Positions 1 to 64,000 of a stretch of DNA of 64,000 bases are shown here, piece after piece (positions within the stretch are counted from its first letter, which is position 1; every line of letters begins with the position of its first letter). The position numbers were made by a program, and so were the translations under genes. Location of the stretch: IMG/VR virus record IMGVR_UViG_3300032233_001964, positions 6,498-70,497 of that record; one strand, written 5' to 3'. The DNA is from a virus. Lineage: Duplodnaviria; Caudoviricetes. The notes beneath the pieces are model-generated. The model was not told the DNA's origin, searched no databases, and worked only from the letters and a program-made list of their open reading frames with translations.

Positions 1-297
1 GGCACCGCCTGTCCCGCCCGACGGCGCGTTGCCGTTCATGGAGATGGTGCCGTAGTTGTTCACGCGCTTGGCGTAGATGATGTAGCCATCCATGATGAGG
101 CGCACGCCCGCGCGCACCGTGACCGTGTCGGCCACGATGTTCTGGTTGAGCGTGTAGACGTTCGCCACAGGGATGATCCCCAACACGGTCGCCGTACCGT
201 TGAAGTCGGGCGAGCCGTCAGACAGGTCCGACCCATACTGCGCGAACGCCGCCGTAGCAGAGGACGATGGCAGCGTAGGGTAGACCTGCGTGCTCAC
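1..297 (-). CDS. Virion structural/tail fibre-like protein, N-terminal part (runs off the window)
   Basis: Open frame from GTG at 297 (GTGA overlap with upstream stop): MSTQVYPTLPSS...GYIIYAKRVNNYGTISMNGNAPSGGTGGA, beta-rich and turning Gly-rich. Not in the ORF track. Confidence 0.6.
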   Translation of the reverse strand, partial: MSTQVYPTLPSSSATAAFAQYGSDLSDGSPDFNGTATVLGIIPVANVYTLNQNIVADTVTVRAGVRLIMDGYIIYAKRVNNYGTISMNGNAPSGGTGGA

Positions 298-698
298 CCC
301 ACCACCTCGTACACCACGTCGTACGCGAAGGCGTTGTTGGCGCCCGCGTTCGGTCCGGGTTCAAGGTAGAACTGGCCCGAGGTGTCCGTCTGGAACACCA
401 CACCAGAGCACGCCACATCGAACAGGTTCGCGACGAGCGTGCTGCTCCCCTCGAACTCCATGTCGATGGACCCAGCCACGCCAGCCACCGCGCTGTACAG
501 GCGCGGCACGAAGCTGGCTGCGGTTCCCGCCGTCCAGTCAATCTTGACCCGCAGCACGTTCACGGTGGCGATACCGCCGCCGACATCGATGGGGAGACGT
601 GTCGAGGCCCCGTAGTTCGTCAGCGTTCCCGCCGCGATCTTCACGTTGCCGATGGAGGCGCAGCTCGTCGAGCCGCCAGAACCAGAAGCACAGGACAT
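294..698 (-). CDS. Hypothetical virion protein (beta-rich, 134 aa)
   Basis: Coupled ORF in the structural operon, typical codon usage. Confidence 0.65.
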   Translation of the reverse strand: MSCASGSGGSTSCASIGNVKIAAGTLTNYGASTRLPIDVGGGIATVNVLRVKIDWTAGTAASFVPRLYSAVAGVAGSIDMEFEGSSTLVANLFDVACSGVVFQTDTSGQFYLEPGPNAGANNAFAYDVVYEVVG

Positions 699-701
699 GG
701 G

Positions 702-965
702 CTACCTCGAACCATTGATGAGGATGTTCTCGATGCGCGCGAGCCTGGCGTCCATCTGCGTCATCTGCGCCTTCAGGGCCGCGACGTCTTCCTTGACGCT
801 GTCCAGCTCGTTGCAGTTGGCCGCGGCGGCGGCTGTCTCAGCACCCTGCGCCTGCTGCCACGTCAACCAGCCACCGCCGCCAGCGAGGCTAAGCGCCAAG
901 ACCCACGCCGGGATCTGAATGGGCTTGCTGATGTTGATCGTGCCTTCGCCGGACGCAGCAGACAT
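702..965 (-). CDS. Small membrane protein, one TM helix plus coiled coil (holin/spanin-like candidate)
   Basis: ATG 965 with GGAG SD; IPAWVLALSLAGGGGWLTW followed by heptad-like KEDVAALKAQMTQMDARLARIE. Confidence 0.55.
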   Translation of the reverse strand: MSAASGEGTINISKPIQIPAWVLALSLAGGGGWLTWQQAQGAETAAAAANCNELDSVKEDVAALKAQMTQMDARLARIENILINGSR

Positions 966-1390
966 CAGGACTCCTTCATCACCGGGCCGCCGGTGATCCA
1001 TGCGTCACAGGTGCGCTTCGCCGCACAGGCGAAGTCGAACGCCGCGCAGAACCCGATCTGCCCGGCGATCATCACTTCCTCCGCGTCCGCGCGGATCCCG
1101 CTCTCGATGCACTTGAGCATCTTCGGCGTGATGATGAACTTGGCGCAGTTGCCGCACAGCATCTTCTTGATGCCCGCCTCTTCGGCGTTCATGCGCTCGG
1201 CCTTCTGCATCCAGTAGTCGCCCGGCTCCTGCGGATTGGCAGGGCCGTAGTTGGCGCTGTCGATGGCCTTCTGCCGGTTGGCGAGGTTCATCTGCACGCT
1301 CTGCGTGGCCGCAGGACACGCCTCGCCCTCTTCCTCAACGGCTCCGGCCTTCATGGCGCGCATGGCGCTGTAGTAATCCTGCTCGGCCAT
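965..1390 (-). CDS. Conserved phage hypothetical protein (Cys-containing)
   Basis: NRQKAIDSANYGP..CGNC..GFC..C..RTCDAW pattern recalled from uncultured phage proteins. Confidence 0.7.
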   Translation of the reverse strand: MAEQDYYSAMRAMKAGAVEEEGEACPAATQSVQMNLANRQKAIDSANYGPANPQEPGDYWMQKAERMNAEEAGIKKMLCGNCAKFIITPKMLKCIESGIRADAEEVMIAGQIGFCAAFDFACAAKRTCDAWITGGPVMKES

Positions 1391-1983
1391 TAGTTCGCTC
1401 GGCCGGCGTCGATCTCCACGATCAACTCGGCACCGGAAGTAGCCGCGTCGGTCTGAAGCAGCACGGAGAGCGTGTTGCCCGCCGCCGGCGTCGTCACCTC
1501 GAACTCGAACACGATGACGATGCTCTCGCCGGGGACGAACGTCTGATTGGGGACGCTCACCGTGATGTTGTTCTCGGTGTAGGTCGCGCCGCCGCCGACA
1601 TCGAGCGCGCGAGGGATACCGGATCCCTTCACCAGGCCCGCGATGCTCGACACGTTGCCGCTAGTGTCCTTGCGGCGCACGTCCATGTTCATCCGGCCCC
1701 GCGCGCCGGCGGGGGCCGCAGCGACCTGCTGCCATCGGACACGCGCGCGGATCTGACCGGCGAACGACACGTTGTAGGCGCAGCGGAGGCTGTAGAAGTA
1801 GGAGAACTTGATGCCCGTCGCCGTGGTGTCCACCGTGGCGATGGTCGTCGAGGTCAGCGTCGGCACCTTGTTGAGCGCCGCGCCGGGGATCAGCACGCCG
1901 TCTGTGTAGGCCGTGGCCGCGACCGCCGTAGACGACGGAGCCGCGTACCAACCACCGCTGAACATGTTCGCTACGTCAGCCAT
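1390..1983 (-). CDS. Hypothetical virion protein (197 aa)
   Basis: ATG with GAGAGG SD; beta-rich composition; structural operon. Confidence 0.7.
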   Translation of the reverse strand: MADVANMFSGGWYAAPSSTAVAATAYTDGVLIPGAALNKVPTLTSTTIATVDTTATGIKFSYFYSLRCAYNVSFAGQIRARVRWQQVAAAPAGARGRMNMDVRRKDTSGNVSSIAGLVKGSGIPRALDVGGGATYTENNITVSVPNQTFVPGESIVIVFEFEVTTPAAGNTLSVLLQTDAATSGAELIVEIDAGRAN

Positions 1984-2045
1984 GCAGACCTCTCTCGCGC
2001 CTACGCTATCACAACGCGAGAGAGGACGCTATCAGCGAGCAGAAA

Positions 2046-2477
2046 CTATGCGCGCCAGTGCAGACGAAGGTTGCCGTTGGCCGTGCCCGCGTTAAGCTTG
2101 ATCACGACGTAGACAGTCCCACGCACCTCGGCGGCAAGCGCCTGGTAGTGGTAGTCGAGGTCGATGCACGAGATCGTTGCGCCATCGCTGGCAGTCGTGA
2201 AGCCGAACTGCACGGACGAAGTCTGCTCTGCGGTCAGAGGGATGTCGCCCTGGACGTCGCGCGCGAGGAAGAACGTCACGCTAGACGCACCGCCGGCGAT
2301 GGTGTCCATCTCGACGGCGAGGTGCTGGAAGTGCGCGAAGTCGGGCACCGACGCCGTGCGGGGCGCGTTGGTGGTGTCGGCGGTGAGCGTGAACACCTGG
2401 TAACTAGTCGTCAGCGCCGCCTGATGCTTGTAGCTGATGCCTGCGTGATTGAAGCCGCCGTAGCGTGCGATGGACAT
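2046..2477 (-). CDS. Hypothetical virion protein (143 aa)
   Basis: GGAGG SD; directly follows the giant gene. Confidence 0.7.
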   Translation of the reverse strand: MSIARYGGFNHAGISYKHQAALTTSYQVFTLTADTTNAPRTASVPDFAHFQHLAVEMDTIAGGASSVTFFLARDVQGDIPLTAEQTSSVQFGFTTASDGATISCIDLDYHYQALAAEVRGTVYVVIKLNAGTANGNLRLHWRA

Positions 2478-2487
2478 GATGCCTCCC

Positions 2488-5400
2488 TTAGAAAGTTTGA
2501 GTGCCTGCGGTCGTGGTCTTCTTCTTCGGTTCCTCGCGCTTCACCGCCTGCGACGGTGCCGTGAGAGTAACGTCAACACCGGCGTACTTGCGCGCCCAGA
2601 TCAGGATCTCGCCCTGAATGGACTGCCGGCCTTGGCTTTCCAGCGGCTCGTCCTCCAGGCGGATCAGGAGGCTGTTCAGCTCACCGAGCGGGCTGTTCTC
2701 AAACGCCGTCGCCCACACGCCGCCAGGAATGTAGTACCGCTGCTTCTTCAGCACGCCGATGTCGGGGTACTGCTCCTGAAGTCGCCGGATCTCTGCGGTC
2801 TGCTCCGGCGTCAGCGTCGGCAGGGTGCCGTCCTCGTTCACGACGAACGGGTCGACCACCGCGGGAAGTCGCAAGAAGGTCGTTCCGTAGAGGTCGTCCA
2901 TCATCTTGCCGAGCATCGGATGAACCTGCTTCACACCTTCAGGCGTAGCCACCTCGGCGATACGCTTCGGCGCCGGCTTGGTGAACTCACCGGCGAGGAA
3001 CGGACCGAGAATCGGCGACCGCTCTGCGTCCACGATGGGCTTGACGACGCTCAACCAGCCGACCTCGTCAATGCCACCGTCCTCAAGGTCCGTGAAGCCC
3101 GTGCTGGACGCGCCCTTCGCCGCGAGCAGGAACATGGTGGCCGCGACCTGCGTGTGCCACTTCATGCCCGCCTCGATGGTGGAGTCCGGCCAGTACAGCT
3201 CCATGTACGAGTGGTTGTCGCCGAGGAGCGCGTTGTAGGCGCGGACGCCCTCGGTGCGAGGAAAGGGGGCCGCGAACCCGGTACGGTCGCGCATGTACGA
3301 CGAGCGGGCCGCCTTGCTGGGAGCCGCGATGGTGTAAGGGGCGAACTTGGCAAGGTCAGCGAACGAACCCACCATGCGGAGGCGCTGGATCTCGGCAGAC
3401 GCCTCCTGATAGACGCCACCCTCCACGTCGACGGCGCGACCAGAGAGGAGCATCCGCATGGCGCGCTTGTGGTCTTCCGGCGGCCCGTCAGCGCCGTAGG
3501 CTTCCTCAAACGCCTTGATGATGGAGTAGTACGAGTCCTGCAACTCCGGCGACATGCTCTCCACGTCCACGCCGTAGTCATCCACCATCGTGTTGTAGAG
3601 GACGTGGGTCAGGAGGTCGGACGAGCGCTCACGCGCCCGCTTGACGGTCATCATGCGGTAGGCGGCCCACGGGCTGAACAGCGTGTTGAACACTTGGCGG
3701 TTGGCGTTCTTCTGGAAGGCCCAGAACGGGAGCAGCATGCCCACCAGCCAATGGCGGTCGAGCTTCGTCATCGACTGGCTGTAGTCGAAGAGCGCCTTGA
3801 TCGTGATCTGCGCCGCGGTGCGCGGATCGTACCCGGCCTCCATGAGCGTGACCATCGCGCCCAGACGCTCGCGCTCGCTCCACGCCTCGGCGATGTCCGC
3901 GACGCTAGCCTCCAAGGAGGCGAACCCGTTCTTGATCATGGCTCCCGTCGAGGCAGACGCGACGGTCGCCTTCTTGGCAGCATCGCCGGCAAGCACCAAC
4001 TGACCCTCGCGCAGGATGGCGCGCTGGAGCTCGCGCGTGTCGAAGGACGAGAACACGCCCTCCTCGACCGCGATGTCGCGGATGTCACGGTAGCGGTAGA
4101 CCTTGCCGCCGACCGTGAAGCCGCCCTCGACACCCTCAAGGATCGGATTGACCTCGATGCGGTACTTGCCGACCGACATCATCGTGCCGATGCGCGCGGC
4201 TCCGCGGTCACCCAACTTCTGAAGGTTGGCGCGCAACTTCTCCGTGGCCGTGGGCGAGAGGATGCCGGTCGCCTTGCCGACCTCAAGGATTTCACGCACG
4301 CCGGGGATGATCACGAGATCCTGCGCGATGACACGCGCGGTCGAGGCCGCGGCGACGCCGAAGCCCTCCGTGTACGCCATCGCGTTGAAGTGGTCGACCG
4401 TGTTCATCATGAAGTACCGCTGCTTGATGAAGAAGTTGCCGCGGGTCATGCGGGTCTTCATGTAGCGGTACGAGGTGGCGAGCGCATCAGCCGCGCCTAC
4501 GGCCTCTCCCGTGCGGAACTGGGCGCGAGCGAGAACCTGCGCCATGCGGTCGCGGGCCGCGCGCGGGATGTAGAAGTCCACGTCGAGCGCCGCGTCGGGC
4601 ACGAAGTCCACGCCGATGCCGAACTTCTTGATCATCTCGTCCACGCCGGCGATGTTCTTCGCGCCGACCGTCTCGCCGTTCAGCCAGTTGGAGAAGGCGA
4701 GCTGCGTGTCCTTGTCCACGCCCAGGTTCATGCGGACGAGGAACTGCTTCGCCTGGTCGGCTCCACCGAACGCCCCGATCTGCACGGCCACGCGGCGTGC
4801 GTACTCCTCGCCGCTCTTGCCGTAGATGTCGCGGATGTCACCGAGGAGGGTACGGACCATGTCCTTGGAGTCGCCCTTGAACAACTCGCCGTCACGGGCG
4901 GTCACGCCGCCGATGTACGACAGCGTCTCGACAAGCCGGAACTCGTGGCTCGGACGAGCCTTCTCCGGCGCGTTGACCGCATCCCGGATCGCCGCCGCGA
5001 GCGCGGTGCCGATGTCCTTGTCCTGCTTCTCCGGGTAGAGCAACTTCCCGATGGCGCTGTAGAGCGCATCGCTGGTGGCCTTGCGGGTCTTGTCGGCCTC
5101 CGTGAACTTCTCGCCTTCGCCCATGACGAAGCCGAGCGCAACAAGCCGCTGTCCGCGCGCCGCCGGATCCTTGATGTTGACCGTGTCCGCCATGAGGGTC
5201 AGCGCGTCCTTCTCCTCCGGCGTGAACGCGGCAATGGCCCGCTGAACCATGCGGTTGACCGCGCCCATCTTGTCGTGGCCCGACGAGAGGATCGGCCGGC
5301 CGGACACCTTCGCCACGTCGAAGTCGCCCGTCAGGTAGCGGAGGAGCTGCGCGTCGTCCTTCGTTTCGACCGCGTCATTGACGAGAGCCACGGTATCCGC

Positions 5401-8400
5401 AAGCGACTGCTCGACGATGCGTGCCGAGGTGTCCATCGCGCGCCGGAACGCCGGAGGCTGGTTTGCGAGGGTCGTCTCTCCGATCTTCTCGTCGAGGACG
5501 TTGCCGCCAAAGAACATTGCGGTGACGCCACGCAGCGCCTTCTTGGCCTGCTTGGTCATCGGAGCGTCCGTCTCCTTGTCGGAGATCGCGGTCCACAGCG
5601 CGTCGACAGCGTTGTCCTCCTTGTACACCGCAGCCTTGCCCCGGCCCTTGCCGGTGAGGTCGCGGAGGAGCGCCATGCGCGTCTCGGCCTGCGGGAACAG
5701 TCGCTTCTCACGAACCGCCTGCGCCGCCGCCAGGTCATCGAGCGTCCACTTGTCCTTGCCGAGCACCTTGGTGTCGAACTTCAGCACGACGTCCGTGCCC
5801 TTCGGATCACGACCGAGGATCTGCTTGATGTTCGCCTTGGCCTCGTTGACGCGGGTCGCCAACGTGTCCACGTCGAGCGCACCGAGTCCCTTCCGCTTTG
5901 CCTCGCGGGAGAGGACCGTGAGGATGTCCACCTCGGCCTCCGGGCCGCCGAGGATGCCGCGACGGACCGCTTCCTTCAGCGACTGGTCGGCCTGCGTCGG
6001 CTCGGTGGCGAAGAGGCCATCGAACACCCGGCGCACTTCAGGCTGCAACTCGACCCCGATGACCGGATCCTTCACCGCCTTGTAGACGTTGGCGACCGCG
6101 TCCTTGAGCTGAGCGAACGCGCCTTCGAGGCCCGCAGGAGCCTTGCCTTCGGCGACGTACTGCTCGAACGCCTTGGCGAAGAACTCCTCGGCCTTCTCGA
6201 TGTCCGCCGCGTCGCCGGTGAACTCACCGTACTGGTGACCGACGTTCACGCCCATGCCTTGGACCCACGAGGCGATGAAGCCCATGTCCTCGTTGGACAG
6301 GATGTTGCGACGAACGACGTGCGCCACCTCGTGCAGCACCGTCGAGGCGTCCGCGCCCTCGAACAGGTAGATGACGCTGGAGCCATCCTCCAACCACTCG
6401 ACGGCCCCCTTCACCTCACCGGACGGGCTGACCTGCTTGAGGATGCTGGGGTCGGTCGGCGAGAACGTGCCGACGTTGCCGGTGGCCGACTTGATCTGCG
6501 TCGGCTCAAAGACGACGTAGACGGGGTGCTTGATCGCACCTTTGGTTGTTGGCGCGACCACGCTGTAGCTACCATCGCGCTGACGCTTGACGTACTCGTT
6601 GGCGATGACTCCGTCGTATCCGTCGCGCTGAATAGCAGTGAGCGCGTCGGCGCGCATACCGCCGAACTGACGATCTTGGCCAAAGGCGCCCGGATCTCGC
6701 GTTCCGTATCGAGCCCGCACATCAGCGATGTCGTCCACCATGAGCGGGTTGCTCATGCTTAGGTAGACGGGCATCACATTGACCCGCTTCTCTTCCCCCC
6801 GCCAACTGCGCGGCGCTTGGAAGTTCATGCCGTAGTCGGCATAAATATTGGAGCCTTGCGGATCCGTGAAATAGAAGCCGTAGCCAGCCATGCCCTTGCG
6901 CTGCGCGGCCTTGTCGAAGGTGCTGAAGTCGCCGTAGGTCGACGCATGGTACACGACTAGCGGCTTGCCCTCGGCGTCGACCACCTTGGAGTCGCCGAAC
7001 CATCGCTTGAACTCCGGCGTTTCCGTTTGCGCAGCACGGGTAGCCGAGATACCGGAGGGCATCGGGGCTTCCGCTGCAACAGACACAGGAGCGCGACCGG
7101 GTTGCGCGTAGCGGCTCTCGATGAGCGGCGCGAACACGCTGTCCGTCAGCTCAAGCGGCACGCCGTTGCCGATGATGGTAACCGCGGCGTCCTTCGTCTT
7201 CGGCAACGGGTAGTCGTCCGACAGACCCGTGATGCGGGCCAGCACGCGCGGCGTGACCTCACGAACGTCTCCGCCGGGCAGGATGACACGGTGCAGTTCG
7301 CCGGGCGTCGCCTTGATGGTGAACGTCGGGCCACCGGCGAACGCATACGGCAGCTCGTCCTTCCATGCCGAGCCGCCGGCCACCATGATCGGGCGGTCGA
7401 GGTTGCGCCAGTCGATGCCTTCCTTGTCGAGCAGACGCTGCATGAACGGCGGCACGTCCGACTTCGGAAGGCCGTCGACCAGGTCTTCGATGCGCGCGTA
7501 CCAGTCGGCCGGCCCGGTCTTCCCCGGCAGCGGCGGGAGGTCGCCCTCGCGCACAGCGCGAAGGAGCAGGCGCTTGCGAGTCGTGGCCGCGCCGTAGTCG
7601 GCGGCGTTGAACACGTTCTTGTCGAACGTGTAGCCGTTGCGTCGCAGCGCGTCCTCGATCAGTCGAAGAGCGGTGGAGCCCTCGTAGCCAGCGACGTTCT
7701 CCAACGTGAACACCGGCGGCTTGACCTCGTCGATGGCGCGAGCCGTCGCCGTCGCCGTCTCGATGTCGAACGCCTGTTCGCCGGCAGCGTTGGCCGCCTT
7801 GGCCGCGCTGAAGTTCTTGCAGACCGGGGAGGCGTGCAGGTAGCCGATGTTCTTGTCCGCGAGCCGCTTGAAGTCCACAGACTGGACGTTCACGTTCTCG
7901 ACGTGCTCGCCAAACACCTTGCCGTAGTGCGCGGCGATGTCGCCCCGCGCCTCGACGGCGTAGCCTGGCCGCACGACGTTCTGGAGGCCCGCCTCGACGA
8001 GGCCGCCGCCGGAGAACAACGTCGCCGCAACGGGGCGCTGCTCCGGTTCAATGAACCCGCGCAGGTACTCGGCGCGCGTCTCAATCGCCGGAAACGCCGA
8101 TGGCGGGACGCTAACCGAAGGCGGCGGCAGTTCGCCTCGAATCTTGGCCCTTGCCGCGGCTAGCGCCTCTGGCGTCACAGTATCGGGCAACCGGCCTGCC
8201 TTCTTCGCTTGCTCATACGCAGTCTTAGACGCTTCTATCGCACGGTCATACGCGCGTCCGCGCCCCGCACCTGCCGCCGTTTCCGCGCCACGCACTTCCT
8301 CAAACACGATCTGGCGGTACGCGTTCAGCGTACTGTCCCACTCACGAGAAGCCGCTGACAGTTCCTTCTGCGGCACGCGCATCAGCTCATCGGTGCGGTC

Positions 8401-11400
8401 GATGACTTGCGCCAGCATGTTGTTGTCTTCGCGGCGCAAGCCGAGCAGCCCCGCCACCGAGGCCACAAACTTGTCCCAAAGAGTCTCCTTCGCCTTGGGA
8501 CCGACAGGGATCGTCTTCAGCCACGCCTGAAAGTTTGGCTCCGTCATCGCAAAAGCCACAAACTCGCGCGGGTTCGACAGGATGTAGTCAAGCCGCTGCG
8601 CCTTCTCAAACTCCGTAGCCGCGCCGGCTTTCACTCGTTGCGCCCGCAGTGCGACAGCCCGGCGATACGCTCCCTCTAGTTCGGAGTACGCTGCCCGCAA
8701 CGGATTACTCGCGGGCAGCGTCTTCGCGGCGTTCATCCGTTCAACCGTTACGGCGTGTACGGCTTCATGAAGAATCACTTCTTCAATCGGCACAACCTTC
8801 TGCGCCGGCCCGCGCGAAAGCGCACGAATGGAAATGGCGCGCGCGGTAGTGTCAGCCTGGCCGCCTGCCCAGCCGGGCATGCCCGCGAACGCCGCCGCGC
8901 TTTCGTCTACGAAACTAAACTTGAACTTGAGCAAGTCTTTAGTTTCAAGCAGACGTTCTGCCAATCGCTTGTAGTATGGGTTCTGCGTCTGCTCCATGAC
9001 GTAGGCCACCGCCTTATCGGCGGTCTTCGCGTCCTTGAGAGCGGCTTCAGCGCGGCGCCGCGCGTCGAGCGACTCACGCGCCATCTCCGATGTCATCTCA
9101 ACGGGGCGGGCTTCAGCGGGCAGCACAGATACCGGAGTAGCGGGAGCGGCCTCGACAATCTTTGCGGCCTCGGCTTGCGCCTTTGCGGCAGCCGGGATAA
9201 CCGTAGGGGTAGCGGGGGCTGCGACAGTAGGCGTCGGGGCTTCGACGGCCGGAGCAGCGCGGCGCGTCTTCTCCGCACGCAACTCGTCGAGCATCGGTCC
9301 TGGCGGCCCCTCTTCCAGGGCGAGGATGGCGTTGTCGAGTTCCTCGTCTGCGAGATCCGCGAGGGTCGCCGGGGGAGCCTCGACCTTCGGTGCTTCAACC
9401 GGAGGTGCCTCGGCCTTCGGCGGGCGGGCCGCACGCTTGCGCTTTGCGGGAGCCGCGGCGGGTGCCGCCTCCACGACAGTCGGAGCGGCCGGAGCGGCGG
9501 GCGCGGGTGGCGCGGTCACTCGACGGAGGTTCTCGATCTCCATCTCCAACTCGCCTTGGCGGAACGCATCGTCGCTCTGGACGGCTTCCTCTAGTTCGGC
9601 TTCGAGTTGCGTGATGCGCTCCGCGTCGGTCGTTGCCACCTTCTTGGCCTCGCGCGCACGGCGCGCCTTCTCTCGCTTGATGGCGTCGAGGGCGTAGGCT
9701 TCGCCCTCCTTCACGCCGTCGGCCCGTAGCAGCGCCTCGATCTCGTCGAGCTCCTCGTCGCCCAGGCGAAGCACCGTCTCGCGCAACTTCAACTTGGCAC
9801 GAGCGATAGCCGCCTTCGTCGGCGCGGCGGGGGTCGCTGCCGCAGGCGCGCCTCCGGTCGGCACCTTGCCTGCCTTCAACTCTCCGGCGAGACGCTTGAG
9901 GTCTTCCGGCGTGCCGCGACGGATGGCGGGGAAGATCTCCTGGTACAGCGCGAACGGGCTGACCTCGCGGGACTTCGCCGCGCCCTCGATCATCTTGTCG
10001 ATGATCGTGATGGTGGCGTAGGCTTCCTTGAAGTCCTGCTCCGGGAACGCCTTGCGGAGATGGTGCAGGAGCAGGAGGCCGCCCGACGTGAGCCGGATCG
10101 GCTCGCCGCTCTGCAACTTGGGAGCCACCTCGTCGAAGAGTTCCAACGGTTCGACGCGCAGGCGAGCCGTGCTGGCGATCTCGTCGCGCAGCAACTGGGC
10201 CGCGACGCCGCGCGCGGTGTTGTTCTGCTCGATGGCCTTGAGGGCGCGGTCGAAGAGGCCGATGTCGGCCGCCTCGATCTCCTCGATGGTCTTGCCGCGC
10301 ATCTCCGCGATCTTCGTCTCGGTGCGCCCGCCGATGGCCTTGTAGGCGTCCTGCCGTGCCATCTTGTAGGCGTCGGTCCCGAACTCCTTGTCGGCCTTCA
10401 GCGCGCCCTCGACGGCAGCCTTGAACTGCTTCTGGTCGAGCAGGGCCGCCGGTGCCTGAGCGGAGATGAGGTCCGCCATGCGCGTGACCTGCGCCGCGCT
10501 GAGCTGACGCTCTGCCGGAAGGTTCTCGAACACGTCGAGGACGCGCCCGCGCACGTACTCCTTCGCGTACTGGGAAAGAGAACGACCCGACTTCCTCGCG
10601 TTGACGTACTCGGTCTTCGCCTTCTGCACGCGGTCGAGGAGCCGCCGGGTGTCGTACAACTCGGCGTAGTCTGCCTGCTCGATGCTAGCCGGACCCGTGA
10701 CGGCCTTGCGGTCGGACGGATGCAGGAACGGACGACCGGCGAAGACCTTGGCCTGCTCCGGCGCGGCGTTGGCGATCAGCGCCGCCAGGTCCGTCTCAAG
10801 GATGTCGGACTGCGGCTCGGCCAACTTCTGGAACCGGGCGACGGCGGCGTCGGAAGAGTCGAGGTTCGACGCCACGTCGGGCAGGGCGCTGCGGAGTTCC
10901 TTCTCTGCTGCGGCGGCCGTCTCGTAGTCTCCGGCCTTGCGTGCCCGCGCGATGGTTTCAAGAAGCGCCGTTGCTTCGGGCGCGATCTTGCGAACCTTGA
11001 TCGCGCGGCTGGCAGCCTTCACGGCTTTGGCGGCCTCTCCGGCCCCTGCAAGTGCGTCGGGGAAGAGGATGGAGGCGGCGAAGCCCGCGGCCACGACCGG
11101 AGCCTTGACGTAGGCCGCCGAGTCCTTGGTGGCGTCGAGGCTGTACTCCAACAGGTTGGCACCGGACTGGATGCCCTCTCCGACCGTCTGCCCCGACAAC
11201 CCGGCCGTCACGGCGGACTGCGGGATGTCGATGACGCGGAACAGGACGCCCATCGGCGACTCTTGACGGAACACCGCTTGCCGCTTGTTGTTGAAGCCGA
11301 TGATCTCGACGTTCGGCTTCAGAGCGTCCAACACGCCAGGCGAGGCGCGGCCCTCGCGGACCTCGACGTCACCCAGCGTGACGACCGGCGTCCACTGCCC

Positions 11401-12348
11401 GACCGTCTTGTAGGCGATGACCTCGTTGATGGCGCGCTTGCGGAGCGCGGCCATCTTCTCCATCACGCCGACGTCGTTCACCTTGATGTTCGCGCGCTTG
11501 CGAAGATCCTCGACGCGCTGGTCGATGTACTTCTGCGTGTTGCCCGTGGCGATGGCCCGACCGTAGAGGTCGTAGGCGGTCACGGCACTCGGATCCTTCT
11601 GGAGCGCATCGACGAGGAGCTGGGCGACGGCGTAGCCATGCTCGCCGGGCTTCGTGACCTCCGGCAACTCGGCCTGCGTGCCGGCCATCGTGTAGCCGCC
11701 GAGCGCGCCCGCGGGACCGAAGCCCCTGTCCGCGCCAGAGCGCACGAGCTCGATGGTGTCCCCGGCGTCTCCCTTCTGCGCCTTCTCGACATCCTGGGCG
11801 AGCTTGTTGAACGCCTGGTCGCGCTCCTCCACCGACATGAAGCCAATGACGCCGCGCTCCTTGCCGGCCTTGGCGATCTCGTCGTAGGTGCGGCCCTTTC
11901 GACCGGCGTCATAGATGGCCTGAAGATCGACGCCCTGTGCCTGCGCGATGCGCTTCAGTTCTTGCTGAGAGATCCCCAAGTCCTCTGCGGCAGGCGCGAC
12001 TGCCCCGTCCACACTGAGCGCACCAGAGTAGTCGTACACCTTCTTGTAGTCGATGGGCCGCGCCACATCAGGAGGAAGTACCAACTTCGGAGGCGCGGGC
12101 GCGGAGACTTCGGGAGCCTTCGGTGCCTTGATTTCTTCAACTTTCTTCGGGACACCAGCAGCGCGACGAGTTACCGAAGGGGCAGGCAGGGCTGCGCTTG
12201 GCTTTGGGAGAGCCTCCATGCCGGTCGGAGCGGCGGGAACGCGGGCCGTCGTAGGCGCAGGTACGGCAACGGGGGCCGGTGCGGGAGCGGACTGCGCCTT
12301 CTCCAGTTCTGCCATCCGAGCCATCGTCTCTTCGTAGGTGCGCGCCAT
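2488..12348 (-). CDS. Giant polyvalent internal virion protein (3,286 aa): zincin peptidase + C5 DNA methyltransferase + ART-PolyVal-like + zincin peptidase + ejection-protein-like C-terminus
   Basis: HEAVH (~8760); FSGGG/ASPVC/ENV/RKR/GNGV MTase motifs (~7110-8040); WFGDSKVVD..VYH..GFYFT..YLSMSNPL..GYDGVI..VVFEPTQIKS (~6435-7025); HEVAH (~6325). Confidence 0.85.
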   Translation of the reverse strand: MARTYEETMARMAELEKAQSAPAPAPVAVPAPTTARVPAAPTGMEALPKPSAALPAPSVTRRAAGVPKKVEEIKAPKAPEVSAPAPPKLVLPPDVARPIDYKKVYDYSGALSVDGAVAPAAEDLGISQQELKRIAQAQGVDLQAIYDAGRKGRTYDEIAKAGKERGVIGFMSVEERDQAFNKLAQDVEKAQKGDAGDTIELVRSGADRGFGPAGALGGYTMAGTQAELPEVTKPGEHGYAVAQLLVDALQKDPSAVTAYDLYGRAIATGNTQKYIDQRVEDLRKRANIKVNDVGVMEKMAALRKRAINEVIAYKTVGQWTPVVTLGDVEVREGRASPGVLDALKPNVEIIGFNNKRQAVFRQESPMGVLFRVIDIPQSAVTAGLSGQTVGEGIQSGANLLEYSLDATKDSAAYVKAPVVAAGFAASILFPDALAGAGEAAKAVKAASRAIKVRKIAPEATALLETIARARKAGDYETAAAAEKELRSALPDVASNLDSSDAAVARFQKLAEPQSDILETDLAALIANAAPEQAKVFAGRPFLHPSDRKAVTGPASIEQADYAELYDTRRLLDRVQKAKTEYVNARKSGRSLSQYAKEYVRGRVLDVFENLPAERQLSAAQVTRMADLISAQAPAALLDQKQFKAAVEGALKADKEFGTDAYKMARQDAYKAIGGRTETKIAEMRGKTIEEIEAADIGLFDRALKAIEQNNTARGVAAQLLRDEIASTARLRVEPLELFDEVAPKLQSGEPIRLTSGGLLLLHHLRKAFPEQDFKEAYATITIIDKMIEGAAKSREVSPFALYQEIFPAIRRGTPEDLKRLAGELKAGKVPTGGAPAAATPAAPTKAAIARAKLKLRETVLRLGDEELDEIEALLRADGVKEGEAYALDAIKREKARRAREAKKVATTDAERITQLEAELEEAVQSDDAFRQGELEMEIENLRRVTAPPAPAAPAAPTVVEAAPAAAPAKRKRAARPPKAEAPPVEAPKVEAPPATLADLADEELDNAILALEEGPPGPMLDELRAEKTRRAAPAVEAPTPTVAAPATPTVIPAAAKAQAEAAKIVEAAPATPVSVLPAEARPVEMTSEMARESLDARRRAEAALKDAKTADKAVAYVMEQTQNPYYKRLAERLLETKDLLKFKFSFVDESAAAFAGMPGWAGGQADTTARAISIRALSRGPAQKVVPIEEVILHEAVHAVTVERMNAAKTLPASNPLRAAYSELEGAYRRAVALRAQRVKAGAATEFEKAQRLDYILSNPREFVAFAMTEPNFQAWLKTIPVGPKAKETLWDKFVASVAGLLGLRREDNNMLAQVIDRTDELMRVPQKELSAASREWDSTLNAYRQIVFEEVRGAETAAGAGRGRAYDRAIEASKTAYEQAKKAGRLPDTVTPEALAAARAKIRGELPPPSVSVPPSAFPAIETRAEYLRGFIEPEQRPVAATLFSGGGLVEAGLQNVVRPGYAVEARGDIAAHYGKVFGEHVENVNVQSVDFKRLADKNIGYLHASPVCKNFSAAKAANAAGEQAFDIETATATARAIDEVKPPVFTLENVAGYEGSTALRLIEDALRRNGYTFDKNVFNAADYGAATTRKRLLLRAVREGDLPPLPGKTGPADWYARIEDLVDGLPKSDVPPFMQRLLDKEGIDWRNLDRPIMVAGGSAWKDELPYAFAGGPTFTIKATPGELHRVILPGGDVREVTPRVLARITGLSDDYPLPKTKDAAVTIIGNGVPLELTDSVFAPLIESRYAQPGRAPVSVAAEAPMPSGISATRAAQTETPEFKRWFGDSKVVDAEGKPLVVYHASTYGDFSTFDKAAQRKGMAGYGFYFTDPQGSNIYADYGMNFQAPRSWRGEEKRVNVMPVYLSMSNPLMVDDIADVRARYGTRDPGAFGQDRQFGGMRADALTAIQRDGYDGVIANEYVKRQRDGSYSVVAPTTKGAIKHPVYVVFEPTQIKSATGNVGTFSPTDPSILKQVSPSGEVKGAVEWLEDGSSVIYLFEGADASTVLHEVAHVVRRNILSNEDMGFIASWVQGMGVNVGHQYGEFTGDAADIEKAEEFFAKAFEQYVAEGKAPAGLEGAFAQLKDAVANVYKAVKDPVIGVELQPEVRRVFDGLFATEPTQADQSLKEAVRRGILGGPEAEVDILTVLSREAKRKGLGALDVDTLATRVNEAKANIKQILGRDPKGTDVVLKFDTKVLGKDKWTLDDLAAAQAVREKRLFPQAETRMALLRDLTGKGRGKAAVYKEDNAVDALWTAISDKETDAPMTKQAKKALRGVTAMFFGGNVLDEKIGETTLANQPPAFRRAMDTSARIVEQSLADTVALVNDAVETKDDAQLLRYLTGDFDVAKVSGRPILSSGHDKMGAVNRMVQRAIAAFTPEEKDALTLMADTVNIKDPAARGQRLVALGFVMGEGEKFTEADKTRKATSDALYSAIGKLLYPEKQDKDIGTALAAAIRDAVNAPEKARPSHEFRLVETLSYIGGVTARDGELFKGDSKDMVRTLLGDIRDIYGKSGEEYARRVAVQIGAFGGADQAKQFLVRMNLGVDKDTQLAFSNWLNGETVGAKNIAGVDEMIKKFGIGVDFVPDAALDVDFYIPRAARDRMAQVLARAQFRTGEAVGAADALATSYRYMKTRMTRGNFFIKQRYFMMNTVDHFNAMAYTEGFGVAAASTARVIAQDLVIIPGVREILEVGKATGILSPTATEKLRANLQKLGDRGAARIGTMMSVGKYRIEVNPILEGVEGGFTVGGKVYRYRDIRDIAVEEGVFSSFDTRELQRAILREGQLVLAGDAAKKATVASASTGAMIKNGFASLEASVADIAEAWSERERLGAMVTLMEAGYDPRTAAQITIKALFDYSQSMTKLDRHWLVGMLLPFWAFQKNANRQVFNTLFSPWAAYRMMTVKRARERSSDLLTHVLYNTMVDDYGVDVESMSPELQDSYYSIIKAFEEAYGADGPPEDHKRAMRMLLSGRAVDVEGGVYQEASAEIQRLRMVGSFADLAKFAPYTIAAPSKAARSSYMRDRTGFAAPFPRTEGVRAYNALLGDNHSYMELYWPDSTIEAGMKWHTQVAATMFLLAAKGASSTGFTDLEDGGIDEVGWLSVVKPIVDAERSPILGPFLAGEFTKPAPKRIAEVATPEGVKQVHPMLGKMMDDLYGTTFLRLPAVVDPFVVNEDGTLPTLTPEQTAEIRRLQEQYPDIGVLKKQRYYIPGGVWATAFENSPLGELNSLLIRLEDEPLESQGRQSIQGEILIWARKYAGVDVTLTAPSQAVKREEPKKKTTTAGTQTF

Positions 12349-12450
12349 CTACGTCACTCCGATGGCGCATCCTATCACGGAAGACACACACGCGCCCGTC
12401 CGCATCGTAGAGTACTCCACGGCGACCGGGCGTCAGCGTTGGTGGTGTCT

Positions 12451-13281
12451 TCAGTCGATCAGGCCGTACTCCCGACGAGCCGCGGCCAACTCAGCGACCC
12501 GCTGAAGCCGCGCCCGCTGCTGCTTTGCTAGCTCAGGAAACTGGCTCCGCGGAAACTCTGGATCATCCTGCTTTCGTCGAATGTCTGCTTGGGCCGCGTC
12601 ATACGCACTCTTCGCCGCCTTGTACTCTGCGTCGATCGCGGCGGCGCGTTCTGCGGCCGTTTGTGGAACGTCGAGTTCTTGGGTGGTAGGGCGCTGCGAT
12701 GTCGTGCTGGATAGCACGGTTGTCAGCGGTGTTCCGCGCATCCTGGGGTCGGCCGCGAGCAGCGCGCTAGACGGAGACACGACTGCCGACCCAGTAATGG
12801 CACCGGGGTACGGACTACGCGCCATAGTGGTCGGTGTGGTGTAGGAGGCGCCGATCTGTCCAGAACGGCGGAGTTCCGCGATGCGACCTACCGCCTCAAG
12901 ATACGGGACCAAGTCTGCGCGTGACTCCTGCGGAAGGTACATCTCCATCGCGTCCGACTGCCCAAGATCTTCGTAGGAGAAGTCTGCCGCCGACGTGCCT
13001 TCGGGGTATGACTGCCCATATGTCGAAGTCAGCGGCATGCCCGGCGACTGAGAAGCCGGCCTGTAGGGCACCGGCGCGCTCGTCTTTGGCGCAGCGGGTG
13101 CCTTGGGAGCCGCTGTGCGAGGGGCCGTGGACGCCGCCGACCTTGCTCCCGTTGAGGCTGCGGGCAGCGTAGCCGTCGCGGGCTTCGGCGCCGGCGCAGG
13201 AGCAACAGCCGTCTGCGCGGTGGCGGGTAGCGTCGTGGATGTTGCGGCGGCGGATGCGCCCTTTCCAACTACTGATGGCAT
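12451..13281 (-). CDS. Ala/Pro/Ser-rich putative internal virion protein
   Basis: Coupled ORF between ejection-protein candidates. Confidence 0.6.
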   Translation of the reverse strand: MPSVVGKGASAAATSTTLPATAQTAVAPAPAPKPATATLPAASTGARSAASTAPRTAAPKAPAAPKTSAPVPYRPASQSPGMPLTSTYGQSYPEGTSAADFSYEDLGQSDAMEMYLPQESRADLVPYLEAVGRIAELRRSGQIGASYTTPTTMARSPYPGAITGSAVVSPSSALLAADPRMRGTPLTTVLSSTTSQRPTTQELDVPQTAAERAAAIDAEYKAAKSAYDAAQADIRRKQDDPEFPRSQFPELAKQQRARLQRVAELAAARREYGLID

Positions 13282-13283
13282 GG

Positions 13284-16200
13284 CTACCTCGTGATGGCTT
13301 GCTTCTGGAAGCGGCGGAAGGTGTCGAGGCCACGGGGTGCGGGCGGTACGACCGGCGCACCTTCTGCCTCGGCTGCGGCCTTCTCTTCCTCGAAGGCACG
13401 ACGCTTCTTCTCTTCATCGGCCTTCTTCTGCGCGGGCGTCATGCCGGCCTGTCGGGCCTCGACGTTGGAGAAGGCACGCTCCACGAACGGAAGCCGCGTT
13501 GCTGGTGCTGCCTGCTCGTACCCGGACGGAGGCCCGCTCGACGGCTGCTCGGCGGCCATCTCGGCCCGCTTGACCGACTGCCGGGACTCATAGCGCGCCG
13601 TGGGCGAACCAGTAGACACGCCAGAGAGCGACTGCCCCATCGGACGCTTCAGCCGCTCACGGAACTCGCGGCCGAGGGCGGCCACCTCTGCCAACGCAGA
13701 TCCGGGCTTCTCGGCTTCCTTGGCCTTGATGGCGGCAGCCTTCTCGCGGAGGTCGGCGAAACGCTCGCTCGCCCCGCGCGATAGAAGGCCCATCGCTTGG
13801 CGGCCCTTGCCGATGTCGAGGGCCGACGCCACGCCGGTTCCGGGAGATGGCATCTCGCCCTGCGGCCCGACAGCACCCGTTGGCTTCGGCGCTTCCACGC
13901 CGGCGAACGGCGTGCGCGGCTCCTGCCCTCGCGTTGCTGCGGCGGGTCCGGGCAGACCCGTCGATTCCGGCAGCGTCTCGTCGGTCGCGGGCAGCGCAGC
14001 CATCGCAGCCTGCTGCTTCATCTGCTCGCGCCGCTTGAACTCCGGCAGTCGGATAGGCGGCAGTCCCTTCCGTTCGCGCTCGGCCTCTCCTGCGGTCGGT
14101 GCAGCCTCGACCTCCCCCGCCTCGCGCTTCTTGAACAGGCCGCCGACAGCCTGCCCGGCCTTGGTGAGCGCCTCGCGGATGTCTCCACCGACCGTGCGCC
14201 GCGCGCCGGTGTCGATGAAGGTGCTGCCACGACGCTCCGTGACCGAGGGCGTCGGCGCGGGCTCCCGCTTGCCGAGGCCCGCCATGCGCGTCTCGACGGC
14301 CTCCGCCTCGGACGGCGGCAGGACGCGAAGATCTTCGCGCTCCGTGATGGCGTCGGCCTCGTCCGATCCGAAGGGGATCGTCTTGGGCTGCGCCGGCATC
14401 ACCTCGCCGCGAGGCGGGGCGACCATCGTCACACCGGCCTGGTCGATGCGGTACTGCGCTCCGTCCGACGTCTCCGCGTAGTAGCCTCGCGGAGCCGGCT
14501 TCGCGGCAGGAGCAGCGGCCGGAGCGGCGGCAGGGGCGGGAGCCGCTGCGGTCGGGGGCGCAGGAGCCGCAGGAGGCGCGGCGACCGGAGTGCCGGCCTC
14601 GCCCAACTTCGTCACGACCGTGTCGAACACACGCTCGCCGCGCTTGAACTCCGTCTTGCCCGGCATCGGCTTGCCTTCCGGTGCGCCGACCACGCGGACG
14701 GTGTCGTTGTCTACGACCTTGAACGTGTAGCCGGAGTCGTCCTTGAAGAAGCGCGTAGGCTCGGCGGCGGCCGGAGCCGCGGCTGCGGGTGCCTCGGCTG
14801 CCGTCATCAACTGCCGCACGGCACCGACCTCGGCGGACGACACCGCGCCGCCGGCGACAAGCGACTCAAGACGCGCCTGCGCGTTCGCGGGATCGGGATC
14901 GGAAGCGGCGTCGAGGGCGAGCGCCGACACCGGCGGCAGACCCGCTTCCGCGGCGGCCCGCTGCATCTGCTGCTCACGGATACGGGCCGTGCGGACCTGC
15001 TCCGGCGTGAGCGACGGCTGTACCACGCCAGCGGCGCGGCGCTGCGCCCGACGCTCTAGCGAGTTCGTCAGCGGCTCGCCGCGTCCGCGCGTCTCCAGCA
15101 CCTCGATCTTCGCGCCAGGCGAGAAGACGTACTGGCCGTTGTTGACGCTGAACACCCCAGGTCCACGCTCCGCGATGTCACGCGCGTTGGCCTTGTCGAG
15201 GTAGCCGTCGAACGTCATCTCGCCGAGCGACGGCAGCTGGTCCGCCGAGACGAGCTTGATGGGCGAGGCTGCGTCGATGGCCTTCTTCTCGTTGTCGTCC
15301 GCGAATCCGACGCCGTTCTCCGCGAGGACGGCGGGCAGGTTCTGGAAGTCCGCATCGCCCATGTAGCGGAGCGGCTTTCCGTCCGCGCTGAACACGACGG
15401 CGGGCTGGAAGGACAGCCCTGCCGGCACAGCGCCCTCGACCGCGACGGTGCTGTTGTTGGTCGGGTCGTACTTGTAGACGACACCAGCGCTGCGGAAGTA
15501 GGTGGAGCCGTCGACGGCCTGTGCGTAGTCGATGCCCTGTGGGGCGTAGCCAGACTTTCGGAGCTCGGCGCGGTACGCCTCCGGGCTGAGAACCGTCCCA
15601 TCGAGGACGGCGTACTGGCCGGTCCCCGTGATGTCGTTCTTCTCAAGGAGGCGAGCGCGCTCCTCCGGGTCCGTGACGGTCACGCGGACACGCTTGCCGG
15701 TGTTGGACGTGCCGAGGAACCCGACGGGCTTGCCCGTCCTGCGCTGCTGGTCGAACGCGAGGATGGCGCGCTCGTCGTGTCGACCCTGCGAGTAGATGAC
15801 CTCGCCATTCTCGTCGATGCGGGACTGTCCGATGTCGAAGCCGTTGTCCTCGGCCCACGCCCGAAACTCAGGGTTGGCGAGGAGCCGCCCCATGCGGGTG
15901 CGAAGACCCTCCTTCCCCGGCTGGTAGGCGAGGTCGCGGAACAGCGCCTCCTTCTCCTGGAGTTCGCGGTAGCGGCTGTCAAGGGACTTGATCCGCTCTT
16001 CTTCCCGCTTCATCTCCTCCGGCGTCAGTCCGATGAGGGTGCGGACCTGCTGCTTGGCCTTCTCGGAAAGGATACCGAGGCGCTCGATCTGCTCGTCGGT
16101 CAGCGGGCCGCCCGCACCGACGATGTCCATCATCTCCTTGCCGGTGGCGTCGAGTTCGCGCATCGCCCCGGTAGACGCCGCGTTGGCGTCCTTCCCATAG

Positions 16201-16796
16201 GTGAAGAACTCGCGGATCTGATTCTGCAACTGCTGGTTGTTAGGCGAGATCTGCGCCGCGGCCTGCGCGGGGTCGATGTCGTCGATGCCTTGACCGAAAG
16301 TCTTGACCGCCATCTGATCGGCGAGCGACGCGATGTCGGAGTCGTTGCGCTTGTAGTCAACACCCTGCTGGTTGAACGTGTTGAACATCCGCTGGTAAGC
16401 GCCGGCTCGATCACCTGTTTCCAATACGGCGATAGCGTCGCTGAGTCGCGTGCTGGCGTACTGCGTGCTGTTGGTGGCGATCTTCGTGTAGTTGTCCGAC
16501 AGGTTCATGCGGAGGCGCGTCGCCTGCTCGGCCGTCACTCGACGATCCTTGCCCGCCGTCTCCTGCAAGTCGGTGAACGCCTCAAGCAGCGACTCCTGCA
16601 ACTTGGCCTCGGCCTTGAGCTGCTCGGTGAACTGCTTGAGGGCCAACTCGTTGATGCCGCCTTCGCGGTACTTCGTCAGTTCCTGGCTCGCCTTCAGGTA
16701 CAGCGCAGCCATCTTCTCGTCGGACGTCGGCAGGGTGTCGTCGTAGACGCCGCCGATGGAGTAGAACAGCGGAAGGACAGATTGAATATCAGCCAT
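13284..16796 (-). CDS. Putative internal virion (DNA ejection) protein, 1,170 aa
   Basis: Helical N-terminus, Ala/Pro-rich linker; position matches podoviral ejection-protein operons (inference). Confidence 0.65.
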   Translation of the reverse strand: MADIQSVLPLFYSIGGVYDDTLPTSDEKMAALYLKASQELTKYREGGINELALKQFTEQLKAEAKLQESLLEAFTDLQETAGKDRRVTAEQATRLRMNLSDNYTKIATNSTQYASTRLSDAIAVLETGDRAGAYQRMFNTFNQQGVDYKRNDSDIASLADQMAVKTFGQGIDDIDPAQAAAQISPNNQQLQNQIREFFTYGKDANAASTGAMRELDATGKEMMDIVGAGGPLTDEQIERLGILSEKAKQQVRTLIGLTPEEMKREEERIKSLDSRYRELQEKEALFRDLAYQPGKEGLRTRMGRLLANPEFRAWAEDNGFDIGQSRIDENGEVIYSQGRHDERAILAFDQQRRTGKPVGFLGTSNTGKRVRVTVTDPEERARLLEKNDITGTGQYAVLDGTVLSPEAYRAELRKSGYAPQGIDYAQAVDGSTYFRSAGVVYKYDPTNNSTVAVEGAVPAGLSFQPAVVFSADGKPLRYMGDADFQNLPAVLAENGVGFADDNEKKAIDAASPIKLVSADQLPSLGEMTFDGYLDKANARDIAERGPGVFSVNNGQYVFSPGAKIEVLETRGRGEPLTNSLERRAQRRAAGVVQPSLTPEQVRTARIREQQMQRAAAEAGLPPVSALALDAASDPDPANAQARLESLVAGGAVSSAEVGAVRQLMTAAEAPAAAAPAAAEPTRFFKDDSGYTFKVVDNDTVRVVGAPEGKPMPGKTEFKRGERVFDTVVTKLGEAGTPVAAPPAAPAPPTAAAPAPAAAPAAAPAAKPAPRGYYAETSDGAQYRIDQAGVTMVAPPRGEVMPAQPKTIPFGSDEADAITEREDLRVLPPSEAEAVETRMAGLGKREPAPTPSVTERRGSTFIDTGARRTVGGDIREALTKAGQAVGGLFKKREAGEVEAAPTAGEAERERKGLPPIRLPEFKRREQMKQQAAMAALPATDETLPESTGLPGPAAATRGQEPRTPFAGVEAPKPTGAVGPQGEMPSPGTGVASALDIGKGRQAMGLLSRGASERFADLREKAAAIKAKEAEKPGSALAEVAALGREFRERLKRPMGQSLSGVSTGSPTARYESRQSVKRAEMAAEQPSSGPPSGYEQAAPATRLPFVERAFSNVEARQAGMTPAQKKADEEKKRRAFEEEKAAAEAEGAPVVPPAPRGLDTFRRFQKQAITR

Positions 16797-16799
16797 CGT

Positions 16800-17414
16800 C
16801 TACTTCCCCTTGTAGTATGGAGCGACACCCGCCTGCTGCCCGCTGACCGCCTGCTGCCCGCTCGTAGTCGCTTCACCGAGGCGCAAGTCGCGAATCGTCT
16901 TCGCGGCGGCAGCCGTGTCAAGTCCGTACTGCTGCGCTCCTGCGCCCACCACGGCACCTGTGTCTCGCGCTTCCTTGCGCTTGGCGGCGATGCGGTTCAT
17001 CACGTCAGCGAACCGCTGCTGCGCGACCCGCTGGGACTGCTCGTCGACCGTGCCGGCAGCCCGCGCCATCTGCTCCTGCTGCCCTGCCGCGAGCTGACCA
17101 AGCGCGGCCATCTGCGCGCCGGAACGACCGAAGCCGCCCTGCGCTGCGGCAGAGCGCCGAAGTCCCGCCTCGATGCCAGCGGTCTGCGCCTGCAACGCGC
17201 GCTGCGTGCCTGCGAGCATCGTGCGCTTCTCCGCTTCGGAGAGGCCGAGTTTGCCCTGCTTCAGTGCATCGACGTCCTTCTTCAGTTGCTTACGGTACGC
17301 GATGGCCGCCGGGTCCACCGCAGATGCGATGGCCTCGCCTGCGGTCCCGATAAGGCTCGCAGCTCCTTGTCCGGCGAGCCCGACCAGCGGCGCGGCAGCA
17401 GCGATAGGCAACAT
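16800..17414 (-). CDS. Putative small ejection protein (Ala/Gln/Gly-rich)
   Basis: ATG 17414 after GAGGTG SD; composition like P22 gp7/T7 gp14-type proteins. Confidence 0.6.
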   Translation of the reverse strand: MLPIAAAAPLVGLAGQGAASLIGTAGEAIASAVDPAAIAYRKQLKKDVDALKQGKLGLSEAEKRTMLAGTQRALQAQTAGIEAGLRRSAAAQGGFGRSGAQMAALGQLAAGQQEQMARAAGTVDEQSQRVAQQRFADVMNRIAAKRKEARDTGAVVGAGAQQYGLDTAAAAKTIRDLRLGEATTSGQQAVSGQQAGVAPYYKGK

Positions 17415-17462
17415 ATTCACCTCGCGGCGAGCATATCATGTTGCCCCCGCGCAGGCGACGGG

Positions 17463-18248
17463 TTACTTGAACATCACGCAGCGGACGTTTCTCGTGCCAA
17501 ACGAGATGCGGGTGTGGACTGTTGACTGAACGGTGTCCGTTACCGTGCCCGACGGGCTAAACGCGGACAACGGTACGGCGATGTCCAACTCGTCCGGGTT
17601 CGGGTCCAACCCCTGCGGGTTGTAGGTTACGCGCGGCAGATACAGCTTCACCGCGATGTCGTGGTATCCGGCCGCCGGCGCCTGCTGAAGGTACGTCAGG
17701 TCGAACCAGAGCGGGCAGATCTGCTCGTGGTTGGTGAACGTGTTGTTGAGGACATCGATCTCGGCCGACACCGGAAAGTTCCGCCGCCACACCGGCAGCT
17801 CGACGCCGTCCACGAACACGCGCACGGCGATGGGAGAGATGTCCGGCCCGGACTGGTTGTCCATGTTGATCATGAAGGGCCGGAACACGGAGACGTGGAA
17901 CGACCACTGCCAGGAGGCGAGGGCGGCTGCGAAGGGGAAGTAGACCCGCTGGCACAGGCCGGCGAGCGCGACGTAGGCCGGGTCTTCGTCGTCGCGGATG
18001 CCGAAGGCGTTGTTGTAGACGTCCATCGGGACGGTCGTCCCGTCCATCATCGACATGACCGCTTCTTGCGGCATGACGTGCTCGTCGCGGATCGTGAACG
18101 CCGCGTCGAGGTTCACGACCTGAAGGCCACCGTTCGGCTCCGACATGATGCCGCGGCCCGACGTCGTCGAGTAGATGTTGGCGTTGTGGGACGCCGTCGG
18201 AAGGGTCGCGCCGTTCGGGTAGGTCGTGTTCGGGGTGATGGTCGCCAA
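17463..18248 (-). CDS. Tail-associated structural protein
   Basis: TTG start after GGGAG SD; beta-rich; follows the nozzle-like gene. Confidence 0.6.
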   Translation of the reverse strand: MATITPNTTYPNGATLPTASHNANIYSTTSGRGIMSEPNGGLQVVNLDAAFTIRDEHVMPQEAVMSMMDGTTVPMDVYNNAFGIRDDEDPAYVALAGLCQRVYFPFAAALASWQWSFHVSVFRPFMINMDNQSGPDISPIAVRVFVDGVELPVWRRNFPVSAEIDVLNNTFTNHEQICPLWFDLTYLQQAPAAGYHDIAVKLYLPRVTYNPQGLDPNPDELDIAVPLSAFSPSGTVTDTVQSTVHTRISFGTRNVRCVMFK

Positions 18249-18250
18249 GG

Positions 18251-19885
18251 CTACTCCCGGAGCGAGATGAAGGACAGGTTCCCTCGGATCACCTCGCACT
18301 CATCGTTCGTGTTCGCCACGCTGCCGAAGATGCCGATGTTGATGGAGGTCGCGGAAGGCGGCAGGTCGAGCAGCGCCATGAGGTGAACCTCCACGTTCTC
18401 GATGCTCCATGCCGGCAGATAGTTGCCCGGCTGCGAACCGCTGAACGGCTCGCGGGTGAACCACACGAAGTTGTTCACCATGCCGAGGCTCTCTTCCATC
18501 GACGTCCATGCAGTGGCCGCGTTGGTCGACGGTTGCCACATGAGCTGAAACAGCGCGAACGAAGCGATGTCAGCGACCACGTAGGGCTCCGTGTTCGTCC
18601 CCTCGTCTCCGGGGGCCGTCTCCGAGCCGCTCACGTTCTTGACCTGAAGGTTGCCGAGCACGAGGATCTTCCTGCCCGTGCTGATCGAGACGTTGTTGAC
18701 CCGCAGTCCCGCGACGTTGCTCCAGCCCGTGGCCTGCGCTCCGGCATAGGCCGTGAGCGTCACCGTGTCTCTCGCCGGCAGCGTCCACCCTGGGTAGAAG
18801 CTGTTGAACAGCCACGGCGCACTCGCCACGCCATCGAAGGTGTCCTGTCCGAACGCCAGCGTGGTCGACGGGAGGTGGTAGTGCATCAGCGCGCCCTTGG
18901 CGAGCGATCCCTCCTGCACGTCGTTGTAGGCCGCGACGACGGGCTGCACACGGTCGGTGTAGAGGCTCGTCTGTGTCAGCGGCTCTTCCGGCTCGAACGC
19001 AGGCGCGGTGACTTCCGCCGGCCCGACGCTGTCGATGGGGAACGCCTTCAGCTCGATGACGTTCACTTGTCGGCAGTACAAGTAGACCTTGTCGTAGGAG
19101 CCGTACTGACGCACGCCGGTGTCGGTGACATACGGAACGCGGCGGACGACGAGCTCGACGACCTGCGGTCCAGGCACGCACGGCACACATGCCCCGATGC
19201 GGATCGGAAGACAGGGAGGACCGAGCGCGCAGACCTGCTCGCCTCGGATGTCCTGCGGCCCAGGCAGCACCGTGCCACCGACACCGATCTGCTGGGTCGG
19301 CTTGATCGGCACGGACACGCGGTAGGTCAAGTCGTCGATGCCGGTGATCGTCTCGCGGATGACGTTGCCGTTGACCCGGAGCGCGAACTGGACGTTGCAG
19401 GGCACGCTAGTGGCGTTGTTCTCGTGCGAGAACGCCTGACTGCTAGATGTCGTGATGCTGCCGGGAGTCGGGTTGAACCCCCACCAGACGTACTGCACGT
19501 AGGCGTTGATCCACAACACGGACTGTCCGGTCGTGAGGCTTACCTGCGTCGCTTCTCCCGTCCCGTCGACGATGGCCTGCCACTCGAAGTTGTTCTGCAC
19601 CAGCACTTGATCGGGAGCCGCCAAGCCATCGGGATAGCCCCACGGCGGCGTCGCCGCCGGAACGAACGGTCGCGTCCACAGGAACGGCGAGAACTTCTCG
19701 TAGTGGTGGATGGAGTAGAACGCTTCCCCATCGACCGCGACCGTGGACGCGATGCCCTGGTCGAAGTTGTGCATGTTCAGCTTGCCGCTGACGCGGTCGG
19801 CCGCAGGAGCGATGTCCTCAGTCAGCTCGACGTTGTCCATGACATCGCCGGCACGGAGGATGCGCCGAGGGAAGATGTAGCTCAT
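18251..19885 (-). CDS. Tail-associated structural protein (544 aa)
   Basis: ATGA-coupled to the upstream gene; aromatic, beta-rich. Confidence 0.65.
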   Translation of the reverse strand: MSYIFPRRILRAGDVMDNVELTEDIAPAADRVSGKLNMHNFDQGIASTVAVDGEAFYSIHHYEKFSPFLWTRPFVPAATPPWGYPDGLAAPDQVLVQNNFEWQAIVDGTGEATQVSLTTGQSVLWINAYVQYVWWGFNPTPGSITTSSSQAFSHENNATSVPCNVQFALRVNGNVIRETITGIDDLTYRVSVPIKPTQQIGVGGTVLPGPQDIRGEQVCALGPPCLPIRIGACVPCVPGPQVVELVVRRVPYVTDTGVRQYGSYDKVYLYCRQVNVIELKAFPIDSVGPAEVTAPAFEPEEPLTQTSLYTDRVQPVVAAYNDVQEGSLAKGALMHYHLPSTTLAFGQDTFDGVASAPWLFNSFYPGWTLPARDTVTLTAYAGAQATGWSNVAGLRVNNVSISTGRKILVLGNLQVKNVSGSETAPGDEGTNTEPYVVADIASFALFQLMWQPSTNAATAWTSMEESLGMVNNFVWFTREPFSGSQPGNYLPAWSIENVEVHLMALLDLPPSATSINIGIFGSVANTNDECEVIRGNLSFISLRE

Positions 19886-22002
19886 CGGTCCTGCCTGAGC
19901 GGGATGCGCCCGCGGAGATTGCCGGAGCCCGCCGCGCTCTGGTCGAACGCGAACGCCGCCAACTCCAGCCGGGTCGGGTAGGTGACTTCGATCTCGAAGG
20001 CCCAGGAGCCCACGTTCTCAAGACCGGCCGGCACCATGCGCCACACGAGGCGGGGCTCGTGCGCCTTCGACGTGCCGACGATGGCCGCTCCCGCGATGTC
20101 GGTCACGATGTCGCTGCCGTCATCGACGCCGATGGCGAGCACGTCGTTGATCTCGATGAACGGCTTCCACGAGCCGTTGCGGTAGTACCGGACGGTGAAC
20201 GTGCCGTCGAATCCGTCCATCATGCCGATGTAGATGGAGCGGACATGGACCGGCGTCATGCCTGTCTCGTCGGCACGGATCCACGCAGAGCGGTAGATCG
20301 CCGTCCGCGACAGCGGCTCGTAGGCCGTCGTCTCGTGGTCCGCGACGTAGACGTTGTAGCCGGCCGGCCCACCCTGCGGGTTGACCTTCGTCGGATCGCG
20401 GCCCGCCATGAGGATGTACTGGCGGTAGTCGTCGGTGCGGCACATGTCCGCGGTCCACAACGTCCCGTCGATCTCTCCGTTGCCGAGGATCTCGCGGCGC
20501 CAGTTCTGCCCATCGAAGATGAACAGCACCGTGTTGCGCTGGACACCCGCCGGTGCCACGGCGCAACGGTACTCCAACGAACGCGCGTCCATGACCGACA
20601 CCGCCTTGCGGTAGCGCGCCATGTTGAGGCCCACGCGGGTCAGCGCCTGAATGGGCTGCGACACGCGCGTGATCTGCTGGTTCGTGTCCATCGTATAGAA
20701 GCCGTCGCGCGCCAGCCAGATGAGGCGACCGTCGGCAAGAGCCTTGATGCTGCGTGGTGCAACGCAGCCGACACCCATCGCCAGCGTGACAGAGCCGGAA
20801 AGTTTGCCCGTCTGCCGGTCCGGTGTTATGTCGTAGATGGCGTTCTCCGTGAACGCAAGCAGGAACCCGGCGTGCGATGCGACTGCCGTGACCTCGGCTC
20901 CGTTGGAGTCAGGGTAGACGTAGTCGTCTTCGGGCCAGGTGCCGGGGAAGCCGGGCGACGAGCGCCGGACGATGCCCGGATCGACGAGCATGTTGGCGGC
21001 AATCAGGCAGCCCTGGTGCGCGCACATCGTGCGGAACACGGTCACCGGAGCGATGCGCTCCATCTCCGGGCCGAGGAAACTGTCGGCGACCCGATCCCCG
21101 AAGATGAACGTCTCGCGGCCCGCGAAACGCGCGAGCAGACGCGGCCTCGTGCTGCCGCGCACGGTGTCCGGCGTGCGGTAGAGGTTGCACGCAACGGCGT
21201 GACCCGGCCCCTGCGCCGTCATGCGGACCATGAACTGCCGGGTCAGGTCGTCGATGGTCGCGCCTGTGGTCTGCGTTCCGCCGGTCGGGTCGTAAGGAGA
21301 CGCCTGCACCGTGCGGATGAATGCCTGGTTCGACGGCGGAGACGGCGCCGACAGGTTGCCGTACACGTCTTCGAGCTGGACGTAGTAGTACCACGTCCCG
21401 TCGAGAACAGAGCCCTGCGTGCCGCTCAGCACGTCGCCCGGCGTGCCGATCTCGCCGCGCCACGAGTAGCCGCCAGAGTTGGGGTACGTGGTCCCCTTGT
21501 TTGGCGTGACCTGCGGCCCGTACACGGACGGCGGAGACGGAATCTCTTGGAAGCCGACAGGGACCGTGCGCCCCTGTGCGTCGATCACAAGCGGGTAGTC
21601 GACGCCGTTCGTCCAGATGATCTTGTCGTTCAGGACGAGGAACTGGTCGGGGTAGCCGGGGCGGGTGTCGGAGGTGAGGCCCGTGTAGATGACCTCCCAT
21701 CCGCGCTGCCATCCAGCATGCCGGTACAGGTTCGTGCCGGAACGCACGAGCAGCGTGTCCGCCACGCCTCCAACGAGGGAGGCGTGGAAGACACCGTGCA
21801 TCTCCCCGAACGGGGCTGATGGATCGACCAGGCCGCGCACGGGTTCGTAGGTGGTGGGACCACGGACAGTCGCCAGCGTCGAGCGGATCGTCGTCTCAAA
21901 GTTGATGATCTGCTGCGCGACGCTGGCGGGAGCGTAGACAGACGGCGCTTCACCGATGGGGATGAAGAACTGCTTGGTCGTCTGATTGTCCGGTCCCGCC
22001 AT
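19882..22002 (-). CDS. Tail nozzle/tail tubular B-like protein (706 aa)
   Basis: Size, beta-propeller-like repeats (GCVAPRSI, LIWLARDGFY), position after the adaptor-like gene. Confidence 0.7.
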   Translation of the reverse strand: MAGPDNQTTKQFFIPIGEAPSVYAPASVAQQIINFETTIRSTLATVRGPTTYEPVRGLVDPSAPFGEMHGVFHASLVGGVADTLLVRSGTNLYRHAGWQRGWEVIYTGLTSDTRPGYPDQFLVLNDKIIWTNGVDYPLVIDAQGRTVPVGFQEIPSPPSVYGPQVTPNKGTTYPNSGGYSWRGEIGTPGDVLSGTQGSVLDGTWYYYVQLEDVYGNLSAPSPPSNQAFIRTVQASPYDPTGGTQTTGATIDDLTRQFMVRMTAQGPGHAVACNLYRTPDTVRGSTRPRLLARFAGRETFIFGDRVADSFLGPEMERIAPVTVFRTMCAHQGCLIAANMLVDPGIVRRSSPGFPGTWPEDDYVYPDSNGAEVTAVASHAGFLLAFTENAIYDITPDRQTGKLSGSVTLAMGVGCVAPRSIKALADGRLIWLARDGFYTMDTNQQITRVSQPIQALTRVGLNMARYRKAVSVMDARSLEYRCAVAPAGVQRNTVLFIFDGQNWRREILGNGEIDGTLWTADMCRTDDYRQYILMAGRDPTKVNPQGGPAGYNVYVADHETTAYEPLSRTAIYRSAWIRADETGMTPVHVRSIYIGMMDGFDGTFTVRYYRNGSWKPFIEINDVLAIGVDDGSDIVTDIAGAAIVGTSKAHEPRLVWRMVPAGLENVGSWAFEIEVTYPTRLELAAFAFDQSAAGSGNLRGRIPLRQDR

Positions 22003-22005
22003 CGG

Positions 22006-22458
22006 TTACACCTGGGGAAGCTGCGGCGGCGAGAGCTTCGGCAGCAGGCCGCGCTTCTTCGTCATCGCGTTGGTGATCTCTGCGGCGTCGGCGATGAGGA
22101 ACTCGTCCTTCGTCTCCGGCGCAGGCTTCGCGGCCTCGACAGCGGCGCGCTCGGTGTCAATCTTCGCCTTCTGCTCCGGCGAGTACCAGTTGCCGTTCAC
22201 GTCGTCGAAGACCCAGCCCTTCGGGCGCCAGTCGTAGACGTTGCGGTGCTCGGCGTCGCCGGTCACGAACTCGATGCCGTTCTTGGTGTTCATCGTCGCC
22301 TGCCAGAGCGAGCCCGCCTTCGTGCTGTACTGCACGGACAGGATCATCGCCTCCTCTTCGTTGCCGTTGAGGTTCTTGCGGACGAAGATGTCGCCGAGGG
22401 CGGGGCGCGGGAAGAAGTTGGTCAGGGCCACGGGGTTCTCCTTGGTCGGGGTTGCCAC
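22006..22458 (-). CDS. Hypothetical protein (150 aa)
   Basis: Clean ORF between the tail genes. Confidence 0.6.
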   Translation of the reverse strand: MATPTKENPVALTNFFPRPALGDIFVRKNLNGNEEEAMILSVQYSTKAGSLWQATMNTKNGIEFVTGDAEHRNVYDWRPKGWVFDDVNGNWYSPEQKAKIDTERAAVEAAKPAPETKDEFLIADAAEITNAMTKKRGLLPKLSPPQLPQV

Positions 22459-22477
22459 TAAGGTATAACACGAAGGA

Positions 22478-23974
22478 TCACGTCGTGTCCCTGAACCTCC
22501 CGAACCTGAAGCGAGCCGTGAAGCCGGTGATGGGCATGGGGTCGACCGCGCCGCCGGGATTGGCGTAGCGCTTGCGGAAGTGCCGGCACAGTTCGTTGTA
22601 CCGGCTCAGATGGATGTTCGCGCCCGTCTGGTCGACGCCGTCGAGCAGGCACATGTAGTAGAGGCACAGCTCGATGAACGAGGGCACCGCGTCTCGCTGG
22701 ATCGGCGGCGTGTCCTGATCGTCCTTGAGCTTCTTCGGCAGGCGCTGCACACGCAGGTCGAGCTCGTACCGCTGATCCTGATGTGGGAAGACCTGGTAGG
22801 CGTAGTAGCCCGTGCTGTGCTTCAGCTCGCGCTGGTAGTCGGGGATCGCGCTGCCGTTCCACGTAAACGTGCCGTTCGTCGGCTCGATCTCGTCGAGGAG
22901 GTAGAACTTGCCGTTCGTCTCCACGCGGTTGAACCCGGTGCCGTAGGGCGTGGTGGTCTGCACGCCCGTCCGCGCAACGTAGATGCGGATCCGCATCCCG
23001 CTGCGGCTGTAGCGAAGCGTCGAGATGTCACCGAAGTCCATCATGGCGTCGATGTTCGTCGCGGTGATCGCGATGGCGCGGCCCGCCGCGGCGCCGGTCT
23101 GCGTGTAGACGGCGCTCAACGGAGAGGGGGCCGACTCCCACTGCGGATCGCGGATGCCGACCGGAGCACGCTGCCACTCAAGGTCGCGGCGGCCCCATAC
23201 GTAGGTGAAGCAGAACTGGAAGGTGCCTTCCCACTCCGGCCCGGCCCACGGCGCGCCCGTGTTCGGGTTCGTCGGAGCGGCCGTCGGAGCCGTCGTGGGC
23301 GCTGGAACCTGGAAGTGCCGGTTGCGCCATAGCCGGAACGGCTGGCCCTTGTCCTGTCCACGGTAGTCGACCATGTCCTGACGGTACGCACCGCCGGTGT
23401 CGATGGCCCAGACCTGCTGCCGCGTCTCGTCCCAGAGACGCGCGGGCTCTAGCACGCGGGTCACGTCGTCGGTGACGAAGAACTCCGGCTGGTGGAGGCG
23501 GAACTTCATGGCCGTGCCGCCGATGCCCCACGGGCGGTCGAGCGACACGTAGTAGTTGGTGGGCACGCCGAGAGGATCGTTGACCGTCCAGAACTCGCGG
23601 CACTGCCGGCGATGGATCTGACCGTTGGCGTCCACGACCTCGATGTGCATGATGCCGTCGAACGTACCCGTCACGTCCGGCAGCCACGGGCTCGACGGAA
23701 CGAGGGGGAGCCCGGACGTGTTCACGAACTGCATGACCTTCGTGTCGGCGGTCGGGGAGACGCGGGCCGCGACGTCGGCGTCCTCACCCACGACATCCTT
23801 CTGAAGGACGACGTGCTCGTCGTCCGGGACCACAGCCTCCGGCACGTCGCCGGAGATGCGCTCCAACGCGGTGTTCATGGCCTGCACAATGCGGCCGTCT
23901 AGCGTCGGACCCGTGCTGTCCCAAGCACGGAAGTTGAAGAGGCGGGCACGAAGCGCACCGAGAGATGTGTCCAT
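22478..23974 (-). CDS. Head-tail adaptor/tail tubular A-like protein (498 aa)
   Basis: N-terminal helical LGALRARL..MNTALERI and C-terminal helices flank an inserted beta region; AGGAGG SD. Confidence 0.65.
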   Translation of the reverse strand: MDTSLGALRARLFNFRAWDSTGPTLDGRIVQAMNTALERISGDVPEAVVPDDEHVVLQKDVVGEDADVAARVSPTADTKVMQFVNTSGLPLVPSSPWLPDVTGTFDGIMHIEVVDANGQIHRRQCREFWTVNDPLGVPTNYYVSLDRPWGIGGTAMKFRLHQPEFFVTDDVTRVLEPARLWDETRQQVWAIDTGGAYRQDMVDYRGQDKGQPFRLWRNRHFQVPAPTTAPTAAPTNPNTGAPWAGPEWEGTFQFCFTYVWGRRDLEWQRAPVGIRDPQWESAPSPLSAVYTQTGAAAGRAIAITATNIDAMMDFGDISTLRYSRSGMRIRIYVARTGVQTTTPYGTGFNRVETNGKFYLLDEIEPTNGTFTWNGSAIPDYQRELKHSTGYYAYQVFPHQDQRYELDLRVQRLPKKLKDDQDTPPIQRDAVPSFIELCLYYMCLLDGVDQTGANIHLSRYNELCRHFRKRYANPGGAVDPMPITGFTARFRFGRFRDTT

Positions 23975-24016
23975 GCCCGCCTCCTATTCCCGCCGAAGCG
24001 GGGTTGCTACCTCAGA

Positions 24017-24553
24017 CTACGGACGGCAGGTGATGTAGGCCGAACCCACGGTGCTGGCCGGGATAGAGACGTGCGTCACGCCGATGGTCGCGTTCGCGCC
24101 GATACCGCTGTTGGCCGAAGCCTCGACCGAACCCGCCACCGCGCTGGACGAAGCGAACGAGGTGTCCGCCGCGAGGGTGCCCGCGCTGTCGTTGAGGATC
24201 GAACCCTCGCCGAGCATGAGCACCCAGCCGTAGGCGCCGACAGAGAACGTCGAGGTGACACCCGCCGAGGTGACGTAGGTCTGAGCCACGCCAAGGATGC
24301 GGTTGCGCGCGAGGCTGGCCGTCGCGGTGGCGGTCTGGCCCGTGCCGAGGTTCTGCGCCGTGGCCGCGACAGCCAGAACGATCTGACCCTCGGTCCACGC
24401 CGCGGCGCCTGCGTTCACGACGTAGCGCCACACCTGATCGCCCTTGTTCGTCTGGGAGGCGAGCACAGTGCGCGTGGTGCCGAGCGGGTAGAGCTGAGTA
24501 GTGTCGAGGACGTTGACGTCGTTGCCAAAGACCTGATTGTTGCCGTAGGACAT
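24017..24553 (-). CDS. Capsid decoration/cement-like protein
   Basis: Immediately downstream of the MCP gene; small, Ala/Gly/Thr-rich (LYPLGT..VWRYV..GWV). Confidence 0.6.
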   Translation of the reverse strand: MSYGNNQVFGNDVNVLDTTQLYPLGTTRTVLASQTNKGDQVWRYVVNAGAAAWTEGQIVLAVAATAQNLGTGQTATATASLARNRILGVAQTYVTSAGVTSTFSVGAYGWVLMLGEGSILNDSAGTLAADTSFASSSAVAGSVEASANSGIGANATIGVTHVSIPASTVGSAYITCRP

Positions 24554-24598
24554 GTTGAAGTCTCCTTGAAGTTGAAGAGGTGAACCTCGTCGCGGTGA

Positions 24599-25648
24599 TT
24601 AGACCGCGCCGCCGGAGACGCAGCCCTGCGCCGGGGTCTTCGTGCAGATGAGGTTGCCCTGCATCGAGAAGATGGCGGTGACCACGTCCTGATCGCCAAC
24701 ACGCTCGGTGAACGGCGTGATGGACGGAGCCTCCATGAGGGGCATCTCGATGAAGTCCGTGTTCAGGATGTAGGTGACGCCGTTGGCCGCCGCGCCGGTG
24801 AAGGCGGACAGGTTGAGGTCGATGGACGAGTAGACCTTGGCGACACCCAGCTCAAGGCCGAGGGTGTTCGTCTTCTCGGTCTTGTCCTCGACGAGCGCGA
24901 CGCGGACGAGGGACAGGCGGCTGTCCTCGAAGTTGGTGTAGGTGCTGTCGTCCATGATGACGAGGTCCGGACCCTTGCCCATGCCACCCGCGTAGTGCGC
25001 GCACTGGCGGTAGGTCTTGCGGAGCGTCGGGAGGCCGTCGGTGGCCCAGGAGGTGATCGCGCCGTACTGGTTGAAGTGGTAGTACGACGAGGACTTGGCG
25101 ACGTTCTGCACCGTGTCCGACTGCGTGGCCGGGGTGGCGAAGTCGAGCAGGCCGTTCGTCACGCCCGTGCCGGAGCCGGCCGCGAACTGGCCGTTCATGC
25201 TCAGGAAGCCGGCGAGGTCGGCGGTCTGGAACACGAGGCCGCGGGACGCGCCGGTGAGGAGGAAGGAGTTGAGGTCGGCCTTCGCGCCCTCAAGCGTCGT
25301 CTGCGGGTACTCCTCGATGAGGCGGATCACGGCGAGCTTGCCGCTGTTGAAGAGGAGCTCCTTCTTCGGGATGTTGATCGCGGCCACGATGCGGTGCGGC
25401 TCGACCTGGAAGCGCTTGGTCTGCTGACGGCGCGTCATGTTGAGGAGCTCGTCGCCGACGAACACGCCAACGCCGCGGGCGGGGGCGCCACCGGCGAAGG
25501 AACGCTCGATCAGGCTGCCGCCCTCAGAGGGCATGCGAGCCTTGCTCATGAGCGCGTCGAGCAGCTCGTTGGAGCGGATGAAGGAGTTGATGAGCGGGCC
25601 GCGGAGGTCCGCGAACGTGGTGTTCAGGATTTCGGTAGAGATTGCCAT
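24599..25648 (-). CDS. Major capsid protein (HK97-fold, 349 aa)
   Basis: Size, strong codon bias, capsid-like N-terminus (LNTTFADLRGPLINSF) and C-terminus (GNLICT..AQGCVSG), own promoter and leader. Confidence 0.8.
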   Translation of the reverse strand: MAISTEILNTTFADLRGPLINSFIRSNELLDALMSKARMPSEGGSLIERSFAGGAPARGVGVFVGDELLNMTRRQQTKRFQVEPHRIVAAINIPKKELLFNSGKLAVIRLIEEYPQTTLEGAKADLNSFLLTGASRGLVFQTADLAGFLSMNGQFAAGSGTGVTNGLLDFATPATQSDTVQNVAKSSSYYHFNQYGAITSWATDGLPTLRKTYRQCAHYAGGMGKGPDLVIMDDSTYTNFEDSRLSLVRVALVEDKTEKTNTLGLELGVAKVYSSIDLNLSAFTGAAANGVTYILNTDFIEMPLMEAPSITPFTERVGDQDVVTAIFSMQGNLICTKTPAQGCVSGGAV

Positions 25649-25827
25649 TGAGCACTCCGTAGCCGGGGGCAGACGCGAAGAGCGACTCCGACCGGCTGGG
25701 TCGAAGGAACGGTTGAAGTTCGGTGCTTCGCCTGCCCAGCCGTTGGTGCTACGGACCCTTGCGGGCTACCCGGAACGTCATCGGTGGGTGCCCGAAAAAA
25801 GTACCACGACGGGTTGCCATCGCGCAA
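25649..25827 (-). promoter_or_regulatory. MCP promoter (TTGCGC-N18-TACTTT with TG extension) and ~140-nt structured 5' leader
   Basis: -35 at 25827-25822, TGGTACTTT at 25806-25798; several 6-9 bp helices in the leader. Confidence 0.55.
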
Positions 25828-25877
25828 GTACGAGGATACAAAAAAGTCGCCGCCGAGAGTGGAAGGCCCGCGCACGC

Positions 25878-26306
25878 CTACGATGAACGGTCCTTGCCTT
25901 CGTGGAGGCCGTGGCGCGCGAACTGCTCGCCCTTCCGAGACGCCTCGCGCTTCGCGCGGGTAGCCGCTGCCAACTTCTGCATCCCGCCCGGTGTGGAGCG
26001 GAGACGCTCGATGGCCTTCTTCGGCGCGTAGACCTCGCCGGTGGCCTTCGATCCCTGGACGCTCGGCTTGCCGGAGGGCGTGCGCCACTCCTGCTTCGTC
26101 CACTTCTTGAGGCTCTGCTGCGACTTCGACGGGCCGCTCTTGTAGCCGCCGCCTGCCTTCTTGTACTGCTGGGCGACCATCTGCGCCTTGCGGGCGGACC
26201 ACTGGCCCGGCTTGCCGCCCTTCCCGCCCGCGAGGACGCGCTTCTTGATGCGCTCCCGCAGTCCGGGGTTGGAGTAGACCTGCTTCAGCGTCGAGCGTCG
26301 GTCCAT
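25878..26306 (-). CDS. Basic phage protein, DUF5872-like
   Basis: GGKPGQWSARKAQ..YKKAGGGYK..SLKKWTKQEWRT motif. Confidence 0.7.
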   Translation of the reverse strand: MDRRSTLKQVYSNPGLRERIKKRVLAGGKGGKPGQWSARKAQMVAQQYKKAGGGYKSGPSKSQQSLKKWTKQEWRTPSGKPSVQGSKATGEVYAPKKAIERLRSTPGGMQKLAAATRAKREASRKGEQFARHGLHEGKDRSS

Positions 26307-26695
26307 CACTTCCCTCGCTTGTCGGCCGCCTCCATCTGGCGGACCACCTTGTTCGCCCACGACTTGCCGGCCTCGCCTCCCCAGAGGAGGCCCGCGACGT
26401 AGCCCTTGTCTTCCTTCGGGCTCTTCCCGGCGTCGAGCTGGTAGTTGCTCGCGTGCCGGTCGAAGTACGCCTTCATCCGCCTCACGGTGGACGGGTCCAT
26501 CTGAGAGCGGTTCTTCAGGTTCGCGGCGCGCTGGACACCGGAGCCGATGCCCTGGGCCGCGGCCTGCTTCGCGTCGAGGCCCGCCTTCTGCGACTTCGAC
26601 TGCTCACGGCGCAGCATCAGACCGCGCACGGCAGCCGCGGCCACGGACTGCGGCGGCTTGAAACTGATGTGCCCGTACTTGCCGTCAGCTGCCAT
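26306..26695 (-). CDS. Conserved basic phage head-module protein
   Basis: FKPPQSV..TVRRMKAYFDRH..GLLWGGEAGKSWA pattern. Confidence 0.7.
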   Translation of the reverse strand: MAADGKYGHISFKPPQSVAAAAVRGLMLRREQSKSQKAGLDAKQAAAQGIGSGVQRAANLKNRSQMDPSTVRRMKAYFDRHASNYQLDAGKSPKEDKGYVAGLLWGGEAGKSWANKVVRQMEAADKRGK

Positions 26696-26825
26696 AGGGG
26701 TTCATCTCGCGCTTGACGCGGCCTGCGATGAGGTTCTTGATCATCGCCCGCTTCTGATCGGCGGGGATGGCCTTGGCGGGCTTCTTGTCGGGAAGCGTCG
26801 TGTTCTGCACGTCGGTGCCGATCAC
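26685..26825 (-). CDS. Small basic protein (46 aa), missed by the ORF track
   Basis: GTGA-coupled: MIGTDVQNTTLPDKKPAKAIPADQKRAMIKNLIAGRVKREMNPYGS. Confidence 0.5.
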   Translation of the reverse strand: MIGTDVQNTTLPDKKPAKAIPADQKRAMIKNLIAGRVKREMNPYGS

Positions 26826-27037
26826 TTCATCTTTCCGAGCGTGCGGGCGAGCACGAGCTGCTTGAGCAGGGTGCGCTTGGCGGCGGTGAGCTTCTTGTCG
26901 CCCTCGCCTTCCTTCTCAAGGCTGGCGATCTTGTCGGCGATCTTTCCCTTCGGGATGTTCTCGCCTTCCTTGGCGCCCATCTTCTCGCGCAGAGCACCGG
27001 GGCGCTTGATGGCGCCCTGAATCCACTTCTCAGCCAT
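26822..27037 (-). CDS. Small basic phage protein (KWIQGAIKRPGALR family)
   Basis: ATG 27037 with GGAG SD; recognisable motif. Confidence 0.7.
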   Translation of the reverse strand: MAEKWIQGAIKRPGALREKMGAKEGENIPKGKIADKIASLEKEGEGDKKLTAAKRTLLKQLVLARTLGKMK

Positions 27038-27057
27038 GTCGCACTCCGGCCCATACC

Positions 27058-27067
27058 ATGATAGCAT
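27058..27067. promoter_or_regulatory. Bidirectional extended -10 element ATGATAGCAT
   Basis: Reads TGA-TAGCAT on plus and TGC-TATCAT on minus, between divergent SD sites. Confidence 0.6.
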
Positions 27068-27086
27068 AGGATCTGAGGAGTGTACC

Positions 27087-28736
27087 TTGGCGGCACCCGC
27101 AAGTCTACCCGGCGGCGCGAAGATCGTGCAGTTGCCGCACATGCACATGGGTAAGGTGAACGCCTTGTTCGCGACGCCGTGGGCGTTCGTCTCGATGTGC
27201 CAGATCGTCCGGGAGGACGAGTCCATCGGCTACCTTGAGCCGACGAACATCCAGATGAAGTTCCTTCAGGCGTGCGCGGACCACCGCTGGGTGCTCTGCG
27301 ACAAGTTCCGCCAGGCGAAGATCACCACGCCGTCGGTCATGCTGCTCCTCCGCGACTGCATGTACCTGCAAGGCGTGAAGGGCGTGCTGATCGCCGAGCG
27401 CCAGGACACCGCCGAGGACATCTTCGAGCGCATCCTGTTCGCCTACAAGAACCTGCCCGACGACGTGAAGGTGCCGACCGAGGCGGGCCGCAAGCCCGGC
27501 ACGACGCAGATCCACTTCATCCACGGCGGCGGCATCAAGGTGCTGACGGCTGGTGGACGCAGCCCTGCCGTCGGTCGCTCCATCGACCGCCTGCTCATCA
27601 CCGAGTTCGGTGAGGCGCAATGGCAGCGCAAGGCCGCCGCGAACATCTTCCCCGCCGTCAACAAGCGGCAGAACGCCCGCGTCATCCTTGAGTCGACGCC
27701 CGGAACGGCGGGCAGCCACCACGAGACGATGTGGCACAACGCGCTTGAGGGAAAGGGCCGCTTCCATCCCGTGTTCCTTGAGTGGTGGCTCGACCCGTCG
27801 TGCCGCTCCGATCCCGCCGGCCTGAAGCCGACGGAGGTCGAGTTCGAGTACATGAAGCGGCATCCGGGGATGGATCTCCACAACCTCGCGTTCCGCCGCC
27901 TCTCGCTCCAAACGGAAATGGGTAACGACGAGCGGCTCTTCACGTCGAAGTACCCGTCCGACCCCTACGATGGTTGGCTCGGCAGCGGGCAGCCCGTGAT
28001 GCCGGTCGACGTCTTGAAGGAGAGCCTGCTGCACTCTGTCGTGCCGCCGGAGCCGGCGGCGAAGGGCGCCAGCCTCTTGGAGAAGCCGGTGAAGGGGCGC
28101 GCCTACCTCGTGTGCGCGGACCCGGCGGGCTTCGGCAGCGTCGGCGACAACAGCGCCGTGACGGTGTGGGACGCCATCGAGCGGCGCGAGGTCGCCGTGT
28201 GGGAAGGCCGTGAGGATCCGGGTCGCTTCAGCGAGCGGCTCCTGAACCTCCAGCGCTTCTACAACCAGGCGCTCCTCGCGGTCGAGTCCAACGCCGCGGC
28301 GTGTATCGCCATGCTGAAGGACAAGGGCGCGCGGAACCTGCTGTGGACCGACCGCAACCATCCCGGCTGGTACGCGACGGAGAAGCGGGTGCAGGAGGGC
28401 GAGGCCCGTCTCGTCCGCATGCTTCGTGAGCGGGAACTCACGATCAAGTCGAAGCCGCTTCTCCATCAGTTGATCAACTACGACGGCGACCGGACGAAGC
28501 GGTCGGCGAACAGCGACGGCACGACGCACCACTTCGACCTTGCGCGCACCGCGGTCATGGCCGCCGACATCCTGTCGCGTCGCCGCTTCACGAGCGACGA
28601 AATGCCGATGCAGACGCAAGAGTTCGCGCCCTCCGACGAACCGCGCGTTACCATCGCGGACCTCGACAAGTACAAGCATCAGGAGCGGGCTGCCGCTCGC
28701 AACCCCTTCAAGCCCATCGCGCGAGAGTGGACATGA
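27087..28736 (+). CDS. terL: Terminase large subunit
   Basis: TTG start after GAGGAG; KFRQAKITT Walker A, LLITE Walker B, ILESTP motif, ADPAG..DNSA RNase H nuclease. Confidence 0.9.
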   Translation: MAAPASLPGGAKIVQLPHMHMGKVNALFATPWAFVSMCQIVREDESIGYLEPTNIQMKFLQACADHRWVLCDKFRQAKITTPSVMLLLRDCMYLQGVKGVLIAERQDTAEDIFERILFAYKNLPDDVKVPTEAGRKPGTTQIHFIHGGGIKVLTAGGRSPAVGRSIDRLLITEFGEAQWQRKAAANIFPAVNKRQNARVILESTPGTAGSHHETMWHNALEGKGRFHPVFLEWWLDPSCRSDPAGLKPTEVEFEYMKRHPGMDLHNLAFRRLSLQTEMGNDERLFTSKYPSDPYDGWLGSGQPVMPVDVLKESLLHSVVPPEPAAKGASLLEKPVKGRAYLVCADPAGFGSVGDNSAVTVWDAIERREVAVWEGREDPGRFSERLLNLQRFYNQALLAVESNAAACIAMLKDKGARNLLWTDRNHPGWYATEKRVQEGEARLVRMLRERELTIKSKPLLHQLINYDGDRTKRSANSDGTTHHFDLARTAVMAADILSRRRFTSDEMPMQTQEFAPSDEPRVTIADLDKYKHQERAAARNPFKPIAREWT

Positions 28737-30457
28737 ACCTCAGCAACCTCATCGACCGCCACCGCCGCTTCTACGAACGCACCGAGAAGAAGAACTTCGA
28801 CAAGGCGCGTCGCTACTACCGGGGCGAGTTCTACACGAGCCGGAACGATGTGAACCTGAGCGACGGCGCGATCCCCTCGTTCCTCTGCTCGAAGAACATG
28901 ATCTACGCCATCGCGGACACCGCCGTGTCGGCGCTGCTCGGCCCCAACCCGAAGGTAGCCGCGAACCCGCGCAACAAGGTGAGCCAGGAGGCCATCCCGC
29001 TCGTCAACGGGCTGATGGAGTACGTGTTCGACGCGAACAACATGCGTCGTCGCGCGGCCACCGCGCTCATCGACGCGGTCCTCTGCAAGCGCGGCGTGTT
29101 CAAGACGGGCTGGGACATGAACGGCGACAAGCCGGTGGTCCGCGTCATCGAGCCGGGGTCCATCTTCTTCGACCAGACGGTGCGCGACGTCGATGACATC
29201 CGCTACTGGCTGGAGGCCGCGGTCATCCCGTGGACCGAGTTCCAGCGCCGCGTGAAGACGGGCGCCTACAAGTCGCCGAAGATCGCGGACGTGACGCCGG
29301 ACCGCTATCCGAAGTGGATCACGGACTCCTACAAGAACAGCGACACCGCGCAGCTCCGCGATGCGTTCGAGTGGGTGACGGTCTGGGAGTACTACGACCG
29401 CGAGAGCAACAAGGTCATCCACTACGTCCGCCAGGCCGACACCATCGTGTTTGAGCAGGAGCTCGACTACATCCCCTACTCGATGTTCTCGCTCAATCAG
29501 AGCGCGGTGGACTGCCTCGGCCTGTCCGAGGTGCAGCTCGTCCTCAACCAGCAGGAGACGATCAACGACCTGCTCACGCACATGAAGCAGATCGTCTACC
29601 TGATGATCCCGCGCATCCTGTTCAACAGCGAGCTCATCACCGAGGAAGACCTCAACAAGGCGGTCGAGGCGGCGACGGGATCGTTCGTGCCCATCAGCCC
29701 GACGAACGCCGAGGGGCTCCGCACGCTCTCGACGCTGTTCTACGAGATGCCGATGCCGCAGGTTCCGGTCGGCGTCGAGAACTTCATCGCTCGTCAGGAA
29801 GGCGACGCGGCGTTCATCTCGGCCCTCGCCGAGGCGGCCCGTGGTCAGGTCGCCGGCGCGCGTACCGCCACGGAGATGGCGATCATCGACGCGCAGATGC
29901 GGACCCGTCTCGCCACGCGCGAGGGCCACATCAACACCGCGTTGCAGGACGTGGCGGAGAAGTGCTTCTACCTGGCGAAGAAGTACATGAAGGAGCCGAA
30001 ACTCGTTCAGGTCAGCGGCCACGAGGGATGGAGCGAGGTCAGCCTCGCCGACATCCACGAGGTGGACGTGAACTTCTCGATGGTGTCGTACAACCCGATC
30101 CGTCAGAACCCGTCGGTCATGTCCGAGACGCTGTTGAAGCTGTTCCCGATCCTCGCGCAGGATCCGAACGTCAACAAGCGTGCGCTGCTCGAAGAGCTCG
30201 TCAACGGCGTCGGCCTCTCCGGTCGCCTCCTCATCCCGAAGGAGGAGTTGGAGCAGCAGGAGGCGATGGCGCAGCAGATGATGATGGCGCAGATGATGGG
30301 CGCTGCGGGCGCCGCAGGTCCGGGTGCTGCGCCTCCGGGGATGCCGATGCTCCCCGCCGGCGAGGTGCCTGGTGCCGAGACGACCGAGGCCGCCACGCAG
30401 AACGTGCCGTCCGATGTCATGGCCGCGATGGGTCCGACGCCCATCCCGGTCGCCTAG
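28733..30457 (+). CDS. Portal protein
   Basis: Follows terL; ~575 aa; GARTATEMAII motif; Met/Gln-rich tail. Confidence 0.85.
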   Translation: MNLSNLIDRHRRFYERTEKKNFDKARRYYRGEFYTSRNDVNLSDGAIPSFLCSKNMIYAIADTAVSALLGPNPKVAANPRNKVSQEAIPLVNGLMEYVFDANNMRRRAATALIDAVLCKRGVFKTGWDMNGDKPVVRVIEPGSIFFDQTVRDVDDIRYWLEAAVIPWTEFQRRVKTGAYKSPKIADVTPDRYPKWITDSYKNSDTAQLRDAFEWVTVWEYYDRESNKVIHYVRQADTIVFEQELDYIPYSMFSLNQSAVDCLGLSEVQLVLNQQETINDLLTHMKQIVYLMIPRILFNSELITEEDLNKAVEAATGSFVPISPTNAEGLRTLSTLFYEMPMPQVPVGVENFIARQEGDAAFISALAEAARGQVAGARTATEMAIIDAQMRTRLATREGHINTALQDVAEKCFYLAKKYMKEPKLVQVSGHEGWSEVSLADIHEVDVNFSMVSYNPIRQNPSVMSETLLKLFPILAQDPNVNKRALLEELVNGVGLSGRLLIPKEELEQQEAMAQQMMMAQMMGAAGAAGPGAAPPGMPMLPAGEVPGAETTEAATQNVPSDVMAAMGPTPIPVA

Positions 30458-30458
30458 T

Positions 30459-30473
30459 TGAAAATAGTTCTCA
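30459..30473. promoter_or_regulatory. Fur-box-like 7-1-7 palindrome TGAAAAT-A-GTTCTCA
   Basis: 2 mismatches from TGAGAATNATTCTCA; AT-rich island upstream of the 30489 ATG. Confidence 0.35.
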
Positions 30474-30488
30474 AGTTAAAGGAATACC

Positions 30489-30956
30489 ATGCCGATACAC
30501 GATGTAAGGTGTCCTGCGTGTGGATGGGGCAAGGCTGACACGTTCGTCCGCCTCGAAGAGATGCCCTCGTGCGACGAGTGCGGCGTGCCGACCCGGATCG
30601 ACTGGTCCCACGGCATCGCGCCCTCGGTGCGCGGTCACGGCTACGGCTCGTTCACGGCCATCGACATGGGCGTGCTCGGCAAGGCCGAGACGAAGGAAGA
30701 CTACGACCGTGCCGTGTCGACGATCCAGCAGCGGTTCCCCGGCCACCGCGTCGAGCTGACGAGCGAGACGGCGGCGCAGAAGCAGGCCCGCCTCGACGGC
30801 GTCCGGCAGCGCCACTACGAGAGCCAGCGGAAGGCGGGCGTGGACAAGCAGATGATCGCGGAGGCGCAGGAGGAGAAGCGTCGCAAGACGCAGGAGGCAC
30901 CTCCGGCCCCGCCGCCCCCGAAGCCGGCAGCGAAGCCCGCCGTGGGTGCCGCGTGA
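30489..30956 (+). CDS. FmdB-like zinc-ribbon protein
   Basis: MPIHDVRCPACG..CDECG. Confidence 0.75.
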   Translation: MPIHDVRCPACGWGKADTFVRLEEMPSCDECGVPTRIDWSHGIAPSVRGHGYGSFTAIDMGVLGKAETKEDYDRAVSTIQQRFPGHRVELTSETAAQKQARLDGVRQRHYESQRKAGVDKQMIAEAQEEKRRKTQEAPPAPPPPKPAAKPAVGAA

Positions 30957-31186
30957 AGCCCATGCGTACCTTGGAGTCGGCGCGCCTCGCCGTGGCGCAC
31001 AACCCGCGCCAGTTGCGGGTGGTCGGTCCCTACGGCACGCAGGACATGATCGTGGTCGAGGACCGCGAGACGGGGGAGCGGCGCGTCATTCCGAACAAGC
31101 GCGTCCTCGTGGCGGGCAACAACATCGGCGTGGCGTTCGAGATGACCGCGCCGGGTGCGGGGTTTGAAAGTTCAGAAGATGAGTAG
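30953..31186 (+). CDS. Hypothetical protein
   Basis: GTGA-coupled ORF (MKPMRTLESARL...). Confidence 0.55.
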   Translation: MKPMRTLESARLAVAHNPRQLRVVGPYGTQDMIVVEDRETGERRVIPNKRVLVAGNNIGVAFEMTAPGAGFESSEDE

Positions 31187-31247
31187 CGGGCCGGGCCGCG
31201 CTCTGTCTTACCTTCCCGGTTTCATCAAACCACGTTAGAGGTGTTCA

Positions 31248-31754
31248 ATGGCCGAGATGACCAAGACTGCGCCGCAGGGCCCGAAGATGCCGGAGGGCGG
31301 GATCGTTCCGCGCCGCGACATCAAGCCGCTCGCGGACGAGATCGACGCGATCCTCAAGGAGGCCGGCCTCGCCGAGGGTGGCGCGGGCGGACCGGAGACG
31401 GGCATGGCCCCTGCGGCCTCTCGCAGCCCTGAAGGCGAGCGCAACGGCACGGGCGTCAGCATGAAGGCGGGCGAGGGCGCCATGTCCGACGCCAGCGTCA
31501 TCGCCGACGTGCTTGGCGTGTCGATGGAGAAGGCGCAGGCGCTCCTCGACGCGGCGATGGCGATGCCGAAGATGGCAGGCAAGAGCCCCGCCGAGATCGC
31601 GGACATGCTGTCCAAGGACATGAACCTCCGCATGCAGCTCGAGAAGAACATGGGCGCAGGCGAGGACAAGATGGCGCGGAAGGCGATGGCGGCCGAGGGC
31701 ATGAAGGCTCCTCCGGCGCCCCTGCCGACCGAGCCGTCGATGGGCAAGATGTAG
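31248..31754 (+). CDS. Hypothetical head-module protein (Met/Ala-rich)
   Basis: GAGGTG SD; strong codon bias. Confidence 0.65.
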   Translation: MAEMTKTAPQGPKMPEGGIVPRRDIKPLADEIDAILKEAGLAEGGAGGPETGMAPAASRSPEGERNGTGVSMKAGEGAMSDASVIADVLGVSMEKAQALLDAAMAMPKMAGKSPAEIADMLSKDMNLRMQLEKNMGAGEDKMARKAMAAEGMKAPPAPLPTEPSMGKM

Positions 31755-31767
31755 ACCAGGAGAAGTC

Positions 31768-32652
31768 ATGTTTGAAGCCGAGAACGAGAAGGAAACCGAA
31801 GCCCCCGAAGTCGTCACCGCGGAGGAGAGCATCGAGGAGATGCCCGAACCCGTCGAGGACGCCCCGTCGGTCTTCGACTGGAACGGGGAACTGGACGCGC
31901 TGACCAAGGCTGACTGGTTCAGCAAGATCGGCGACGATGGCCTCCGCAACACGCTCGTCCGCGGCTTCGAGTCGAAGTACAAGAACTTCGAGCGCGGCTT
32001 CACGAAGGCGTTCCAGGACACCGCGGCTCGCCGCAAGGAACTGGAGCGCCGTGAGGCCGCCATCCGCGAGAACGAGTTGCGCGTGCAGCGGTGGCTCTCC
32101 GGCAACGCCGACCCGATGGCCGAGAAGCAGGTCGAGATCGACAAGCTGAAGGCCGCTCACGACGCTGCCATTCAGACGCTGCGCGACGAGTACGCGCAGT
32201 CCGTGCAGAAGGCGCAGGAGGAGTGGACCGGCAAGTACGGTTCCGCCGAGCGCGAGCGCGATGAGCTGCGCCAGCGGTTGGAGCAGTTTGAGTACGAGGC
32301 CAAGGCCGCCGAAGAGCGTCAGGTCGAAGAGGCGGTCGACGAGGTCGAGGGCTGGCTGAAGAGCGAGGCGTCCGACGTCTACGAGAACGACGAGGCGTTC
32401 TACGCCTTCTGCGTGCTCGTGACGGGCGGCCTCGACCCGGAGGACGCCGTCGTCATGACGCGCGCCAAGTTCGGCCCGCCGCCGGCCCCGACGCCGGAGC
32501 CCGTGCCGGAGGCCATGAACCTGATGAACCTCGGCCCGCAGCGTGGCGCGGGCACGGTGCAGTCGGAGAGCCGGTCCTACAAGGACATCATGGACGCGAT
32601 GCGTCGTGCGGCACAGACCGACGAGTCCGCGTTCTACTCTCCGAAGCGTTGA
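31768..32652 (+). CDS. Capsid scaffolding protein
   Basis: Acidic N-terminus, long coiled coil, position after portal. Confidence 0.7.
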   Translation: MFEAENEKETEAPEVVTAEESIEEMPEPVEDAPSVFDWNGELDALTKADWFSKIGDDGLRNTLVRGFESKYKNFERGFTKAFQDTAARRKELERREAAIRENELRVQRWLSGNADPMAEKQVEIDKLKAAHDAAIQTLRDEYAQSVQKAQEEWTGKYGSAERERDELRQRLEQFEYEAKAAEERQVEEAVDEVEGWLKSEASDVYENDEAFYAFCVLVTGGLDPEDAVVMTRAKFGPPPAPTPEPVPEAMNLMNLGPQRGAGTVQSESRSYKDIMDAMRRAAQTDESAFYSPKR

Positions 32653-32682
32653 CAGGCCGGCCGGGTCGGATAGGGTGACTGT

Positions 32683-32765
32683 GCGGGCTTCAGCCCGTGG
32701 TCATTCTCCTGATCTGTCCTGAAGGCAGCCGCCGGGCGGGCAACCTCCCGGCGGTTTCTTCTTTT
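32683..32765 (+). ncRNA. Candidate small RNA (5' hairpin, CU-rich anti-SD seed, intrinsic terminator)
   Basis: TTGACA(32649)-N16-TAGGGT(32671); hairpin GCGGGC-TTCA-GCCCGT; seed TTCTCCTGA; stem 32728-32755 plus U-tract. Confidence 0.5.
32728..32765 (+). terminator. Intrinsic terminator
   Basis: GCCGCCGGG...CCCGGCGGT followed by TTCTTCTTTT, at a strand convergence. Confidence 0.75.
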
Positions 32766-32965
32766 CAGAACGGCGGAAAGCGCGACCGCAGGGATACCCA
32801 AAGTTGAACGCCGCGTTCCTCGCAGTACTCGCAGAAGGCGAGGTCGCGACGATGCAGCACCATGAGACGCCACCACACGGGCTCGTAGGGAACGACGACG
32901 CGCGCCTGGCGCGGTCCGGTTTCCAACCAGACGAGGAGCTCCTCGGTCGGATCGTCGGGGCTCAG
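32765..32965 (-). CDS. Possible small protein with CxxC (start uncertain)
   Basis: In-frame CTG overlapping the upstream stop; ...AFCEYCEERGVQLW. Confidence 0.4.
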   Translation of the reverse strand: MSPDDPTEELLVWLETGPRQARVVVPYEPVWWRLMVLHRRDLAFCEYCEERGVQLWVSLRSRFPPF

Positions 32966-33141
32966 TGCTTCCCGACCTTGACCTTGACCTTCACGACCGG
33001 CTTCGGCAGGAGGCCGGAGATGTCGGGCACCTTCTTGCCGGCGGGGTTGATGCCCTCCTGAAGCATCGCCTCCTCGGCCGCGGTGTTCTTCATCTGCTGG
33101 AGGCGAGCGTAGTAGTCGACCTTGGCGGGATCCTGGCGCAT
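32962..33141 (-). CDS. Hypothetical small protein
   Basis: GAGGA SD then ATG. Confidence 0.55.
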   Translation of the reverse strand: MRQDPAKVDYYARLQQMKNTAAEEAMLQEGINPAGKKVPDISGLLPKPVVKVKVKVGKH

Positions 33142-33149
33142 GGTAGTCC

Positions 33150-33938
33150 TCACTTGTAGCCGGCCTTGGCAGGAGCCTCGGCGGCAAGCCTGTCATAGGC
33201 CATCTGCTGGAAATGCTTCGTGGCCTCGTCACGGGCGTCATTGCGCTTCTGGCGCGATGCCTCGGCCTCTTCCTCCGACGGCCCGAAGAGGTAGCCCTTG
33301 AGCCCCTCCTCCATCTTGACGAGCTTGGTCGTGTCGAACGCCGCCTGCCCGGCGCGCGCGGCGGGCTTTTTGGCTTCTTCCTGCAACTGCTCTTGGTACT
33401 TGGGCAGTCCGGTGGAAACCATCGTCATGGCCTCGCGCAGCATGGGGCCGTATTCCTTGGTGCGCTGGCCGACATTGCTGTCCGCCCCGCCGCCCCACTT
33501 CTTCATGCCCTCGATCCCGGCGATGTAGGTCATGCCGAGTCCCTCCGGGGAGGAGAACCCTGCGGCTTTCGCCCTCGCGAAGTGCTGCGCCGCGATGTCG
33601 GCGTCCCGCTCGACCTGCGTGGCGTACTGAGCGGACGGCTTGAACTCCTTCCGCGTGATCTCGGTGATCTGGAACGGCCCCGTCGCGCCCGCCTCCGACT
33701 CACGGCCCATCGGATCGCCCCTGCCGCGCGTTTCCACCATGTGTGTCGCGATGAGCGTCTCGACCGGCACTCCGTGCTTGTCGGCGATTGGCTTCAACAC
33801 GCCGTACAGCGCGAGCGCCGTCGGCAGGCGCGCTTCCAGCGCCTTCCTGTACGCGGAGTTGATCGGCCCTGCCACGATGGGCGCGAGCTTCTCCTCTGCC
33901 TGAGCAGCGAGGCGATAGCCTTCAGACGCACCGGCCAC
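33150..33938 (-). CDS. Lytic transglycosylase (SLT-like) protein
   Basis: Catalytic Glu in THMVETRG, GATGPFQIT (GLMQ-like), MTYIAG (AYNAG-like). Confidence 0.8.
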   Translation of the reverse strand: MAGASEGYRLAAQAEEKLAPIVAGPINSAYRKALEARLPTALALYGVLKPIADKHGVPVETLIATHMVETRGRGDPMGRESEAGATGPFQITEITRKEFKPSAQYATQVERDADIAAQHFARAKAAGFSSPEGLGMTYIAGIEGMKKWGGGADSNVGQRTKEYGPMLREAMTMVSTGLPKYQEQLQEEAKKPAARAGQAAFDTTKLVKMEEGLKGYLFGPSEEEAEASRQKRNDARDEATKHFQQMAYDRLAAEAPAKAGYK

Positions 33939-33939
33939 G

Positions 33940-34347
33940 TCAGTACTTCATGGGCTTGGGCTTGAGGAACGCCGGCGGCCCCTTCTTGGGCGGCCCGGCC
34001 ATGACCTTAGCGGGCTCCGGCATCTCCTCTTCCTCGGTGGACTCGTCGCCGATCACTTCCTTGATCGTCTTGGCCTGCATCGCGTGCTTCGAGGAGGACT
34101 GGTCGAGCTGCTCCGCGATCTCGCGGAGCTTCGCCGCGGCGGACTTGAAGTCCATCTTGGACATGTCGGGCACGAGGCTCGCCTTCTCCGGCGTCGGCTC
34201 GTCGCCCTCGTCCTCTTCCTCCTCGGCCATCTCGAACATCATCGGCCCCATCGCCATGCCGGCGTGCTCGGCCATCGGGTCGAAGAACCCTCCATGACCG
34301 GCTGCCTTCTTCTTGGCGAGGATGAGGATGGAAGCGGGACCGGGCAT
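33940..34347 (-). CDS. Hypothetical acidic/Met-rich protein
   Basis: GAGGT SD, ATG 34347. Confidence 0.6.
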   Translation of the reverse strand: MPGPASILILAKKKAAGHGGFFDPMAEHAGMAMGPMMFEMAEEEEDEGDEPTPEKASLVPDMSKMDFKSAAAKLREIAEQLDQSSSKHAMQAKTIKEVIGDESTEEEEMPEPAKVMAGPPKKGPPAFLKPKPMKY

Positions 34348-34431
34348 AGACAAACCTCGACTTGAGGCGTATGCTACCATCGCCATGAAGTGTACGCAAT
34401 AGCGCGGCACTCGGAGTTCTGGAGGTAGGTC

Positions 34432-34935
34432 ATGGCTGCATATGGTTGGATCGTTCGCAAGTTCATCCGCTACGGCGAGGTCATCCCCGAGCACTTCACC
34501 GGGCAGTCGGTGCAGGCGCTCGTCGTCGGCACCAACTCGACGCTCGACACGGCGAACGCCTCGGCGGACGTCAGCGTCGTGCTGTCGATCCCCGACAACG
34601 CGGGTGTCGGAACGACCGTTCACACGATCACGCTGCCCTACAAGGTGCGCGTGCTCCCCGGCTCGTACATCGTGCCGACCGCCACCACCGCGGCCAACGT
34701 CACGGTGACCATCGGCAAGTCGGCCCCCATCGCGGGCGCCAGCGCCATCCAGGCGACGGCCGCTGCGGTGAACACGCTGAACACCCCGCGTCTCCCGGCC
34801 GACCACATCGTCGCCAACGAGACGATCAACCCGAAGGCCACGGACGTGGAGAGCCTGACCATCACGGTCCTCAAGGCCACTCCGGCGAACGTCGCCCCGT
34901 TCCGGGTCTACCTCCAGCTCGCCAAGGCGGACTGA
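34432..34935 (+). CDS. Putative virion beta-sandwich protein (167 aa)
   Basis: GGAGGT SD; strong codon bias; Thr/Ala/Val-rich. Confidence 0.65.
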   Translation: MAAYGWIVRKFIRYGEVIPEHFTGQSVQALVVGTNSTLDTANASADVSVVLSIPDNAGVGTTVHTITLPYKVRVLPGSYIVPTATTAANVTVTIGKSAPIAGASAIQATAAAVNTLNTPRLPADHIVANETINPKATDVESLTITVLKATPANVAPFRVYLQLAKAD

Positions 34936-34941
34936 GGTCTT

Positions 34942-34981
34942 CGGGAGGGCCATCCGATCAACTGATTAGTTGGCCCTCCCG
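34942..34981. terminator. Hairpin terminator at gene convergence
   Basis: CGGGAGGGCCA ... TGGCCCTCCCG, 11-bp stem. Confidence 0.65.
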
Positions 34982-34988
34982 CTTTCCG

Positions 34989-36104
34989 CTACTGATTGGC
35001 CCAGTTGATGGGGACGATGTGTCCTGGTCCCCACGGTGTGTCCTGCACGGCGACGGTCTTTCCGTTCTTGTCGGTGCCAGGGAACACGTCGAGGTCTTGG
35101 AACTGCACCTCCGGGCTCCAGTAGAAGTAGATCACGCTGTCTCCGGCCTTCCCCCAGTACCGGAACCAGTTGTTCTGCGTGTAGTAGTCGTGGATGACGG
35201 CCTGCGCGACGGGGATCTTGTCGGTCGGACCGCACTTCGTCCACCCTTCGGGGGTCGCGTGGACGCCAGAAGGCGGTTCGGCGGCCGAAACCTCGCGGTT
35301 TTCGGGGTCTGAGGGCGCATTTTCGGCCTTCTGAGCCTCTTTTCCGCCGTTGTGGGCGCGTTCGAGGGCGTCGAGGCCGCGAATCAGGGCCATTCGGGCC
35401 ACCGTTTCGGCCGAAACTTCGACGCCCAGCTCCTTGACATGCGCCAGCCCCTTGATAGTGGGGATCATTGCCCGAAGTCTGTCTTGGATTTCGGCTTCGA
35501 GTTGAAGAATGAGCGTGCCGCGACCGTTTCCGGCGGCAACAGAGCCCCCGGCGGAGCGAAACTCGGCGCCTCGACGCTTGATCTCCTCGTCCGGGTCAAC
35601 GAACGTGCGTCGGCTGTCGGCGGGCGGGGCGGCTGGCGAGTCCCACTGGTGGTTCCGCGCCGGCGTCCAGTCCTTCCAGACCTCCCGCTCGCGCATCCAC
35701 ACGGCCTGCTGGAGCGCCTGGTCGGCGTAGTCGGGCTCCTGCGCCAGGCTTTCGAGGCCGCCGCGCATCGACACGTCGCCGGCGAGCTGGCCCCAACGTC
35801 CGGCAGGCGTGTTCCCGCCCTGCGGGGACACGACGTCGTCTCGTCGGTAGTCCTCGGCCCGTTCGGCAGGCTCCTCGCGGCGCGCCGGTCGGCGGATGAC
35901 CTCCGGCCCGCCCCGCGGCTCGGCCTTCGTGGCGCCCGCGGCCCACTCCCTCAACTGGAGCATACCTGTACTGCCGACGCCCCGGAGAGGCACGTCGGCG
36001 TCCGGTCCGTTCATCCATGTGATCACGTCGGCGTCGGTCGAGAACCCGGCCTTGTACAAGGCGTTGCGAAGGCGCAGCGGCAGCGGCAGGTCTTCTATCT
36101 TCAT
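34989..36104 (-). CDS. Protein with N-terminal RNA polymerase alpha-CTD-like (HhH) domain, 371 aa
   Basis: MKIEDLPLPLRLRNALYKAGFST..LRGVGSTGMLQL parallels alpha-CTD IDELELSVR..NCL..AGI.T...RNFG. Confidence 0.7.
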   Translation of the reverse strand: MKIEDLPLPLRLRNALYKAGFSTDADVITWMNGPDADVPLRGVGSTGMLQLREWAAGATKAEPRGGPEVIRRPARREEPAERAEDYRRDDVVSPQGGNTPAGRWGQLAGDVSMRGGLESLAQEPDYADQALQQAVWMREREVWKDWTPARNHQWDSPAAPPADSRRTFVDPDEEIKRRGAEFRSAGGSVAAGNGRGTLILQLEAEIQDRLRAMIPTIKGLAHVKELGVEVSAETVARMALIRGLDALERAHNGGKEAQKAENAPSDPENREVSAAEPPSGVHATPEGWTKCGPTDKIPVAQAVIHDYYTQNNWFRYWGKAGDSVIYFYWSPEVQFQDLDVFPGTDKNGKTVAVQDTPWGPGHIVPINWANQ

Positions 36105-36299
36105 TGGAACCTCCGGCGCATCCATAACACGGTGGTATGGTGTTTCGCAAGAAACTCTGCGATATTTTTGGTGTCGGTGGCCGGGTCCCCTTCTACCGAA
36201 GCGGTATGGGTGTCGGGGAAAAGTTTGCGGTAATAGGAGGGGCTTTCCGTTTGGGATCCCTGTCGTGCCCCAAGCGGGTATGGCAGGTTCGATGCGTTG

Positions 36300-36800
36300 C
36301 ATCATCGATGCTTCGTGGCGTCGTCGTCACGTCGTGACGCGGCGGCGACGCGAAGCGCCGGCCGGTGGGGGAGGACCACGCGCTGTGTGCGCGGTCCGTC
36401 CGACCGGCCGCGGTGGGACCGCGCGTGGTGGGCGAGCGCGTCGGCCGCTTGCGACGCGGTAGGCTGGCGGGAGGGGAGGGGCGCGGACCGCGCTGTGGTG
36501 GGACCGATCGTGCTCCGGGTGGCTCGCGCTCCGTGGTCGACGTCGGCCGCGCTCGTGCGTCGCGTTCATGCGTTCGGGTACGTCGGCCGACAACGTGCGA
36601 CGCGCGGCCACGTCGGCAAGCCTGCGTCGGCGGACCGTCCCGTAGGGCGCGCGCACTGGTAGCATCGACGCTAAGGGGTCTACGCGCGCGTAGGATCGAC
36701 GAGCGGCACGTAGGGTAGGGGTCCATAGGGGTACGTGGTCCGCGTCGATTGTAGCGCGTCCTATGGCCCTTGCGCGCGATCCGATCTTTTTTGGGGTCCG
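36300..36800. repeat. Non-coding G-skewed region with short imperfect repeats (candidate genome terminus/pac region)
   Basis: CGTCGGC x5, GGACC(A)CGCG/GGTGGG repeats, TAGGG(G) x3; sits at the late/early transcription switch. Confidence 0.45.
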
Positions 36801-36890
36801 CGTCTCTTTTTTGTGGCGCGCCTATACCAGCGTGGTAAGATGCTTTCACGGAAGGCGAATGAACGCCGCCGATCAACGGAGTACCCGACT

Positions 36891-37160
36891 ATGACCCTCA
36901 CGCTCGCACAGATGGACCACAACGCGCTTGCGCTCGCGGCCGCCATTGAACGTCTTACTGGCTACGTCCCCGTACACCACGGGGACGGCGTGATCGGAGC
37001 CGACCACGAAGGACGCGAGGTGATCGTATCCGTACAGGACGACGGAACGGTATCGGTCGCGCTGTATACGGACGACGGGGAGGAGATCGAAGCCGTAACG
37101 GATGATCTGGACTACGACGCGCGCGCCGTACTGGACGCTATCGCGCGTCTCGTCCTGTAG
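36891..37160 (+). CDS. First early gene, acidic protein (89 aa)
   Basis: TGG-TAAGAT promoter at 36833-36841, GGAG SD. Confidence 0.7.
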   Translation: MTLTLAQMDHNALALAAAIERLTGYVPVHHGDGVIGADHEGREVIVSVQDDGTVSVALYTDDGEEIEAVTDDLDYDARAVLDAIARLVL

Positions 37161-37260
37161 TCCGCAAGCGCTACCGGCTACGGCCGGTAGTCGCGCAGGA
37201 CGCCCGATCCGTCGGACGTCGCGCGCGACTAATCGCAAACACTGACAGGGAGTATCCGCC

Positions 37261-37932
37261 ATGCTGACCGAATCCGACATCCTCTGGGCCGCGACGTCCT
37301 CGAACGTCAAGACGGGCAACGTCCCTACCGCATGGGTGGGCACGACGCGCGATGCGTGCCGCGAGTCTTGCCGCGGCTGCCCGCTCGCGCCGAAGGACAT
37401 CGGCGGGAACGGCGAATGCTACAGCCATTCGGGCAGCCCGGCTATCGCGCATTCGTCCATCCGTAAGGCGGCCGCGGCCGGCAAGGACCGCACGCTTACG
37501 GCCGCCATTCGCGGAGCCGTTCGCAGCGCGCGCATGCTTCGCTATACGGCTATCGGGGACGGCGGACGAACGGCTCCCGGCGTGGCGGATCGGATCGTGG
37601 AAGCGGCGCGCGCGGCCAAGCTGCAGCTTGTCGGCTACACGCACCACTGGCGCGAGCCGGCCGTAGCGGCCGAATGGCGCGGCCGCCTTATGGCATCCGT
37701 GGAAAGCATGGCGGACGCGGACGCAGCGCTTGCGGCCGGATGGCGCGCGGCCGTGGTCGTGCCCGTCGACACTCCGGCGCGCGGCACGACGCCCAGCGGC
37801 GCGCGCTTCGTCGTCTGCCCGGCCCAGACGTCCGACGGCCGCGTGACGTGCAACGATTGCCGCTTGTGCGACGCGAGCCGGCCCGGCCCGGTAATCGCCT
37901 TCCGCGAGCACGGGAACGGCGTCAAGCGATAG
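37261..37932 (+). CDS. Cys-rich gp88/DUF7227-like (radical-SAM-related) protein
   Basis: SNVKTG..CxxxCxGC..CY, GD, GYTH, CPAQ..VTCNDCRLC..FxxHG. Confidence 0.65.
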   Translation: MLTESDILWAATSSNVKTGNVPTAWVGTTRDACRESCRGCPLAPKDIGGNGECYSHSGSPAIAHSSIRKAAAAGKDRTLTAAIRGAVRSARMLRYTAIGDGGRTAPGVADRIVEAARAAKLQLVGYTHHWREPAVAAEWRGRLMASVESMADADAALAAGWRAAVVVPVDTPARGTTPSGARFVVCPAQTSDGRVTCNDCRLCDASRPGPVIAFREHGNGVKR

Positions 37933-38360
37933 GCCCGGCCCGGCGGCCCGTCGGCCCGGCCGTTATCGCGCGTCGCCGCTTGCGATAGTGTTAGGAATCC
38001 GGGAATAGTGCAGGTTCAACCTACGCTATTCCTTATTGCAACTCAGTTGCGATATGACTCGTGCTTCGGCCCGTCTCGAACGGCGGCGCGAGCTTACCCG
38101 GAACGTCACTCTACCGGAACGTTACCACATAGAAGCATGTCTATTAGCGTGCGTGTATTCGATATTCTCTTTTCTAATATTCACGTTCTATAGGGGCTCT
38201 ATGGTCCGGCGCGTTTAGGCCCGTTTCGCGGCTAACCACGCGTTATCGCTGGATACTGGCGCAAGCGCAGGCGGCAACGCACCTACCGTACCGGTAGAAC
38301 CGGCGATAACGTAGGGCCAACGCCACGATACGACGAGCCCCGACAATATGACCGATCCGG
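37933..38360. other. Non-coding AT-richer region with inverted and direct repeats (candidate origin of replication)
   Basis: Hairpins GGAATAG..CTATTCC and CGTTATCGC..GCGATAACG; (T)ACC(C)GGAACGT x2; AT-rich run ~38140-38195. Confidence 0.4.
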
Positions 38361-38427
38361 CTTGACAGATCATACCACCACGATAAGGTACAAACACCGG
38401 CGCCGAACGCCGGCCAACGGAGGACAG

Positions 38428-38694
38428 ATGTTCAGCGTAGCAGTCAACAGCCCCAACCCGATCCGCGGCCTCACCGGATGCTTCAGCGTCCGCCCCGCCG
38501 GACGCACGGACGCGCTCGCCAACGCGCTCCGGCGCATCCACAGGGACACCGGGCTGGGAGCGCTCGCGCACCACTGCTACGGCTACACCCGGAGCCCGAA
38601 GGGTGGCGTCACTACCTACCACGAAGTCACGCTCGGTCGTGACGGCGTGCCCTCCGCGCGCGTCCGTATCGTGCTCGGCGGGGGTGTCGCGTGA
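38428..38694 (+). CDS. Early hypothetical protein
   Basis: TTGACA-N16-TAAGGT promoter (38362-38389), GGAGG SD. Confidence 0.7.
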   Translation: MFSVAVNSPNPIRGLTGCFSVRPAGRTDALANALRRIHRDTGLGALAHHCYGYTRSPKGGVTTYHEVTLGRDGVPSARVRIVLGGGVA

Positions 38695-38774
38695 ACCGCG
38701 CCGCCGCCGTCCTGATCCTCGCCGCCTACGGCATTGCGGCCGGCTGGGCCTTCCTCAACTGGGGGCTCGCATGA
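38691..38774 (+). CDS. 27-aa hydrophobic peptide
   Basis: Coupled at both ends: MNRAAAVLILAAYGIAAGWAFLNWGLA. Confidence 0.5.
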   Translation: MNRAAAVLILAAYGIAAGWAFLNWGLA

Positions 38775-39022
38775 TCGTCGACCCCGTAGCCCGACACGAG
38801 GCCGCCGCGCTCCGTGCCCGGCGCGAGCAGGACGAGCGCCGCGCCTACGGCAACTGGGCCGGTGTCCTGGCCGCGGTCGACCGCGAGCGGCGGCACCTCG
38901 AAGCCGCCGCCGCGTTCCTCGACGAGGCGGCCGAGGTCGCCACGGCTATCGGCGACCGCGCCGGAGCTCGATCCTACCGCGCCCGCGCTACCAGCCTCCG
39001 CAGCTGGGCGCACGTTCTCTAA
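38771..39022 (+). CDS. Early hypothetical protein
   Basis: ATGA coupling. Confidence 0.6.
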   Translation: MIVDPVARHEAAALRARREQDERRAYGNWAGVLAAVDRERRHLEAAAAFLDEAAEVATAIGDRAGARSYRARATSLRSWAHVL

Positions 39023-39046
39023 CCTCGACCCCCAGGAGTATCAGCC

Positions 39047-39322
39047 ATGAATACCGCTTCCACTCGCATGAACCGGGTAACCGTGCTCGCGGAGTACCTC
39101 GGCTGGGACCGCGCCGACGTGCCGGCCTACGAGTACAGGGCCGGACGCTTTGCCACGCGCGTCTACTCTATCGGACGCCGCTGCTACTGCGTGACCACGC
39201 GCGGACAGACGCCGCCGCAGGATGTCCGCGGGGACGGGCCGGCGCTCGACTGGCGGGCGTTGCCCGCCGATACGTGGCCGCTCCCGCGCTATCCGGGCAC
39301 CGTGCTGTGGGTGGCAGAATGA
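39047..39322 (+). CDS. Early hypothetical protein
   Basis: AGGAG SD. Confidence 0.65.
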   Translation: MNTASTRMNRVTVLAEYLGWDRADVPAYEYRAGRFATRVYSIGRRCYCVTTRGQTPPQDVRGDGPALDWRALPADTWPLPRYPGTVLWVAE

Positions 39323-39522
39323 CCGCGCGCCACGAAGAGCCGGCCGCGTCGGAGCCGCTGCGCGACGACCTGTGCGCCTGGTACGGGACGCCGCCCTGGA
39401 CCCGTCCGGTCCAGCCGGTCGACCGTCCGGCCACCGATCCGGCGGACACGAGCGCCGACGGCCAGGACTACGGCCAGGATGCCGGCCCGGATGCCGGCGC
39501 GGACAATCTTCTACCTTTCTGA
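39319..39522 (+). CDS. Early hypothetical protein
   Basis: ATGA coupling. Confidence 0.5.
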   Translation: MTARHEEPAASEPLRDDLCAWYGTPPWTRPVQPVDRPATDPADTSADGQDYGQDAGPDAGADNLLPF

Positions 39523-39532
39523 CGCATGCCCC

Positions 39533-39561
39533 TTGACTGTACCTTACCGCCGTACTATGAT
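39533..39561 (+). promoter_or_regulatory. Sigma70-type promoter with overlapping operator
   Basis: TTGACT-N17-TATGAT; operator 39543-39559. Confidence 0.8.
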
Positions 39562-39585
39562 CTATCCACACAACGGAGGCCCACA

Positions 39586-39909
39586 ATGAACTACGCAGGC
39601 GCACCGAACAGCCCCTACGCCGACATGCTCGGCGACCGGCCCGATCACCTCACGACCGACGACGTACTGCCGGCCCTGATCGAGGCGGACATCGCCGCAT
39701 GGCTCGACCAGGACGGCGACCTGCACGTCGAGGCGGCCGACGGCACGCGCATCGAGGTCGCCTGCTATCGGGACGACGAGCAGTGGATCCGGCGCCGCAG
39801 CGGCGCGTTCGTCGGTCAGCTGACCGAACGCAAGCCGGCCGCCTTCGTGACCGCCTTCGTCGCGCTCTGCAAGGCCGAAGGGATCGACCTGCTCGGCTCT
39901 GACGACTAA
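39586..39909 (+). CDS. Early acidic hypothetical protein
   Basis: GGAGG SD. Confidence 0.7.
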   Translation: MNYAGAPNSPYADMLGDRPDHLTTDDVLPALIEADIAAWLDQDGDLHVEAADGTRIEVACYRDDEQWIRRRSGAFVGQLTERKPAAFVTAFVALCKAEGIDLLGSDD

Positions 39910-39964
39910 CTACGCAGCCCCGGCCACACGGCCAGCCTACACGACAAACACGGAGACGTCAACC

Positions 39965-40186
39965 ATGAACACCGATCATACAACCCCGCCCGGCTTCATC
40001 GAGGTCACGACCTACAACACCAACGCGCAGTGGACGGTGCTGCTGCCCATCGCCGGCGTATTCGTCGTGGCCGAGCCGGGCTGCGCCGTCCGCCTCCGGC
40101 CCTTGACCGGCGGCACGGGCTGGGAGGTCCGCGAATCCTACGAGCAGGTACTCGCCAAGATCACCGCAGCCTGCGTGCGGCCATGA
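39965..40186 (+). CDS. Early hypothetical protein
   Basis: GGAG SD. Confidence 0.65.
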   Translation: MNTDHTTPPGFIEVTTYNTNAQWTVLLPIAGVFVVAEPGCAVRLRPLTGGTGWEVRESYEQVLAKITAACVRP

Positions 40187-40407
40187 GCGCGACCGACAGC
40201 CGCCCGCCCTGCCCCGACTGCGGCGCGCCTGCGTCCCGCTGCGCCTGGTACGGGCGCACCCGCCGCGTCTACTCGTGTGACCAGTGCGCCGCCCGCCGCC
40301 GCGATCCGGCCGTGGTCGAGGTCCGCACCTCGTCCGGCTGGCGCGGCTGGCGCAACGCACGCGGCCCGTGCGAGGACGCGCCCTGCTGCGGCTGCTGCAC
40401 ATACTGA
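40183..40407 (+). CDS. Cys-rich small protein (CEDAPCCGCC C-terminus)
   Basis: CPDC, CDQC and CEDAPCCGCC motifs. Confidence 0.7.
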   Translation: MSATDSRPPCPDCGAPASRCAWYGRTRRVYSCDQCAARRRDPAVVEVRTSSGWRGWRNARGPCEDAPCCGCCTY

Positions 40408-40434
40408 AGTCGGGCCGCGCAGGTGCCCCGCCCC

Positions 40435-40463
40435 TTGACGATACCTTACCGCCACGCTATCAT
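40435..40463 (+). promoter_or_regulatory. Sigma70-type promoter with overlapping operator
   Basis: TTGACG-N17-TATCAT; operator 40445-40461. Confidence 0.8.
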
Positions 40464-40489
40464 CTGTCTGCCACTCAGGAGAACCGACC

Positions 40490-40975
40490 ATGACTAACCT
40501 TACGGGCGCAATCGCGAAACGCTACGACAACCCTGCCGACCTGTTCCGTAGCCTCTACAAGTACACCGACTGCGGCGCGCAGGCGGGCATCCTCGTCGAG
40601 GAGACCATCCACGCCCCCACCTCGTCCGACCCGTGGGCCGAAGAGGGCGGCACCCGCTGGGTCTACGACGCGCGCGACCTGCCCGGATCGTGGGAGGACA
40701 TCCACGTCCTCGCCGTCAGCGTGTCGTCCATCGTGGAGGGGATCGACGCCATGACGGCGACGCACGTCGTGCGCGTTGAGGACGTGAGCGAGGAGAACTT
40801 CGACGCAGCGTGGGACGCAGCCGTCGCCGCCGTCGAGGAGGAAGCGGACGCCCTATGGAACGATACTCACGGCTGCCCGACCTGCGCGGCTCATCATGGC
40901 GTCGACCTCTCCGAGGAAGCCTCCCCCGTGTGGGATGAGTGTCCCGAATGCGGCGGACACGGCGACGCGATCTAA
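40490..40975 (+). CDS. Early acidic protein with C-terminal Zn finger
   Basis: AGGAGA SD; CPTC..CPEC. Confidence 0.7.
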   Translation: MTNLTGAIAKRYDNPADLFRSLYKYTDCGAQAGILVEETIHAPTSSDPWAEEGGTRWVYDARDLPGSWEDIHVLAVSVSSIVEGIDAMTATHVVRVEDVSEENFDAAWDAAVAAVEEEADALWNDTHGCPTCAAHHGVDLSEEASPVWDECPECGGHGDAI

Positions 40976-41004
40976 TCCTCACCGACCGACCAGGAGAACC
41001 GACC

Positions 41005-41235
41005 ATGACCCACGTCGAAGAATACGCCAACGCCATGTCTGAGCTGTACGAGTTTGAGTCCGCAGCCTACGAGGATCAGGCCCGCCGCTACCTGCTCGGC
41101 GAGCCCGCCGCTGCTGCCCGACACGCCTACAGCCTGCTCCTGAAGGCCGACGCCACCGACGACCGGTGCAGCGCCCGCCTCCTCCGCACGGCCGGCATGG
41201 CCCTCCTCGCGGCCGTCGTCGAGGGGGACGTATGA
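41005..41235 (+). CDS. Early hypothetical protein
   Basis: AGGAGA SD. Confidence 0.6.
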   Translation: MTHVEEYANAMSELYEFESAAYEDQARRYLLGEPAAAARHAYSLLLKADATDDRCSARLLRTAGMALLAAVVEGDV

Positions 41236-41513
41236 GCGCCGAAGACCGCGCGCGGCGCTCCGCGCACGACCTGTCCATCGCCCTCGTCGGCATCATCGCC
41301 GACGAGGCGGCCTCCGCCATCCGTATCGTCGAGGCGCAGGCCATCGCGCAGCGCGCCCTCGCCGTCGCAGGCCACGCCTACATCCGCGGCATGGTGCGAG
41401 GCCACGAGGAGGCGCTCGTCGAGTTGCGACGCATCCAGCGGCGCGTCACGATGGTGCAGGACGCGCTCCGCGAGGCGCGCATGGCCGCCGAGCGGATCGA
41501 GGCCGGACCGTGA
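41232..41513 (+). CDS. Early hypothetical protein
   Basis: ATGA coupling. Confidence 0.6.
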   Translation: MSAEDRARRSAHDLSIALVGIIADEAASAIRIVEAQAIAQRALAVAGHAYIRGMVRGHEEALVELRRIQRRVTMVQDALREARMAAERIEAGP

Positions 41514-41592
41514 TGTGCCTCCTGCTGATCGTCCCGCCGCTCGCACTCGTCGTGTGGGCGAGCGTCTGCCCCTACAACCCCCGGAGGGAACC

Positions 41593-42036
41593 GTGACCAC
41601 ACAAGACTACACCATCTCGCTGCGCGTGAAGCCTGGCGCACGCCGCGCCCAGCTGACCCTGAACACGCCCACCCGGCCGGGCCTCTGCGTCGTCCGGCCC
41701 GGCGTCGACGAGGCGCACGCCGTCGCCAACGCGCTGCGTGGCATGGCCGACATGATCGACGCGCGCCGCCGGCAGGCGCTCCGGGACGCCGGTGCCACCG
41801 ACTGGGTCCGGCTCAGCATCGACGTGGACGTCGAGGTCGAGGCCGGCCAGATCGAGGCGGCCCGCCGGGCCGAGGCGGGCGCGCAGTCCGGCGACATGGC
41901 CGCCGCGCAGGAGGTCATGAACCTCGCGCTCGAATGGCTGGCGACCGCCATGTACGACAAAGACTCCAGGGACTGGCAGTCCTTCGACTGGGCGCTCGTG
42001 GACGACTGCGACCCCGACGACTTCCCGGAGGCATGA
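41593..42036 (+). CDS. Early hypothetical protein
   Basis: GTG start (VTTQDYTISLRVK) after GGAGGG. Confidence 0.6.
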   Translation: MTTQDYTISLRVKPGARRAQLTLNTPTRPGLCVVRPGVDEAHAVANALRGMADMIDARRRQALRDAGATDWVRLSIDVDVEVEAGQIEAARRAEAGAQSGDMAAAQEVMNLALEWLATAMYDKDSRDWQSFDWALVDDCDPDDFPEA

Positions 42037-42230
42037 TGCCGGATCGCGTCATCATCATCGACTACACCAACTGGAAGGGAGAGCGGCGGCGCCGGACCAT
42101 CCTGCCCCGCGAGCTCTGGTACGGGACGACGAACTACCACACGACGCCGCAATGGTTCATCCGTGCGGTCGACCTTGAGAAGACGGCGGTGCGTGACTTC
42201 GCGCTCCGTGACATCCACTCCACCATCTGA
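42033..42230 (+). CDS. Stand-alone WYL-like domain protein
   Basis: IDYTNWKGERRRRTILP..WYG..QWFIRAVDLEK..RDFALRDI. Confidence 0.65.
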   Translation: MMPDRVIIIDYTNWKGERRRRTILPRELWYGTTNYHTTPQWFIRAVDLEKTAVRDFALRDIHSTI

Positions 42231-42237
42231 GGACACC

Positions 42238-42393
42238 ATGAACGACAACCAGCACCAGCAACTCATTGAGACGCTCATCGCGCAGACCACGGCGGTCCGG
42301 GAGATCCACGCCCTCATCGTCCGCATCATCCTGTGGAGCGCCGTCGCCGGCCTCGCGAGCGTCGTCTGGACGTTCGTCAACACGCCCGTCTGA
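42238..42393 (+). CDS. Small membrane protein
   Basis: C-terminal TM helix. Confidence 0.55.
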   Translation: MNDNQHQQLIETLIAQTTAVREIHALIVRIILWSAVAGLASVVWTFVNTPV

Positions 42394-42414
42394 ACGCGCC
42401 AGGGAGGACCGCCG

Positions 42415-42448
42415 AGGGCCGCCGGAGCATCAAGCATCCGGCGGCCCT
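42415..42448. terminator. Hairpin at the convergence of early and replication units
   Basis: AGGGCCGCCGGA / TCCGGCGGCCCT, 12-bp perfect stem. Confidence 0.7.
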
Positions 42449-42541
42449 GCTGCGTTTCAGGCAGTCTCGTCAGGCATGGCTCCGCCAGGGAGGCACTTCA
42501 CCCCGGTTGCGCGGCCATGTGACGCCCGCAGCAGGGATCCG

Positions 42542-43141
42542 TTATCCGCTCACGCGCTGGGCCGCAACGATCTGAGCGAGACGTTCGTCGAAGTCGAGGT
42601 CGACCTTGACCGCAGTCTCCACCGTGGTCGTCGAGGTCTTCGGCACCTCGACGAGGCCGCACCGGTCGAGGACCAGCTCGGCCGCCTTGAGCCGGTCCTT
42701 CGGCGTCACGGTGTCGTCGTTCATCAGGTCGACGAGCGTGGAGAGCGCCGCCTCCGCCGCGTCTTCGAGCTCCTGGCCGAGTGTCTTCCGGCGCAGGTCG
42801 CGACCCTTGTCGATGCCCGCCTTCATGGCAGGATCCTCGGCCCACTGCCACACGATGTGGGGCCGGAGCTTCAGCCGGCGCGCCACGTCGCGCACGGTGT
42901 ACCCGGCAGCGAGGAGCTGGACCGCCACAGCGCGCGTCTCCGGGTCGTTGGAGAAGCGCGTCTGCTCCGCCAGCATCTCGACCACTTCCTGCTCGGCGGT
43001 CGGCGCCACGCGCGTCACCTTGGCGAGTTGGAGCGGGCCGGGAGCGGACGGCGCGACGACGTGGTCGGGCTTCGCCGCGTCCGGCAGGTCGACGGCGTGG
43101 GCGGTCGGGGCGGTCTGCGTAGGCTTCGGTTCGCGTGGCAT
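42542..43141 (-). CDS. HTH protein, terminase small subunit-like
   Basis: HTH (GYTVRDVARRL) then helical LSTLVDLM..RLKAAELVLDRCG; possibly leaderless (TATGCT 6 nt upstream). Confidence 0.5.
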   Translation of the reverse strand: MPREPKPTQTAPTAHAVDLPDAAKPDHVVAPSAPGPLQLAKVTRVAPTAEQEVVEMLAEQTRFSNDPETRAVAVQLLAAGYTVRDVARRLKLRPHIVWQWAEDPAMKAGIDKGRDLRRKTLGQELEDAAEAALSTLVDLMNDDTVTPKDRLKAAELVLDRCGLVEVPKTSTTTVETAVKVDLDFDERLAQIVAAQRVSG

Positions 43142-43219
43142 GCGTGAAGCATAACCGCAGCGGCAAGGGAACGGGAGGACGAAGATACCGGTGGACGCCC
43201 TCCCGTTCCTCGTGTATCC

Positions 43220-43744
43220 TTACGGAGCCGGAGGCTGCGCGCTTGGCTTCTTGTGCGCGTCCCGCCGGGCCTTCTGCGCCACCGCACGCTTGATGTGGTG
43301 GATGCAGAACGTCCCGCGCGCGTTCGCGATCCGGTACTGACCCGTCCGGCTGCACCGGATGCCGCCCTTCGGGTCGATCAGGTACGAGCATCCGTAGCGC
43401 ACGGGCTGCCCCTTGTGGTCGAGGCGCTCGCGCCGCTCCACGTTGGCCGGCAGCGTGTCGATGCGGTTGACCACTTCCTCCGACGTGGTGATCGTGAGCC
43501 GGCGGAGCCGACGGCAGAGCCGCTTCGCCCCGTCGTCGGGGAGCCGGTCGAGGAGGGCGCACGCCGCCAGGACGTGACGCACGCACACCTCTCCCTTGAT
43601 CAGGGCGAGGCCGGACAGGATCGCCAGCGCATCGCCCTCGGAGCGCTGCCAGAACAGGCAATGCTCCGCCGTGGCCTTCGAGATCGGCACCTCGTACCAG
43701 TCGGGCAGCTGCTCGTAGATGCGGGGCTGGACGCGCTTACCCAT
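43220..43744 (-). CDS. Hypothetical protein with C-terminal Cys/His cluster
   Basis: Coupled to the upstream gene. Confidence 0.6.
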   Translation of the reverse strand: MGKRVQPRIYEQLPDWYEVPISKATAEHCLFWQRSEGDALAILSGLALIKGEVCVRHVLAACALLDRLPDDGAKRLCRRLRRLTITTSEEVVNRIDTLPANVERRERLDHKGQPVRYGCSYLIDPKGGIRCSRTGQYRIANARGTFCIHHIKRAVAQKARRDAHKKPSAQPPAP

Positions 43745-45941
43745 CGTCGCCCTCCGCGTTCACGCCGGCGTAGTCGGCACGGTCCATCTCGTCCACGGCG
43801 ACCTGCGAGTCGACCGCGGTCCTGCTGATCTGGAACACGCGCATCGGCGCCCCGTGGATGCGGTGGATGGCGGCCCTGCTCTTGATCACCTTGTTGTGGC
43901 TGCGCCGGTCGGACAGCACGATCCAGTTGCGCTCCGCCCATCGCTCGATGATCTCCTCCGCCTGGAAGCCGAGCGGTTCGAGGATCTCGCGCAGCGTCGT
44001 CGGCAGCACCGAGATGCAGCCCCAGTCGTCGTCGGACTCCCACGCACCGGCCCACCCACGCACCGGGATGATCGGCGCCCCGCTGTTCGTCTTCTCGTGC
44101 CGGCCCCAGAACCGGGACTGGTTGGCGGTACACCACGACACGACCTCGATGAGCGCGACGTGCGGCCGGTCCTTCTCGGACTCGATCCGGTTCACGCACT
44201 CCAGGGCGTAGGCCATCGCGTCCTCTTCGGGGAGAGGCACGCCGAGCTCGTGGTGCAGGATCGAGGACATGAGATGCAGCGTGGCGAGGTTGCCCGCATG
44301 CCGGCGCCCGATGGCCGTGCGCGCGACCGCGGCGTAGCCGTCCCGCGCCTCGCGCCACACGCGCCGCAGTTCGTCATGCTGGTCGGCGATGGACACGAGG
44401 TAGTGGATCACCTTGCGGCCGAGGTGGCCGTAGTTCTGATGCACGAGGCGCGTCAGCTCCTCCGCCGCCGGCCCACCCGTGCCGGTGTCGTTGCCCATCG
44501 GCTTGCCCGTGACGGACAGCACGCGCGCACGGGTGCCTCCATCCTGCGAGAACGACGTGGCCGCGCTCTCGCCCGACGTGAGCATGATCGTGCGCCACGA
44601 CACCGTCTGCCGGGTGCCGCCGATGGACCCGCGTCCGCGACCCTGCCCGTTGGCGAAGTCGTAGATGACGTCGCGCACCTGCTTCTGATCCTTCGCCCGC
44701 TTCGTCTCGTCGAGGATGATCGGGAGGTTGCAGAGGAACCCGGACAGCCGCTCGATGTAGACGCGGGTGGAGTCCCACGAGTACATGGCCGTCGGCGCGT
44801 TGTCGCCGGGGCGTCCCCACACGGAGGCGCCCACGCGCATGGCCGTCGTCTTCCCGCTCGACGTCTCGCCGTTGAAGTCCACGATGAACGAGGGCGCGCC
44901 GAGGATCTCCAGCAGCGGGGCCGAGGCCGAGGCGTAGAGCGCGAGCCACATCGGGATGAACGGCTTCATCACCTCCATCGCCTCGATCCAATCCTCCCAC
45001 GTACCGGACGGCTTCCAGCCTTCGAGCACGGGCTCCATGCCCTCCGGCGGGGAGAGCTCGACGCCGCCGTCCTCCGGCCCCTGCTGCGTCGTGTAGAACG
45101 TCTCCGGCAGGAGGAAGCCCTGCACCCCGCCCTGCGCGATCCAGCCCATGCGGCTCGCGGCCTGGTGCGCGGCGAAGCGGTGCATGTTCTCCGCCTCGAA
45201 CTCAGCCAGCCATTCAACGAGCATGCCCGCCGTGTTGCTGGTGACAGGCACCTCGATGTCGGCGAGGCTGATCAGCTTCTGGCTGTTCATCACCATGCCA
45301 CGCTCCACCGGGCGCATCGTCCAGCCGGCCGGCGTGCGCCACATGAGCATGCGCTTCGCCGTCCCGGTCAGCACGTCGTGCGAGCGGCCCACGAGGAAGA
45401 TCGGGGCCGTCGCAACACGTTGGCTGTTCGTCCCGCCGTCGGCGGCGGCCGACAACTTGAACACGCCGGTCGGGTCGATGAGGTAGCCGCGCGGCACCTT
45501 CATCATGTCGAGCATGCCCGGCTCGATCAGCGTCGGAGGGGGCGCGCCGGCACCGAGCGCGACACCCAGCGACAGGAGCGACGGGTCGCGCGTCACGCCG
45601 ATGGCCCGGTCGAGGCTGGCCTTCCGCTTCTCAATGACGAGACGCTTGAGCGCGTTGCGGAGGGCGCGCGTGCGCGTGGCCTGTCCGGGCAGCATCTCCA
45701 CGACCGCGAGCATCGAGGACACCATGCTCTCGTCGGACATCCATGCGTCCGCGATGGCGCTGAGCGCCTCCGGCCGTTGGAGCGCGGCCCACGCGGCGAG
45801 GTGGTTGCTCTTCTCGCCGGACTGCACCTGGTTCTGCAACGTGCGGAGGAGGTCGAGCCCCTGCGACACGGTGTCCGGCCTGTCGTCTTCGAGGATGGGG
45901 CCGTCGCCAGCCACCGGCTCGTCGTTCTCTTCGGTGTTCAT
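43737..45941 (-). CDS. DUF927 family primase-associated helicase-like protein
   Basis: GETSSGKTT Walker A, ILDET, GQGRGR, YGHLG. Confidence 0.8.
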   Translation of the reverse strand: MNTEENDEPVAGDGPILEDDRPDTVSQGLDLLRTLQNQVQSGEKSNHLAAWAALQRPEALSAIADAWMSDESMVSSMLAVVEMLPGQATRTRALRNALKRLVIEKRKASLDRAIGVTRDPSLLSLGVALGAGAPPPTLIEPGMLDMMKVPRGYLIDPTGVFKLSAAADGGTNSQRVATAPIFLVGRSHDVLTGTAKRMLMWRTPAGWTMRPVERGMVMNSQKLISLADIEVPVTSNTAGMLVEWLAEFEAENMHRFAAHQAASRMGWIAQGGVQGFLLPETFYTTQQGPEDGGVELSPPEGMEPVLEGWKPSGTWEDWIEAMEVMKPFIPMWLALYASASAPLLEILGAPSFIVDFNGETSSGKTTAMRVGASVWGRPGDNAPTAMYSWDSTRVYIERLSGFLCNLPIILDETKRAKDQKQVRDVIYDFANGQGRGRGSIGGTRQTVSWRTIMLTSGESAATSFSQDGGTRARVLSVTGKPMGNDTGTGGPAAEELTRLVHQNYGHLGRKVIHYLVSIADQHDELRRVWREARDGYAAVARTAIGRRHAGNLATLHLMSSILHHELGVPLPEEDAMAYALECVNRIESEKDRPHVALIEVVSWCTANQSRFWGRHEKTNSGAPIIPVRGWAGAWESDDDWGCISVLPTTLREILEPLGFQAEEIIERWAERNWIVLSDRRSHNKVIKSRAAIHRIHGAPMRVFQISRTAVDSQVAVDEMDRADYAGVNAEGDDG

Positions 45942-46732
45942 GTGACGTGATCCCTGAGATAGAGGAAGCCGCGGGGCCGGAGGAACCCGTTGGCGCGGAG
46001 TTGCACGAGCGCGATGTTCATCGCACTACGACTGTAGCGGAGTTGCTCTGCCAACGTATCCAACGACGGCAGCGGGTCACCCGCATCCCACGCCGTGACG
46101 ATGGCATCGAGCGCGCGGTCGGGGCAGAAGGGGCGCCCCTCGCAGCCGGCGCGCCCACGGATGAGCCCCGTCTCCGTCGGCGTCGGGCCGTCGGAGATGA
46201 TCCGGCGGCGGCGCAACTCGGCCACGTACAACTTCGTGTCCCGGTCGGTCAGGCCGACGGCGTCCGCCAGGTCGAGGACGTCCGTCTGAAGACCGGCCGC
46301 CTCTCGGTTCATGATGGCCGCCTTGATCTTCGCCACGATCACCGGCACGAAGTCGGTCGGCTTCGCCGGGCGGAAGACCCGCGTCGGCTTCACGACCACG
46401 GGGTACGGGATCTCCAGCCGCTCGCAGTACCGCACGAGGCGCATGTAGAGCTTGCGCGTCGTGGCCTGCGATGGTTCCATGCCGAGCGCCTCGGCGATCT
46501 CCGGGTACTCCTTGCCCGCCTTTCGCATGGCGTAGACCCGCTCCAACTGGAGGTCGGTCGTGGTATCCGCCCGACGAGACTTCGTCGGTTCGTAGCCCGC
46601 CGTCCGCAGCCGCTTGTGGATGTTGTTCACCGTGCAGCCCTGCTGCGCGGCGATGGTCTTCACGTCCGTGCCGGAGCGCAACTGTTCCCACACCCGCTTG
46701 GCGCGCACGGCCGTCCACGGCCGTCCCTTCAT
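45938..46732 (-). CDS. Multi-HTH DNA-binding protein
   Basis: At least 3 HTH-like repeats; ATGA coupling. Confidence 0.65.
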   Translation of the reverse strand: MKGRPWTAVRAKRVWEQLRSGTDVKTIAAQQGCTVNNIHKRLRTAGYEPTKSRRADTTTDLQLERVYAMRKAGKEYPEIAEALGMEPSQATTRKLYMRLVRYCERLEIPYPVVVKPTRVFRPAKPTDFVPVIVAKIKAAIMNREAAGLQTDVLDLADAVGLTDRDTKLYVAELRRRRIISDGPTPTETGLIRGRAGCEGRPFCPDRALDAIVTAWDAGDPLPSLDTLAEQLRYSRSAMNIALVQLRANGFLRPRGFLYLRDHVT

Positions 46733-46932
46733 GGCTTCCATGCGTCCTCCGTGAAGGTGCCGTGCAGGATCTGGTAGTGCGCCGCGGTGTAGGCATGCTC
46801 GATGCCGAGCAGGTACGTGGAGTACTCCGTCTCGCCACGCTGGCGCGCGTCCACCTCGCCCTCGTGCGCCATGCGGGCGCGCCGCAGGCACTCCGCCGCG
46901 ATGGCCTGGACCTCAGGATCACGCTTCGTCAC
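46729..46932 (-). CDS. Hypothetical protein
   Basis: Coupled ORF. Confidence 0.55.
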   Translation of the reverse strand: MTKRDPEVQAIAAECLRRARMAHEGEVDARQRGETEYSTYLLGIEHAYTAAHYQILHGTFTEDAWKP

Positions 46933-47189
46933 GCATCACCTCCTCCCACGCAGTCAGGTCCATCATCGACGTGAGCCGGGACAGCGCAGCGCGGGCCGCG
47001 CGGATGCGGTCCTCGTGCGCCACCCGGAGCGTGGCCTCGATGTCACGCGCGATGCGCGACTCGAACTGGTTGGCCTCCTTGTTGCGAAGCCAGTCGATGT
47101 ACTCGGTGTTCGTCAGCGCATCGATGATGATCTGCTCGTGCGCCTCGACCTGCGACTCGAACGTCGCGTACTTCTCGTACCTGTCCATC
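46919..47189 (-). CDS. Hypothetical protein (MDRYEKYATF...; start approximate)
   Basis: Coupled ORF. Confidence 0.5.
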
Positions 47190-49056
47190 ACTGCACCTCG
47201 CTCGGCGGCGCCGCGATGCCGTTGGCGATGATGTTCGCTGCGCTCTCGCGGTTCAGCGCGCTGATCTGCCCGTTGGTGTAGCCGAGCGCCTTGAGCATGG
47301 CCCACATGCTGGGCGATGCCACGAAGACCTGCATGACCGGCTTCTCCGACAGGGGCGGCACGGTCACCTGGGGCACGCTGACAGGCGCGCTGGCCGTCAC
47401 GCCGACGACCTCCGGCACGACCGTCTCGACGACCTCCGGCGCGGCCTCCTCGACCTTGCCGAGCTCGATGACGGTCCAGCCCTTCGGCGTCTTCTTCGGC
47501 TTCGTCGGCGTGCCGATCACGACCTGCCCGTCGAACGACGACCACGAGGCGAGCACCTTGCTCAGGGTGTCCGCATCCCAGCCGCGGTCCTCCGGCATCA
47601 CCAGCACGGGCCGGTCGGAGGGGACGGTGCTGCTGATCGCCATCGCCAGGGCACACGTCACCGTGGCCCACTCCGCACCCGACAGGGCGGCGCGCAGCTT
47701 GCCGCCGGCGGCCAGGCCGAGGCGGAAGACCTCCTTGTCCCCGTCCACCAACTGGAGGCCGAACGTCCAGCCGTCCGGCATGAACGTCTGCACGCGCGCC
47801 ACGAACGCATCGGAGACGCGCTTGAGGAGGCCGGCGACGACACCCTCCAGTTCCTTCTTCATGCCCTTGTACGTCTCACTCTCGCGCGTCATCTCCGCGA
47901 CGGTGTCGCGTGCGCGCTTGAGGCTCGACCACTTGTCCGCCGTGGTGCGGAGCGCGAGGTAGCGGTCCTGTGCGGCGATGGCTTCCTTCTGCAACTCAGT
48001 CGCATCAAGGTCGAGCAACTCCTGCGGGAGCAGCGCCACGTCCTGCGCGAGCTCCGCGAGGCGGCGCTCCATCCCGGCGTAGTCCGGCGCCGGCTGCTGC
48101 GCCGGAAGGGAGTTCAGCGTGTCGGAGTAGAACGAGGCGCACGCCTTGATGTGCGCCTTGCCCACAGCGCTGGAGCAGAGGGGGCACGCCTCCACGCCCT
48201 GCGACACGGCGATGCCCGCCGCCGACGCCATGCTGCGGTAGAACTCGCGCTCGATCTCGGACGCCGGCGCGACGCGCGGGGCCGCGAGCTGCTGACGCAA
48301 CCCGGTGATCTTGGCGAGCAGCGCGGCATGCTGCGCCTGTGCGCTCTGCGTGCGGCTGAGACGGGCCGCCGTCTCGCCGGAGATGCGCTTCGCCTCCTCG
48401 ATGTCGGCCTCGGTCGGAGCCTCGTCGAGATCCTGCGTCATGCCGGTGAGCAGCGTCTCCGCCCCGCTCGCCTCCTTGGCGGCGTCACGCTGCCGCTTGC
48501 CCGCGTACTCCAGCGTGGCGAGGAGCGCCTCGACCGGGGACTTGCCACGGCCGACCGCCGCGCTGATGTCCTTGTACTTGGCCTGATAGATGGTCGGCAC
48601 CATCTCCTCGACGTCGGAGGCGCGCACGTCCGCAGCGGCCCACGAGAGGAACGCCTTGCGCGCCGTGGCCGGGGAGCCCTCCAGCACCTCGCGCACCGCG
48701 TGCAGCGGGAGGAACGCATCGCCCGCCGTGTCGTGCGAGGGGCGCCCGCCGTCCTTGGCGATGAAGACGTAGTCCTCGCCGCTGCTCAACTTGGCGTGGA
48801 TGGAGAGGCGCTCGGCACTCGCCATGCTCATCAGCAGCGCCGAGTCGCGCACACCGGAGCGCCCGACGAGGTCGTCGGCACTGCCGAGCAGCGCCAACTG
48901 AAGGCTCTGCTGGATGCTAGACTTGCCGCTTCCGTTCGGCCCGACGATCAGCGTCTTGGGTCCGAGCTCGACGGTCTTGGGGCGGCCGTCGGCGGTCTTG
49001 AGGTTGGAGACGAGGCGCTCGACGTGCGGGCGCTGGGTGGTGGTCTTCTTTGCCAT
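47188..49056 (-). CDS. Rad50/SbcC-like ABC ATPase
   Basis: GPNGSGKSS Walker A, CPLC Zn hook, LSGAE signature; promoter TTGACG-N17-TAAGGT at 49163-49135. Confidence 0.8.
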   Translation of the reverse strand: MAKKTTTQRPHVERLVSNLKTADGRPKTVELGPKTLIVGPNGSGKSSIQQSLQLALLGSADDLVGRSGVRDSALLMSMASAERLSIHAKLSSGEDYVFIAKDGGRPSHDTAGDAFLPLHAVREVLEGSPATARKAFLSWAAADVRASDVEEMVPTIYQAKYKDISAAVGRGKSPVEALLATLEYAGKRQRDAAKEASGAETLLTGMTQDLDEAPTEADIEEAKRISGETAARLSRTQSAQAQHAALLAKITGLRQQLAAPRVAPASEIEREFYRSMASAAGIAVSQGVEACPLCSSAVGKAHIKACASFYSDTLNSLPAQQPAPDYAGMERRLAELAQDVALLPQELLDLDATELQKEAIAAQDRYLALRTTADKWSSLKRARDTVAEMTRESETYKGMKKELEGVVAGLLKRVSDAFVARVQTFMPDGWTFGLQLVDGDKEVFRLGLAAGGKLRAALSGAEWATVTCALAMAISSTVPSDRPVLVMPEDRGWDADTLSKVLASWSSFDGQVVIGTPTKPKKTPKGWTVIELGKVEEAAPEVVETVVPEVVGVTASAPVSVPQVTVPPLSEKPVMQVFVASPSMWAMLKALGYTNGQISALNRESAANIIANGIAAPPSEVQ

Positions 49057-49159
49057 GATGCACTCCGGGGAAGGCGTCCGGTGGGCGTCGCTGCCGCTGA
49101 CAGGGAAGCGAACGACGCCGCACCGGACACGAACACCTTAGTGTATCGCTACCGCACCG

Positions 49160-49588
49160 TCAAGTAGACAGAGTATATTTTGTGTACGGCATGCAGATGC
49201 CCTGGTCCGCACCGCACTCCAAGCAGTCGGTGTACTCGTCAGGATCGGCGAGGCCCGACGCCATGCGAACCATCGTGTGCATACGCAGCGAATGGCCGCA
49301 ACGAGAACACGACGAAGCCGAGGCGCGCTCTTCCTCATCGCGCACGGGGGCCACGGGCGTCTCCGTAACGCTGGAGCGTGAGTCTGTCAAACGCTTGTGC
49401 ATCGACCAGTACGCGGCGCGCATCTGCCGGTTCTCCTCGCGCACCGTCTCCAGCGCGAGGGCCGCCTCGACGAACAGGTGGCGGATCTGCGTCTGCTCGT
49501 CGGGCCGGTGTTGCTGCCACCATCGGATGCGGCGGAGAAGCGACTGCGCCTTGTCGATCTGCGGACATGTGTGCCCCGGAGGTTTCAT
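49160..49588 (-). CDS. Hypothetical protein (HTCPQID family)
   Basis: ATG in MKPPGHTCPQID. Confidence 0.55.
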   Translation of the reverse strand: MKPPGHTCPQIDKAQSLLRRIRWWQQHRPDEQTQIRHLFVEAALALETVREENRQMRAAYWSMHKRLTDSRSSVTETPVAPVRDEEERASASSCSRCGHSLRMHTMVRMASGLADPDEYTDCLECGADQGICMPYTKYTLST

Positions 49589-49914
49589 GGCGCAGCCTCC
49601 AGCGCGGCGACTAGAAGTTCGGACTCGCTCTCGCCTTGCAGCGCGGTCGTTCCGTAGTCCGCGAGGAACCAGCGTCGTTTCCCACCGTTCACGGGCGATA
49701 GCGTCGTCTGCCCGTGCGCCTCCCGCACCAGCGCCAGCACGCACCCGAGCGTGGCAGGATCGCGGAGATCCGGCACGTCCACGTCGTTCGACCAGCGCCA
49801 CAAGAGCGAGGCGTCCCACGTCCTACCCTGCATGTCGAGCATGCCGCGCATGGGGCGGAAGCCCTTGCACGCGACGAGGCGCTTGCCCAGCGCGGTGGCT
49901 TCCTCTTCGGTCAT
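49585..49914 (-). CDS. Hypothetical phage protein
   Basis: PDLRDPATLGCVLALVREA motif; coupled. Confidence 0.6.
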   Translation of the reverse strand: MTEEEATALGKRLVACKGFRPMRGMLDMQGRTWDASLLWRWSNDVDVPDLRDPATLGCVLALVREAHGQTTLSPVNGGKRRWFLADYGTTALQGESESELLVAALEAAP

Positions 49915-50132
49915 GCCCCCTCCTCGCGGCGGTGCTCGCCGCGTTCGATGGTGTCGGCAATGTTGCGGCGCACGTTGCAGTACGCGCAGAACCTGTCTTC
50001 GTGCCCCGGCGACCCGCACTCCGCACGCAGCCACGCCACCACGGCGGCGCGCTCCTCGGCAGCCCCGGCATGGAAGGCCGACTCGACGGCAGCCTCCAGC
50101 CATCGACGCAGCTTCTCGTCGTCAATGGTCAT
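49911..50132 (-). CDS. Hypothetical protein
   Basis: Coupled ORF. Confidence 0.55.
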   Translation of the reverse strand: MTIDDEKLRRWLEAAVESAFHAGAAEERAAVVAWLRAECGSPGHEDRFCAYCNVRRNIADTIERGEHRREEGA

Positions 50133-50182
50133 CGGGACACCGTGTTGCGGCGGGCGAGCTCGCGCTGCAAGTACCAGAGCGC
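50129..50182 (-). pseudogene. Orphaned original 3' end of the DUF3310 gene
   Basis: LKKALWYLQRELARRNTVSR duplicates the LKKARWYIDR motif of 50854-51405. Confidence 0.6.
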
Positions 50183-50198
50183 CTTCTTGAGATTACGC

Positions 50199-50867
50199 CT
50201 ATACATTTTCGTACCTCTGTATGATCGTCTTTGCCCACTCAAGAACGTCGGCCACACGCTGACCTTTCGGCTGCGCCGTAGTCCAGAGTTCCAGGTTTTC
50301 CGGTCGGTTGTCATCTTTGACGCCGTTGATGTGATGGACGTTCTCGTCAGGGTGCAGCGCGCGTCCGAGACGGTTCGACATCACAAGCCTGTGCTCCATG
50401 ATGTAGCCCTGCTTGGTCGCGTTCGGATGACCCTTGGCGTAGACGATGACGTACCCCTTCGAGTCTTTTCGCCTCCCGCCACGCCAGTTTTTCGCGTTTT
50501 CGCCGTTTCGCGGCAAGCACTGTCCGCACGAGCGGACGCTTCCGCTGCGAAGGTTACTGCTCAAGACAGTGTGTTCGTGGCCACAAGCACAACGACAGAG
50601 CCACCTTGCCCCGCCGCTTTGATGTGGCTCGCGCTCGCAGCGCATAAGCACCGACAGCAGTCCGAAAGTCAGCCCTGCGAGGTCCATGAAGTTGGGATCA
50701 AGGCAGCCGCAAGACTTCGTGTTTCCACTATTGAGATTGCCTCCGGTGACGATCCTCTCGTTCCCGCAAGAACATCGGCATAGCCACCAAGACTTGCCGC
50801 CAGCACGGGGAACTTCGCGGATCACAGTAAGCCGTCCGTAGACGCGACCAGTTCTATCTATCTTCAT
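50199..50867 (-). mobile_element. Free-standing HNH homing endonuclease
   Basis: Two GxxxGxLxV..WLCRCxCG repeats, EHRLVM..ENVHHINGVKDDNRPENLELW; lower GC. Confidence 0.85.
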
Positions 50868-51405
50868 CACCTGAAGTCTCCGCGACCGATAGCGCACGGT
50901 CGATGTACCAGCGGGCTTTCTTGAGGTCTTCTGCGGCGGAGCCCTTCTTTCCCGCACGCGCGATATATTTTATCGCATTTCCGAGATGAAAAGCAACCCC
51001 CCTCGGCCAACCTTTGGTCCAGTCCTCGATCACCGTGATGGCTTCGATCTTTCCGACGTTGTAGTGGCGCGGATGATCGACCGTGTTAGGTTCGGGTCGA
51101 ACGGGGTCTACAATAGCGAGAGGCGCGGCAGAGCGGGCCGCCTGCAAACTTTCAAGGCGGGACGCCATGTACCTGCGGTTGCGGTCGGCCAAAGCGTACA
51201 TCACGTCGGTGTGCTCGTCGCAGTAGCGACCCCCTTCGAGGGCCGTACCCGTGCAGCCGCCCGCCCACTTGCAGCCCTTGGGGGCGGCCTTCTCGCACAG
51301 TTCGCGCCAGCCCTTGTGCCACCGACAGGTATCGGCGTAGTTGGCACAGGTCCGCTCTTCGTCGCCATGCACGTATACACGCGCGCCACACTTCTCTCTG
51401 CTCAT
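50854..51405 (-). CDS. DUF3310 domain protein with Cys-rich N-terminus
   Basis: VDHPRHY..IEAI..GNAIKYIARAGKK..EDLKKARWY. Confidence 0.8.
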   Translation of the reverse strand: MSREKCGARVYVHGDEERTCANYADTCRWHKGWRELCEKAAPKGCKWAGGCTGTALEGGRYCDEHTDVMYALADRNRRYMASRLESLQAARSAAPLAIVDPVRPEPNTVDHPRHYNVGKIEAITVIEDWTKGWPRGVAFHLGNAIKYIARAGKKGSAAEDLKKARWYIDRALSVAETSGDEDR

Positions 51406-51815
51406 GCTGATTCTCCGATGTGAAGTACGCCGACGTCCGTCCAGGCGTCGGTATCTTTGGCCTCGACGCCGATGATGGCGGCGACCTGCTTGCTGGCGGG
51501 GATCCATGCGAAGGCCGGCTTACGGCGGGCGAGGAACCCCTCGACGAGCGCGAACGTGGCGCGGCCCACGGCTGGCTGATCGAAGTGGAACACCGGCACG
51601 ACGATGCCGTGAAACAGCGGGCTGCCGCTCCAGTCTTCCGCGACCGGCACGTCCTTGACCCATGTGTTCCAGCCGCCCATCGCGCGGCTGCGCTTCATGT
51701 AGTCGTCGCGGCCCGGCACGACAGAGACTTGAAACCTCTCGGTCGCAGCCGCCACCCATGCGTCGATGGTCGCGTCCTCGACCTGCTTGGTGTGCGCGAG
51801 GAACAGCGCGTTCAT
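51402..51815 (-). CDS. Hypothetical protein
   Basis: Coupled ORF. Confidence 0.6.
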   Translation of the reverse strand: MNALFLAHTKQVEDATIDAWVAAATERFQVSVVPGRDDYMKRSRAMGGWNTWVKDVPVAEDWSGSPLFHGIVVPVFHFDQPAVGRATFALVEGFLARRKPAFAWIPASKQVAAIIGVEAKDTDAWTDVGVLHIGESA

Positions 51816-52033
51816 GCCGCCCTCCAAAGCAGCACGTACTTGCGACGCGGCTGCGTCTTCTGCTGGTAGATCACCTTGCCCTCCTCGTACAACTCCATGA
51901 GCATGGGCTGAAGGAAGCGCGGCGTGATCCGCAGTTCGGATGCGACCTCCTCGGTCGTCGACCACGGCTCGTCGGTGATGACGGCGAGCGCCTTCCGCTT
52001 GTGCGTGGCGCGGGGATCGGTCGGCGGCTTCAT
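51812..52033 (-). CDS. Small winged-helix protein
   Basis: STTEEVASELRI..LMELYEEGKV. Confidence 0.6.
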   Translation of the reverse strand: MKPPTDPRATHKRKALAVITDEPWSTTEEVASELRITPRFLQPMLMELYEEGKVIYQQKTQPRRKYVLLWRAA

Positions 52034-52203
52034 GCGATCTCCTTGCGCGTCTGCGCCTGCCACGCTTGGATCGCCTTCACCAAGGCGTCGAAGTCGTCGC
52101 GGTCGATGGTCAGGGTGCGCCGGCGCGTGATGGCGTCGGTGCGGTTACGCGCGATGACACGGTCCACGAGCGCTTCGAGCTGCGCCTGCGTCATGGGGAT
52201 CAT
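52030..52203 (-). CDS. Hypothetical small protein, missed by the ORF track
   Basis: MIPMTQAQLEALVDRVIARN...; coupled at both ends. Confidence 0.5.
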   Translation of the reverse strand: MIPMTQAQLEALVDRVIARNRTDAITRRRTLTIDRDDFDALVKAIQAWQAQTRKEIA

Positions 52204-52445
52204 GAGTTCTCCTTGCGATGGTCGCCGCGCAGGATGGCCTCGGCCAGCGCGGCGTTGTCGCAGCCGGTCCCCGGCGCGAGCAGGTACGCCACCACGGCCT
52301 TCTCCTCTGCCGCGAGGTCGAACTTCAGTGACTCGATGATGAGTTCCTTGAACTTCAGCGACTTCTTCAAGTCCTTGATCGTCAGCGCCATCTCAGCGAT
52401 CTGCGCGGCGAGCGCTTCGTTGCGTTCTTCTAGCGTCACGGCCAC
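52200..52445 (-). CDS. Coiled-coil hypothetical protein
   Basis: Coupled ORF. Confidence 0.55.
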   Translation of the reverse strand: MAVTLEERNEALAAQIAEMALTIKDLKKSLKFKELIIESLKFDLAAEEKAVVAYLLAPGTGCDNAALAEAILRGDHRKENS

Positions 52446-52581
52446 CTCCCGACCTTGCGGGCCACGGCGGCCACGAGGTCGAGCAGCCAGTGCGTGATGT
52501 CGATGAGGTCTGCTTGCATGTCGTCTCTCCTAAAGACCTCTATGGTATAGCAAGACCATACCGTAGCGGCAAGAAGAAACG

Positions 52582-55500
52582 CTACGCCTCCTTCAAGTTG
52601 CGCCCGACGCTCGCCTCGGCCGTGAGCGCGACCTCCCATCCGGGGATGCGGACGGTCATGCACTCCTCGACCTGCTTCCGCATTCGCTCCAGTTCAGGCG
52701 GCAGCGCCTCGCCCTTCACCGGCTTCCATCCCGCGAGGCCCGGCGGCGCCTCCACCTCGACCGCGACGGAGTCGTGACACTGGTGGATAAGGCCCGTCCG
52801 GCGTCCGAGATCCCACGGAAACGCATGGATCAGCGCCTGCTCCGCAAGCCGCATGATGCTCGTCTCGGCGGCGAGGACGGGGAAGTTGACCACCTCGTTC
52901 TTCTTGCCGTCGGAGAGGCTGCCGGATCGCCGGCCCAGCACCGGCTCCTCCATGTAGCCCTGATGCCGGTAGAGCAGGAGCATCTCCTCCCACGCCTGCA
53001 TCCACTCCGGCTCCGTCTTCAGCCACGTCTCGTGGAAGTGACGGACCTCCTTCGAGGTCATGTTGAGGTAGGGCATATCGCCGCCGTCCGACTCGGTCGA
53101 CGTAAGTACTTGCCAGACCGTCATCGGATCGGCCCAGTAGATGCAGTTGTGGACGAAGATGCCTGAGGCCAAGGCGAAGTTGTGGGCCTCGTGATCGACG
53201 CCGATGTCCCAGACCTCGTGCTCGCCGGCCGGCACGACGCTCTCGACGACGTGGTTGGGGAGCGTGTCGGTCTGCCCCTTCCAGTACGCCGGGATGCCGC
53301 GCGACTTCCGGTAGTAGACGACGGCCTGCTCGGTCACGCCTGCGCGCTTCGCCACGTCACGGTCGTGCTCGTGGCCGACGAACTCGACGAATGGGTCGAG
53401 CTTCGACTTGAAGCGTTTTCCCTTGTTCGTGGTCTTTCGCAGCTTGCTGTTGCGGCGCATCGCCTCTGACGCAGCTTGCCGCCACTTCTCCGAGCGCTTT
53501 CGCCCCTCGACGAGGGCGGTGTTCATCTCGTCGTAGCCCGCGGCCCACATGGCGCGTGATGCCTCACCGTAGGCGGCGGCACGCTCTGGCGTCCAGTGAT
53601 GGCGGCTGTGCTCGCTGGCGGTCATGCCTTCGAGGTTGTCGGGATGGTTGTTGCCCTTGTCGCCGTCCTTGTGATGGACATGCTCGTGGCCCGGCAGCAC
53701 CCAGCGATGCTCCTGCACGCGGCTCTTGTTGTCGTTGAACTGCTCGATGAGACGGTAGCCGGTCTTCGGGTGCGTCCACCGCTTGAACGGCATGAGCCGG
53801 TCGCCGGGTCGCAGATCTTGCAGCTCACGCCACGAGCCGTCGCGCAGCATGAACTTGTGGTCGGGCGTGAACGTCTCCGTCCATCGCTTTCGGCCATCAC
53901 GCATCGTGATGGTCATGCACGCCCGCACACCGACCTTTGTCTTCTGGATGATACGAGCGGGAACGTACTGTGCCCCGTCCCAGCACCACGTCCAGTCCTG
54001 ACCAGGCTCGATGTCAGCGATGCGCTTGTGGCCTTCGGGGCCGAGAGTGACGACGAGTGTATCTTCCACCGCGCAAGCATAGCGGAACGTCTTCATAATG
54101 TCACGCATCGCCTTCGCCATGCCGCCTGCGGGTTTCTTGTAGAGGCTGAACCCGTCCGGCCCCCATCCGTCCGCGTTCTTGAACTTGTCGCCGAAGACGT
54201 TGTAGGACAGCGTGTTGTGTGGATCCTTGCCTTCGGTGAAGCACTCCAGCAACAGCGGGATGCGCCAGTAGTTGGCCGTGATGCGGAGGTGCGCTTGGTC
54301 GAGGTCGGCCCCCACGAGGATGTGGCCCGGCTCCGCGGCGAAGAGCGTCTTGAGTTTGCCCTGTCCCTTCCTTGAGCCGATGTTCTGGAGGTTCGGGCCG
54401 CTCGACGAGAGCCGCCCCGGAGCCGTGACGTGCGCGTTCCACGTCGAGCGGATGCGCCCGTCCGGGTGCCAGATGAGCCCCTTGTTCGGATCATGCGCGG
54501 CGAGGTTCAGCGGCAGCAGCACGGTGCCGAGGATCTTGTTCTTCTCCCGGCGGTACAGCCGGAGCTCGCGGATGAACGCCTCCTGGTCGGGCGAGAGGCG
54601 GCCTCCGGCGAGGTGGCCGCGAAGCACCTTGTCCCCCGTGCCGGGCATGCCCGACGCCGTGTAGAAGTCGCGTGCCTCCATCTGCGGCGGGATGCCGAGC
54701 TTCCACGTCTCGTAGAGCAGGTCGCGGATCTGGTCGGCGCTGCCGGGCTTCACACCCACAACCTCGTCGCCGTCGTCGTTGGAGCCCGCGCTCTTGAGGT
54801 CGAGCTTCCCGAGGCCCACGGCGAAGGACAGTTCCGCGAGCCGCTTCTCCCGCTTCGCGACGGACGCGCGCGTGTCCATCTCCATCTTCCACCGCGCCTC
54901 CTGATCGACGTACACGCCGATCTTGTGGAGGTTCACGCACATGTCCTGCGTGGCGTGGTCGATCTCGTGGAGATCCCACCGACGCTGCTCCCAGCCCACG
55001 GGGCGCAGCGCCTCCGGCAGGTCACGGAACGCACCGGCCTCCTCCGCCGCATCCATCAACGGCACGACGATGCGCGCGTTCACGGTGCTGTCGGTGCAGT
55101 TGTAGGCGAGGCGGTCCCAATCGTCGACCTTGCCGTGCGCGAGGCTCTCGCCCTTCTCCGTCGTCTCCCAGCGGTCCACGTCGGTGAGCACGGAGCCGAC
55201 GACCTTCAGCCCCTTCGGAAGTTCAGGCGCCCTGAACCTTGCTGCGAACAGCGTGTCGATGATGGGCATCGGCGTGACGCCGAGCCACTGCTCGACGACC
55301 TGTCGGTCGTAGGAGCCGGCGTTGTGCCCCACCTTGACCTTGGTCGGGTCCGACAGGAAGCGGCGCAGGATGTCGAGGATCCGCACCTCGTCATCGAACG
55401 AGTAGAAGCGCGTGTAGCCGTCGCCGCTCAGGATGTTGAGGCCCATGACGCCGGCGCGACGCGCCTCGACCTGGCCCTCGCGGAGCGCCCTGCCCTCGGT

Positions 55501-56343
55501 GTTGAGGTCCGGGTGCGCGATGGCGATGGAGCGCACCTTGCACACCATCGGCTCGATGCCGTCCGTCTCAAGGTCGTAGGCCCAGAACGGCATGTCCTGC
55601 GCGAGGAACGCTTCAAGCTCGTCAGGCGTCGGGTTGAAGGACCGCACGGGGTCTGTCCAGCGCAACTGCCCCGCAAACCAGCGCATCGCCTTGCCGAGGT
55701 CCGCATGCACCGTCGCGCGCCACCCCGGAGCCTTCTGCACGAAGCCGGGATGGAACGTCGGGAACACCTTCCGCACCGCGCCTTCGGGCACGACGTTGGC
55801 GAGCGGCGTCTCCATCAGCGCGCCCCAGTTCTCGTCGACCCACACCGGGCCGCCGCGCAGCGCGAAGATGCTCTGCGTCTTGGCCGTCAGCGCGTTGGCC
55901 GCCGTGCGTCCCAGCGCGAGGATGTTCTCGTAGTCTTCTGCCTCCTTGAGTAGACGAGGACGGCAGCACGCGATAGGGTCCGGGAGGGCCGGGAGCCCTG
56001 TAGCAAGACGACGACGGTTCTCCTTGTCGAGCGCCTTGGTCATCTTCTCCCATGCGTTCGGCTGCGTGCCTGCGTTGCACGCGACGACGTGGGTCAGGTC
56101 GATGTCGGCGCGCTTGCGGCCCGCAGCGAGGAGCGCGAGGTTCCACTCCTGCCCGCTGCGGCCGGACAACGGCCGTCCGTTGTTGGTGTCCTCGACGTGC
56201 GGGGACTCGGCAACGGCGAGCACGATGGCGCCCTCGTGGCGCTCCGGCGGGCATGGCTGCCAGTAGCCGTCGCGGAACGCGCCCTTCGGGCCGAGCGGGC
56301 ACTCGTCGCAACGCGCGCCGTGCTTGCGCGGATCATACGGCAT
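52582..56343 (-). CDS. polA: Family A DNA polymerase with N-terminal UDG-like domain and an intein
   Basis: UDG4 (CDECPL, AESP, HP); exo YDLET/GHN..YD/YNCTD; TAPGRLSSSGPNLQNI; ADLDQAHLR; QCHDS. Start near MPYDP (approximate). Confidence 0.9.
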   Translation of the reverse strand: MPYDPRKHGARCDECPLGPKGAFRDGYWQPCPPERHEGAIVLAVAESPHVEDTNNGRPLSGRSGQEWNLALLAAGRKRADIDLTHVVACNAGTQPNAWEKMTKALDKENRRRLATGLPALPDPIACCRPRLLKEAEDYENILALGRTAANALTAKTQSIFALRGGPVWVDENWGALMETPLANVVPEGAVRKVFPTFHPGFVQKAPGWRATVHADLGKAMRWFAGQLRWTDPVRSFNPTPDELEAFLAQDMPFWAYDLETDGIEPMVCKVRSIAIAHPDLNTEGRALREGQVEARRAGVMGLNILSGDGYTRFYSFDDEVRILDILRRFLSDPTKVKVGHNAGSYDRQVVEQWLGVTPMPIIDTLFAARFRAPELPKGLKVVGSVLTDVDRWETTEKGESLAHGKVDDWDRLAYNCTDSTVNARIVVPLMDAAEEAGAFRDLPEALRPVGWEQRRWDLHEIDHATQDMCVNLHKIGVYVDQEARWKMEMDTRASVAKREKRLAELSFAVGLGKLDLKSAGSNDDGDEVVGVKPGSADQIRDLLYETWKLGIPPQMEARDFYTASGMPGTGDKVLRGHLAGGRLSPDQEAFIRELRLYRREKNKILGTVLLPLNLAAHDPNKGLIWHPDGRIRSTWNAHVTAPGRLSSSGPNLQNIGSRKGQGKLKTLFAAEPGHILVGADLDQAHLRITANYWRIPLLLECFTEGKDPHNTLSYNVFGDKFKNADGWGPDGFSLYKKPAGGMAKAMRDIMKTFRYACAVEDTLVVTLGPEGHKRIADIEPGQDWTWCWDGAQYVPARIIQKTKVGVRACMTITMRDGRKRWTETFTPDHKFMLRDGSWRELQDLRPGDRLMPFKRWTHPKTGYRLIEQFNDNKSRVQEHRWVLPGHEHVHHKDGDKGNNHPDNLEGMTASEHSRHHWTPERAAAYGEASRAMWAAGYDEMNTALVEGRKRSEKWRQAASEAMRRNSKLRKTTNKGKRFKSKLDPFVEFVGHEHDRDVAKRAGVTEQAVVYYRKSRGIPAYWKGQTDTLPNHVVESVVPAGEHEVWDIGVDHEAHNFALASGIFVHNCIYWADPMTVWQVLTSTESDGGDMPYLNMTSKEVRHFHETWLKTEPEWMQAWEEMLLLYRHQGYMEEPVLGRRSGSLSDGKKNEVVNFPVLAAETSIMRLAEQALIHAFPWDLGRRTGLIHQCHDSVAVEVEAPPGLAGWKPVKGEALPPELERMRKQVEECMTVRIPGWEVALTAEASVGRNLKEA
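53146..54075 (-). mobile_element. Intein (310 aa) with HNH endonuclease
   Basis: KTFRYA|CAVEDT...HNFALASGIFVHN|CIYW; HVHHKDGDKGNNHPDNLE. Confidence 0.9.
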
Positions 56344-56473
56344 CGTCATCGTCCATCCGCTCGAAGTCGCGACGGAACGCCCGTTCGAGGCGGTGCAGCG
56401 CACGATGGAAGACGAAGACGGTAGCGACGACGATGCTAGCGAGCATCAACAGGATGGCGAGTGTGGGGGTCAT
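56333..56473 (-). CDS. Small membrane protein (46 aa)
   Basis: MTPTLAILLMLASIVVATVFVFHRALHR..DDDDAV; overlaps the polA start. Confidence 0.5.
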   Translation of the reverse strand: MTPTLAILLMLASIVVATVFVFHRALHRLERAFRRDFERMDDDDAV

Positions 56474-56509
56474 GCAGCCACGGTATCCTTACCGTAGCGG
56501 CAAGGCAAC

Positions 56510-56953
56510 CTACATCTTCGGCGTCGAGCCGTACCGCTGCTTCAGCAGGTACACGTCCGTCAGGTGCTTGGTGCCGATGCCGGTCACGAAGTTGGACAGG
56601 GAGCCGGGGTACGGACACTCGCCGCCGTTCACGATGGCGTCATTCGCCGCCTCGGAGAGCTCCATGAGCATCTCGGCGATGACGAGGGGCGTGCCGCCCG
56701 TCGAGGCGACCTGGCTGATCTTCTCGCCAGCCGCGGCCCATGCCTTGATCGGGTCGAGCTTGTCCGACCCGTAGTGCCCGGCGATGACCTCGGCAAGGCC
56801 GTCGATCTCATCCTCGACGCTCTCGTAGAGACGCTTGAACATGAGGTGGTCGCCGTAGAACTGCGGCCCCTTCGACTGCCAGTGCAGCGTGTGGTACAGG
56901 TGGTGCGCGGCGCGAAGGCCGGCCCACAGGTCGAGCAGGACGGGCAGAAGCAC
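56510..56953 (-). CDS. Dps/ferritin-like protein
   Basis: HHLYHTLHWQSKG..FYGDHLMFKRLYE..DGLAE; GGAGG SD; TGA-TATGAT promoter. Confidence 0.8.
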   Translation of the reverse strand: MLLPVLLDLWAGLRAAHHLYHTLHWQSKGPQFYGDHLMFKRLYESVEDEIDGLAEVIAGHYGSDKLDPIKAWAAAGEKISQVASTGGTPLVIAEMLMELSEAANDAIVNGGECPYPGSLSNFVTGIGTKHLTDVYLLKQRYGSTPKM

Positions 56954-56982
56954 AGAGCCTCCCAAGCCCGACCATCATATCA

Positions 56983-57043
56983 AAAACGAGAACGCCCCGC
57001 CACTAAGGACGGGGCCGAGCTTACGTTCTCGCCGGGCGTTGAG
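56983..57043 (-). terminator. Terminator after ssb
   Basis: GCCCCG..CGGGGC stem inside GAGAACG..CGTTCTC, followed by TTTTT. Confidence 0.6.
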
Positions 57044-57119
57044 CTGCAAGATGTGTCTACTCAACGGAGCTGGGTAAACACTTCTTGCAGGCCCGTGTCT
57101 ACGGTTCCCTCGTCAGGGA

Positions 57120-57740
57120 CTAACGAGCGACGCCAACGGCCGGGGGCGGCGGGAGGCGCAGGCCACCGGCGGGAGCCGGAGCGACCGTCTGAACCGCCGG
57201 ACCGGCGGAAGCGGACGGGGCCGCGGGGATCGCGCCGGGGATGACCGGCGCGGAGGACGGACGGGGCGTGTTGTTGACGCCGGCCACCGAGGGGACCGCG
57301 CCGGACGCCTTCGCCTTTTCGTACTGCTCCTTCGAGAGGAACTTGTTGATCTTGGCGTAGGAGCCCTGCACGCCCTGCTGGCCGGGCACGAACTCGACGT
57401 AAGCCTTGCGGCCACCGTTCGTCCCGGAGACGAGCCAGGCGTCGCTGATGTCGCCGTTCTCGATCTGCTCGTCGGAGAACCCGAACGACACGAGGATGGT
57501 CTTCAGGGCGGCGATGCGACCCTTGAAGGACTTCTCCGGCAGGCCGTCCACCGGGAGGTGGAGGAACTCGAACATCTTGAACCCGTTGGGGAACTCGACG
57601 GTGAAGCGGCGAGCGTCGGGCTTGTCGCCCTGCTTGTACTCGACGGAGACGCCGGACACCTCGTAGTAGCCGGCCTCCGGCTGGGAGGAACCGAGCGTGG
57701 AGACGCCCTTGAAGGAAGAGCCGTTGATGTTGAAGGACAT
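57120..57740 (-). CDS. DUF669-like single-stranded DNA-binding protein
   Basis: PEAGYY..; AKINKF; Pro/Ala-rich tail; next to the AAA ATPase. Confidence 0.6.
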   Translation of the reverse strand: MSFNINGSSFKGVSTLGSSQPEAGYYEVSGVSVEYKQGDKPDARRFTVEFPNGFKMFEFLHLPVDGLPEKSFKGRIAALKTILVSFGFSDEQIENGDISDAWLVSGTNGGRKAYVEFVPGQQGVQGSYAKINKFLSKEQYEKAKASGAVPSVAGVNNTPRPSSAPVIPGAIPAAPSASAGPAVQTVAPAPAGGLRLPPPPAVGVAR

Positions 57741-57782
57741 GATGTACTCCGATGGGTGGTCTGTGATGCTGGGGTTGATGGA

Positions 57783-58778
57783 CTACGGGGCGACCGAAGC
57801 AGAGGGAGGCAGTGGCACGCCGCCCGACTTCTTCGGTTCATCCTTCGGCGCGAGGTCGAAGAGGTTCCTCGCCTTGCGCTTGAGGAACGTAGCGCGGGCA
57901 ATACCATCTTGGCAAGCCCAACGCAGATGGATTTGTTGATGACCCGCGTGGAACAGCGGGTGCTGCTCGGAAAGAGCCTTGATGGAACCCTGCACATCGC
58001 CCGTCTCGACGATGCGCTCGGCCAGCGCGTCGGCCAAGTCGTCCTGCCACTCCAGCCCCGGAACGCGACTGAGCTGGTAGCCGCCCGCGCTCGCCCGCAG
58101 GATCTCGCGCAGGTTGCCGGGGGTCTTCGCCCAGCACACGCCGGTGCGGTCGCCCGTCACCCACTCCGGCGACGTCGGGTCGCAGAAGTAGATGCCAGGG
58201 AACCACGGGTCCGGGTAGGTCGAGTCGACCATCGCGCGCACGTTGATGTCGCACCACGAGGGCAGCGTCTCGACCTGGTTGCGGCTCGGCACGTTCGGGC
58301 CGCCGGGGCAGAAGAACCCCTCGGCGTTCGTACCCGGCATGCGCTCGTGGAACGTGAAGGCGAGATGCACGCCCATGTGGCGGGCGAGGCCCGACAGCAT
58401 CAGCAGGTACTTGTTGAGCTGCTGGTAGGCGTAGAACTTGTCCTTCTTGCCGCTCTTGCCGGCCGGCGCCTCCTCGTTCCAGACCATCATGCTGCGGTCG
58501 CAGATGTGGCTGGCGTCGTCGATCACGACCGCGCCGTACTGGCGGGCCATGCCGGTGCGATGGACGTAGTCGAGCAGGGTGACCAGCTCGTGCAGCGTCT
58601 GCGGCGGCTCGGGGTGGACGGCGGGCGTGAAGCCAAGCTCGTTCTGCGCGACGAGCGTGATGGCGCTCGGCACGCCGATGCACAGCGCGGTCGGGAACGC
58701 CGCCAGCACATCGCTCGTCTTCTTCTTCTTGGGCTTCCCGTAGACCGTCACCATGACGGTCGGGTTGTCGGTGGTCAT
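57783..58778 (-). CDS. AAA_24/Sak4-like ATPase
   Basis: VYGKPKKKKTS Walker A variant, VVIDDAS Walker B. Confidence 0.75.
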   Translation of the reverse strand: MTTDNPTVMVTVYGKPKKKKTSDVLAAFPTALCIGVPSAITLVAQNELGFTPAVHPEPPQTLHELVTLLDYVHRTGMARQYGAVVIDDASHICDRSMMVWNEEAPAGKSGKKDKFYAYQQLNKYLLMLSGLARHMGVHLAFTFHERMPGTNAEGFFCPGGPNVPSRNQVETLPSWCDINVRAMVDSTYPDPWFPGIYFCDPTSPEWVTGDRTGVCWAKTPGNLREILRASAGGYQLSRVPGLEWQDDLADALAERIVETGDVQGSIKALSEQHPLFHAGHQQIHLRWACQDGIARATFLKRKARNLFDLAPKDEPKKSGGVPLPPSASVAP

Positions 58779-58839
58779 GTCAGTACTCCGGCCCGGTGGT
58801 CATCCACGCCGCGTGGGCCAGCCACGGCGAGGCCGTCCC

Positions 58840-59802
58840 TCATCCGCGGCTCGGACCAAGGGAACAGAGGTCGAGCCCGGCACAGGCTCCGTAGCGTCCA
58901 TAGCACGACAGTTCGTTCTGCGCCTTCGGCCACTCCCACGGATCGGTGGTCATGTCGAGGGTGGCGATCTGATGCTCCGCCCACCACAGCCAACGAGCGA
59001 AGTGGGCGTCCCGGTGCGGCGTCTGCGGAACCTGCTCGCGGACCACGCGCCCCGGCTGCGTGCTGCTGATGAGGTTCAGCGTCAGGCCGCCGAACGCCTC
59101 CCCGTAGAGCTGCTTGCCCATGATGCGGAACGCAGCGAAGCCGCCATCGATTGCATAGGCCGCAGCGCTGTTCTTCGCGTTGACGTTGGCCTGGTGCTTG
59201 TGGTCCCAGATGTAGTAGCGTCCCGACGCATCGCGGGTTACGAGGTCGATGCGGCGCGTGAGCGTGATCGGACGCCCATGTTCTCGGTGGTCGGGCATGT
59301 GCAAAGGCGTCACCTCGATGTCGGCACCGTCGAGGCTTCGCCACGCGCCGCCCCTCTCCTCGCCGACCCACAGCCCCCACTCGCCGCGCAGCGTGCCGAG
59401 CACCGCCGTGACGGGCGCCTCGACCGCGATGACGTCGCCGGGAGGTTCGGGGAACTTCGCCAGGTAGGCGTGGAACACCGTCTGCATGGTCGGCAGGAGC
59501 TCATGGCTCCCGTACTTGTCGCACCACGCCGTGGCCGCCTCCTCCGGCTCCATGAACACGCTGGGGTCGTGGTGCATGGTCTCGTCGACCATCACGCCCT
59601 GGGGCTGCCCTGCGCCCCAGATGGCGTGCAGATGCGCCTGTAGCGTGTGGCCGATGCTCCCCTTCGCCAACGCCTCGATGGGTGGGGAGAGGTTCACGTC
59701 GTCGATGCGGTTGTTGTAGGCGAAGAGTTGGGGGCACTTCGCGAAGTTGCCGACACGGCTCCAACCGCGGCTCGACTTGCCGGCGTCGATGAGCATCTTC
59801 AT
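58840..59802 (-). CDS. Cas4-like PD-(D/E)xK exonuclease
   Basis: KCPQ..GSIGH; RIDLV..IWDHK; C-terminal CxxxxxxCxxxxxC Fe-S ligands. Confidence 0.75.
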   Translation of the reverse strand: MKMLIDAGKSSRGWSRVGNFAKCPQLFAYNNRIDDVNLSPPIEALAKGSIGHTLQAHLHAIWGAGQPQGVMVDETMHHDPSVFMEPEEAATAWCDKYGSHELLPTMQTVFHAYLAKFPEPPGDVIAVEAPVTAVLGTLRGEWGLWVGEERGGAWRSLDGADIEVTPLHMPDHREHGRPITLTRRIDLVTRDASGRYYIWDHKHQANVNAKNSAAAYAIDGGFAAFRIMGKQLYGEAFGGLTLNLISSTQPGRVVREQVPQTPHRDAHFARWLWWAEHQIATLDMTTDPWEWPKAQNELSCYGRYGACAGLDLCSLGPSRG

Positions 59803-61727
59803 GCGTCGTCCTCCTCTTCTTCGATGAACAGCTTGGACACGACGTCGTCCACGATGGCCTCGCGGTCCTCCATGCCGAGGAGCTTCTCGCCCATGCCGTC
59901 CAGCTCGTCGGCCGCAAGGAACTGCTCGATGGGGCCGAACTTGTCGGTCAGGATCTCGACCACACGCTCGTCGTAGGTCGAGGCTGCGACGACGACCTTC
60001 AGCAGCGTGGCCCGCCCACCATGACGGTCGAACCGGCCACGCCACTGAAGGAAGTCACCGGGCTTCCAAGGAAGCATGGCGAAGATAGCGAGGTCCGCCG
60101 TCTGCATGCCATCGACCGCGATCCCGAACGCCTGGCCCGTGCCGACGAGGCAACACGGGCCAGGACTGTTTCGGAACCCGTCGATCATGTCGTTGCGCTC
60201 GGACTCGCTTACGCCGCCGTGCCCAACCCAGACCGTCGCGTTCTTCACCTCGTCGCTGGCGCTCGCGGCCTTTCGGATCGCTTCGCCCCAACGCTCGGCT
60301 TCCCGGCGACGAGCAGTGAACACGATGACCTTGCCGCCACCCTTCAGTCCTTCAAGGACTTCCGCCACGACATAGCCACGCTTTCGGCTGCTCGCCTCCG
60401 CAAGACGCGCCTCGATGAGACGTTCTTGCGCCGGCACATCCTCGTAATCTCCTCGCGCCTGACGCGCAAGTTGTTTGATTGCTTGGTCGAAGGTTTGTGC
60501 GTCGTCGTAGCGCTCGGCCTTGTCCTGCGCCGACACGGGCAGGTAGACCACCTGGACGCGCGTCGGCGGGAGGCTGGCGTGGCTCTCGGTGTACGGCACC
60601 TCGTGCGTGAAGAAGGAGCAGCGCGCCCGGAGCTCGTCGATGTTGCTGCTCCCCTTGTCGTCCATGCCGCCGTAGGGGTTGGCGACCGCATCGCAGTACC
60701 GCTGCGCGAAGGAGCGGTACGAGTGCGCGAAGCCGCCGGGAGTGAGCAGGTCGAGCTGCGACCACAGCCGACGCGGGCGTCCGTCGTCGAGCGGCGTGGC
60801 CGTGAGGCCCACGCGGAGTTGTAGCGTCACGATGCGGCTGATGTCCATGATGGCGACGGCCCATGCGTCCTTGTCGCCGCCTGCCGTCTGCCGCCGGTGG
60901 AAGTCCACCGTGCCGTCCGACTTGCTCACCGCCTTCCACCGCTTCGACTGTCCGTGGATGTGCAGCTCGTCGAGGATGAGGACCGTCGGCTGGAGGCGCG
61001 TGACGAAGTCGAGGTTGTCGTTGAGCGACTCGGCCCCGACCACGACGAAGCGGCGCTGTCCGGTCTTGGCGCAGTGCTCGGTGTACTGCGGCCACGTCAT
61101 GTCGCTCTTGCGGCGTTCGCTCTCCGGCAGGAGCCGCCACGGCAGGATGTTCGTGTACTGCTGGACCTGCGTCCACCAGACGTGGCGCGCCTTCGCCGGG
61201 CAGATCACGAGGACCGTGCCCTGCCGCGTCAGCGCGTCGATGAGGGCGCCCACGGTCTTGCCTGCGCCGCACGGCCACACGTTCATCGTCCACGGCCGGG
61301 AGGCAGCCCACGCCGCGCTGCGCCGCTGATAGGGTGTCGCCATCTGCACGACGCGCGGCTTCAACTCACCGGACGACGCCTCGCGCACGAGGATCGTCTC
61401 GCCCTGCTGCTCCAGCGCATCGAGGCCCGCCTTGTCGGTCGGCCACGGCACGATGCCCTGCGCCTTGCGCGACTCGACGCTCCACTGCCCGCCGAGTTCC
61501 CACCCGGCGAGGAAGTGCTCCACGATGAACGCGGCGTGGACAGGGGAGTAGACGTCGATGTGCGACGGTGCGCCGTCGTCCGGCCACTCGTTCTTCGTGA
61601 GACGGTATTTGCGACGGCCGCGCACGGCCCACGCCAGGATGCCGGGGATGTTCTGCTCCAACGCGATGGCGTGCTGCGCGAGCATGGGATCATGGAGGCG
61701 GTAGAGGTAGTGGGGCTGGTCCCACAT
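59799..61727 (-). CDS. SF2 (SNF2-like) helicase
   Basis: GAGKT, ILDELH, GLTATP, GIAVDG..QWRGRFDRHG. Confidence 0.85.
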   Translation of the reverse strand: MWDQPHYLYRLHDPMLAQHAIALEQNIPGILAWAVRGRRKYRLTKNEWPDDGAPSHIDVYSPVHAAFIVEHFLAGWELGGQWSVESRKAQGIVPWPTDKAGLDALEQQGETILVREASSGELKPRVVQMATPYQRRSAAWAASRPWTMNVWPCGAGKTVGALIDALTRQGTVLVICPAKARHVWWTQVQQYTNILPWRLLPESERRKSDMTWPQYTEHCAKTGQRRFVVVGAESLNDNLDFVTRLQPTVLILDELHIHGQSKRWKAVSKSDGTVDFHRRQTAGGDKDAWAVAIMDISRIVTLQLRVGLTATPLDDGRPRRLWSQLDLLTPGGFAHSYRSFAQRYCDAVANPYGGMDDKGSSNIDELRARCSFFTHEVPYTESHASLPPTRVQVVYLPVSAQDKAERYDDAQTFDQAIKQLARQARGDYEDVPAQERLIEARLAEASSRKRGYVVAEVLEGLKGGGKVIVFTARRREAERWGEAIRKAASASDEVKNATVWVGHGGVSESERNDMIDGFRNSPGPCCLVGTGQAFGIAVDGMQTADLAIFAMLPWKPGDFLQWRGRFDRHGGRATLLKVVVAASTYDERVVEILTDKFGPIEQFLAADELDGMGEKLLGMEDREAIVDDVVSKLFIEEEEDDA

Positions 61728-61751
61728 GGCGGTTCTCCTGAAGGCCCGACG

Positions 61752-61815
61752 AGCGTAGCGGGTCTATGCCACGGTGTCAAGGGTTCTTGACGCAGCGGTA
61801 GAGGGGTGGTACAAG
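61752..61815. promoter_or_regulatory. Back-to-back promoters, each overlapped by a 17-bp operator
   Basis: Minus TTGACA-N17-TACGCT; plus TTGACG-N17-TACAAG; operators 61765-61781 and 61786-61802. Confidence 0.75.
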
Positions 61816-61858
61816 GTCAGCGTGGGCCGCCGATGGCCCCTTGAAGGAGGACACCATC

Positions 61859-62170
61859 ATGAACGACAGCCCCATCAGCGTGATCAACCCCAGCACCGAT
61901 CCCTTCATCCTACTCGTCGAGCGACATCGAAAGGCGCGGCACTGGTCGTTCGCCGAGCTTGCGCGGCGCGGCGGCCTCACGCAGCCCGAAGTCAGTCGCG
62001 TCGTCCACGGCATCCGCATGCCGACGCTGCGTCACGTCCGCGGCCTGGCCGAGGCGTTCGCGTCCGCGCCGTCGAGCCTCACCGAGCCAGGATCGGCGGC
62101 AGAGTGGGTCGCCCTGCTCGTTGACCTCGCTGAGAACGCCCGCCTGTCCGTGCGGACAAAGGACGTGTAG
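61859..62170 (+). CDS. XRE-family HTH transcriptional regulator
   Basis: RHWSFAELARRGGLTQPEVSRVVHGIRMPT; AGGAGG SD. Confidence 0.85.
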   Translation: MNDSPISVINPSTDPFILLVERHRKARHWSFAELARRGGLTQPEVSRVVHGIRMPTLRHVRGLAEAFASAPSSLTEPGSAAEWVALLVDLAENARLSVRTKDV

Positions 62171-62171
62171 C

Positions 62172-63599
62172 GTGCAACCTCTTCGCTTCGGCAGCGTCTG
62201 CTCAGGCATCGAGGCCGCGTCCGCGGCGTGGGAGTCGCTTGGCTGGCTCCCCGTGTGGTTCGCGGAGATTGAGCCGTTTCCGAGCGCCGTCTTGGCGCAC
62301 CACTACCCCGACGTTCCGAACCTCGGAGACATGACGCGCCTTCCTGCGCGCATCCTCGCCGGGGAGATCGAAGCACCGGACGTCTTCGTCGGCGGCACGC
62401 CGTGCCAGTCGTTCTCCGTGGCTGGGCTGCGGAAGGGGCTGGACGATCCGCGAGGCCAGCTGACCCGTTCGTTCGTGGAGATCGCGGACGCCATCGACAC
62501 CGTTCGGGCCGCGCAAGGACTGCCGCCCGCCATCATCTTGTGGGAGAACGTCCCGGGAGTGCTTAGTGACAATGGAAACGCCTTCGGAAACTTCCTCGGC
62601 GCGCTCGCGGGGGAAGACATCGCCCTTGACCCATCAGGGGGAAAGTGGACGAACGCTGGTCTTGTGCTTGGACCCACGCGAGAAGTCTGCTGGCGCGTCT
62701 TGGACGCCCAGTACTACGGAGTGGCCCAACGACGCCGTCGTGTGTTCGTTGTCGCAAGTTCTCGAGCCGGCGGAGTTCGTGCCTCGCAGGTTCTACTTGT
62801 CGAGTCGGGCGTGCGCCGGGATTCTCCGCCGAGCCGAGAAGCGCGGCAAGGAGTTGCCGGCGCTGCTGCTACAGGCGCTGACACAGGTGGCGGGGAACGC
62901 GGAGCCGGAAGCAACGGAGGACGAGGGGGAGGAGTAGCCGTTCCTCTTCAAGAGGTGGGAAAGCGAACGGGCGTGAGCACTACTGACCCACGCGCCGGCA
63001 TCGGCATCGGCGCGTCTGGAGATCCGATGTACACCCTTCAAGCGGGAGCGCAGCATGGCGTGGCCCACGTCGTCGCCCCGCCGCTGACCGCGACGAATGA
63101 CCCGAGCCGCAGCCCGCAGTCGTCGGAAGTGACAGCGCAGGTTCACGCTGTGCTACAGGCGCAGACCATCGCGCACGTTGACGTGGTCGGCACCCTGAGC
63201 GACGGCGCCCACAACGGTGGCGGACTCAACGGACAGGACGCTTACACGGGGCGGATCTTGCCCGTCGTGCCCTACGACCTGTTTCAGGTCACCGCGCCGA
63301 TCAACCGGCAGAACCGGGACACGACGAGTCCGTGCCACACGCTGGCGCGGGACAACGCGGCGCACGCGGCTGTCGTGCAGTCGATGGCCGTCCGCCGCCT
63401 CACGCCGCGAGAGTGCGAGCGTCTTCAAGGCTTCCCCGATGACTACACGAAGATCTCGTGGAAGAAGAAGCCGTCGTCGGAGTGCCCGGATGGGCCTCGG
63501 TACAAGGCGCTCGGGAACAGCATGGCCGTGCCCTGCATGAACTGGATCGGCCGCAAGATCGACAAGGAGTACCGGAAGCGTCATGCCGCTGACACCTGA
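62172..63599 (+). CDS. C5 cytosine DNA methyltransferase with long variable region
   Basis: SVCSGIEA, GGTPCQSFS, WENVPG, QRRRRVF, LTPRECERLQGF, YKALGNS. Confidence 0.9.
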   Translation: MQPLRFGSVCSGIEAASAAWESLGWLPVWFAEIEPFPSAVLAHHYPDVPNLGDMTRLPARILAGEIEAPDVFVGGTPCQSFSVAGLRKGLDDPRGQLTRSFVEIADAIDTVRAAQGLPPAIILWENVPGVLSDNGNAFGNFLGALAGEDIALDPSGGKWTNAGLVLGPTREVCWRVLDAQYYGVAQRRRRVFVVASSRAGGVRASQVLLVESGVRRDSPPSREARQGVAGAAATGADTGGGERGAGSNGGRGGGVAVPLQEVGKRTGVSTTDPRAGIGIGASGDPMYTLQAGAQHGVAHVVAPPLTATNDPSRSPQSSEVTAQVHAVLQAQTIAHVDVVGTLSDGAHNGGGLNGQDAYTGRILPVVPYDLFQVTAPINRQNRDTTSPCHTLARDNAAHAAVVQSMAVRRLTPRECERLQGFPDDYTKISWKKKPSSECPDGPRYKALGNSMAVPCMNWIGRKIDKEYRKRHAADT

Positions 63600-64000
63600 G
63601 ATCCTCGACGAGGCGATGCGCCTTCGGGCCACCGGGCTTCTGTGGCGAGAGGTCGCCGAGCAGTTGTCCGTCCACGTCAACACGCTGCACAAGTACCTGC
63701 GTAGGACAGGTCGCGTTGTGCCCGAAAGAATGTCTACCCGCAAGGTAGCCGTGTGGCCTAAACAGGTTATCCGAGACGCACACCGGCGCTGCGTGCAAGG
63801 AGAGCGCGTCGAGGACGTGGCGGCAACGCTCGGCATCTCGGTGGTCGCCCTGCGCTCGCAGTTCGTGAAGAAGGGGTATCCGCCTCTCCGACCTCCGCCT
63901 GAACGATGGACCGCCAAGGAGGTCCGCCAGGCATACGAGCGGTACGTGAACGGCGAGGACCGCCACGCCATCGCCGCGAGCTTCGGCACGTCGTGGGTGC
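63583..64000 (+). CDS. Tandem-HTH protein (partial)
   Basis: Three HTH repeats: WREVAEQLSV, VEDVAATLGIS, RHAIAASFG. Confidence 0.65.
   Translation, partial: MPLTPEILDEAMRLRATGLLWREVAEQLSVHVNTLHKYLRRTGRVVPERMSTRKVAVWPKQVIRDAHRRCVQGERVEDVAATLGISVVALRSQFVKKGYPPLRPPPERWTAKEVRQAYERYVNGEDRHAIAASFGTSWV

Follow-up and report, generated by a model that had tools for sequence, protein, structure and literature searches.

A giant phage protein with a conserved frame around exchangeable enzyme cassettes, a likely ejection protein

A single gene of an uncultured freshwater phage (genome ~70 kb) encodes a giant protein that we consider likely to be a large ejection protein, in which a conserved frame surrounds a swappable bay of an HExxH domain (z1), a C5 DNA methyltransferase (MTase) and an ADP-ribosyltransferase (ART). 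Its modular architecture, the borders of its cassettes and the intact catalytic motifs were observed directly, as was the homology of z1 to the HExxH domain of solved ejection proteins, namely gp48 of phage PhiM1, the protein of PDB entry 9SFN and the C1 subdomain of the N4 virion RNA polymerase (vRNAP). The domain order given in an earlier note on this DNA, i.e. HEAVH, C5 MTase, ART-PolyVal and HEVAH within one 3,286-aa open reading frame, is correct. The window (the whole stretch of 64,000 nucleotides that was analysed, positions 6,498 to 70,497 of IMGVR_UViG_3300032233_001964) belongs to an IMG/VR virus record of 70,497 bp with a completeness of 100% according to CheckV. The features discussed below are the following.

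2488..12348, minus strand: giant uninterrupted open reading frame P0001 (3,286 aa and a stop codon)
9514..12348, minus strand: N-module, aa 1-945, Ala/Pro-rich at aa 20-100, with one hydrophobic segment at aa 410-437
9064..9513, minus strand: Ala/Pro/Glu-rich linker (by composition), aa 946-1095, where the variable cargo bay starts
8314..9063, minus strand: z1, aa 1096-1345, HExxH...E domain of the ejection-protein type, HEAVH at aa 1194
7024..8094, minus strand: C5 DNA methyltransferase cassette, aa 1419-1775, PF00145, 'SPVCKN' clade
7819..7821, minus strand: codon of Cys1510, the motif IV nucleophile and sole cysteine of the protein
6445..7023, minus strand: ART-PolyVal cassette, aa 1776-1968, PF18760, with H1801, D1912, Y1944 and E1948
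6049..6444, minus strand: z2, aa 1969-2100, small HExxH domain opening the conserved C-terminal part, HEVAH at aa 2006
2491..6048, minus strand: C-core, aa 2101-3286, mostly helical, family-defining and always C-terminal
2046..2477, minus strand: 143-aa gene directly downstream of the giant gene, a conserved partner
12451..16796, minus strand: two genes upstream of the giant gene, whose products (276 aa and 1,170 aa) lack cysteine
61959..63599, plus strand: separate free C5 methyltransferase, PF00145 (E 2.2e-41), canonical motif IV GTPCQSFS

The start codon of the giant gene is backed by relatives whose alignments begin at residue 1. The gene lies among the late genes of the minus strand, in a block that begins with the major head gene and is located opposite the terminase and portal genes, and the presence of these three genes nearby bears out the view of the product as a polyvalent protein encoded in the late or structural block of a phage. 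The polypeptide combines disparate activities (C5 MTase, ART-PolyVal and two HExxH domains), two or more of which per polypeptide define the polyvalent class. The giant gene had also been taken for the last of its operon, which is wrong: the 143-aa gene follows after a gap of 10 bp, and in 32 of 37 related loci tblastn places a match to it right behind the giant gene; this gene has no match in Pfam, PHROG or NCBIfam. The two upstream proteins are candidates for further ejection proteins. Neither matches a known family, and the 1,170-aa protein, which is conserved in 17 related loci, has no match in the PDB either. Across the 15 neighbouring proteins, almost nothing was found in Pfam, PHROG and NCBIfam, and a search of the PDB with a 706-aa neighbour was negative. 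A short tail is probable for this phage, as suggested by the z1 homologues and by one weak internal-virion-protein match of a neighbouring gene, and by nothing else.

Megablast and tblastn searches of 50,697 phage records returned only matches to the MTase or ART domains and weak matches to the z2 stretch; for the terminase and capsid proteins, these records contain remote relatives only. The sole match in the genome collection was a 70-kb contig binned with a Myxococcaceae MAG, a lead to the host. No RNA polymerase was found in the phage genome, so the early genes are presumably transcribed by the host RNA polymerase. A search of the genome for the T7-like RNA polymerase family PF00940 was negative, but control genomes gave no match either, and tblastn with N4 gp50 hit only the HExxH stretch (E 2.9).

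The frame consists of the N-module and the z2/C-core part (aa 1969-3286). A search of 1.84 billion representatives found the C-core in 206 clusters (E <= 1e-3), and it is also present in 38 IMG/VR loci. The full layout of N-module, variable cargo, z2 and C-module recurs in 180 proteins of the database and at 37 loci of IMG/VR, where most of the contigs are 65-76 kb long. Minimal members of the family, of ~1,700 aa, comprise the N and C parts with no cargo. The N-module has no match in Pfam, PHROG or the PDB, and the C-core has none in the PDB by profile, Foldseek or VIA-align; the C-module model (1,200 residues, pLDDT 68.8) was searched whole, such that a missing match does not show a new fold. 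Neither the N-module nor the C-core matches Pfam, including the LPD families derived from Iyer et al. 2017. The backbone family defined by this layout has not been described before, whereas polyvalent proteins as a kind are already known. The task of the frame is probably to get the protein packaged in the capsid and later across into the cell, as the NTD and CTD do in N4 vRNAP. This role is drawn by analogy only, because neither the N-module nor the C-core matches anything known, the two N4 domains among them.

Between the two halves of the frame, enzyme cassettes come, go and are exchanged in frame, the bay of this phage holding z1, a putative C5 DNA methyltransferase of a distinct clade and a putative ART-PolyVal ADP-ribosyltransferase. 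Sister phages and freshwater populations differ by such in-frame swaps at domain borders. Identity to sister proteins stops at the linker, which itself varies in length among freshwater contigs, in frame, with variants of 66 and 48 codons. In the sister protein P0004, the N-module is 89% and the C-terminal part 93% identical, and the middle is wholly different; in distant members, identity of the N-module is 25-50%. Of the z1, MTase and ART cassettes, other relatives (P0002, P0003, P0006 and P0007) have different selections. The ART cassette is missing in frame (192 codons, joint 6443/7043) from contigs of two other studies, and a replacement of the ART core (net -42 codons, joint 6519/6947) is likewise seen in contigs of other studies. 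A z1-bearing contig identical to the window has a depth of 12.5 vs. ~58 for the flanking contigs. The motif L[YF]Q occurs 61 times vs. ~37 expected, and clusters where the N-module ends and ahead of z2 rather than at each border; as a junction motif of every cassette it was rejected. The suggestion that the domain combination may be undescribed is weak: databases commonly contain the MTase together with the ART, giant proteins carry both PF00145 and PF18760 in, by our count, 73 of the 120 matches listed in the homologue search, and the set of z1, MTase and ART is also present in P0242 and in the 4,889-aa P0044 cluster. Nine cargo segments of relatives, 9,860 residues in total, have no Pfam match.

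The methyltransferase domain matches PF00145 (E 2.1e-21, 77.1 bits vs. a cut-off of 22) and phrog_116 (E 5e-33), and is similar to M.HhaI (E 7e-9 in phmmer). Motif I (FSGGG, 1445-1449), motif VI (ENV, 1550-1552), motif VIII (RKR, 1591-1593) and motif X (GNGVP, 1727) are present. Motif IV reads SPVCKNFS, with C1510. The C5-MTase motif set that had been called full is therefore present with one departure: motif IV contains Pro-Val-Cys-Lys in place of the Pro-Cys dipeptide. To our knowledge, none of the enzymes of this 'SPVCKN' clade, which has not been described before, has been assayed. In the alignment with M.HhaI, Val takes the place of the conserved Pro80 and Lys that of Gln, and the score of 72.7 bits lies below the NCBIfam TIGR00675 dcm cut-off of 100.65; both observations could be taken to mean that the domain is inactive or acts on RNA or another substrate rather than methylating DNA cytosines. 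We regard this as very unlikely: each of the 80 homologues found, the most distant at 45% identity, keeps the variant motif IV together with motifs I, VI, VIII and X, the nucleophile is the single cysteine retained among 3,286 residues, and the match to DNA MTases is full-length, including the region after motif VIII. The embedded MTase and the free C5 MTase of the same phage show pairwise similarity at the level of motifs only and, judged from this comparison, the free enzyme is not a recent paralogue.

The ART domain covers all 140 positions of the PF18760 profile (aa 1791-1962, E 1e-23, 85.1 bits vs. a cut-off of 31.2). Among 117 homologous ART domains, the column of H1801 is 97% His, D1912 and Y1944 are conserved, and the column of E1948 holds Asp in 54% and Glu in 12%. 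Of the H-Y-D configuration of Iyer et al. 2017, the His is present, and the placement of the strand-2 Tyr in the alignment is not confident. Like the MTase, the ART domain looks intact at the sequence level.

When checked against profiles domain by domain, the MTase and ART assignments of the earlier note stood, whereas neither z1 nor z2 reached any Pfam or curated peptidase family. Both HExxH motifs are nevertheless more than chance, as judged from the invariance of HExxH and the downstream Glu among homologues. In z1, H1194, E1195, H1198 and E1262 are invariant in 14 homologues and are kept in 9SFN, 8VB2 and N4 gp50; in z2, 27 selected homologues with the motif all keep H2006, E2007, H2010, E2054 and E2055. 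Searches for the fold of z1 found only PhiM1 gp48, with no classical protease standing out; Foldseek with the z1 model against structures returned nothing, and neither did the related-loci search with z1 as the sole query. For z2, the profile had only weak matches in the PDB.

We found no evidence that the protein is cut apart by its own proteases, as had been proposed. Somewhat short of an even chance, in our estimate, is that it stays whole like N4 vRNAP, with HExxH domains that are structural or metal-binding or act on other targets and are not self-processing proteases. This is what the loss of the z2 motif suggests: HExxH is degenerate in 27 of 90 relatives (~30%), with the rest of the domain kept, and the family tree shows at least 9 switches of the motif between the two states. 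The homology of z1 to the C1 subdomain points in the same direction, given that N4 vRNAP is reported to be packaged unprocessed (PMC5512222) and that the N4 structure paper gives C1 no protease role (PMC13434306), as do the lack of a classical protease at the top of the z1 fold search and the failure of both domains to reach curated peptidase families. Conversely, the H, E, H and downstream Glu of z1 are invariant in every homologue examined, including the three solved ejection proteins, which argues for a selected metal site; z2 has a minimal zincin layout and weak matches to LF-type zincins, and the N4 domain was unified with zincins by HHpred in Iyer et al. (PMC5512222), the result that links z1 to zincins. 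The HExxH domains may bind metal and cleave peptide bonds, self-processing being at most conceivable. By raw counts, uncorrected for kinship, z1 is present in 15 of 27 z2-degenerate members vs. 10 of 63 z2-intact ones; compensation of the z2 loss by z1 was rejected on the 7 independent pairs on the tree (sign test, p ~0.6).

The giant protein contains 1 Cys in 3,286 aa vs. 0.5-2.6% Cys in most other proteins of the phage. Across 102 proteins of the family the cysteine content is 0.024%, and N4 gp50, gp51 and gp52 have zero cysteine. Because z1 is homologous to solved ejection proteins and cysteine is nearly absent, as in these three N4 proteins, the giant protein is probably packed in the capsid and ejected together with the DNA.

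Among known proteins, the N4 virion RNA polymerase gp50 (PMC13434306; PDB 9PNR and related entries) is alike in size (3,500 vs. 3,286 aa), in its three parts, i.e. an N-terminal part, an enzymatic middle, and an HExxH subdomain followed by ~1,100-1,200 helical residues, in its location at the far end of the late structural gene run, and in its C1 subdomain, which matches the z1 profile; gp50 is cysteine-free, and the giant protein nearly so. Unlike gp50, the giant protein has no RNA polymerase domain, its middle consisting of z1, MTase and ART. Comparison of the N-module and C-core with the N4 NTD and C2 yielded no significant match in BLASTP, hmmsearch, hhalign, PDB profile search, Foldseek or VIA-align, and the likeness of the frames is therefore an analogy. 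In the ejection protein gp48 of Pectobacterium phage PhiM1 (tetrameric, T7 gp16 class; PMC11440229, PDB 8VB2) and the 'internal virion protein' of 9SFN chain G, both ~1,300 aa, the HExxH domain is part of the protein's own body, whereas the giant protein has its copy in the variable cargo bay, and the rest of it has no match to them. Like the polyvalent proteins described by Iyer, Burroughs, Anand, de Souza and Aravind in 2017 (PMC5512222), it is a giant polypeptide of the late or virion block with unrelated enzyme domains, including ART-PolyVal and HExxH domains, and with cassettes exchanged between elements. The methylases of those proteins are, according to the main text, mostly DarB-like N6-adenine enzymes fused to SF2 helicases, and 'cytosine' appears in that paper only in the reference list (PMC5512222); the giant protein, in contrast, has a C5 MTase and no helicase domain was found in it.

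Once in the cytoplasm, the MTase would draw on the SAM of the host and methylate cytosines in the phage genome as it arrives, an anti-restriction effect in cis as proposed for P1 DarB, and the ART, with NAD+ from the host, would modify a target there in the manner of T4 Alt. Both roles are drawn by analogy from these two proteins. P1 DarB is a virion-carried DNA methyltransferase thought to protect incoming DNA in cis (PMC5512222); it is an N6-adenine MTase fused to an SF2 helicase, unlike the helicase-less C5-cytosine MTase here. T4 Alt is a head-packed ADP-ribosyltransferase injected to modify host proteins (PMC5512222, PMC9503650); it is a small protein in its own right, of the R-S-E clade, whereas the present domain is of the ART-PolyVal (H-Y-D/E) type within a giant protein. 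Against methylation on entry, the canonical free C5 MTase makes a second protective methylase less obviously needed, and methylation after entry has to race restriction. The enzymes might instead act late in the producing cell, e.g. the MTase on progeny DNA before or during packaging, with the fusion setting only timing and dose. The gene does sit in the late block, and methylation prior to packaging would already protect on entry with no need to outrun restriction. We nonetheless find late action unlikely, as the free C5 MTase is already available for that job, near-total loss of cysteine with retention of the catalytic one fits an enzyme that survives passage out of the capsid, the same cassettes occur in other giant virion-type proteins, and packaged enzymes that work in the newly entered host have precedents in P1 DarB and T4 Alt (PMC5512222).

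Returning to ejection, a more far-reaching version, which we offer tentatively and consider rather doubtful in its entirety, is that the protein is an RNA-polymerase-less counterpart of N4 vRNAP, a widespread cysteine-free carrier with a general bay for injected effectors, mostly of no known family, whose 'PVC' MTase would methylate the entering genome and would be the first cytosine-methylating analogue of DarB. If truly virion-borne, a C5 methyltransferase would widen the concept behind DarB, so far one of adenine methylation, to cytosine. The in-frame swaps among sister phages and freshwater populations cleanly illustrate, in nature, the evolution of proteins of this kind. The lack of cysteine, common to the proven ejection proteins of N4, may offer an inexpensive way to recognise ejected proteins of uncultured phages from their sequence. 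If the frame carries the middle into the host, the family would be a natural delivery vehicle and its bays a catalogue of early-acting phage effectors, in which the nine cargo segments that lack Pfam matches may hide new counter-defence enzymes.

Window 2488-12348 (-) is a single uninterrupted open reading frame of 3,286 codons, and its start codon is sound because close relatives align from residue 1. A HEAVH motif (aa 1194), a C5 methyltransferase (MTase), an ART-PolyVal domain and a HEVAH motif (aa 2006) follow one another in the order given in the earlier note, as judged from Pfam matches and motif positions. The combination of MTase, ART and HExxH domains bears out its identification as a polyvalent protein: the product is a real and clear phage-type member of that class, of a kind already known. 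Contrary to what had been proposed, the giant gene does not end its operon, since another gene follows it closely:

2046-2477 (-): 143-aa gene, 10 bp 3' of the giant gene, matched by tblastn as its immediate downstream neighbour in 32 of 37 related loci

Given this conserved position, the 143-aa gene is probably a functional partner of the giant gene; its product has a beta-rich look from sequence and gave no family match.

The source record, an IMG/VR virus of 70,497 bp of which the window spans bases 6498-70497, is rated complete by CheckV. The giant gene lies far along a minus-strand block that begins at the major head gene, with terminase and portal transcribed in the opposite direction. 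Other phage genes encode a family A DNA polymerase, a DUF927 primase-helicase, an SbcC-like protein, an SNF2 helicase and a separate C5 methyltransferase. The polymerase (1,273 aa, window 52582-56403, -) carries a uracil-DNA-glycosylase-like N-terminal domain and an HNH endonuclease domain near aa 903-934. Searches of the phage genome revealed no RNA polymerase; the family search among them gave no signal in its control genomes either, so that absence is not proven. Phage-record searches found no close cultured phage; parts of the giant gene are present in freshwater, drinking-water and lagoon metagenome runs. The sole genome-collection match, L041 (JBBAQZ010000044.1), is a phage-sized contig of 70,027 bp binned with a Myxococcaceae MAG, and its C-core is 50% identical to that of the giant protein. 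Myxococcaceae are thus a possible host, a weak lead in line with the window G+C of 65-70%.

The last ~1,200 residues of the giant protein define a family of 206 clusters at E <= 1e-3 (homologue search and full scan of 1.84 billion representatives), and this shared part is always C-terminal, in proteins of ~1,400 to 6,100 aa. When an HMM for each protein part was run over every protein retrieved and over 37 IMG/VR loci, a recurrent plan was observed, namely an N-module, a variable middle, the small HExxH domain z2 and the C-core. Members of ~1,700 aa consist of the N- and C-terminal parts without a middle, and the middle ranges from ~120 to >2,000 residues. Frame identity among the nearest relatives is 75-93%, and the middle differs:

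P0002: MTase and a variant ART, z1 (the first HExxH domain) absent
P0003: YunG-like domain and MTase
P0004, P0005: unrelated, Pfam-dark middle
P0006: ART alone
P0007: MTase alone

Breakpoints between relatives fall at aa ~945-1070, ~1418, ~1756-1790 and ~1965-1969, which are the cassette borders. A short hydrophobic-L/F-x-Q motif (ILKQ, FLYQ, VMFQ, ELFQ, PLYQ) precedes z2 in many diverse members (here window 6433-6444 (-), aa 1969-1972), and a similar motif, ALYQ, occupies aa 799-802, where the N-module ends. L[YF]Q is modestly enriched (61 observed vs ~37 expected); the motif could serve as a signal for a border or for cleavage.

Contigs from four runs of four other studies were compared with the giant gene. 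In a drinking-water contig and a lagoon contig, window position 6443 is joined to 7043 through 23 other nucleotides, a net loss of 192 codons that corresponds to the ART cassette (about aa 1770-1968) and leaves the MTase fused in frame to z2. In two freshwater runs, 427 bases of the ART core are replaced by 301 others (net -42 codons) matching the P0002-type ART. The Ala/Pro-rich linker also differs in length, by 66 codons and by 48 codons. One run contains a 1,190-bp contig that is identical to the z1 region of the window and has a depth of 12.5, compared to ~58 for flanking contigs, which, contig depth being a poor measure, is no more than a hint that a minority there carries z1. Natural populations provide direct evidence of in-frame cassette exchange, which is new in degree.

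The C5 DNA methylase domain (PF00145, 77.1 bits vs a Pfam cut-off of 22) was also identified by PHROGs and by a PDB sequence search (M.HhaI, DNMT1). Of the full C5-MTase motif set claimed previously, motifs I, IV, VI, VIII and X are present, but motif IV reads SPVCKNFS rather than the canonical Pro-Cys, with Val for the conserved Pro and Lys for Gln compared to M.HhaI. All 80 homologues found, the most distant at 45% identity, conserve these five motifs; 78 of them read SPVCKN[FY]S in motif IV, and the remaining two retain SPVCKN, with S-S behind it or with Y-S after a leading Val. Most of the homologues are parts of polyvalent proteins of ~5,000 aa that likewise bear PF18760 (ART-PolyVal), so the MTase-plus-ART pairing is common, not undescribed. 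The set of z1, MTase and ART is also present in P0242 and in the P0044 cluster. Members of the P0044 cluster (4,889-4,904 aa, on contigs of ~70 kb) contain z1, a HATPase domain, an MTase of the same clade (57% identity), a YunG-like domain and ART, with no match to the C-core HMM of the giant-protein family. According to the main text of Iyer et al., methylases of polyvalent proteins are mostly DarB-like adenine enzymes with a helicase, and 'Cytosine' is confined to the reference list (PMC5512222). A 'PVC' clade of C5 methyltransferases, in which the nucleophile is the sole cysteine of the protein, is new in degree. The phage encodes a second enzyme:

61959-63599 (+): free C5 methyltransferase, 546 aa, canonical motif IV GTPCQSFS, 13 cysteines

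This enzyme is not a recent paralogue of the embedded one, and given its strong divergence the two probably differ in specificity.

The ART domain looks intact: PF18760 is matched at full length (85.1 bits vs a Pfam cut-off of 31.2), His fills 97% of the H1801 column, conservation extends to D1912 and Y1944, and the E1948 column is mostly Asp or Glu.

For z1 (aa ~1096-1345), an alignment of 14 homologues shows no variation at H1194, E1195, H1198 or E1262. The z1 profile matches three solved structures, 9SFN chain G ('internal virion protein', E 4.9e-37), the PhiM1 tetrameric ejection protein gp48 (8VB2, E 1.6e-11) and residues 2198-2320 of N4 vRNAP (E 1.7e-4), with HExxH and the later Glu conserved in all three; z1 is thus of a type characteristic of large podophage ejection proteins. 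None of these ejection proteins is known to have protease activity. The matched N4 region lies within the CTD subdomain C1, the bearer of a conserved HExxH (PMC13434306), and was linked to zincins by HHpred (Iyer et al., PMC5512222).

The z2 domain (aa 1969-2100) opens the conserved C-terminal part. In the giant protein and its clade, HExxH is intact and accompanied by an invariant 'AEE.FA.AFE.Y' helix; the AF2 model shows three strands, the HExxH helix and a Glu helix, the minimal zincin layout (Iyer et al., PMC5512222). In 27 of 90 relatives, HExxH is degenerate and the remaining domain conserved, and the family tree implies at least 9 changes of motif state. These observations indicate that z2 catalysis is dispensable in many lineages; its constant role is more likely structural.

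C1510 is the sole cysteine among 3,286 residues (chance of at most one at a 1% background, ~1.6e-13). Across the 102 family members above 1,800 aa, cysteine makes up 0.024% of residues and is absent from 47, and those with the MTase retain the motif IV cysteine. Most other proteins of the phage contain 0.5-2.6% cysteine, and four nearby late proteins, which may be the remaining ejection proteins, are cysteine-free:

12451-13281 (-): 276 aa
13284-16796 (-): 1,170 aa
16800-17420 (-): 206 aa
22006-22458 (-): 150 aa

Cysteine is likewise lacking in the three known ejection proteins of N4, gp50, gp51 and gp52; since the same holds for the N4 capsid protein and gp57, the signature is suggestive, not specific. 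Cysteine scarcity is read as independent support for the view that the giant protein passes out of the capsid and through the envelope, and that C1510 is needed.

The giant protein and N4 vRNAP share a succession of N-terminal part, enzymatic middle, HExxH subdomain and ~1,100-1,200 helical residues; in N4, too, the gene lies at the far end of a late structural run, and N4 vRNAP is cysteine-free. No homology to N4 was detected for the N-module or the C-core by sequence, profile or fold, and the resemblance remains analogy. Analogy with DarB and Alt makes the proposed mechanism, a co-injected kit that would methylate the entering genome, ADP-ribosylate a host target and be cut apart by its own proteases, a reasonable hypothesis. 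Self-cleavage is its weakest part; N4 vRNAP is reported to be packaged unprocessed (Iyer et al., PMC5512222).

The undescribed frame family with its mostly dark cargo bay is new in degree. Nine cargo segments of related giant proteins (L004, L005, L007, L008, L011, L012, L019, L021 and L039; 741-1,540 aa each, 9,860 residues in total) have no Pfam match at 1e-4, and they represent a pool of uncharacterised, probably injected domains.

Follow-up and report, generated by a model that had tools for sequence, protein, structure and literature searches.

What occupies the space where two operons of an uncultured phage run toward each other? The window, by which we mean the whole 64,000-nt stretch of DNA analyzed, comprises bases 6498-70497 of a single-contig virus record of 70,497 bp and 66% GC. 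GC3-based gene calling together with PHROGs places in it a plus-strand operon running from terL (27087) through portal (28727) and small genes to a scaffold-like gene, and a minus-strand cassette, extending from 34347 down to 32765, converges on this operon. The 112-nt gap between them (32653-32764) houses what is, as read from its letters, a free-standing promoter-hairpin-seed-terminator unit, with a predicted RNA of ~84 nt (32683 to ~32765). A previous examination (the sequence-only reading) had proposed that a promoter overlapping the scaffold stop codon gives an RNA of ~83 nt composed of a hairpin, a seed, and a terminator, and both the overlap and the predicted unit are present in the sequence. 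The features are as follows, where TIR denotes a translation initiation region:

31768-32652, plus strand: scaffold-like gene (294 aa, acidic coiled-coil), the last gene of the terL-portal operon
32649-32654, plus strand: -35 hexamer TTGACA; the TGA stop (32650-32652) of the scaffold-like gene falls within it
32655-32682, plus strand: promoter spacer with -10 and discriminator; complementary to the linker when G-U pairs are counted
32671-32676, plus strand: -10 hexamer TAGGGT, after a 16-nt spacer from the -35
32683, plus strand: predicted +1, a G at position +7 after the -10
32683-32698, plus strand: 5′ hairpin GCGGGC-UUCA-GCCCGU, from fold prediction
32699-32726, plus strand: linker/seed GGUCAUUCUCCUGAUCUGUCCUGAAGGC, ~27 nt, with four blocks complementary to early TIRs
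32728-32754, plus strand: intrinsic terminator GCCGCCGGGCGG-GCAA-CCUCCCGGCGG, with an 11-12 bp GC stem and a GCAA tetraloop
32755-32765, plus strand: U-tract of the terminator
32765-32960, minus strand: small converging ORF ending in SRFPPF and a stop codon, the stop lying inside the plus-strand U-tract

The 294-aa protein is scaffold-like by composition only, and searches of Pfam and PHROGs assigned no function to the flanking or predicted target genes other than terL, portal, and helicase. The cultured-phage collection has no DNA or protein match to the locus, the scaffold-like protein, or the portal, and the phage family is an uncultured, high-GC, freshwater one. A search for tRNA and tmRNA genes returned none. 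Across the whole window no Rfam family, c4, 6C, and RsaE included, reaches its gathering score, and the segment 32500-32900 yields only sub-threshold terminator-like matches. An 85-nt form of the RNA is predicted to fold at -44.3 kcal/mol (z = -5.0), leaving the seed with a mean unpaired probability of 0.56, and a weak GGUCA/UGAUC stem may place UUCUCC in a loop.

We considered and rejected coding readings of the gap. The minus-strand AGGAGA-ATG opens just a 4-codon ORF, the plus-strand GTG frame continues through the terminator, and the short ATG frames found at the start of the RNA in relatives have no common peptide. An 80-aa minus-strand ORF at 32634-32876 is without the coding GC3 phase expected of a gene. 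The small converging ORF at 32765-32960 (minus strand) does have a coding-type GC3 phase but is without an ATG or GTG start, the candidate starts being TTG, or a CTG overlapping the upstream stop codon; its 3′ end is kept in the nearest relatives and is missing in L004.

The predicted promoter of the unit is of the sigma70 type. The built-in promoter scanner does not list the site at 32649-32676, since TAGGGT matches only 3/6 positions of TATAAT, and both this -10 and the 16-nt spacer are sub-optimal. The class to which it belongs, TTGACN-16..18-TAnnnT, nonetheless occurs seven times genome-wide compared with 0.57 expected, a ~12-fold excess. Its members are the site studied here, five sites upstream of the first genes of non-structural operons (genes 38428, 39586, 40490, helicase, and 47188-49056), and one antisense site at 39962. 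Three of the early promoters recur below:

61752-61780, minus strand: TTGACA-17-TACGCT, helicase operon
40435-40463, plus strand: TTGACG-17-TATCAT, gene 40490
38362, plus strand: TTGACA-16-TAAGGT, gene 38428

The antisense member, TTGACG-17-TAGGCT at 39925-39962 (minus strand), points leftward from inside the TIR of gene 39965 and is followed by a GGCCGUGUGGCC hairpin. Its transcript would run antisense into gene 39586-39909, and the arrangement may be a cis-antisense RNA or a product of chance.

A second promoter class, TGnTAnnnT, is an extended -10 without a -35 and drives the packaging, virion, and lysis-side operons. Sites of this class at 27059, 34372/34379, 56982, 17438, 12377, and 2034/2011 lie 15-51 nt upstream of terL, the lysis-side genes, a giant 3286-aa gene, and other virion operons, and 9/21 genome-wide matches precede a called start; earlier notes on 27058 and 34371 agree with an extended -10 class at structural and lysis-side operons. 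The sequence-only reading had taken the small RNA to be late. This part of the proposal is not supported because TTGACA-16-TAGGGT falls in the same -35-containing class as the promoters of the predicted targets (38362, 40435, 61780), whereas the structural operons use TGnTAnnnT. With a promoter class common to both, the RNA would most likely be made together with its targets, and any shut-off would then come from build-up of a stable RNA and not from late transcription.

In search of the same unit elsewhere, we retrieved ~100 related loci by means of the scaffold-like protein. Among these, a high-GC freshwater clade (66-100% protein identity, 19 distinct lineages) is monophyletic with support of 98/97, and in ~16/19 of its lineages the best -35/-10 pair right after the scaffold stop scores at least 9 of 12, a score reached by ~1% of random 120-nt windows of the same genomes. 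The element takes the form TTGACA-17-TAnnnT just 3′ of the scaffold-like gene; the -10 of the relatives, at the same spacing, is TACAAT, TACACT, TAAGGT, or TACGAT, and L016 and L019 have a perfect TTGACA-17-TACAAT. Where the scaffold-like gene ends in TGA, the -35 overlaps the stop as cgTTGACA, and the wobble T of the Arg codon CGT is kept despite a genome with ~88% GC3. Where the stop is TAA or TAG, TTGAC is displaced 5-15 nt downstream, and in L002 and L003 it lies inside the coding region. At the family level, these comparisons indicate that the predicted promoter is real.

The segments downstream of the promoter are also retained. Every lineage examined has a purine at +7 after the -10 with a hairpin beginning there, then a linker of 20-35 nt and a 12-14 bp GC stem, in which some paired changes are seen across relatives. 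A GNRA tetraloop (GCAA, GCGA, GUGA, or GAAA) and a U-tract complete the terminator in all RNA-bearing relatives, and the predicted RNAs range from 76 to 126 nt. Within the linker, two well-supported subclades retain a GUUCUCC core between drifting flanks; several other subclades (L013, L016, L019, and L021) have G-rich linkers without an anti-Shine-Dalgarno (anti-SD) motif, so pairing of this kind is not family-wide. In the more distant marine relatives, which are low in GC, the spot is occupied simply by a plain terminator or by a downstream gene. Because a MAFFT/RNAalifold alignment of clade A placed the L003 seed wrong by 4 nt, we left alignment-based covariation in the linker unused. The proposal of a discrete unit is borne out by this conservation of promoter, +1 hairpin, and terminator, and we consider it quite probable that the gap holds a conserved phage small-RNA gene.

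Two further arrangements were seen among the related loci. In L014, L015, and L095 (for example L014:1650-1790), what follows the post-scaffold promoter is a hairpin lacking a U-tract, and beyond it a plus-strand CxxCxxCC gene (zinc/iron-chelating-like), and in the distant L032 and L040 the CxxCxxCC gene lies directly 3′ of the scaffold gene. As the promoter in L014/L015 drives that gene, and given the arrangement in L032/L040, the RNA unit may descend from its leader. At L103:3377-3412 and in L029, the promoter spacer and the -10/discriminator form a perfect inverted repeat (CACGGGGGUG ... CACUCCCGUG), which might serve as an operator or fold in read-through RNA.

What the RNA might do is suggested by the places in the window to which its linker is complementary:

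61733-61745, minus strand: helicase leader and SD GCCUUCAGGAGAA, with the ATG at 61727; predicted target, pairing with UCCUGAAGGC or UUCUCCUGA
40475-40483, plus strand: SD region UCAGGAGAA of gene 40490-40975; predicted target
40991-40998, plus strand: CAGGAGAA at the SD of gene 41005-41235; predicted target, 8 nt
38421-38429, plus strand: AGGACAGAU over the SD and AUG of gene 38428-38694; predicted target
39316-39324, plus strand: AGAAUGACC over the start codon of gene 39319-39522; predicted target, 9-mer
31757-31764, plus strand: CAGGAGAA at the SD of the scaffold-like gene, a late-operon gene; 8-nt match

The 9-mer TCAGGAGAA, said to lie in the ribosome-binding sites (RBSs) of gene 40490 and the helicase, is found at both (40475-40483, plus strand, and 61733-61741, minus strand), and it has three copies compared with 0.24 expected. 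So too with the 9-mer opposite the adjacent part of the seed, AGGACAGAT (38421-38429, plus strand), which ends in the ATG of gene 38428, and with the 8-nt matches at the RBSs of gene 41005 (40991) and the scaffold (31757). Two matches had gone unreported, a 10-mer GCCUUCAGGA in the helicase leader (61736-61745) and the 9-mer over the start of gene 39319. Several of these targets belong to a run of ~13 small ORFan genes in the rightward early region of the window (38428-42393), none of which has a Pfam or PHROG family; a Cys-rich frame at ~40186-40400 was missed by the gene finder used. Runs of small early ORFan genes are typical of host-takeover genes.

Genome-wide, the linker has 16 matches of at least 9 nt, ~1.5 times a rough uniform-composition chance estimate of ~11. 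Five of these are in TIRs, two of them at the helicase and one each at 38428, 39319, and 40490, four genes that all lie in the early region; the other 65 called TIRs have none, though GGAG is present in more than half of all called TIRs. The location of the matches, unlike their genome-wide total, is thus non-chance. Three of the four early-region genes are the first gene behind a -35-type promoter. When linkers were shuffled with CUCC held fixed, the probability of obtaining at least three early TIRs with at least 8 nt was 0.0007, and full-length cofolding against 79 TIRs, with intramolecular structure included, ranked 41005 first, helicase third, scaffold fourth, and 40490 fifth. The core-fixed shuffles, the confinement to early TIRs, and the cofolding all show complementarity exceeding the AGGAG core. 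Since early TIRs within a genome are paralogous cassettes, these matches cannot be counted as independent of one another.

These results bear on a simple alternative, that the segment is merely the 3′ UTR and terminator of the terL-scaffold operon and that the hexamers and SD complementarity arose by chance, any CU-rich stretch being able to match AGGAG. A hairpin and U-tract directly 3′ of the last gene, a seed that is buried in a G-U-rich hairpin when the RNA is folded from the stop codon, a promoter that the generic scanner passes over, and a plain terminator at the same spot in the distant marine relatives are what it would lead one to find. It is harder to reconcile with a promoter that is kept in 16/19 lineages and relocates with the type of stop codon, with the over-representation of that promoter's class, or with complementarity that survives core-fixed shuffles and is confined to early TIRs. 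A plain terminator would have nothing else conserved around it, whereas the promoter, the +1 hairpin, and the seed core are conserved here as well. We regard this explanation as highly unlikely.

The same motif could instead act as DNA, with a phage regulator binding GGAGAAC-type sites downstream of early promoters and the RNA locus carrying them inverted. In the promoters of the helicase, gene 40490, and the RNA, the motif does follow the -10 by 10-30 nt, and in clade A an inverted repeat flanks the first hairpin. However, the early promoters have no motif common to all of them (39533 and 49163 are without it), the motif tracks the start codon at SD spacing, and its orientation is always antisense in the lineages that bear it. 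G-U pairs, moreover, are tolerated in the extended hairpin and in the relative genome G005, which argues for RNA over a DNA operator, and we find the operator hard to credit.

The relative G001 (70,206 bp; 84% scaffold identity to the window) has the seed with different flanks, GUCGUUCUCCAU. Its linker matches two sites best genome-wide: 13 nt are perfectly matched at the extreme 5′ end of the gene that follows the ortholog of the promoter at window 40435, and 11 nt match the G001 helicase TIR, these sites ranking first and third of 81 by cofolding. The helicase TIR is thus within the cofold top three in both the window and G001. Next to the GGAG/CUCC pairing, both partners carry other bases in G001 (AU with AU) than in the window (UCA with UGA). 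At G001 47835-47885 (L113), the orthologous promoter is followed after 6 nt by AUGGAGAACGACAUG, and the message may be leaderless, or its second AUG may be used with GGAG as the SD; BLAST detects no counterpart in the window for the gene behind this promoter.

Among the other relatives, G002 has a 9-mer at a sigma70-driven TIR, and in G003, which is without CUCC, CUUGGUCG faces CGACCAAG, adjacent to the SD of a gene driven by sigma70. With six genomes combined, early-TIR complementarity beats that of shuffled linkers (P < 1/2000); genome by genome, the tests are marginal for G002 and G003 and not significant for G004 and G005. RNAduplex energies were noisy, permitted large loops, and yielded only marginal P values for single genomes. 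GGAGAAC is present in 5, 2, 1, and 2 called TIRs of the seed-bearing genomes versus 0 and 1 in the others, counts too small to test. Matches are about as good with non-cognate as with cognate seeds (that of G002, for example, has a 10-mer on window TIRs), and because of this, and because the early TIRs are paralogous, what we have is evidence for a conserved seed-target pair and not clean covariation. In sequence terms, the pair would be GUUCUCC with GGAGAAC, together with lineage-specific extensions.

A real, conserved transcription unit could nonetheless have another job, acting on host mRNAs, binding a protein through its GNRA-capped hairpin, or persisting as the relic of the leader or attenuator of a downstream gene since lost, with its anti-SD match incidental. 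The linkers are wholly different between subclades, with G-rich ones in several, while promoter and terminator stay constant; L014/L015 have the same promoter and a hairpin without a U-tract ahead of the CxxCxxCC gene, which L032 and L040 carry after the scaffold; and the target tests are weak in G004 and G005. Yet in both the window and G001 the 9-13 nt matches on early TIRs extend beyond the SD core, with the helicase TIR ranked in the top three, and GUUCUCC is kept while its flanks drift. We think such another role rather unlikely.

The position of the unit allows a further reading, in which it works in cis where the operons converge, as an insulator or antisense partner that handles read-through or colliding polymerases or triggers 3′-end cleavage. 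The genes do converge there, with the minus-strand ORF ending inside the plus-strand U-tract, and minus-strand (lysis-side) read-through transcripts would be perfectly complementary to the RNA. The hairpin has a U-tract on the plus strand only and no U-run after it on the minus strand. In relatives the unit is always at this junction, and L004 has a separate minus-strand terminator. A cis role, which seems to us improbable, would leave unexplained the linker matches to distant early TIRs, including those of the G001 linker to G001's own, and the promoter is of the class used by early genes. None of the rivals accounts at once for the conserved promoter and for the matches to early TIRs in two genomes whose seeds differ.

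The reading we prefer is that the RNA is an anti-TIR regulator that damps translation of early genes, to which we give a probability of roughly 0.5. Host RNA polymerase with its housekeeping sigma would initiate at TTGACA-16-TAGGGT and end at the strong GNRA-capped terminator. The RNA should be stable because hairpins close both of its ends, and ~27 nt would be left open, presenting the family-conserved core GUUCUCC (complementary to GGAGAAC) and its lineage-specific flanks. This seed would pair with the SD and start-codon regions of early messages, those of the first gene of the helicase/replication operon and of several small ORFan genes at 38.4-41.2 kb, blocking 30S binding and so limiting or ending early translation. 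Since its promoter is of the same class as those of its targets, the RNA would more likely serve as a built-in brake than as a late switch, strengthening as this stable molecule builds up next to early mRNAs that are short-lived. To make an RNA from the promoter class of its own targets is an unusual design for shut-off, which counts against the anti-TIR reading. The shut-off of early translation proposed earlier thus stands in part, with complementarity to early and replication TIRs that goes beyond chance, whereas late timing, given an early-class promoter, is not supported. The sequence shows the anatomy of the unit, its conservation, and a complementarity that is not random; from these we infer the transcript, its pairing in vivo, the direction of its effect, and its timing.

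The same linker would also be present in any terL-scaffold mRNA that reads through the gap. Folding that starts at the scaffold stop places the seed within a long G-U-rich hairpin together with promoter-region RNA (-64.6 kcal/mol), and the mean unpaired probability of the seed is 0.23 versus 0.56 in the short RNA. This drop in accessibility is partly expected from length, so we re-tested it with shuffled upstream segments. Complementarity to the RNA is greater for the 35 nt preceding +1 than for shuffled versions of them, with z = -2.4 in the window and -1.4 to -4.3 in clade A, an excess found in clade A and L103 only. With the seed paired to promoter-region RNA in the long form, a late read-through mRNA would carry a masked copy: there the RNA sequence would be a 3′ UTR, and only the promoter-initiated RNA would expose its seed. 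Such masking is a suggestion from fold models. More tentatively, we can envisage a family-wide RNA timer, in which a stable small RNA of early class, its seed co-evolving with early leaders that include that of the replication-helicase operon, progressively shuts down early translation and is silent in read-through mRNA; we hold this to be possible, with the balance somewhat against it.

Proteins are the usual explanation for temporal control in phages (sigma appropriators, anti-terminators, and phage polymerases, for example), and the known phage antisense RNAs (c4, sar, and OOP) govern single lysogeny or immunity genes. A conserved, self-contained RNA acting on the RBSs of several early operons would, if real, add a post-transcriptional layer to the lytic programme of an uncultured phage group, and in the form of a timer it would give an RNA-only transition from early to late in a phage relying on host RNA polymerase. 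Should the design recur in unrelated phages, it would amount to a strategy that is general and has largely been overlooked. It would also make it simple to predict early regulons with nothing but sequence in hand.

In its proposed action the RNA is likest to c4 of P1/P7 and to bacterial small RNAs with anti-SD seeds, and it lies outside all curated families. RsaE/RoxS of Firmicutes and 6C of Actinobacteria are small RNAs with CU- or C-rich anti-Shine-Dalgarno seeds. They resemble the RNA predicted here in that a pyrimidine-rich seed (UUCUCCU), unpaired in the bacterial RNAs and perhaps so in the window RNA, is directed at the SDs of several mRNAs, and in being stand-alone genes with an intrinsic terminator. 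They differ in being chromosomal and in carrying the seed in C-rich hairpin loops, often repeated, whereas the window RNA is phage-borne, has a single linker seed with lineage-specific flanks, and has phage early genes as its predicted targets.

The c4 antisense RNA of phages P1 and P7 is ~77 nt in length (reviewed in PMC12197685). Like the RNA proposed here, c4 is a small phage-encoded RNA that acts in trans on an mRNA of its own phage, where short exposed segments pair about an RBS and thereby block translation, and the short complementary blocks (~8-13 nt here) are held between stable helices. The two have no homology of sequence or structure, and c4 controls one operon (icd-ant) in the immunity of temperate phages and is processed from that same operon; the window RNA has its own predicted promoter and terminator, several scattered sites are its predicted targets (ORFan early genes and the helicase operon), and its pairing would centre on the SD. 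P22 sar and lambda OOP are likewise short phage antisense RNAs, of ~70-80 nt (PMC12197685), with their own promoter and terminator, and they regulate phage genes by pairing, as is predicted for the window RNA. They are encoded in cis, opposite their targets and with full complementarity to them, whereas the predicted targets of the window RNA lie 6-29 kb away and have only 8-10 nt in common with it.
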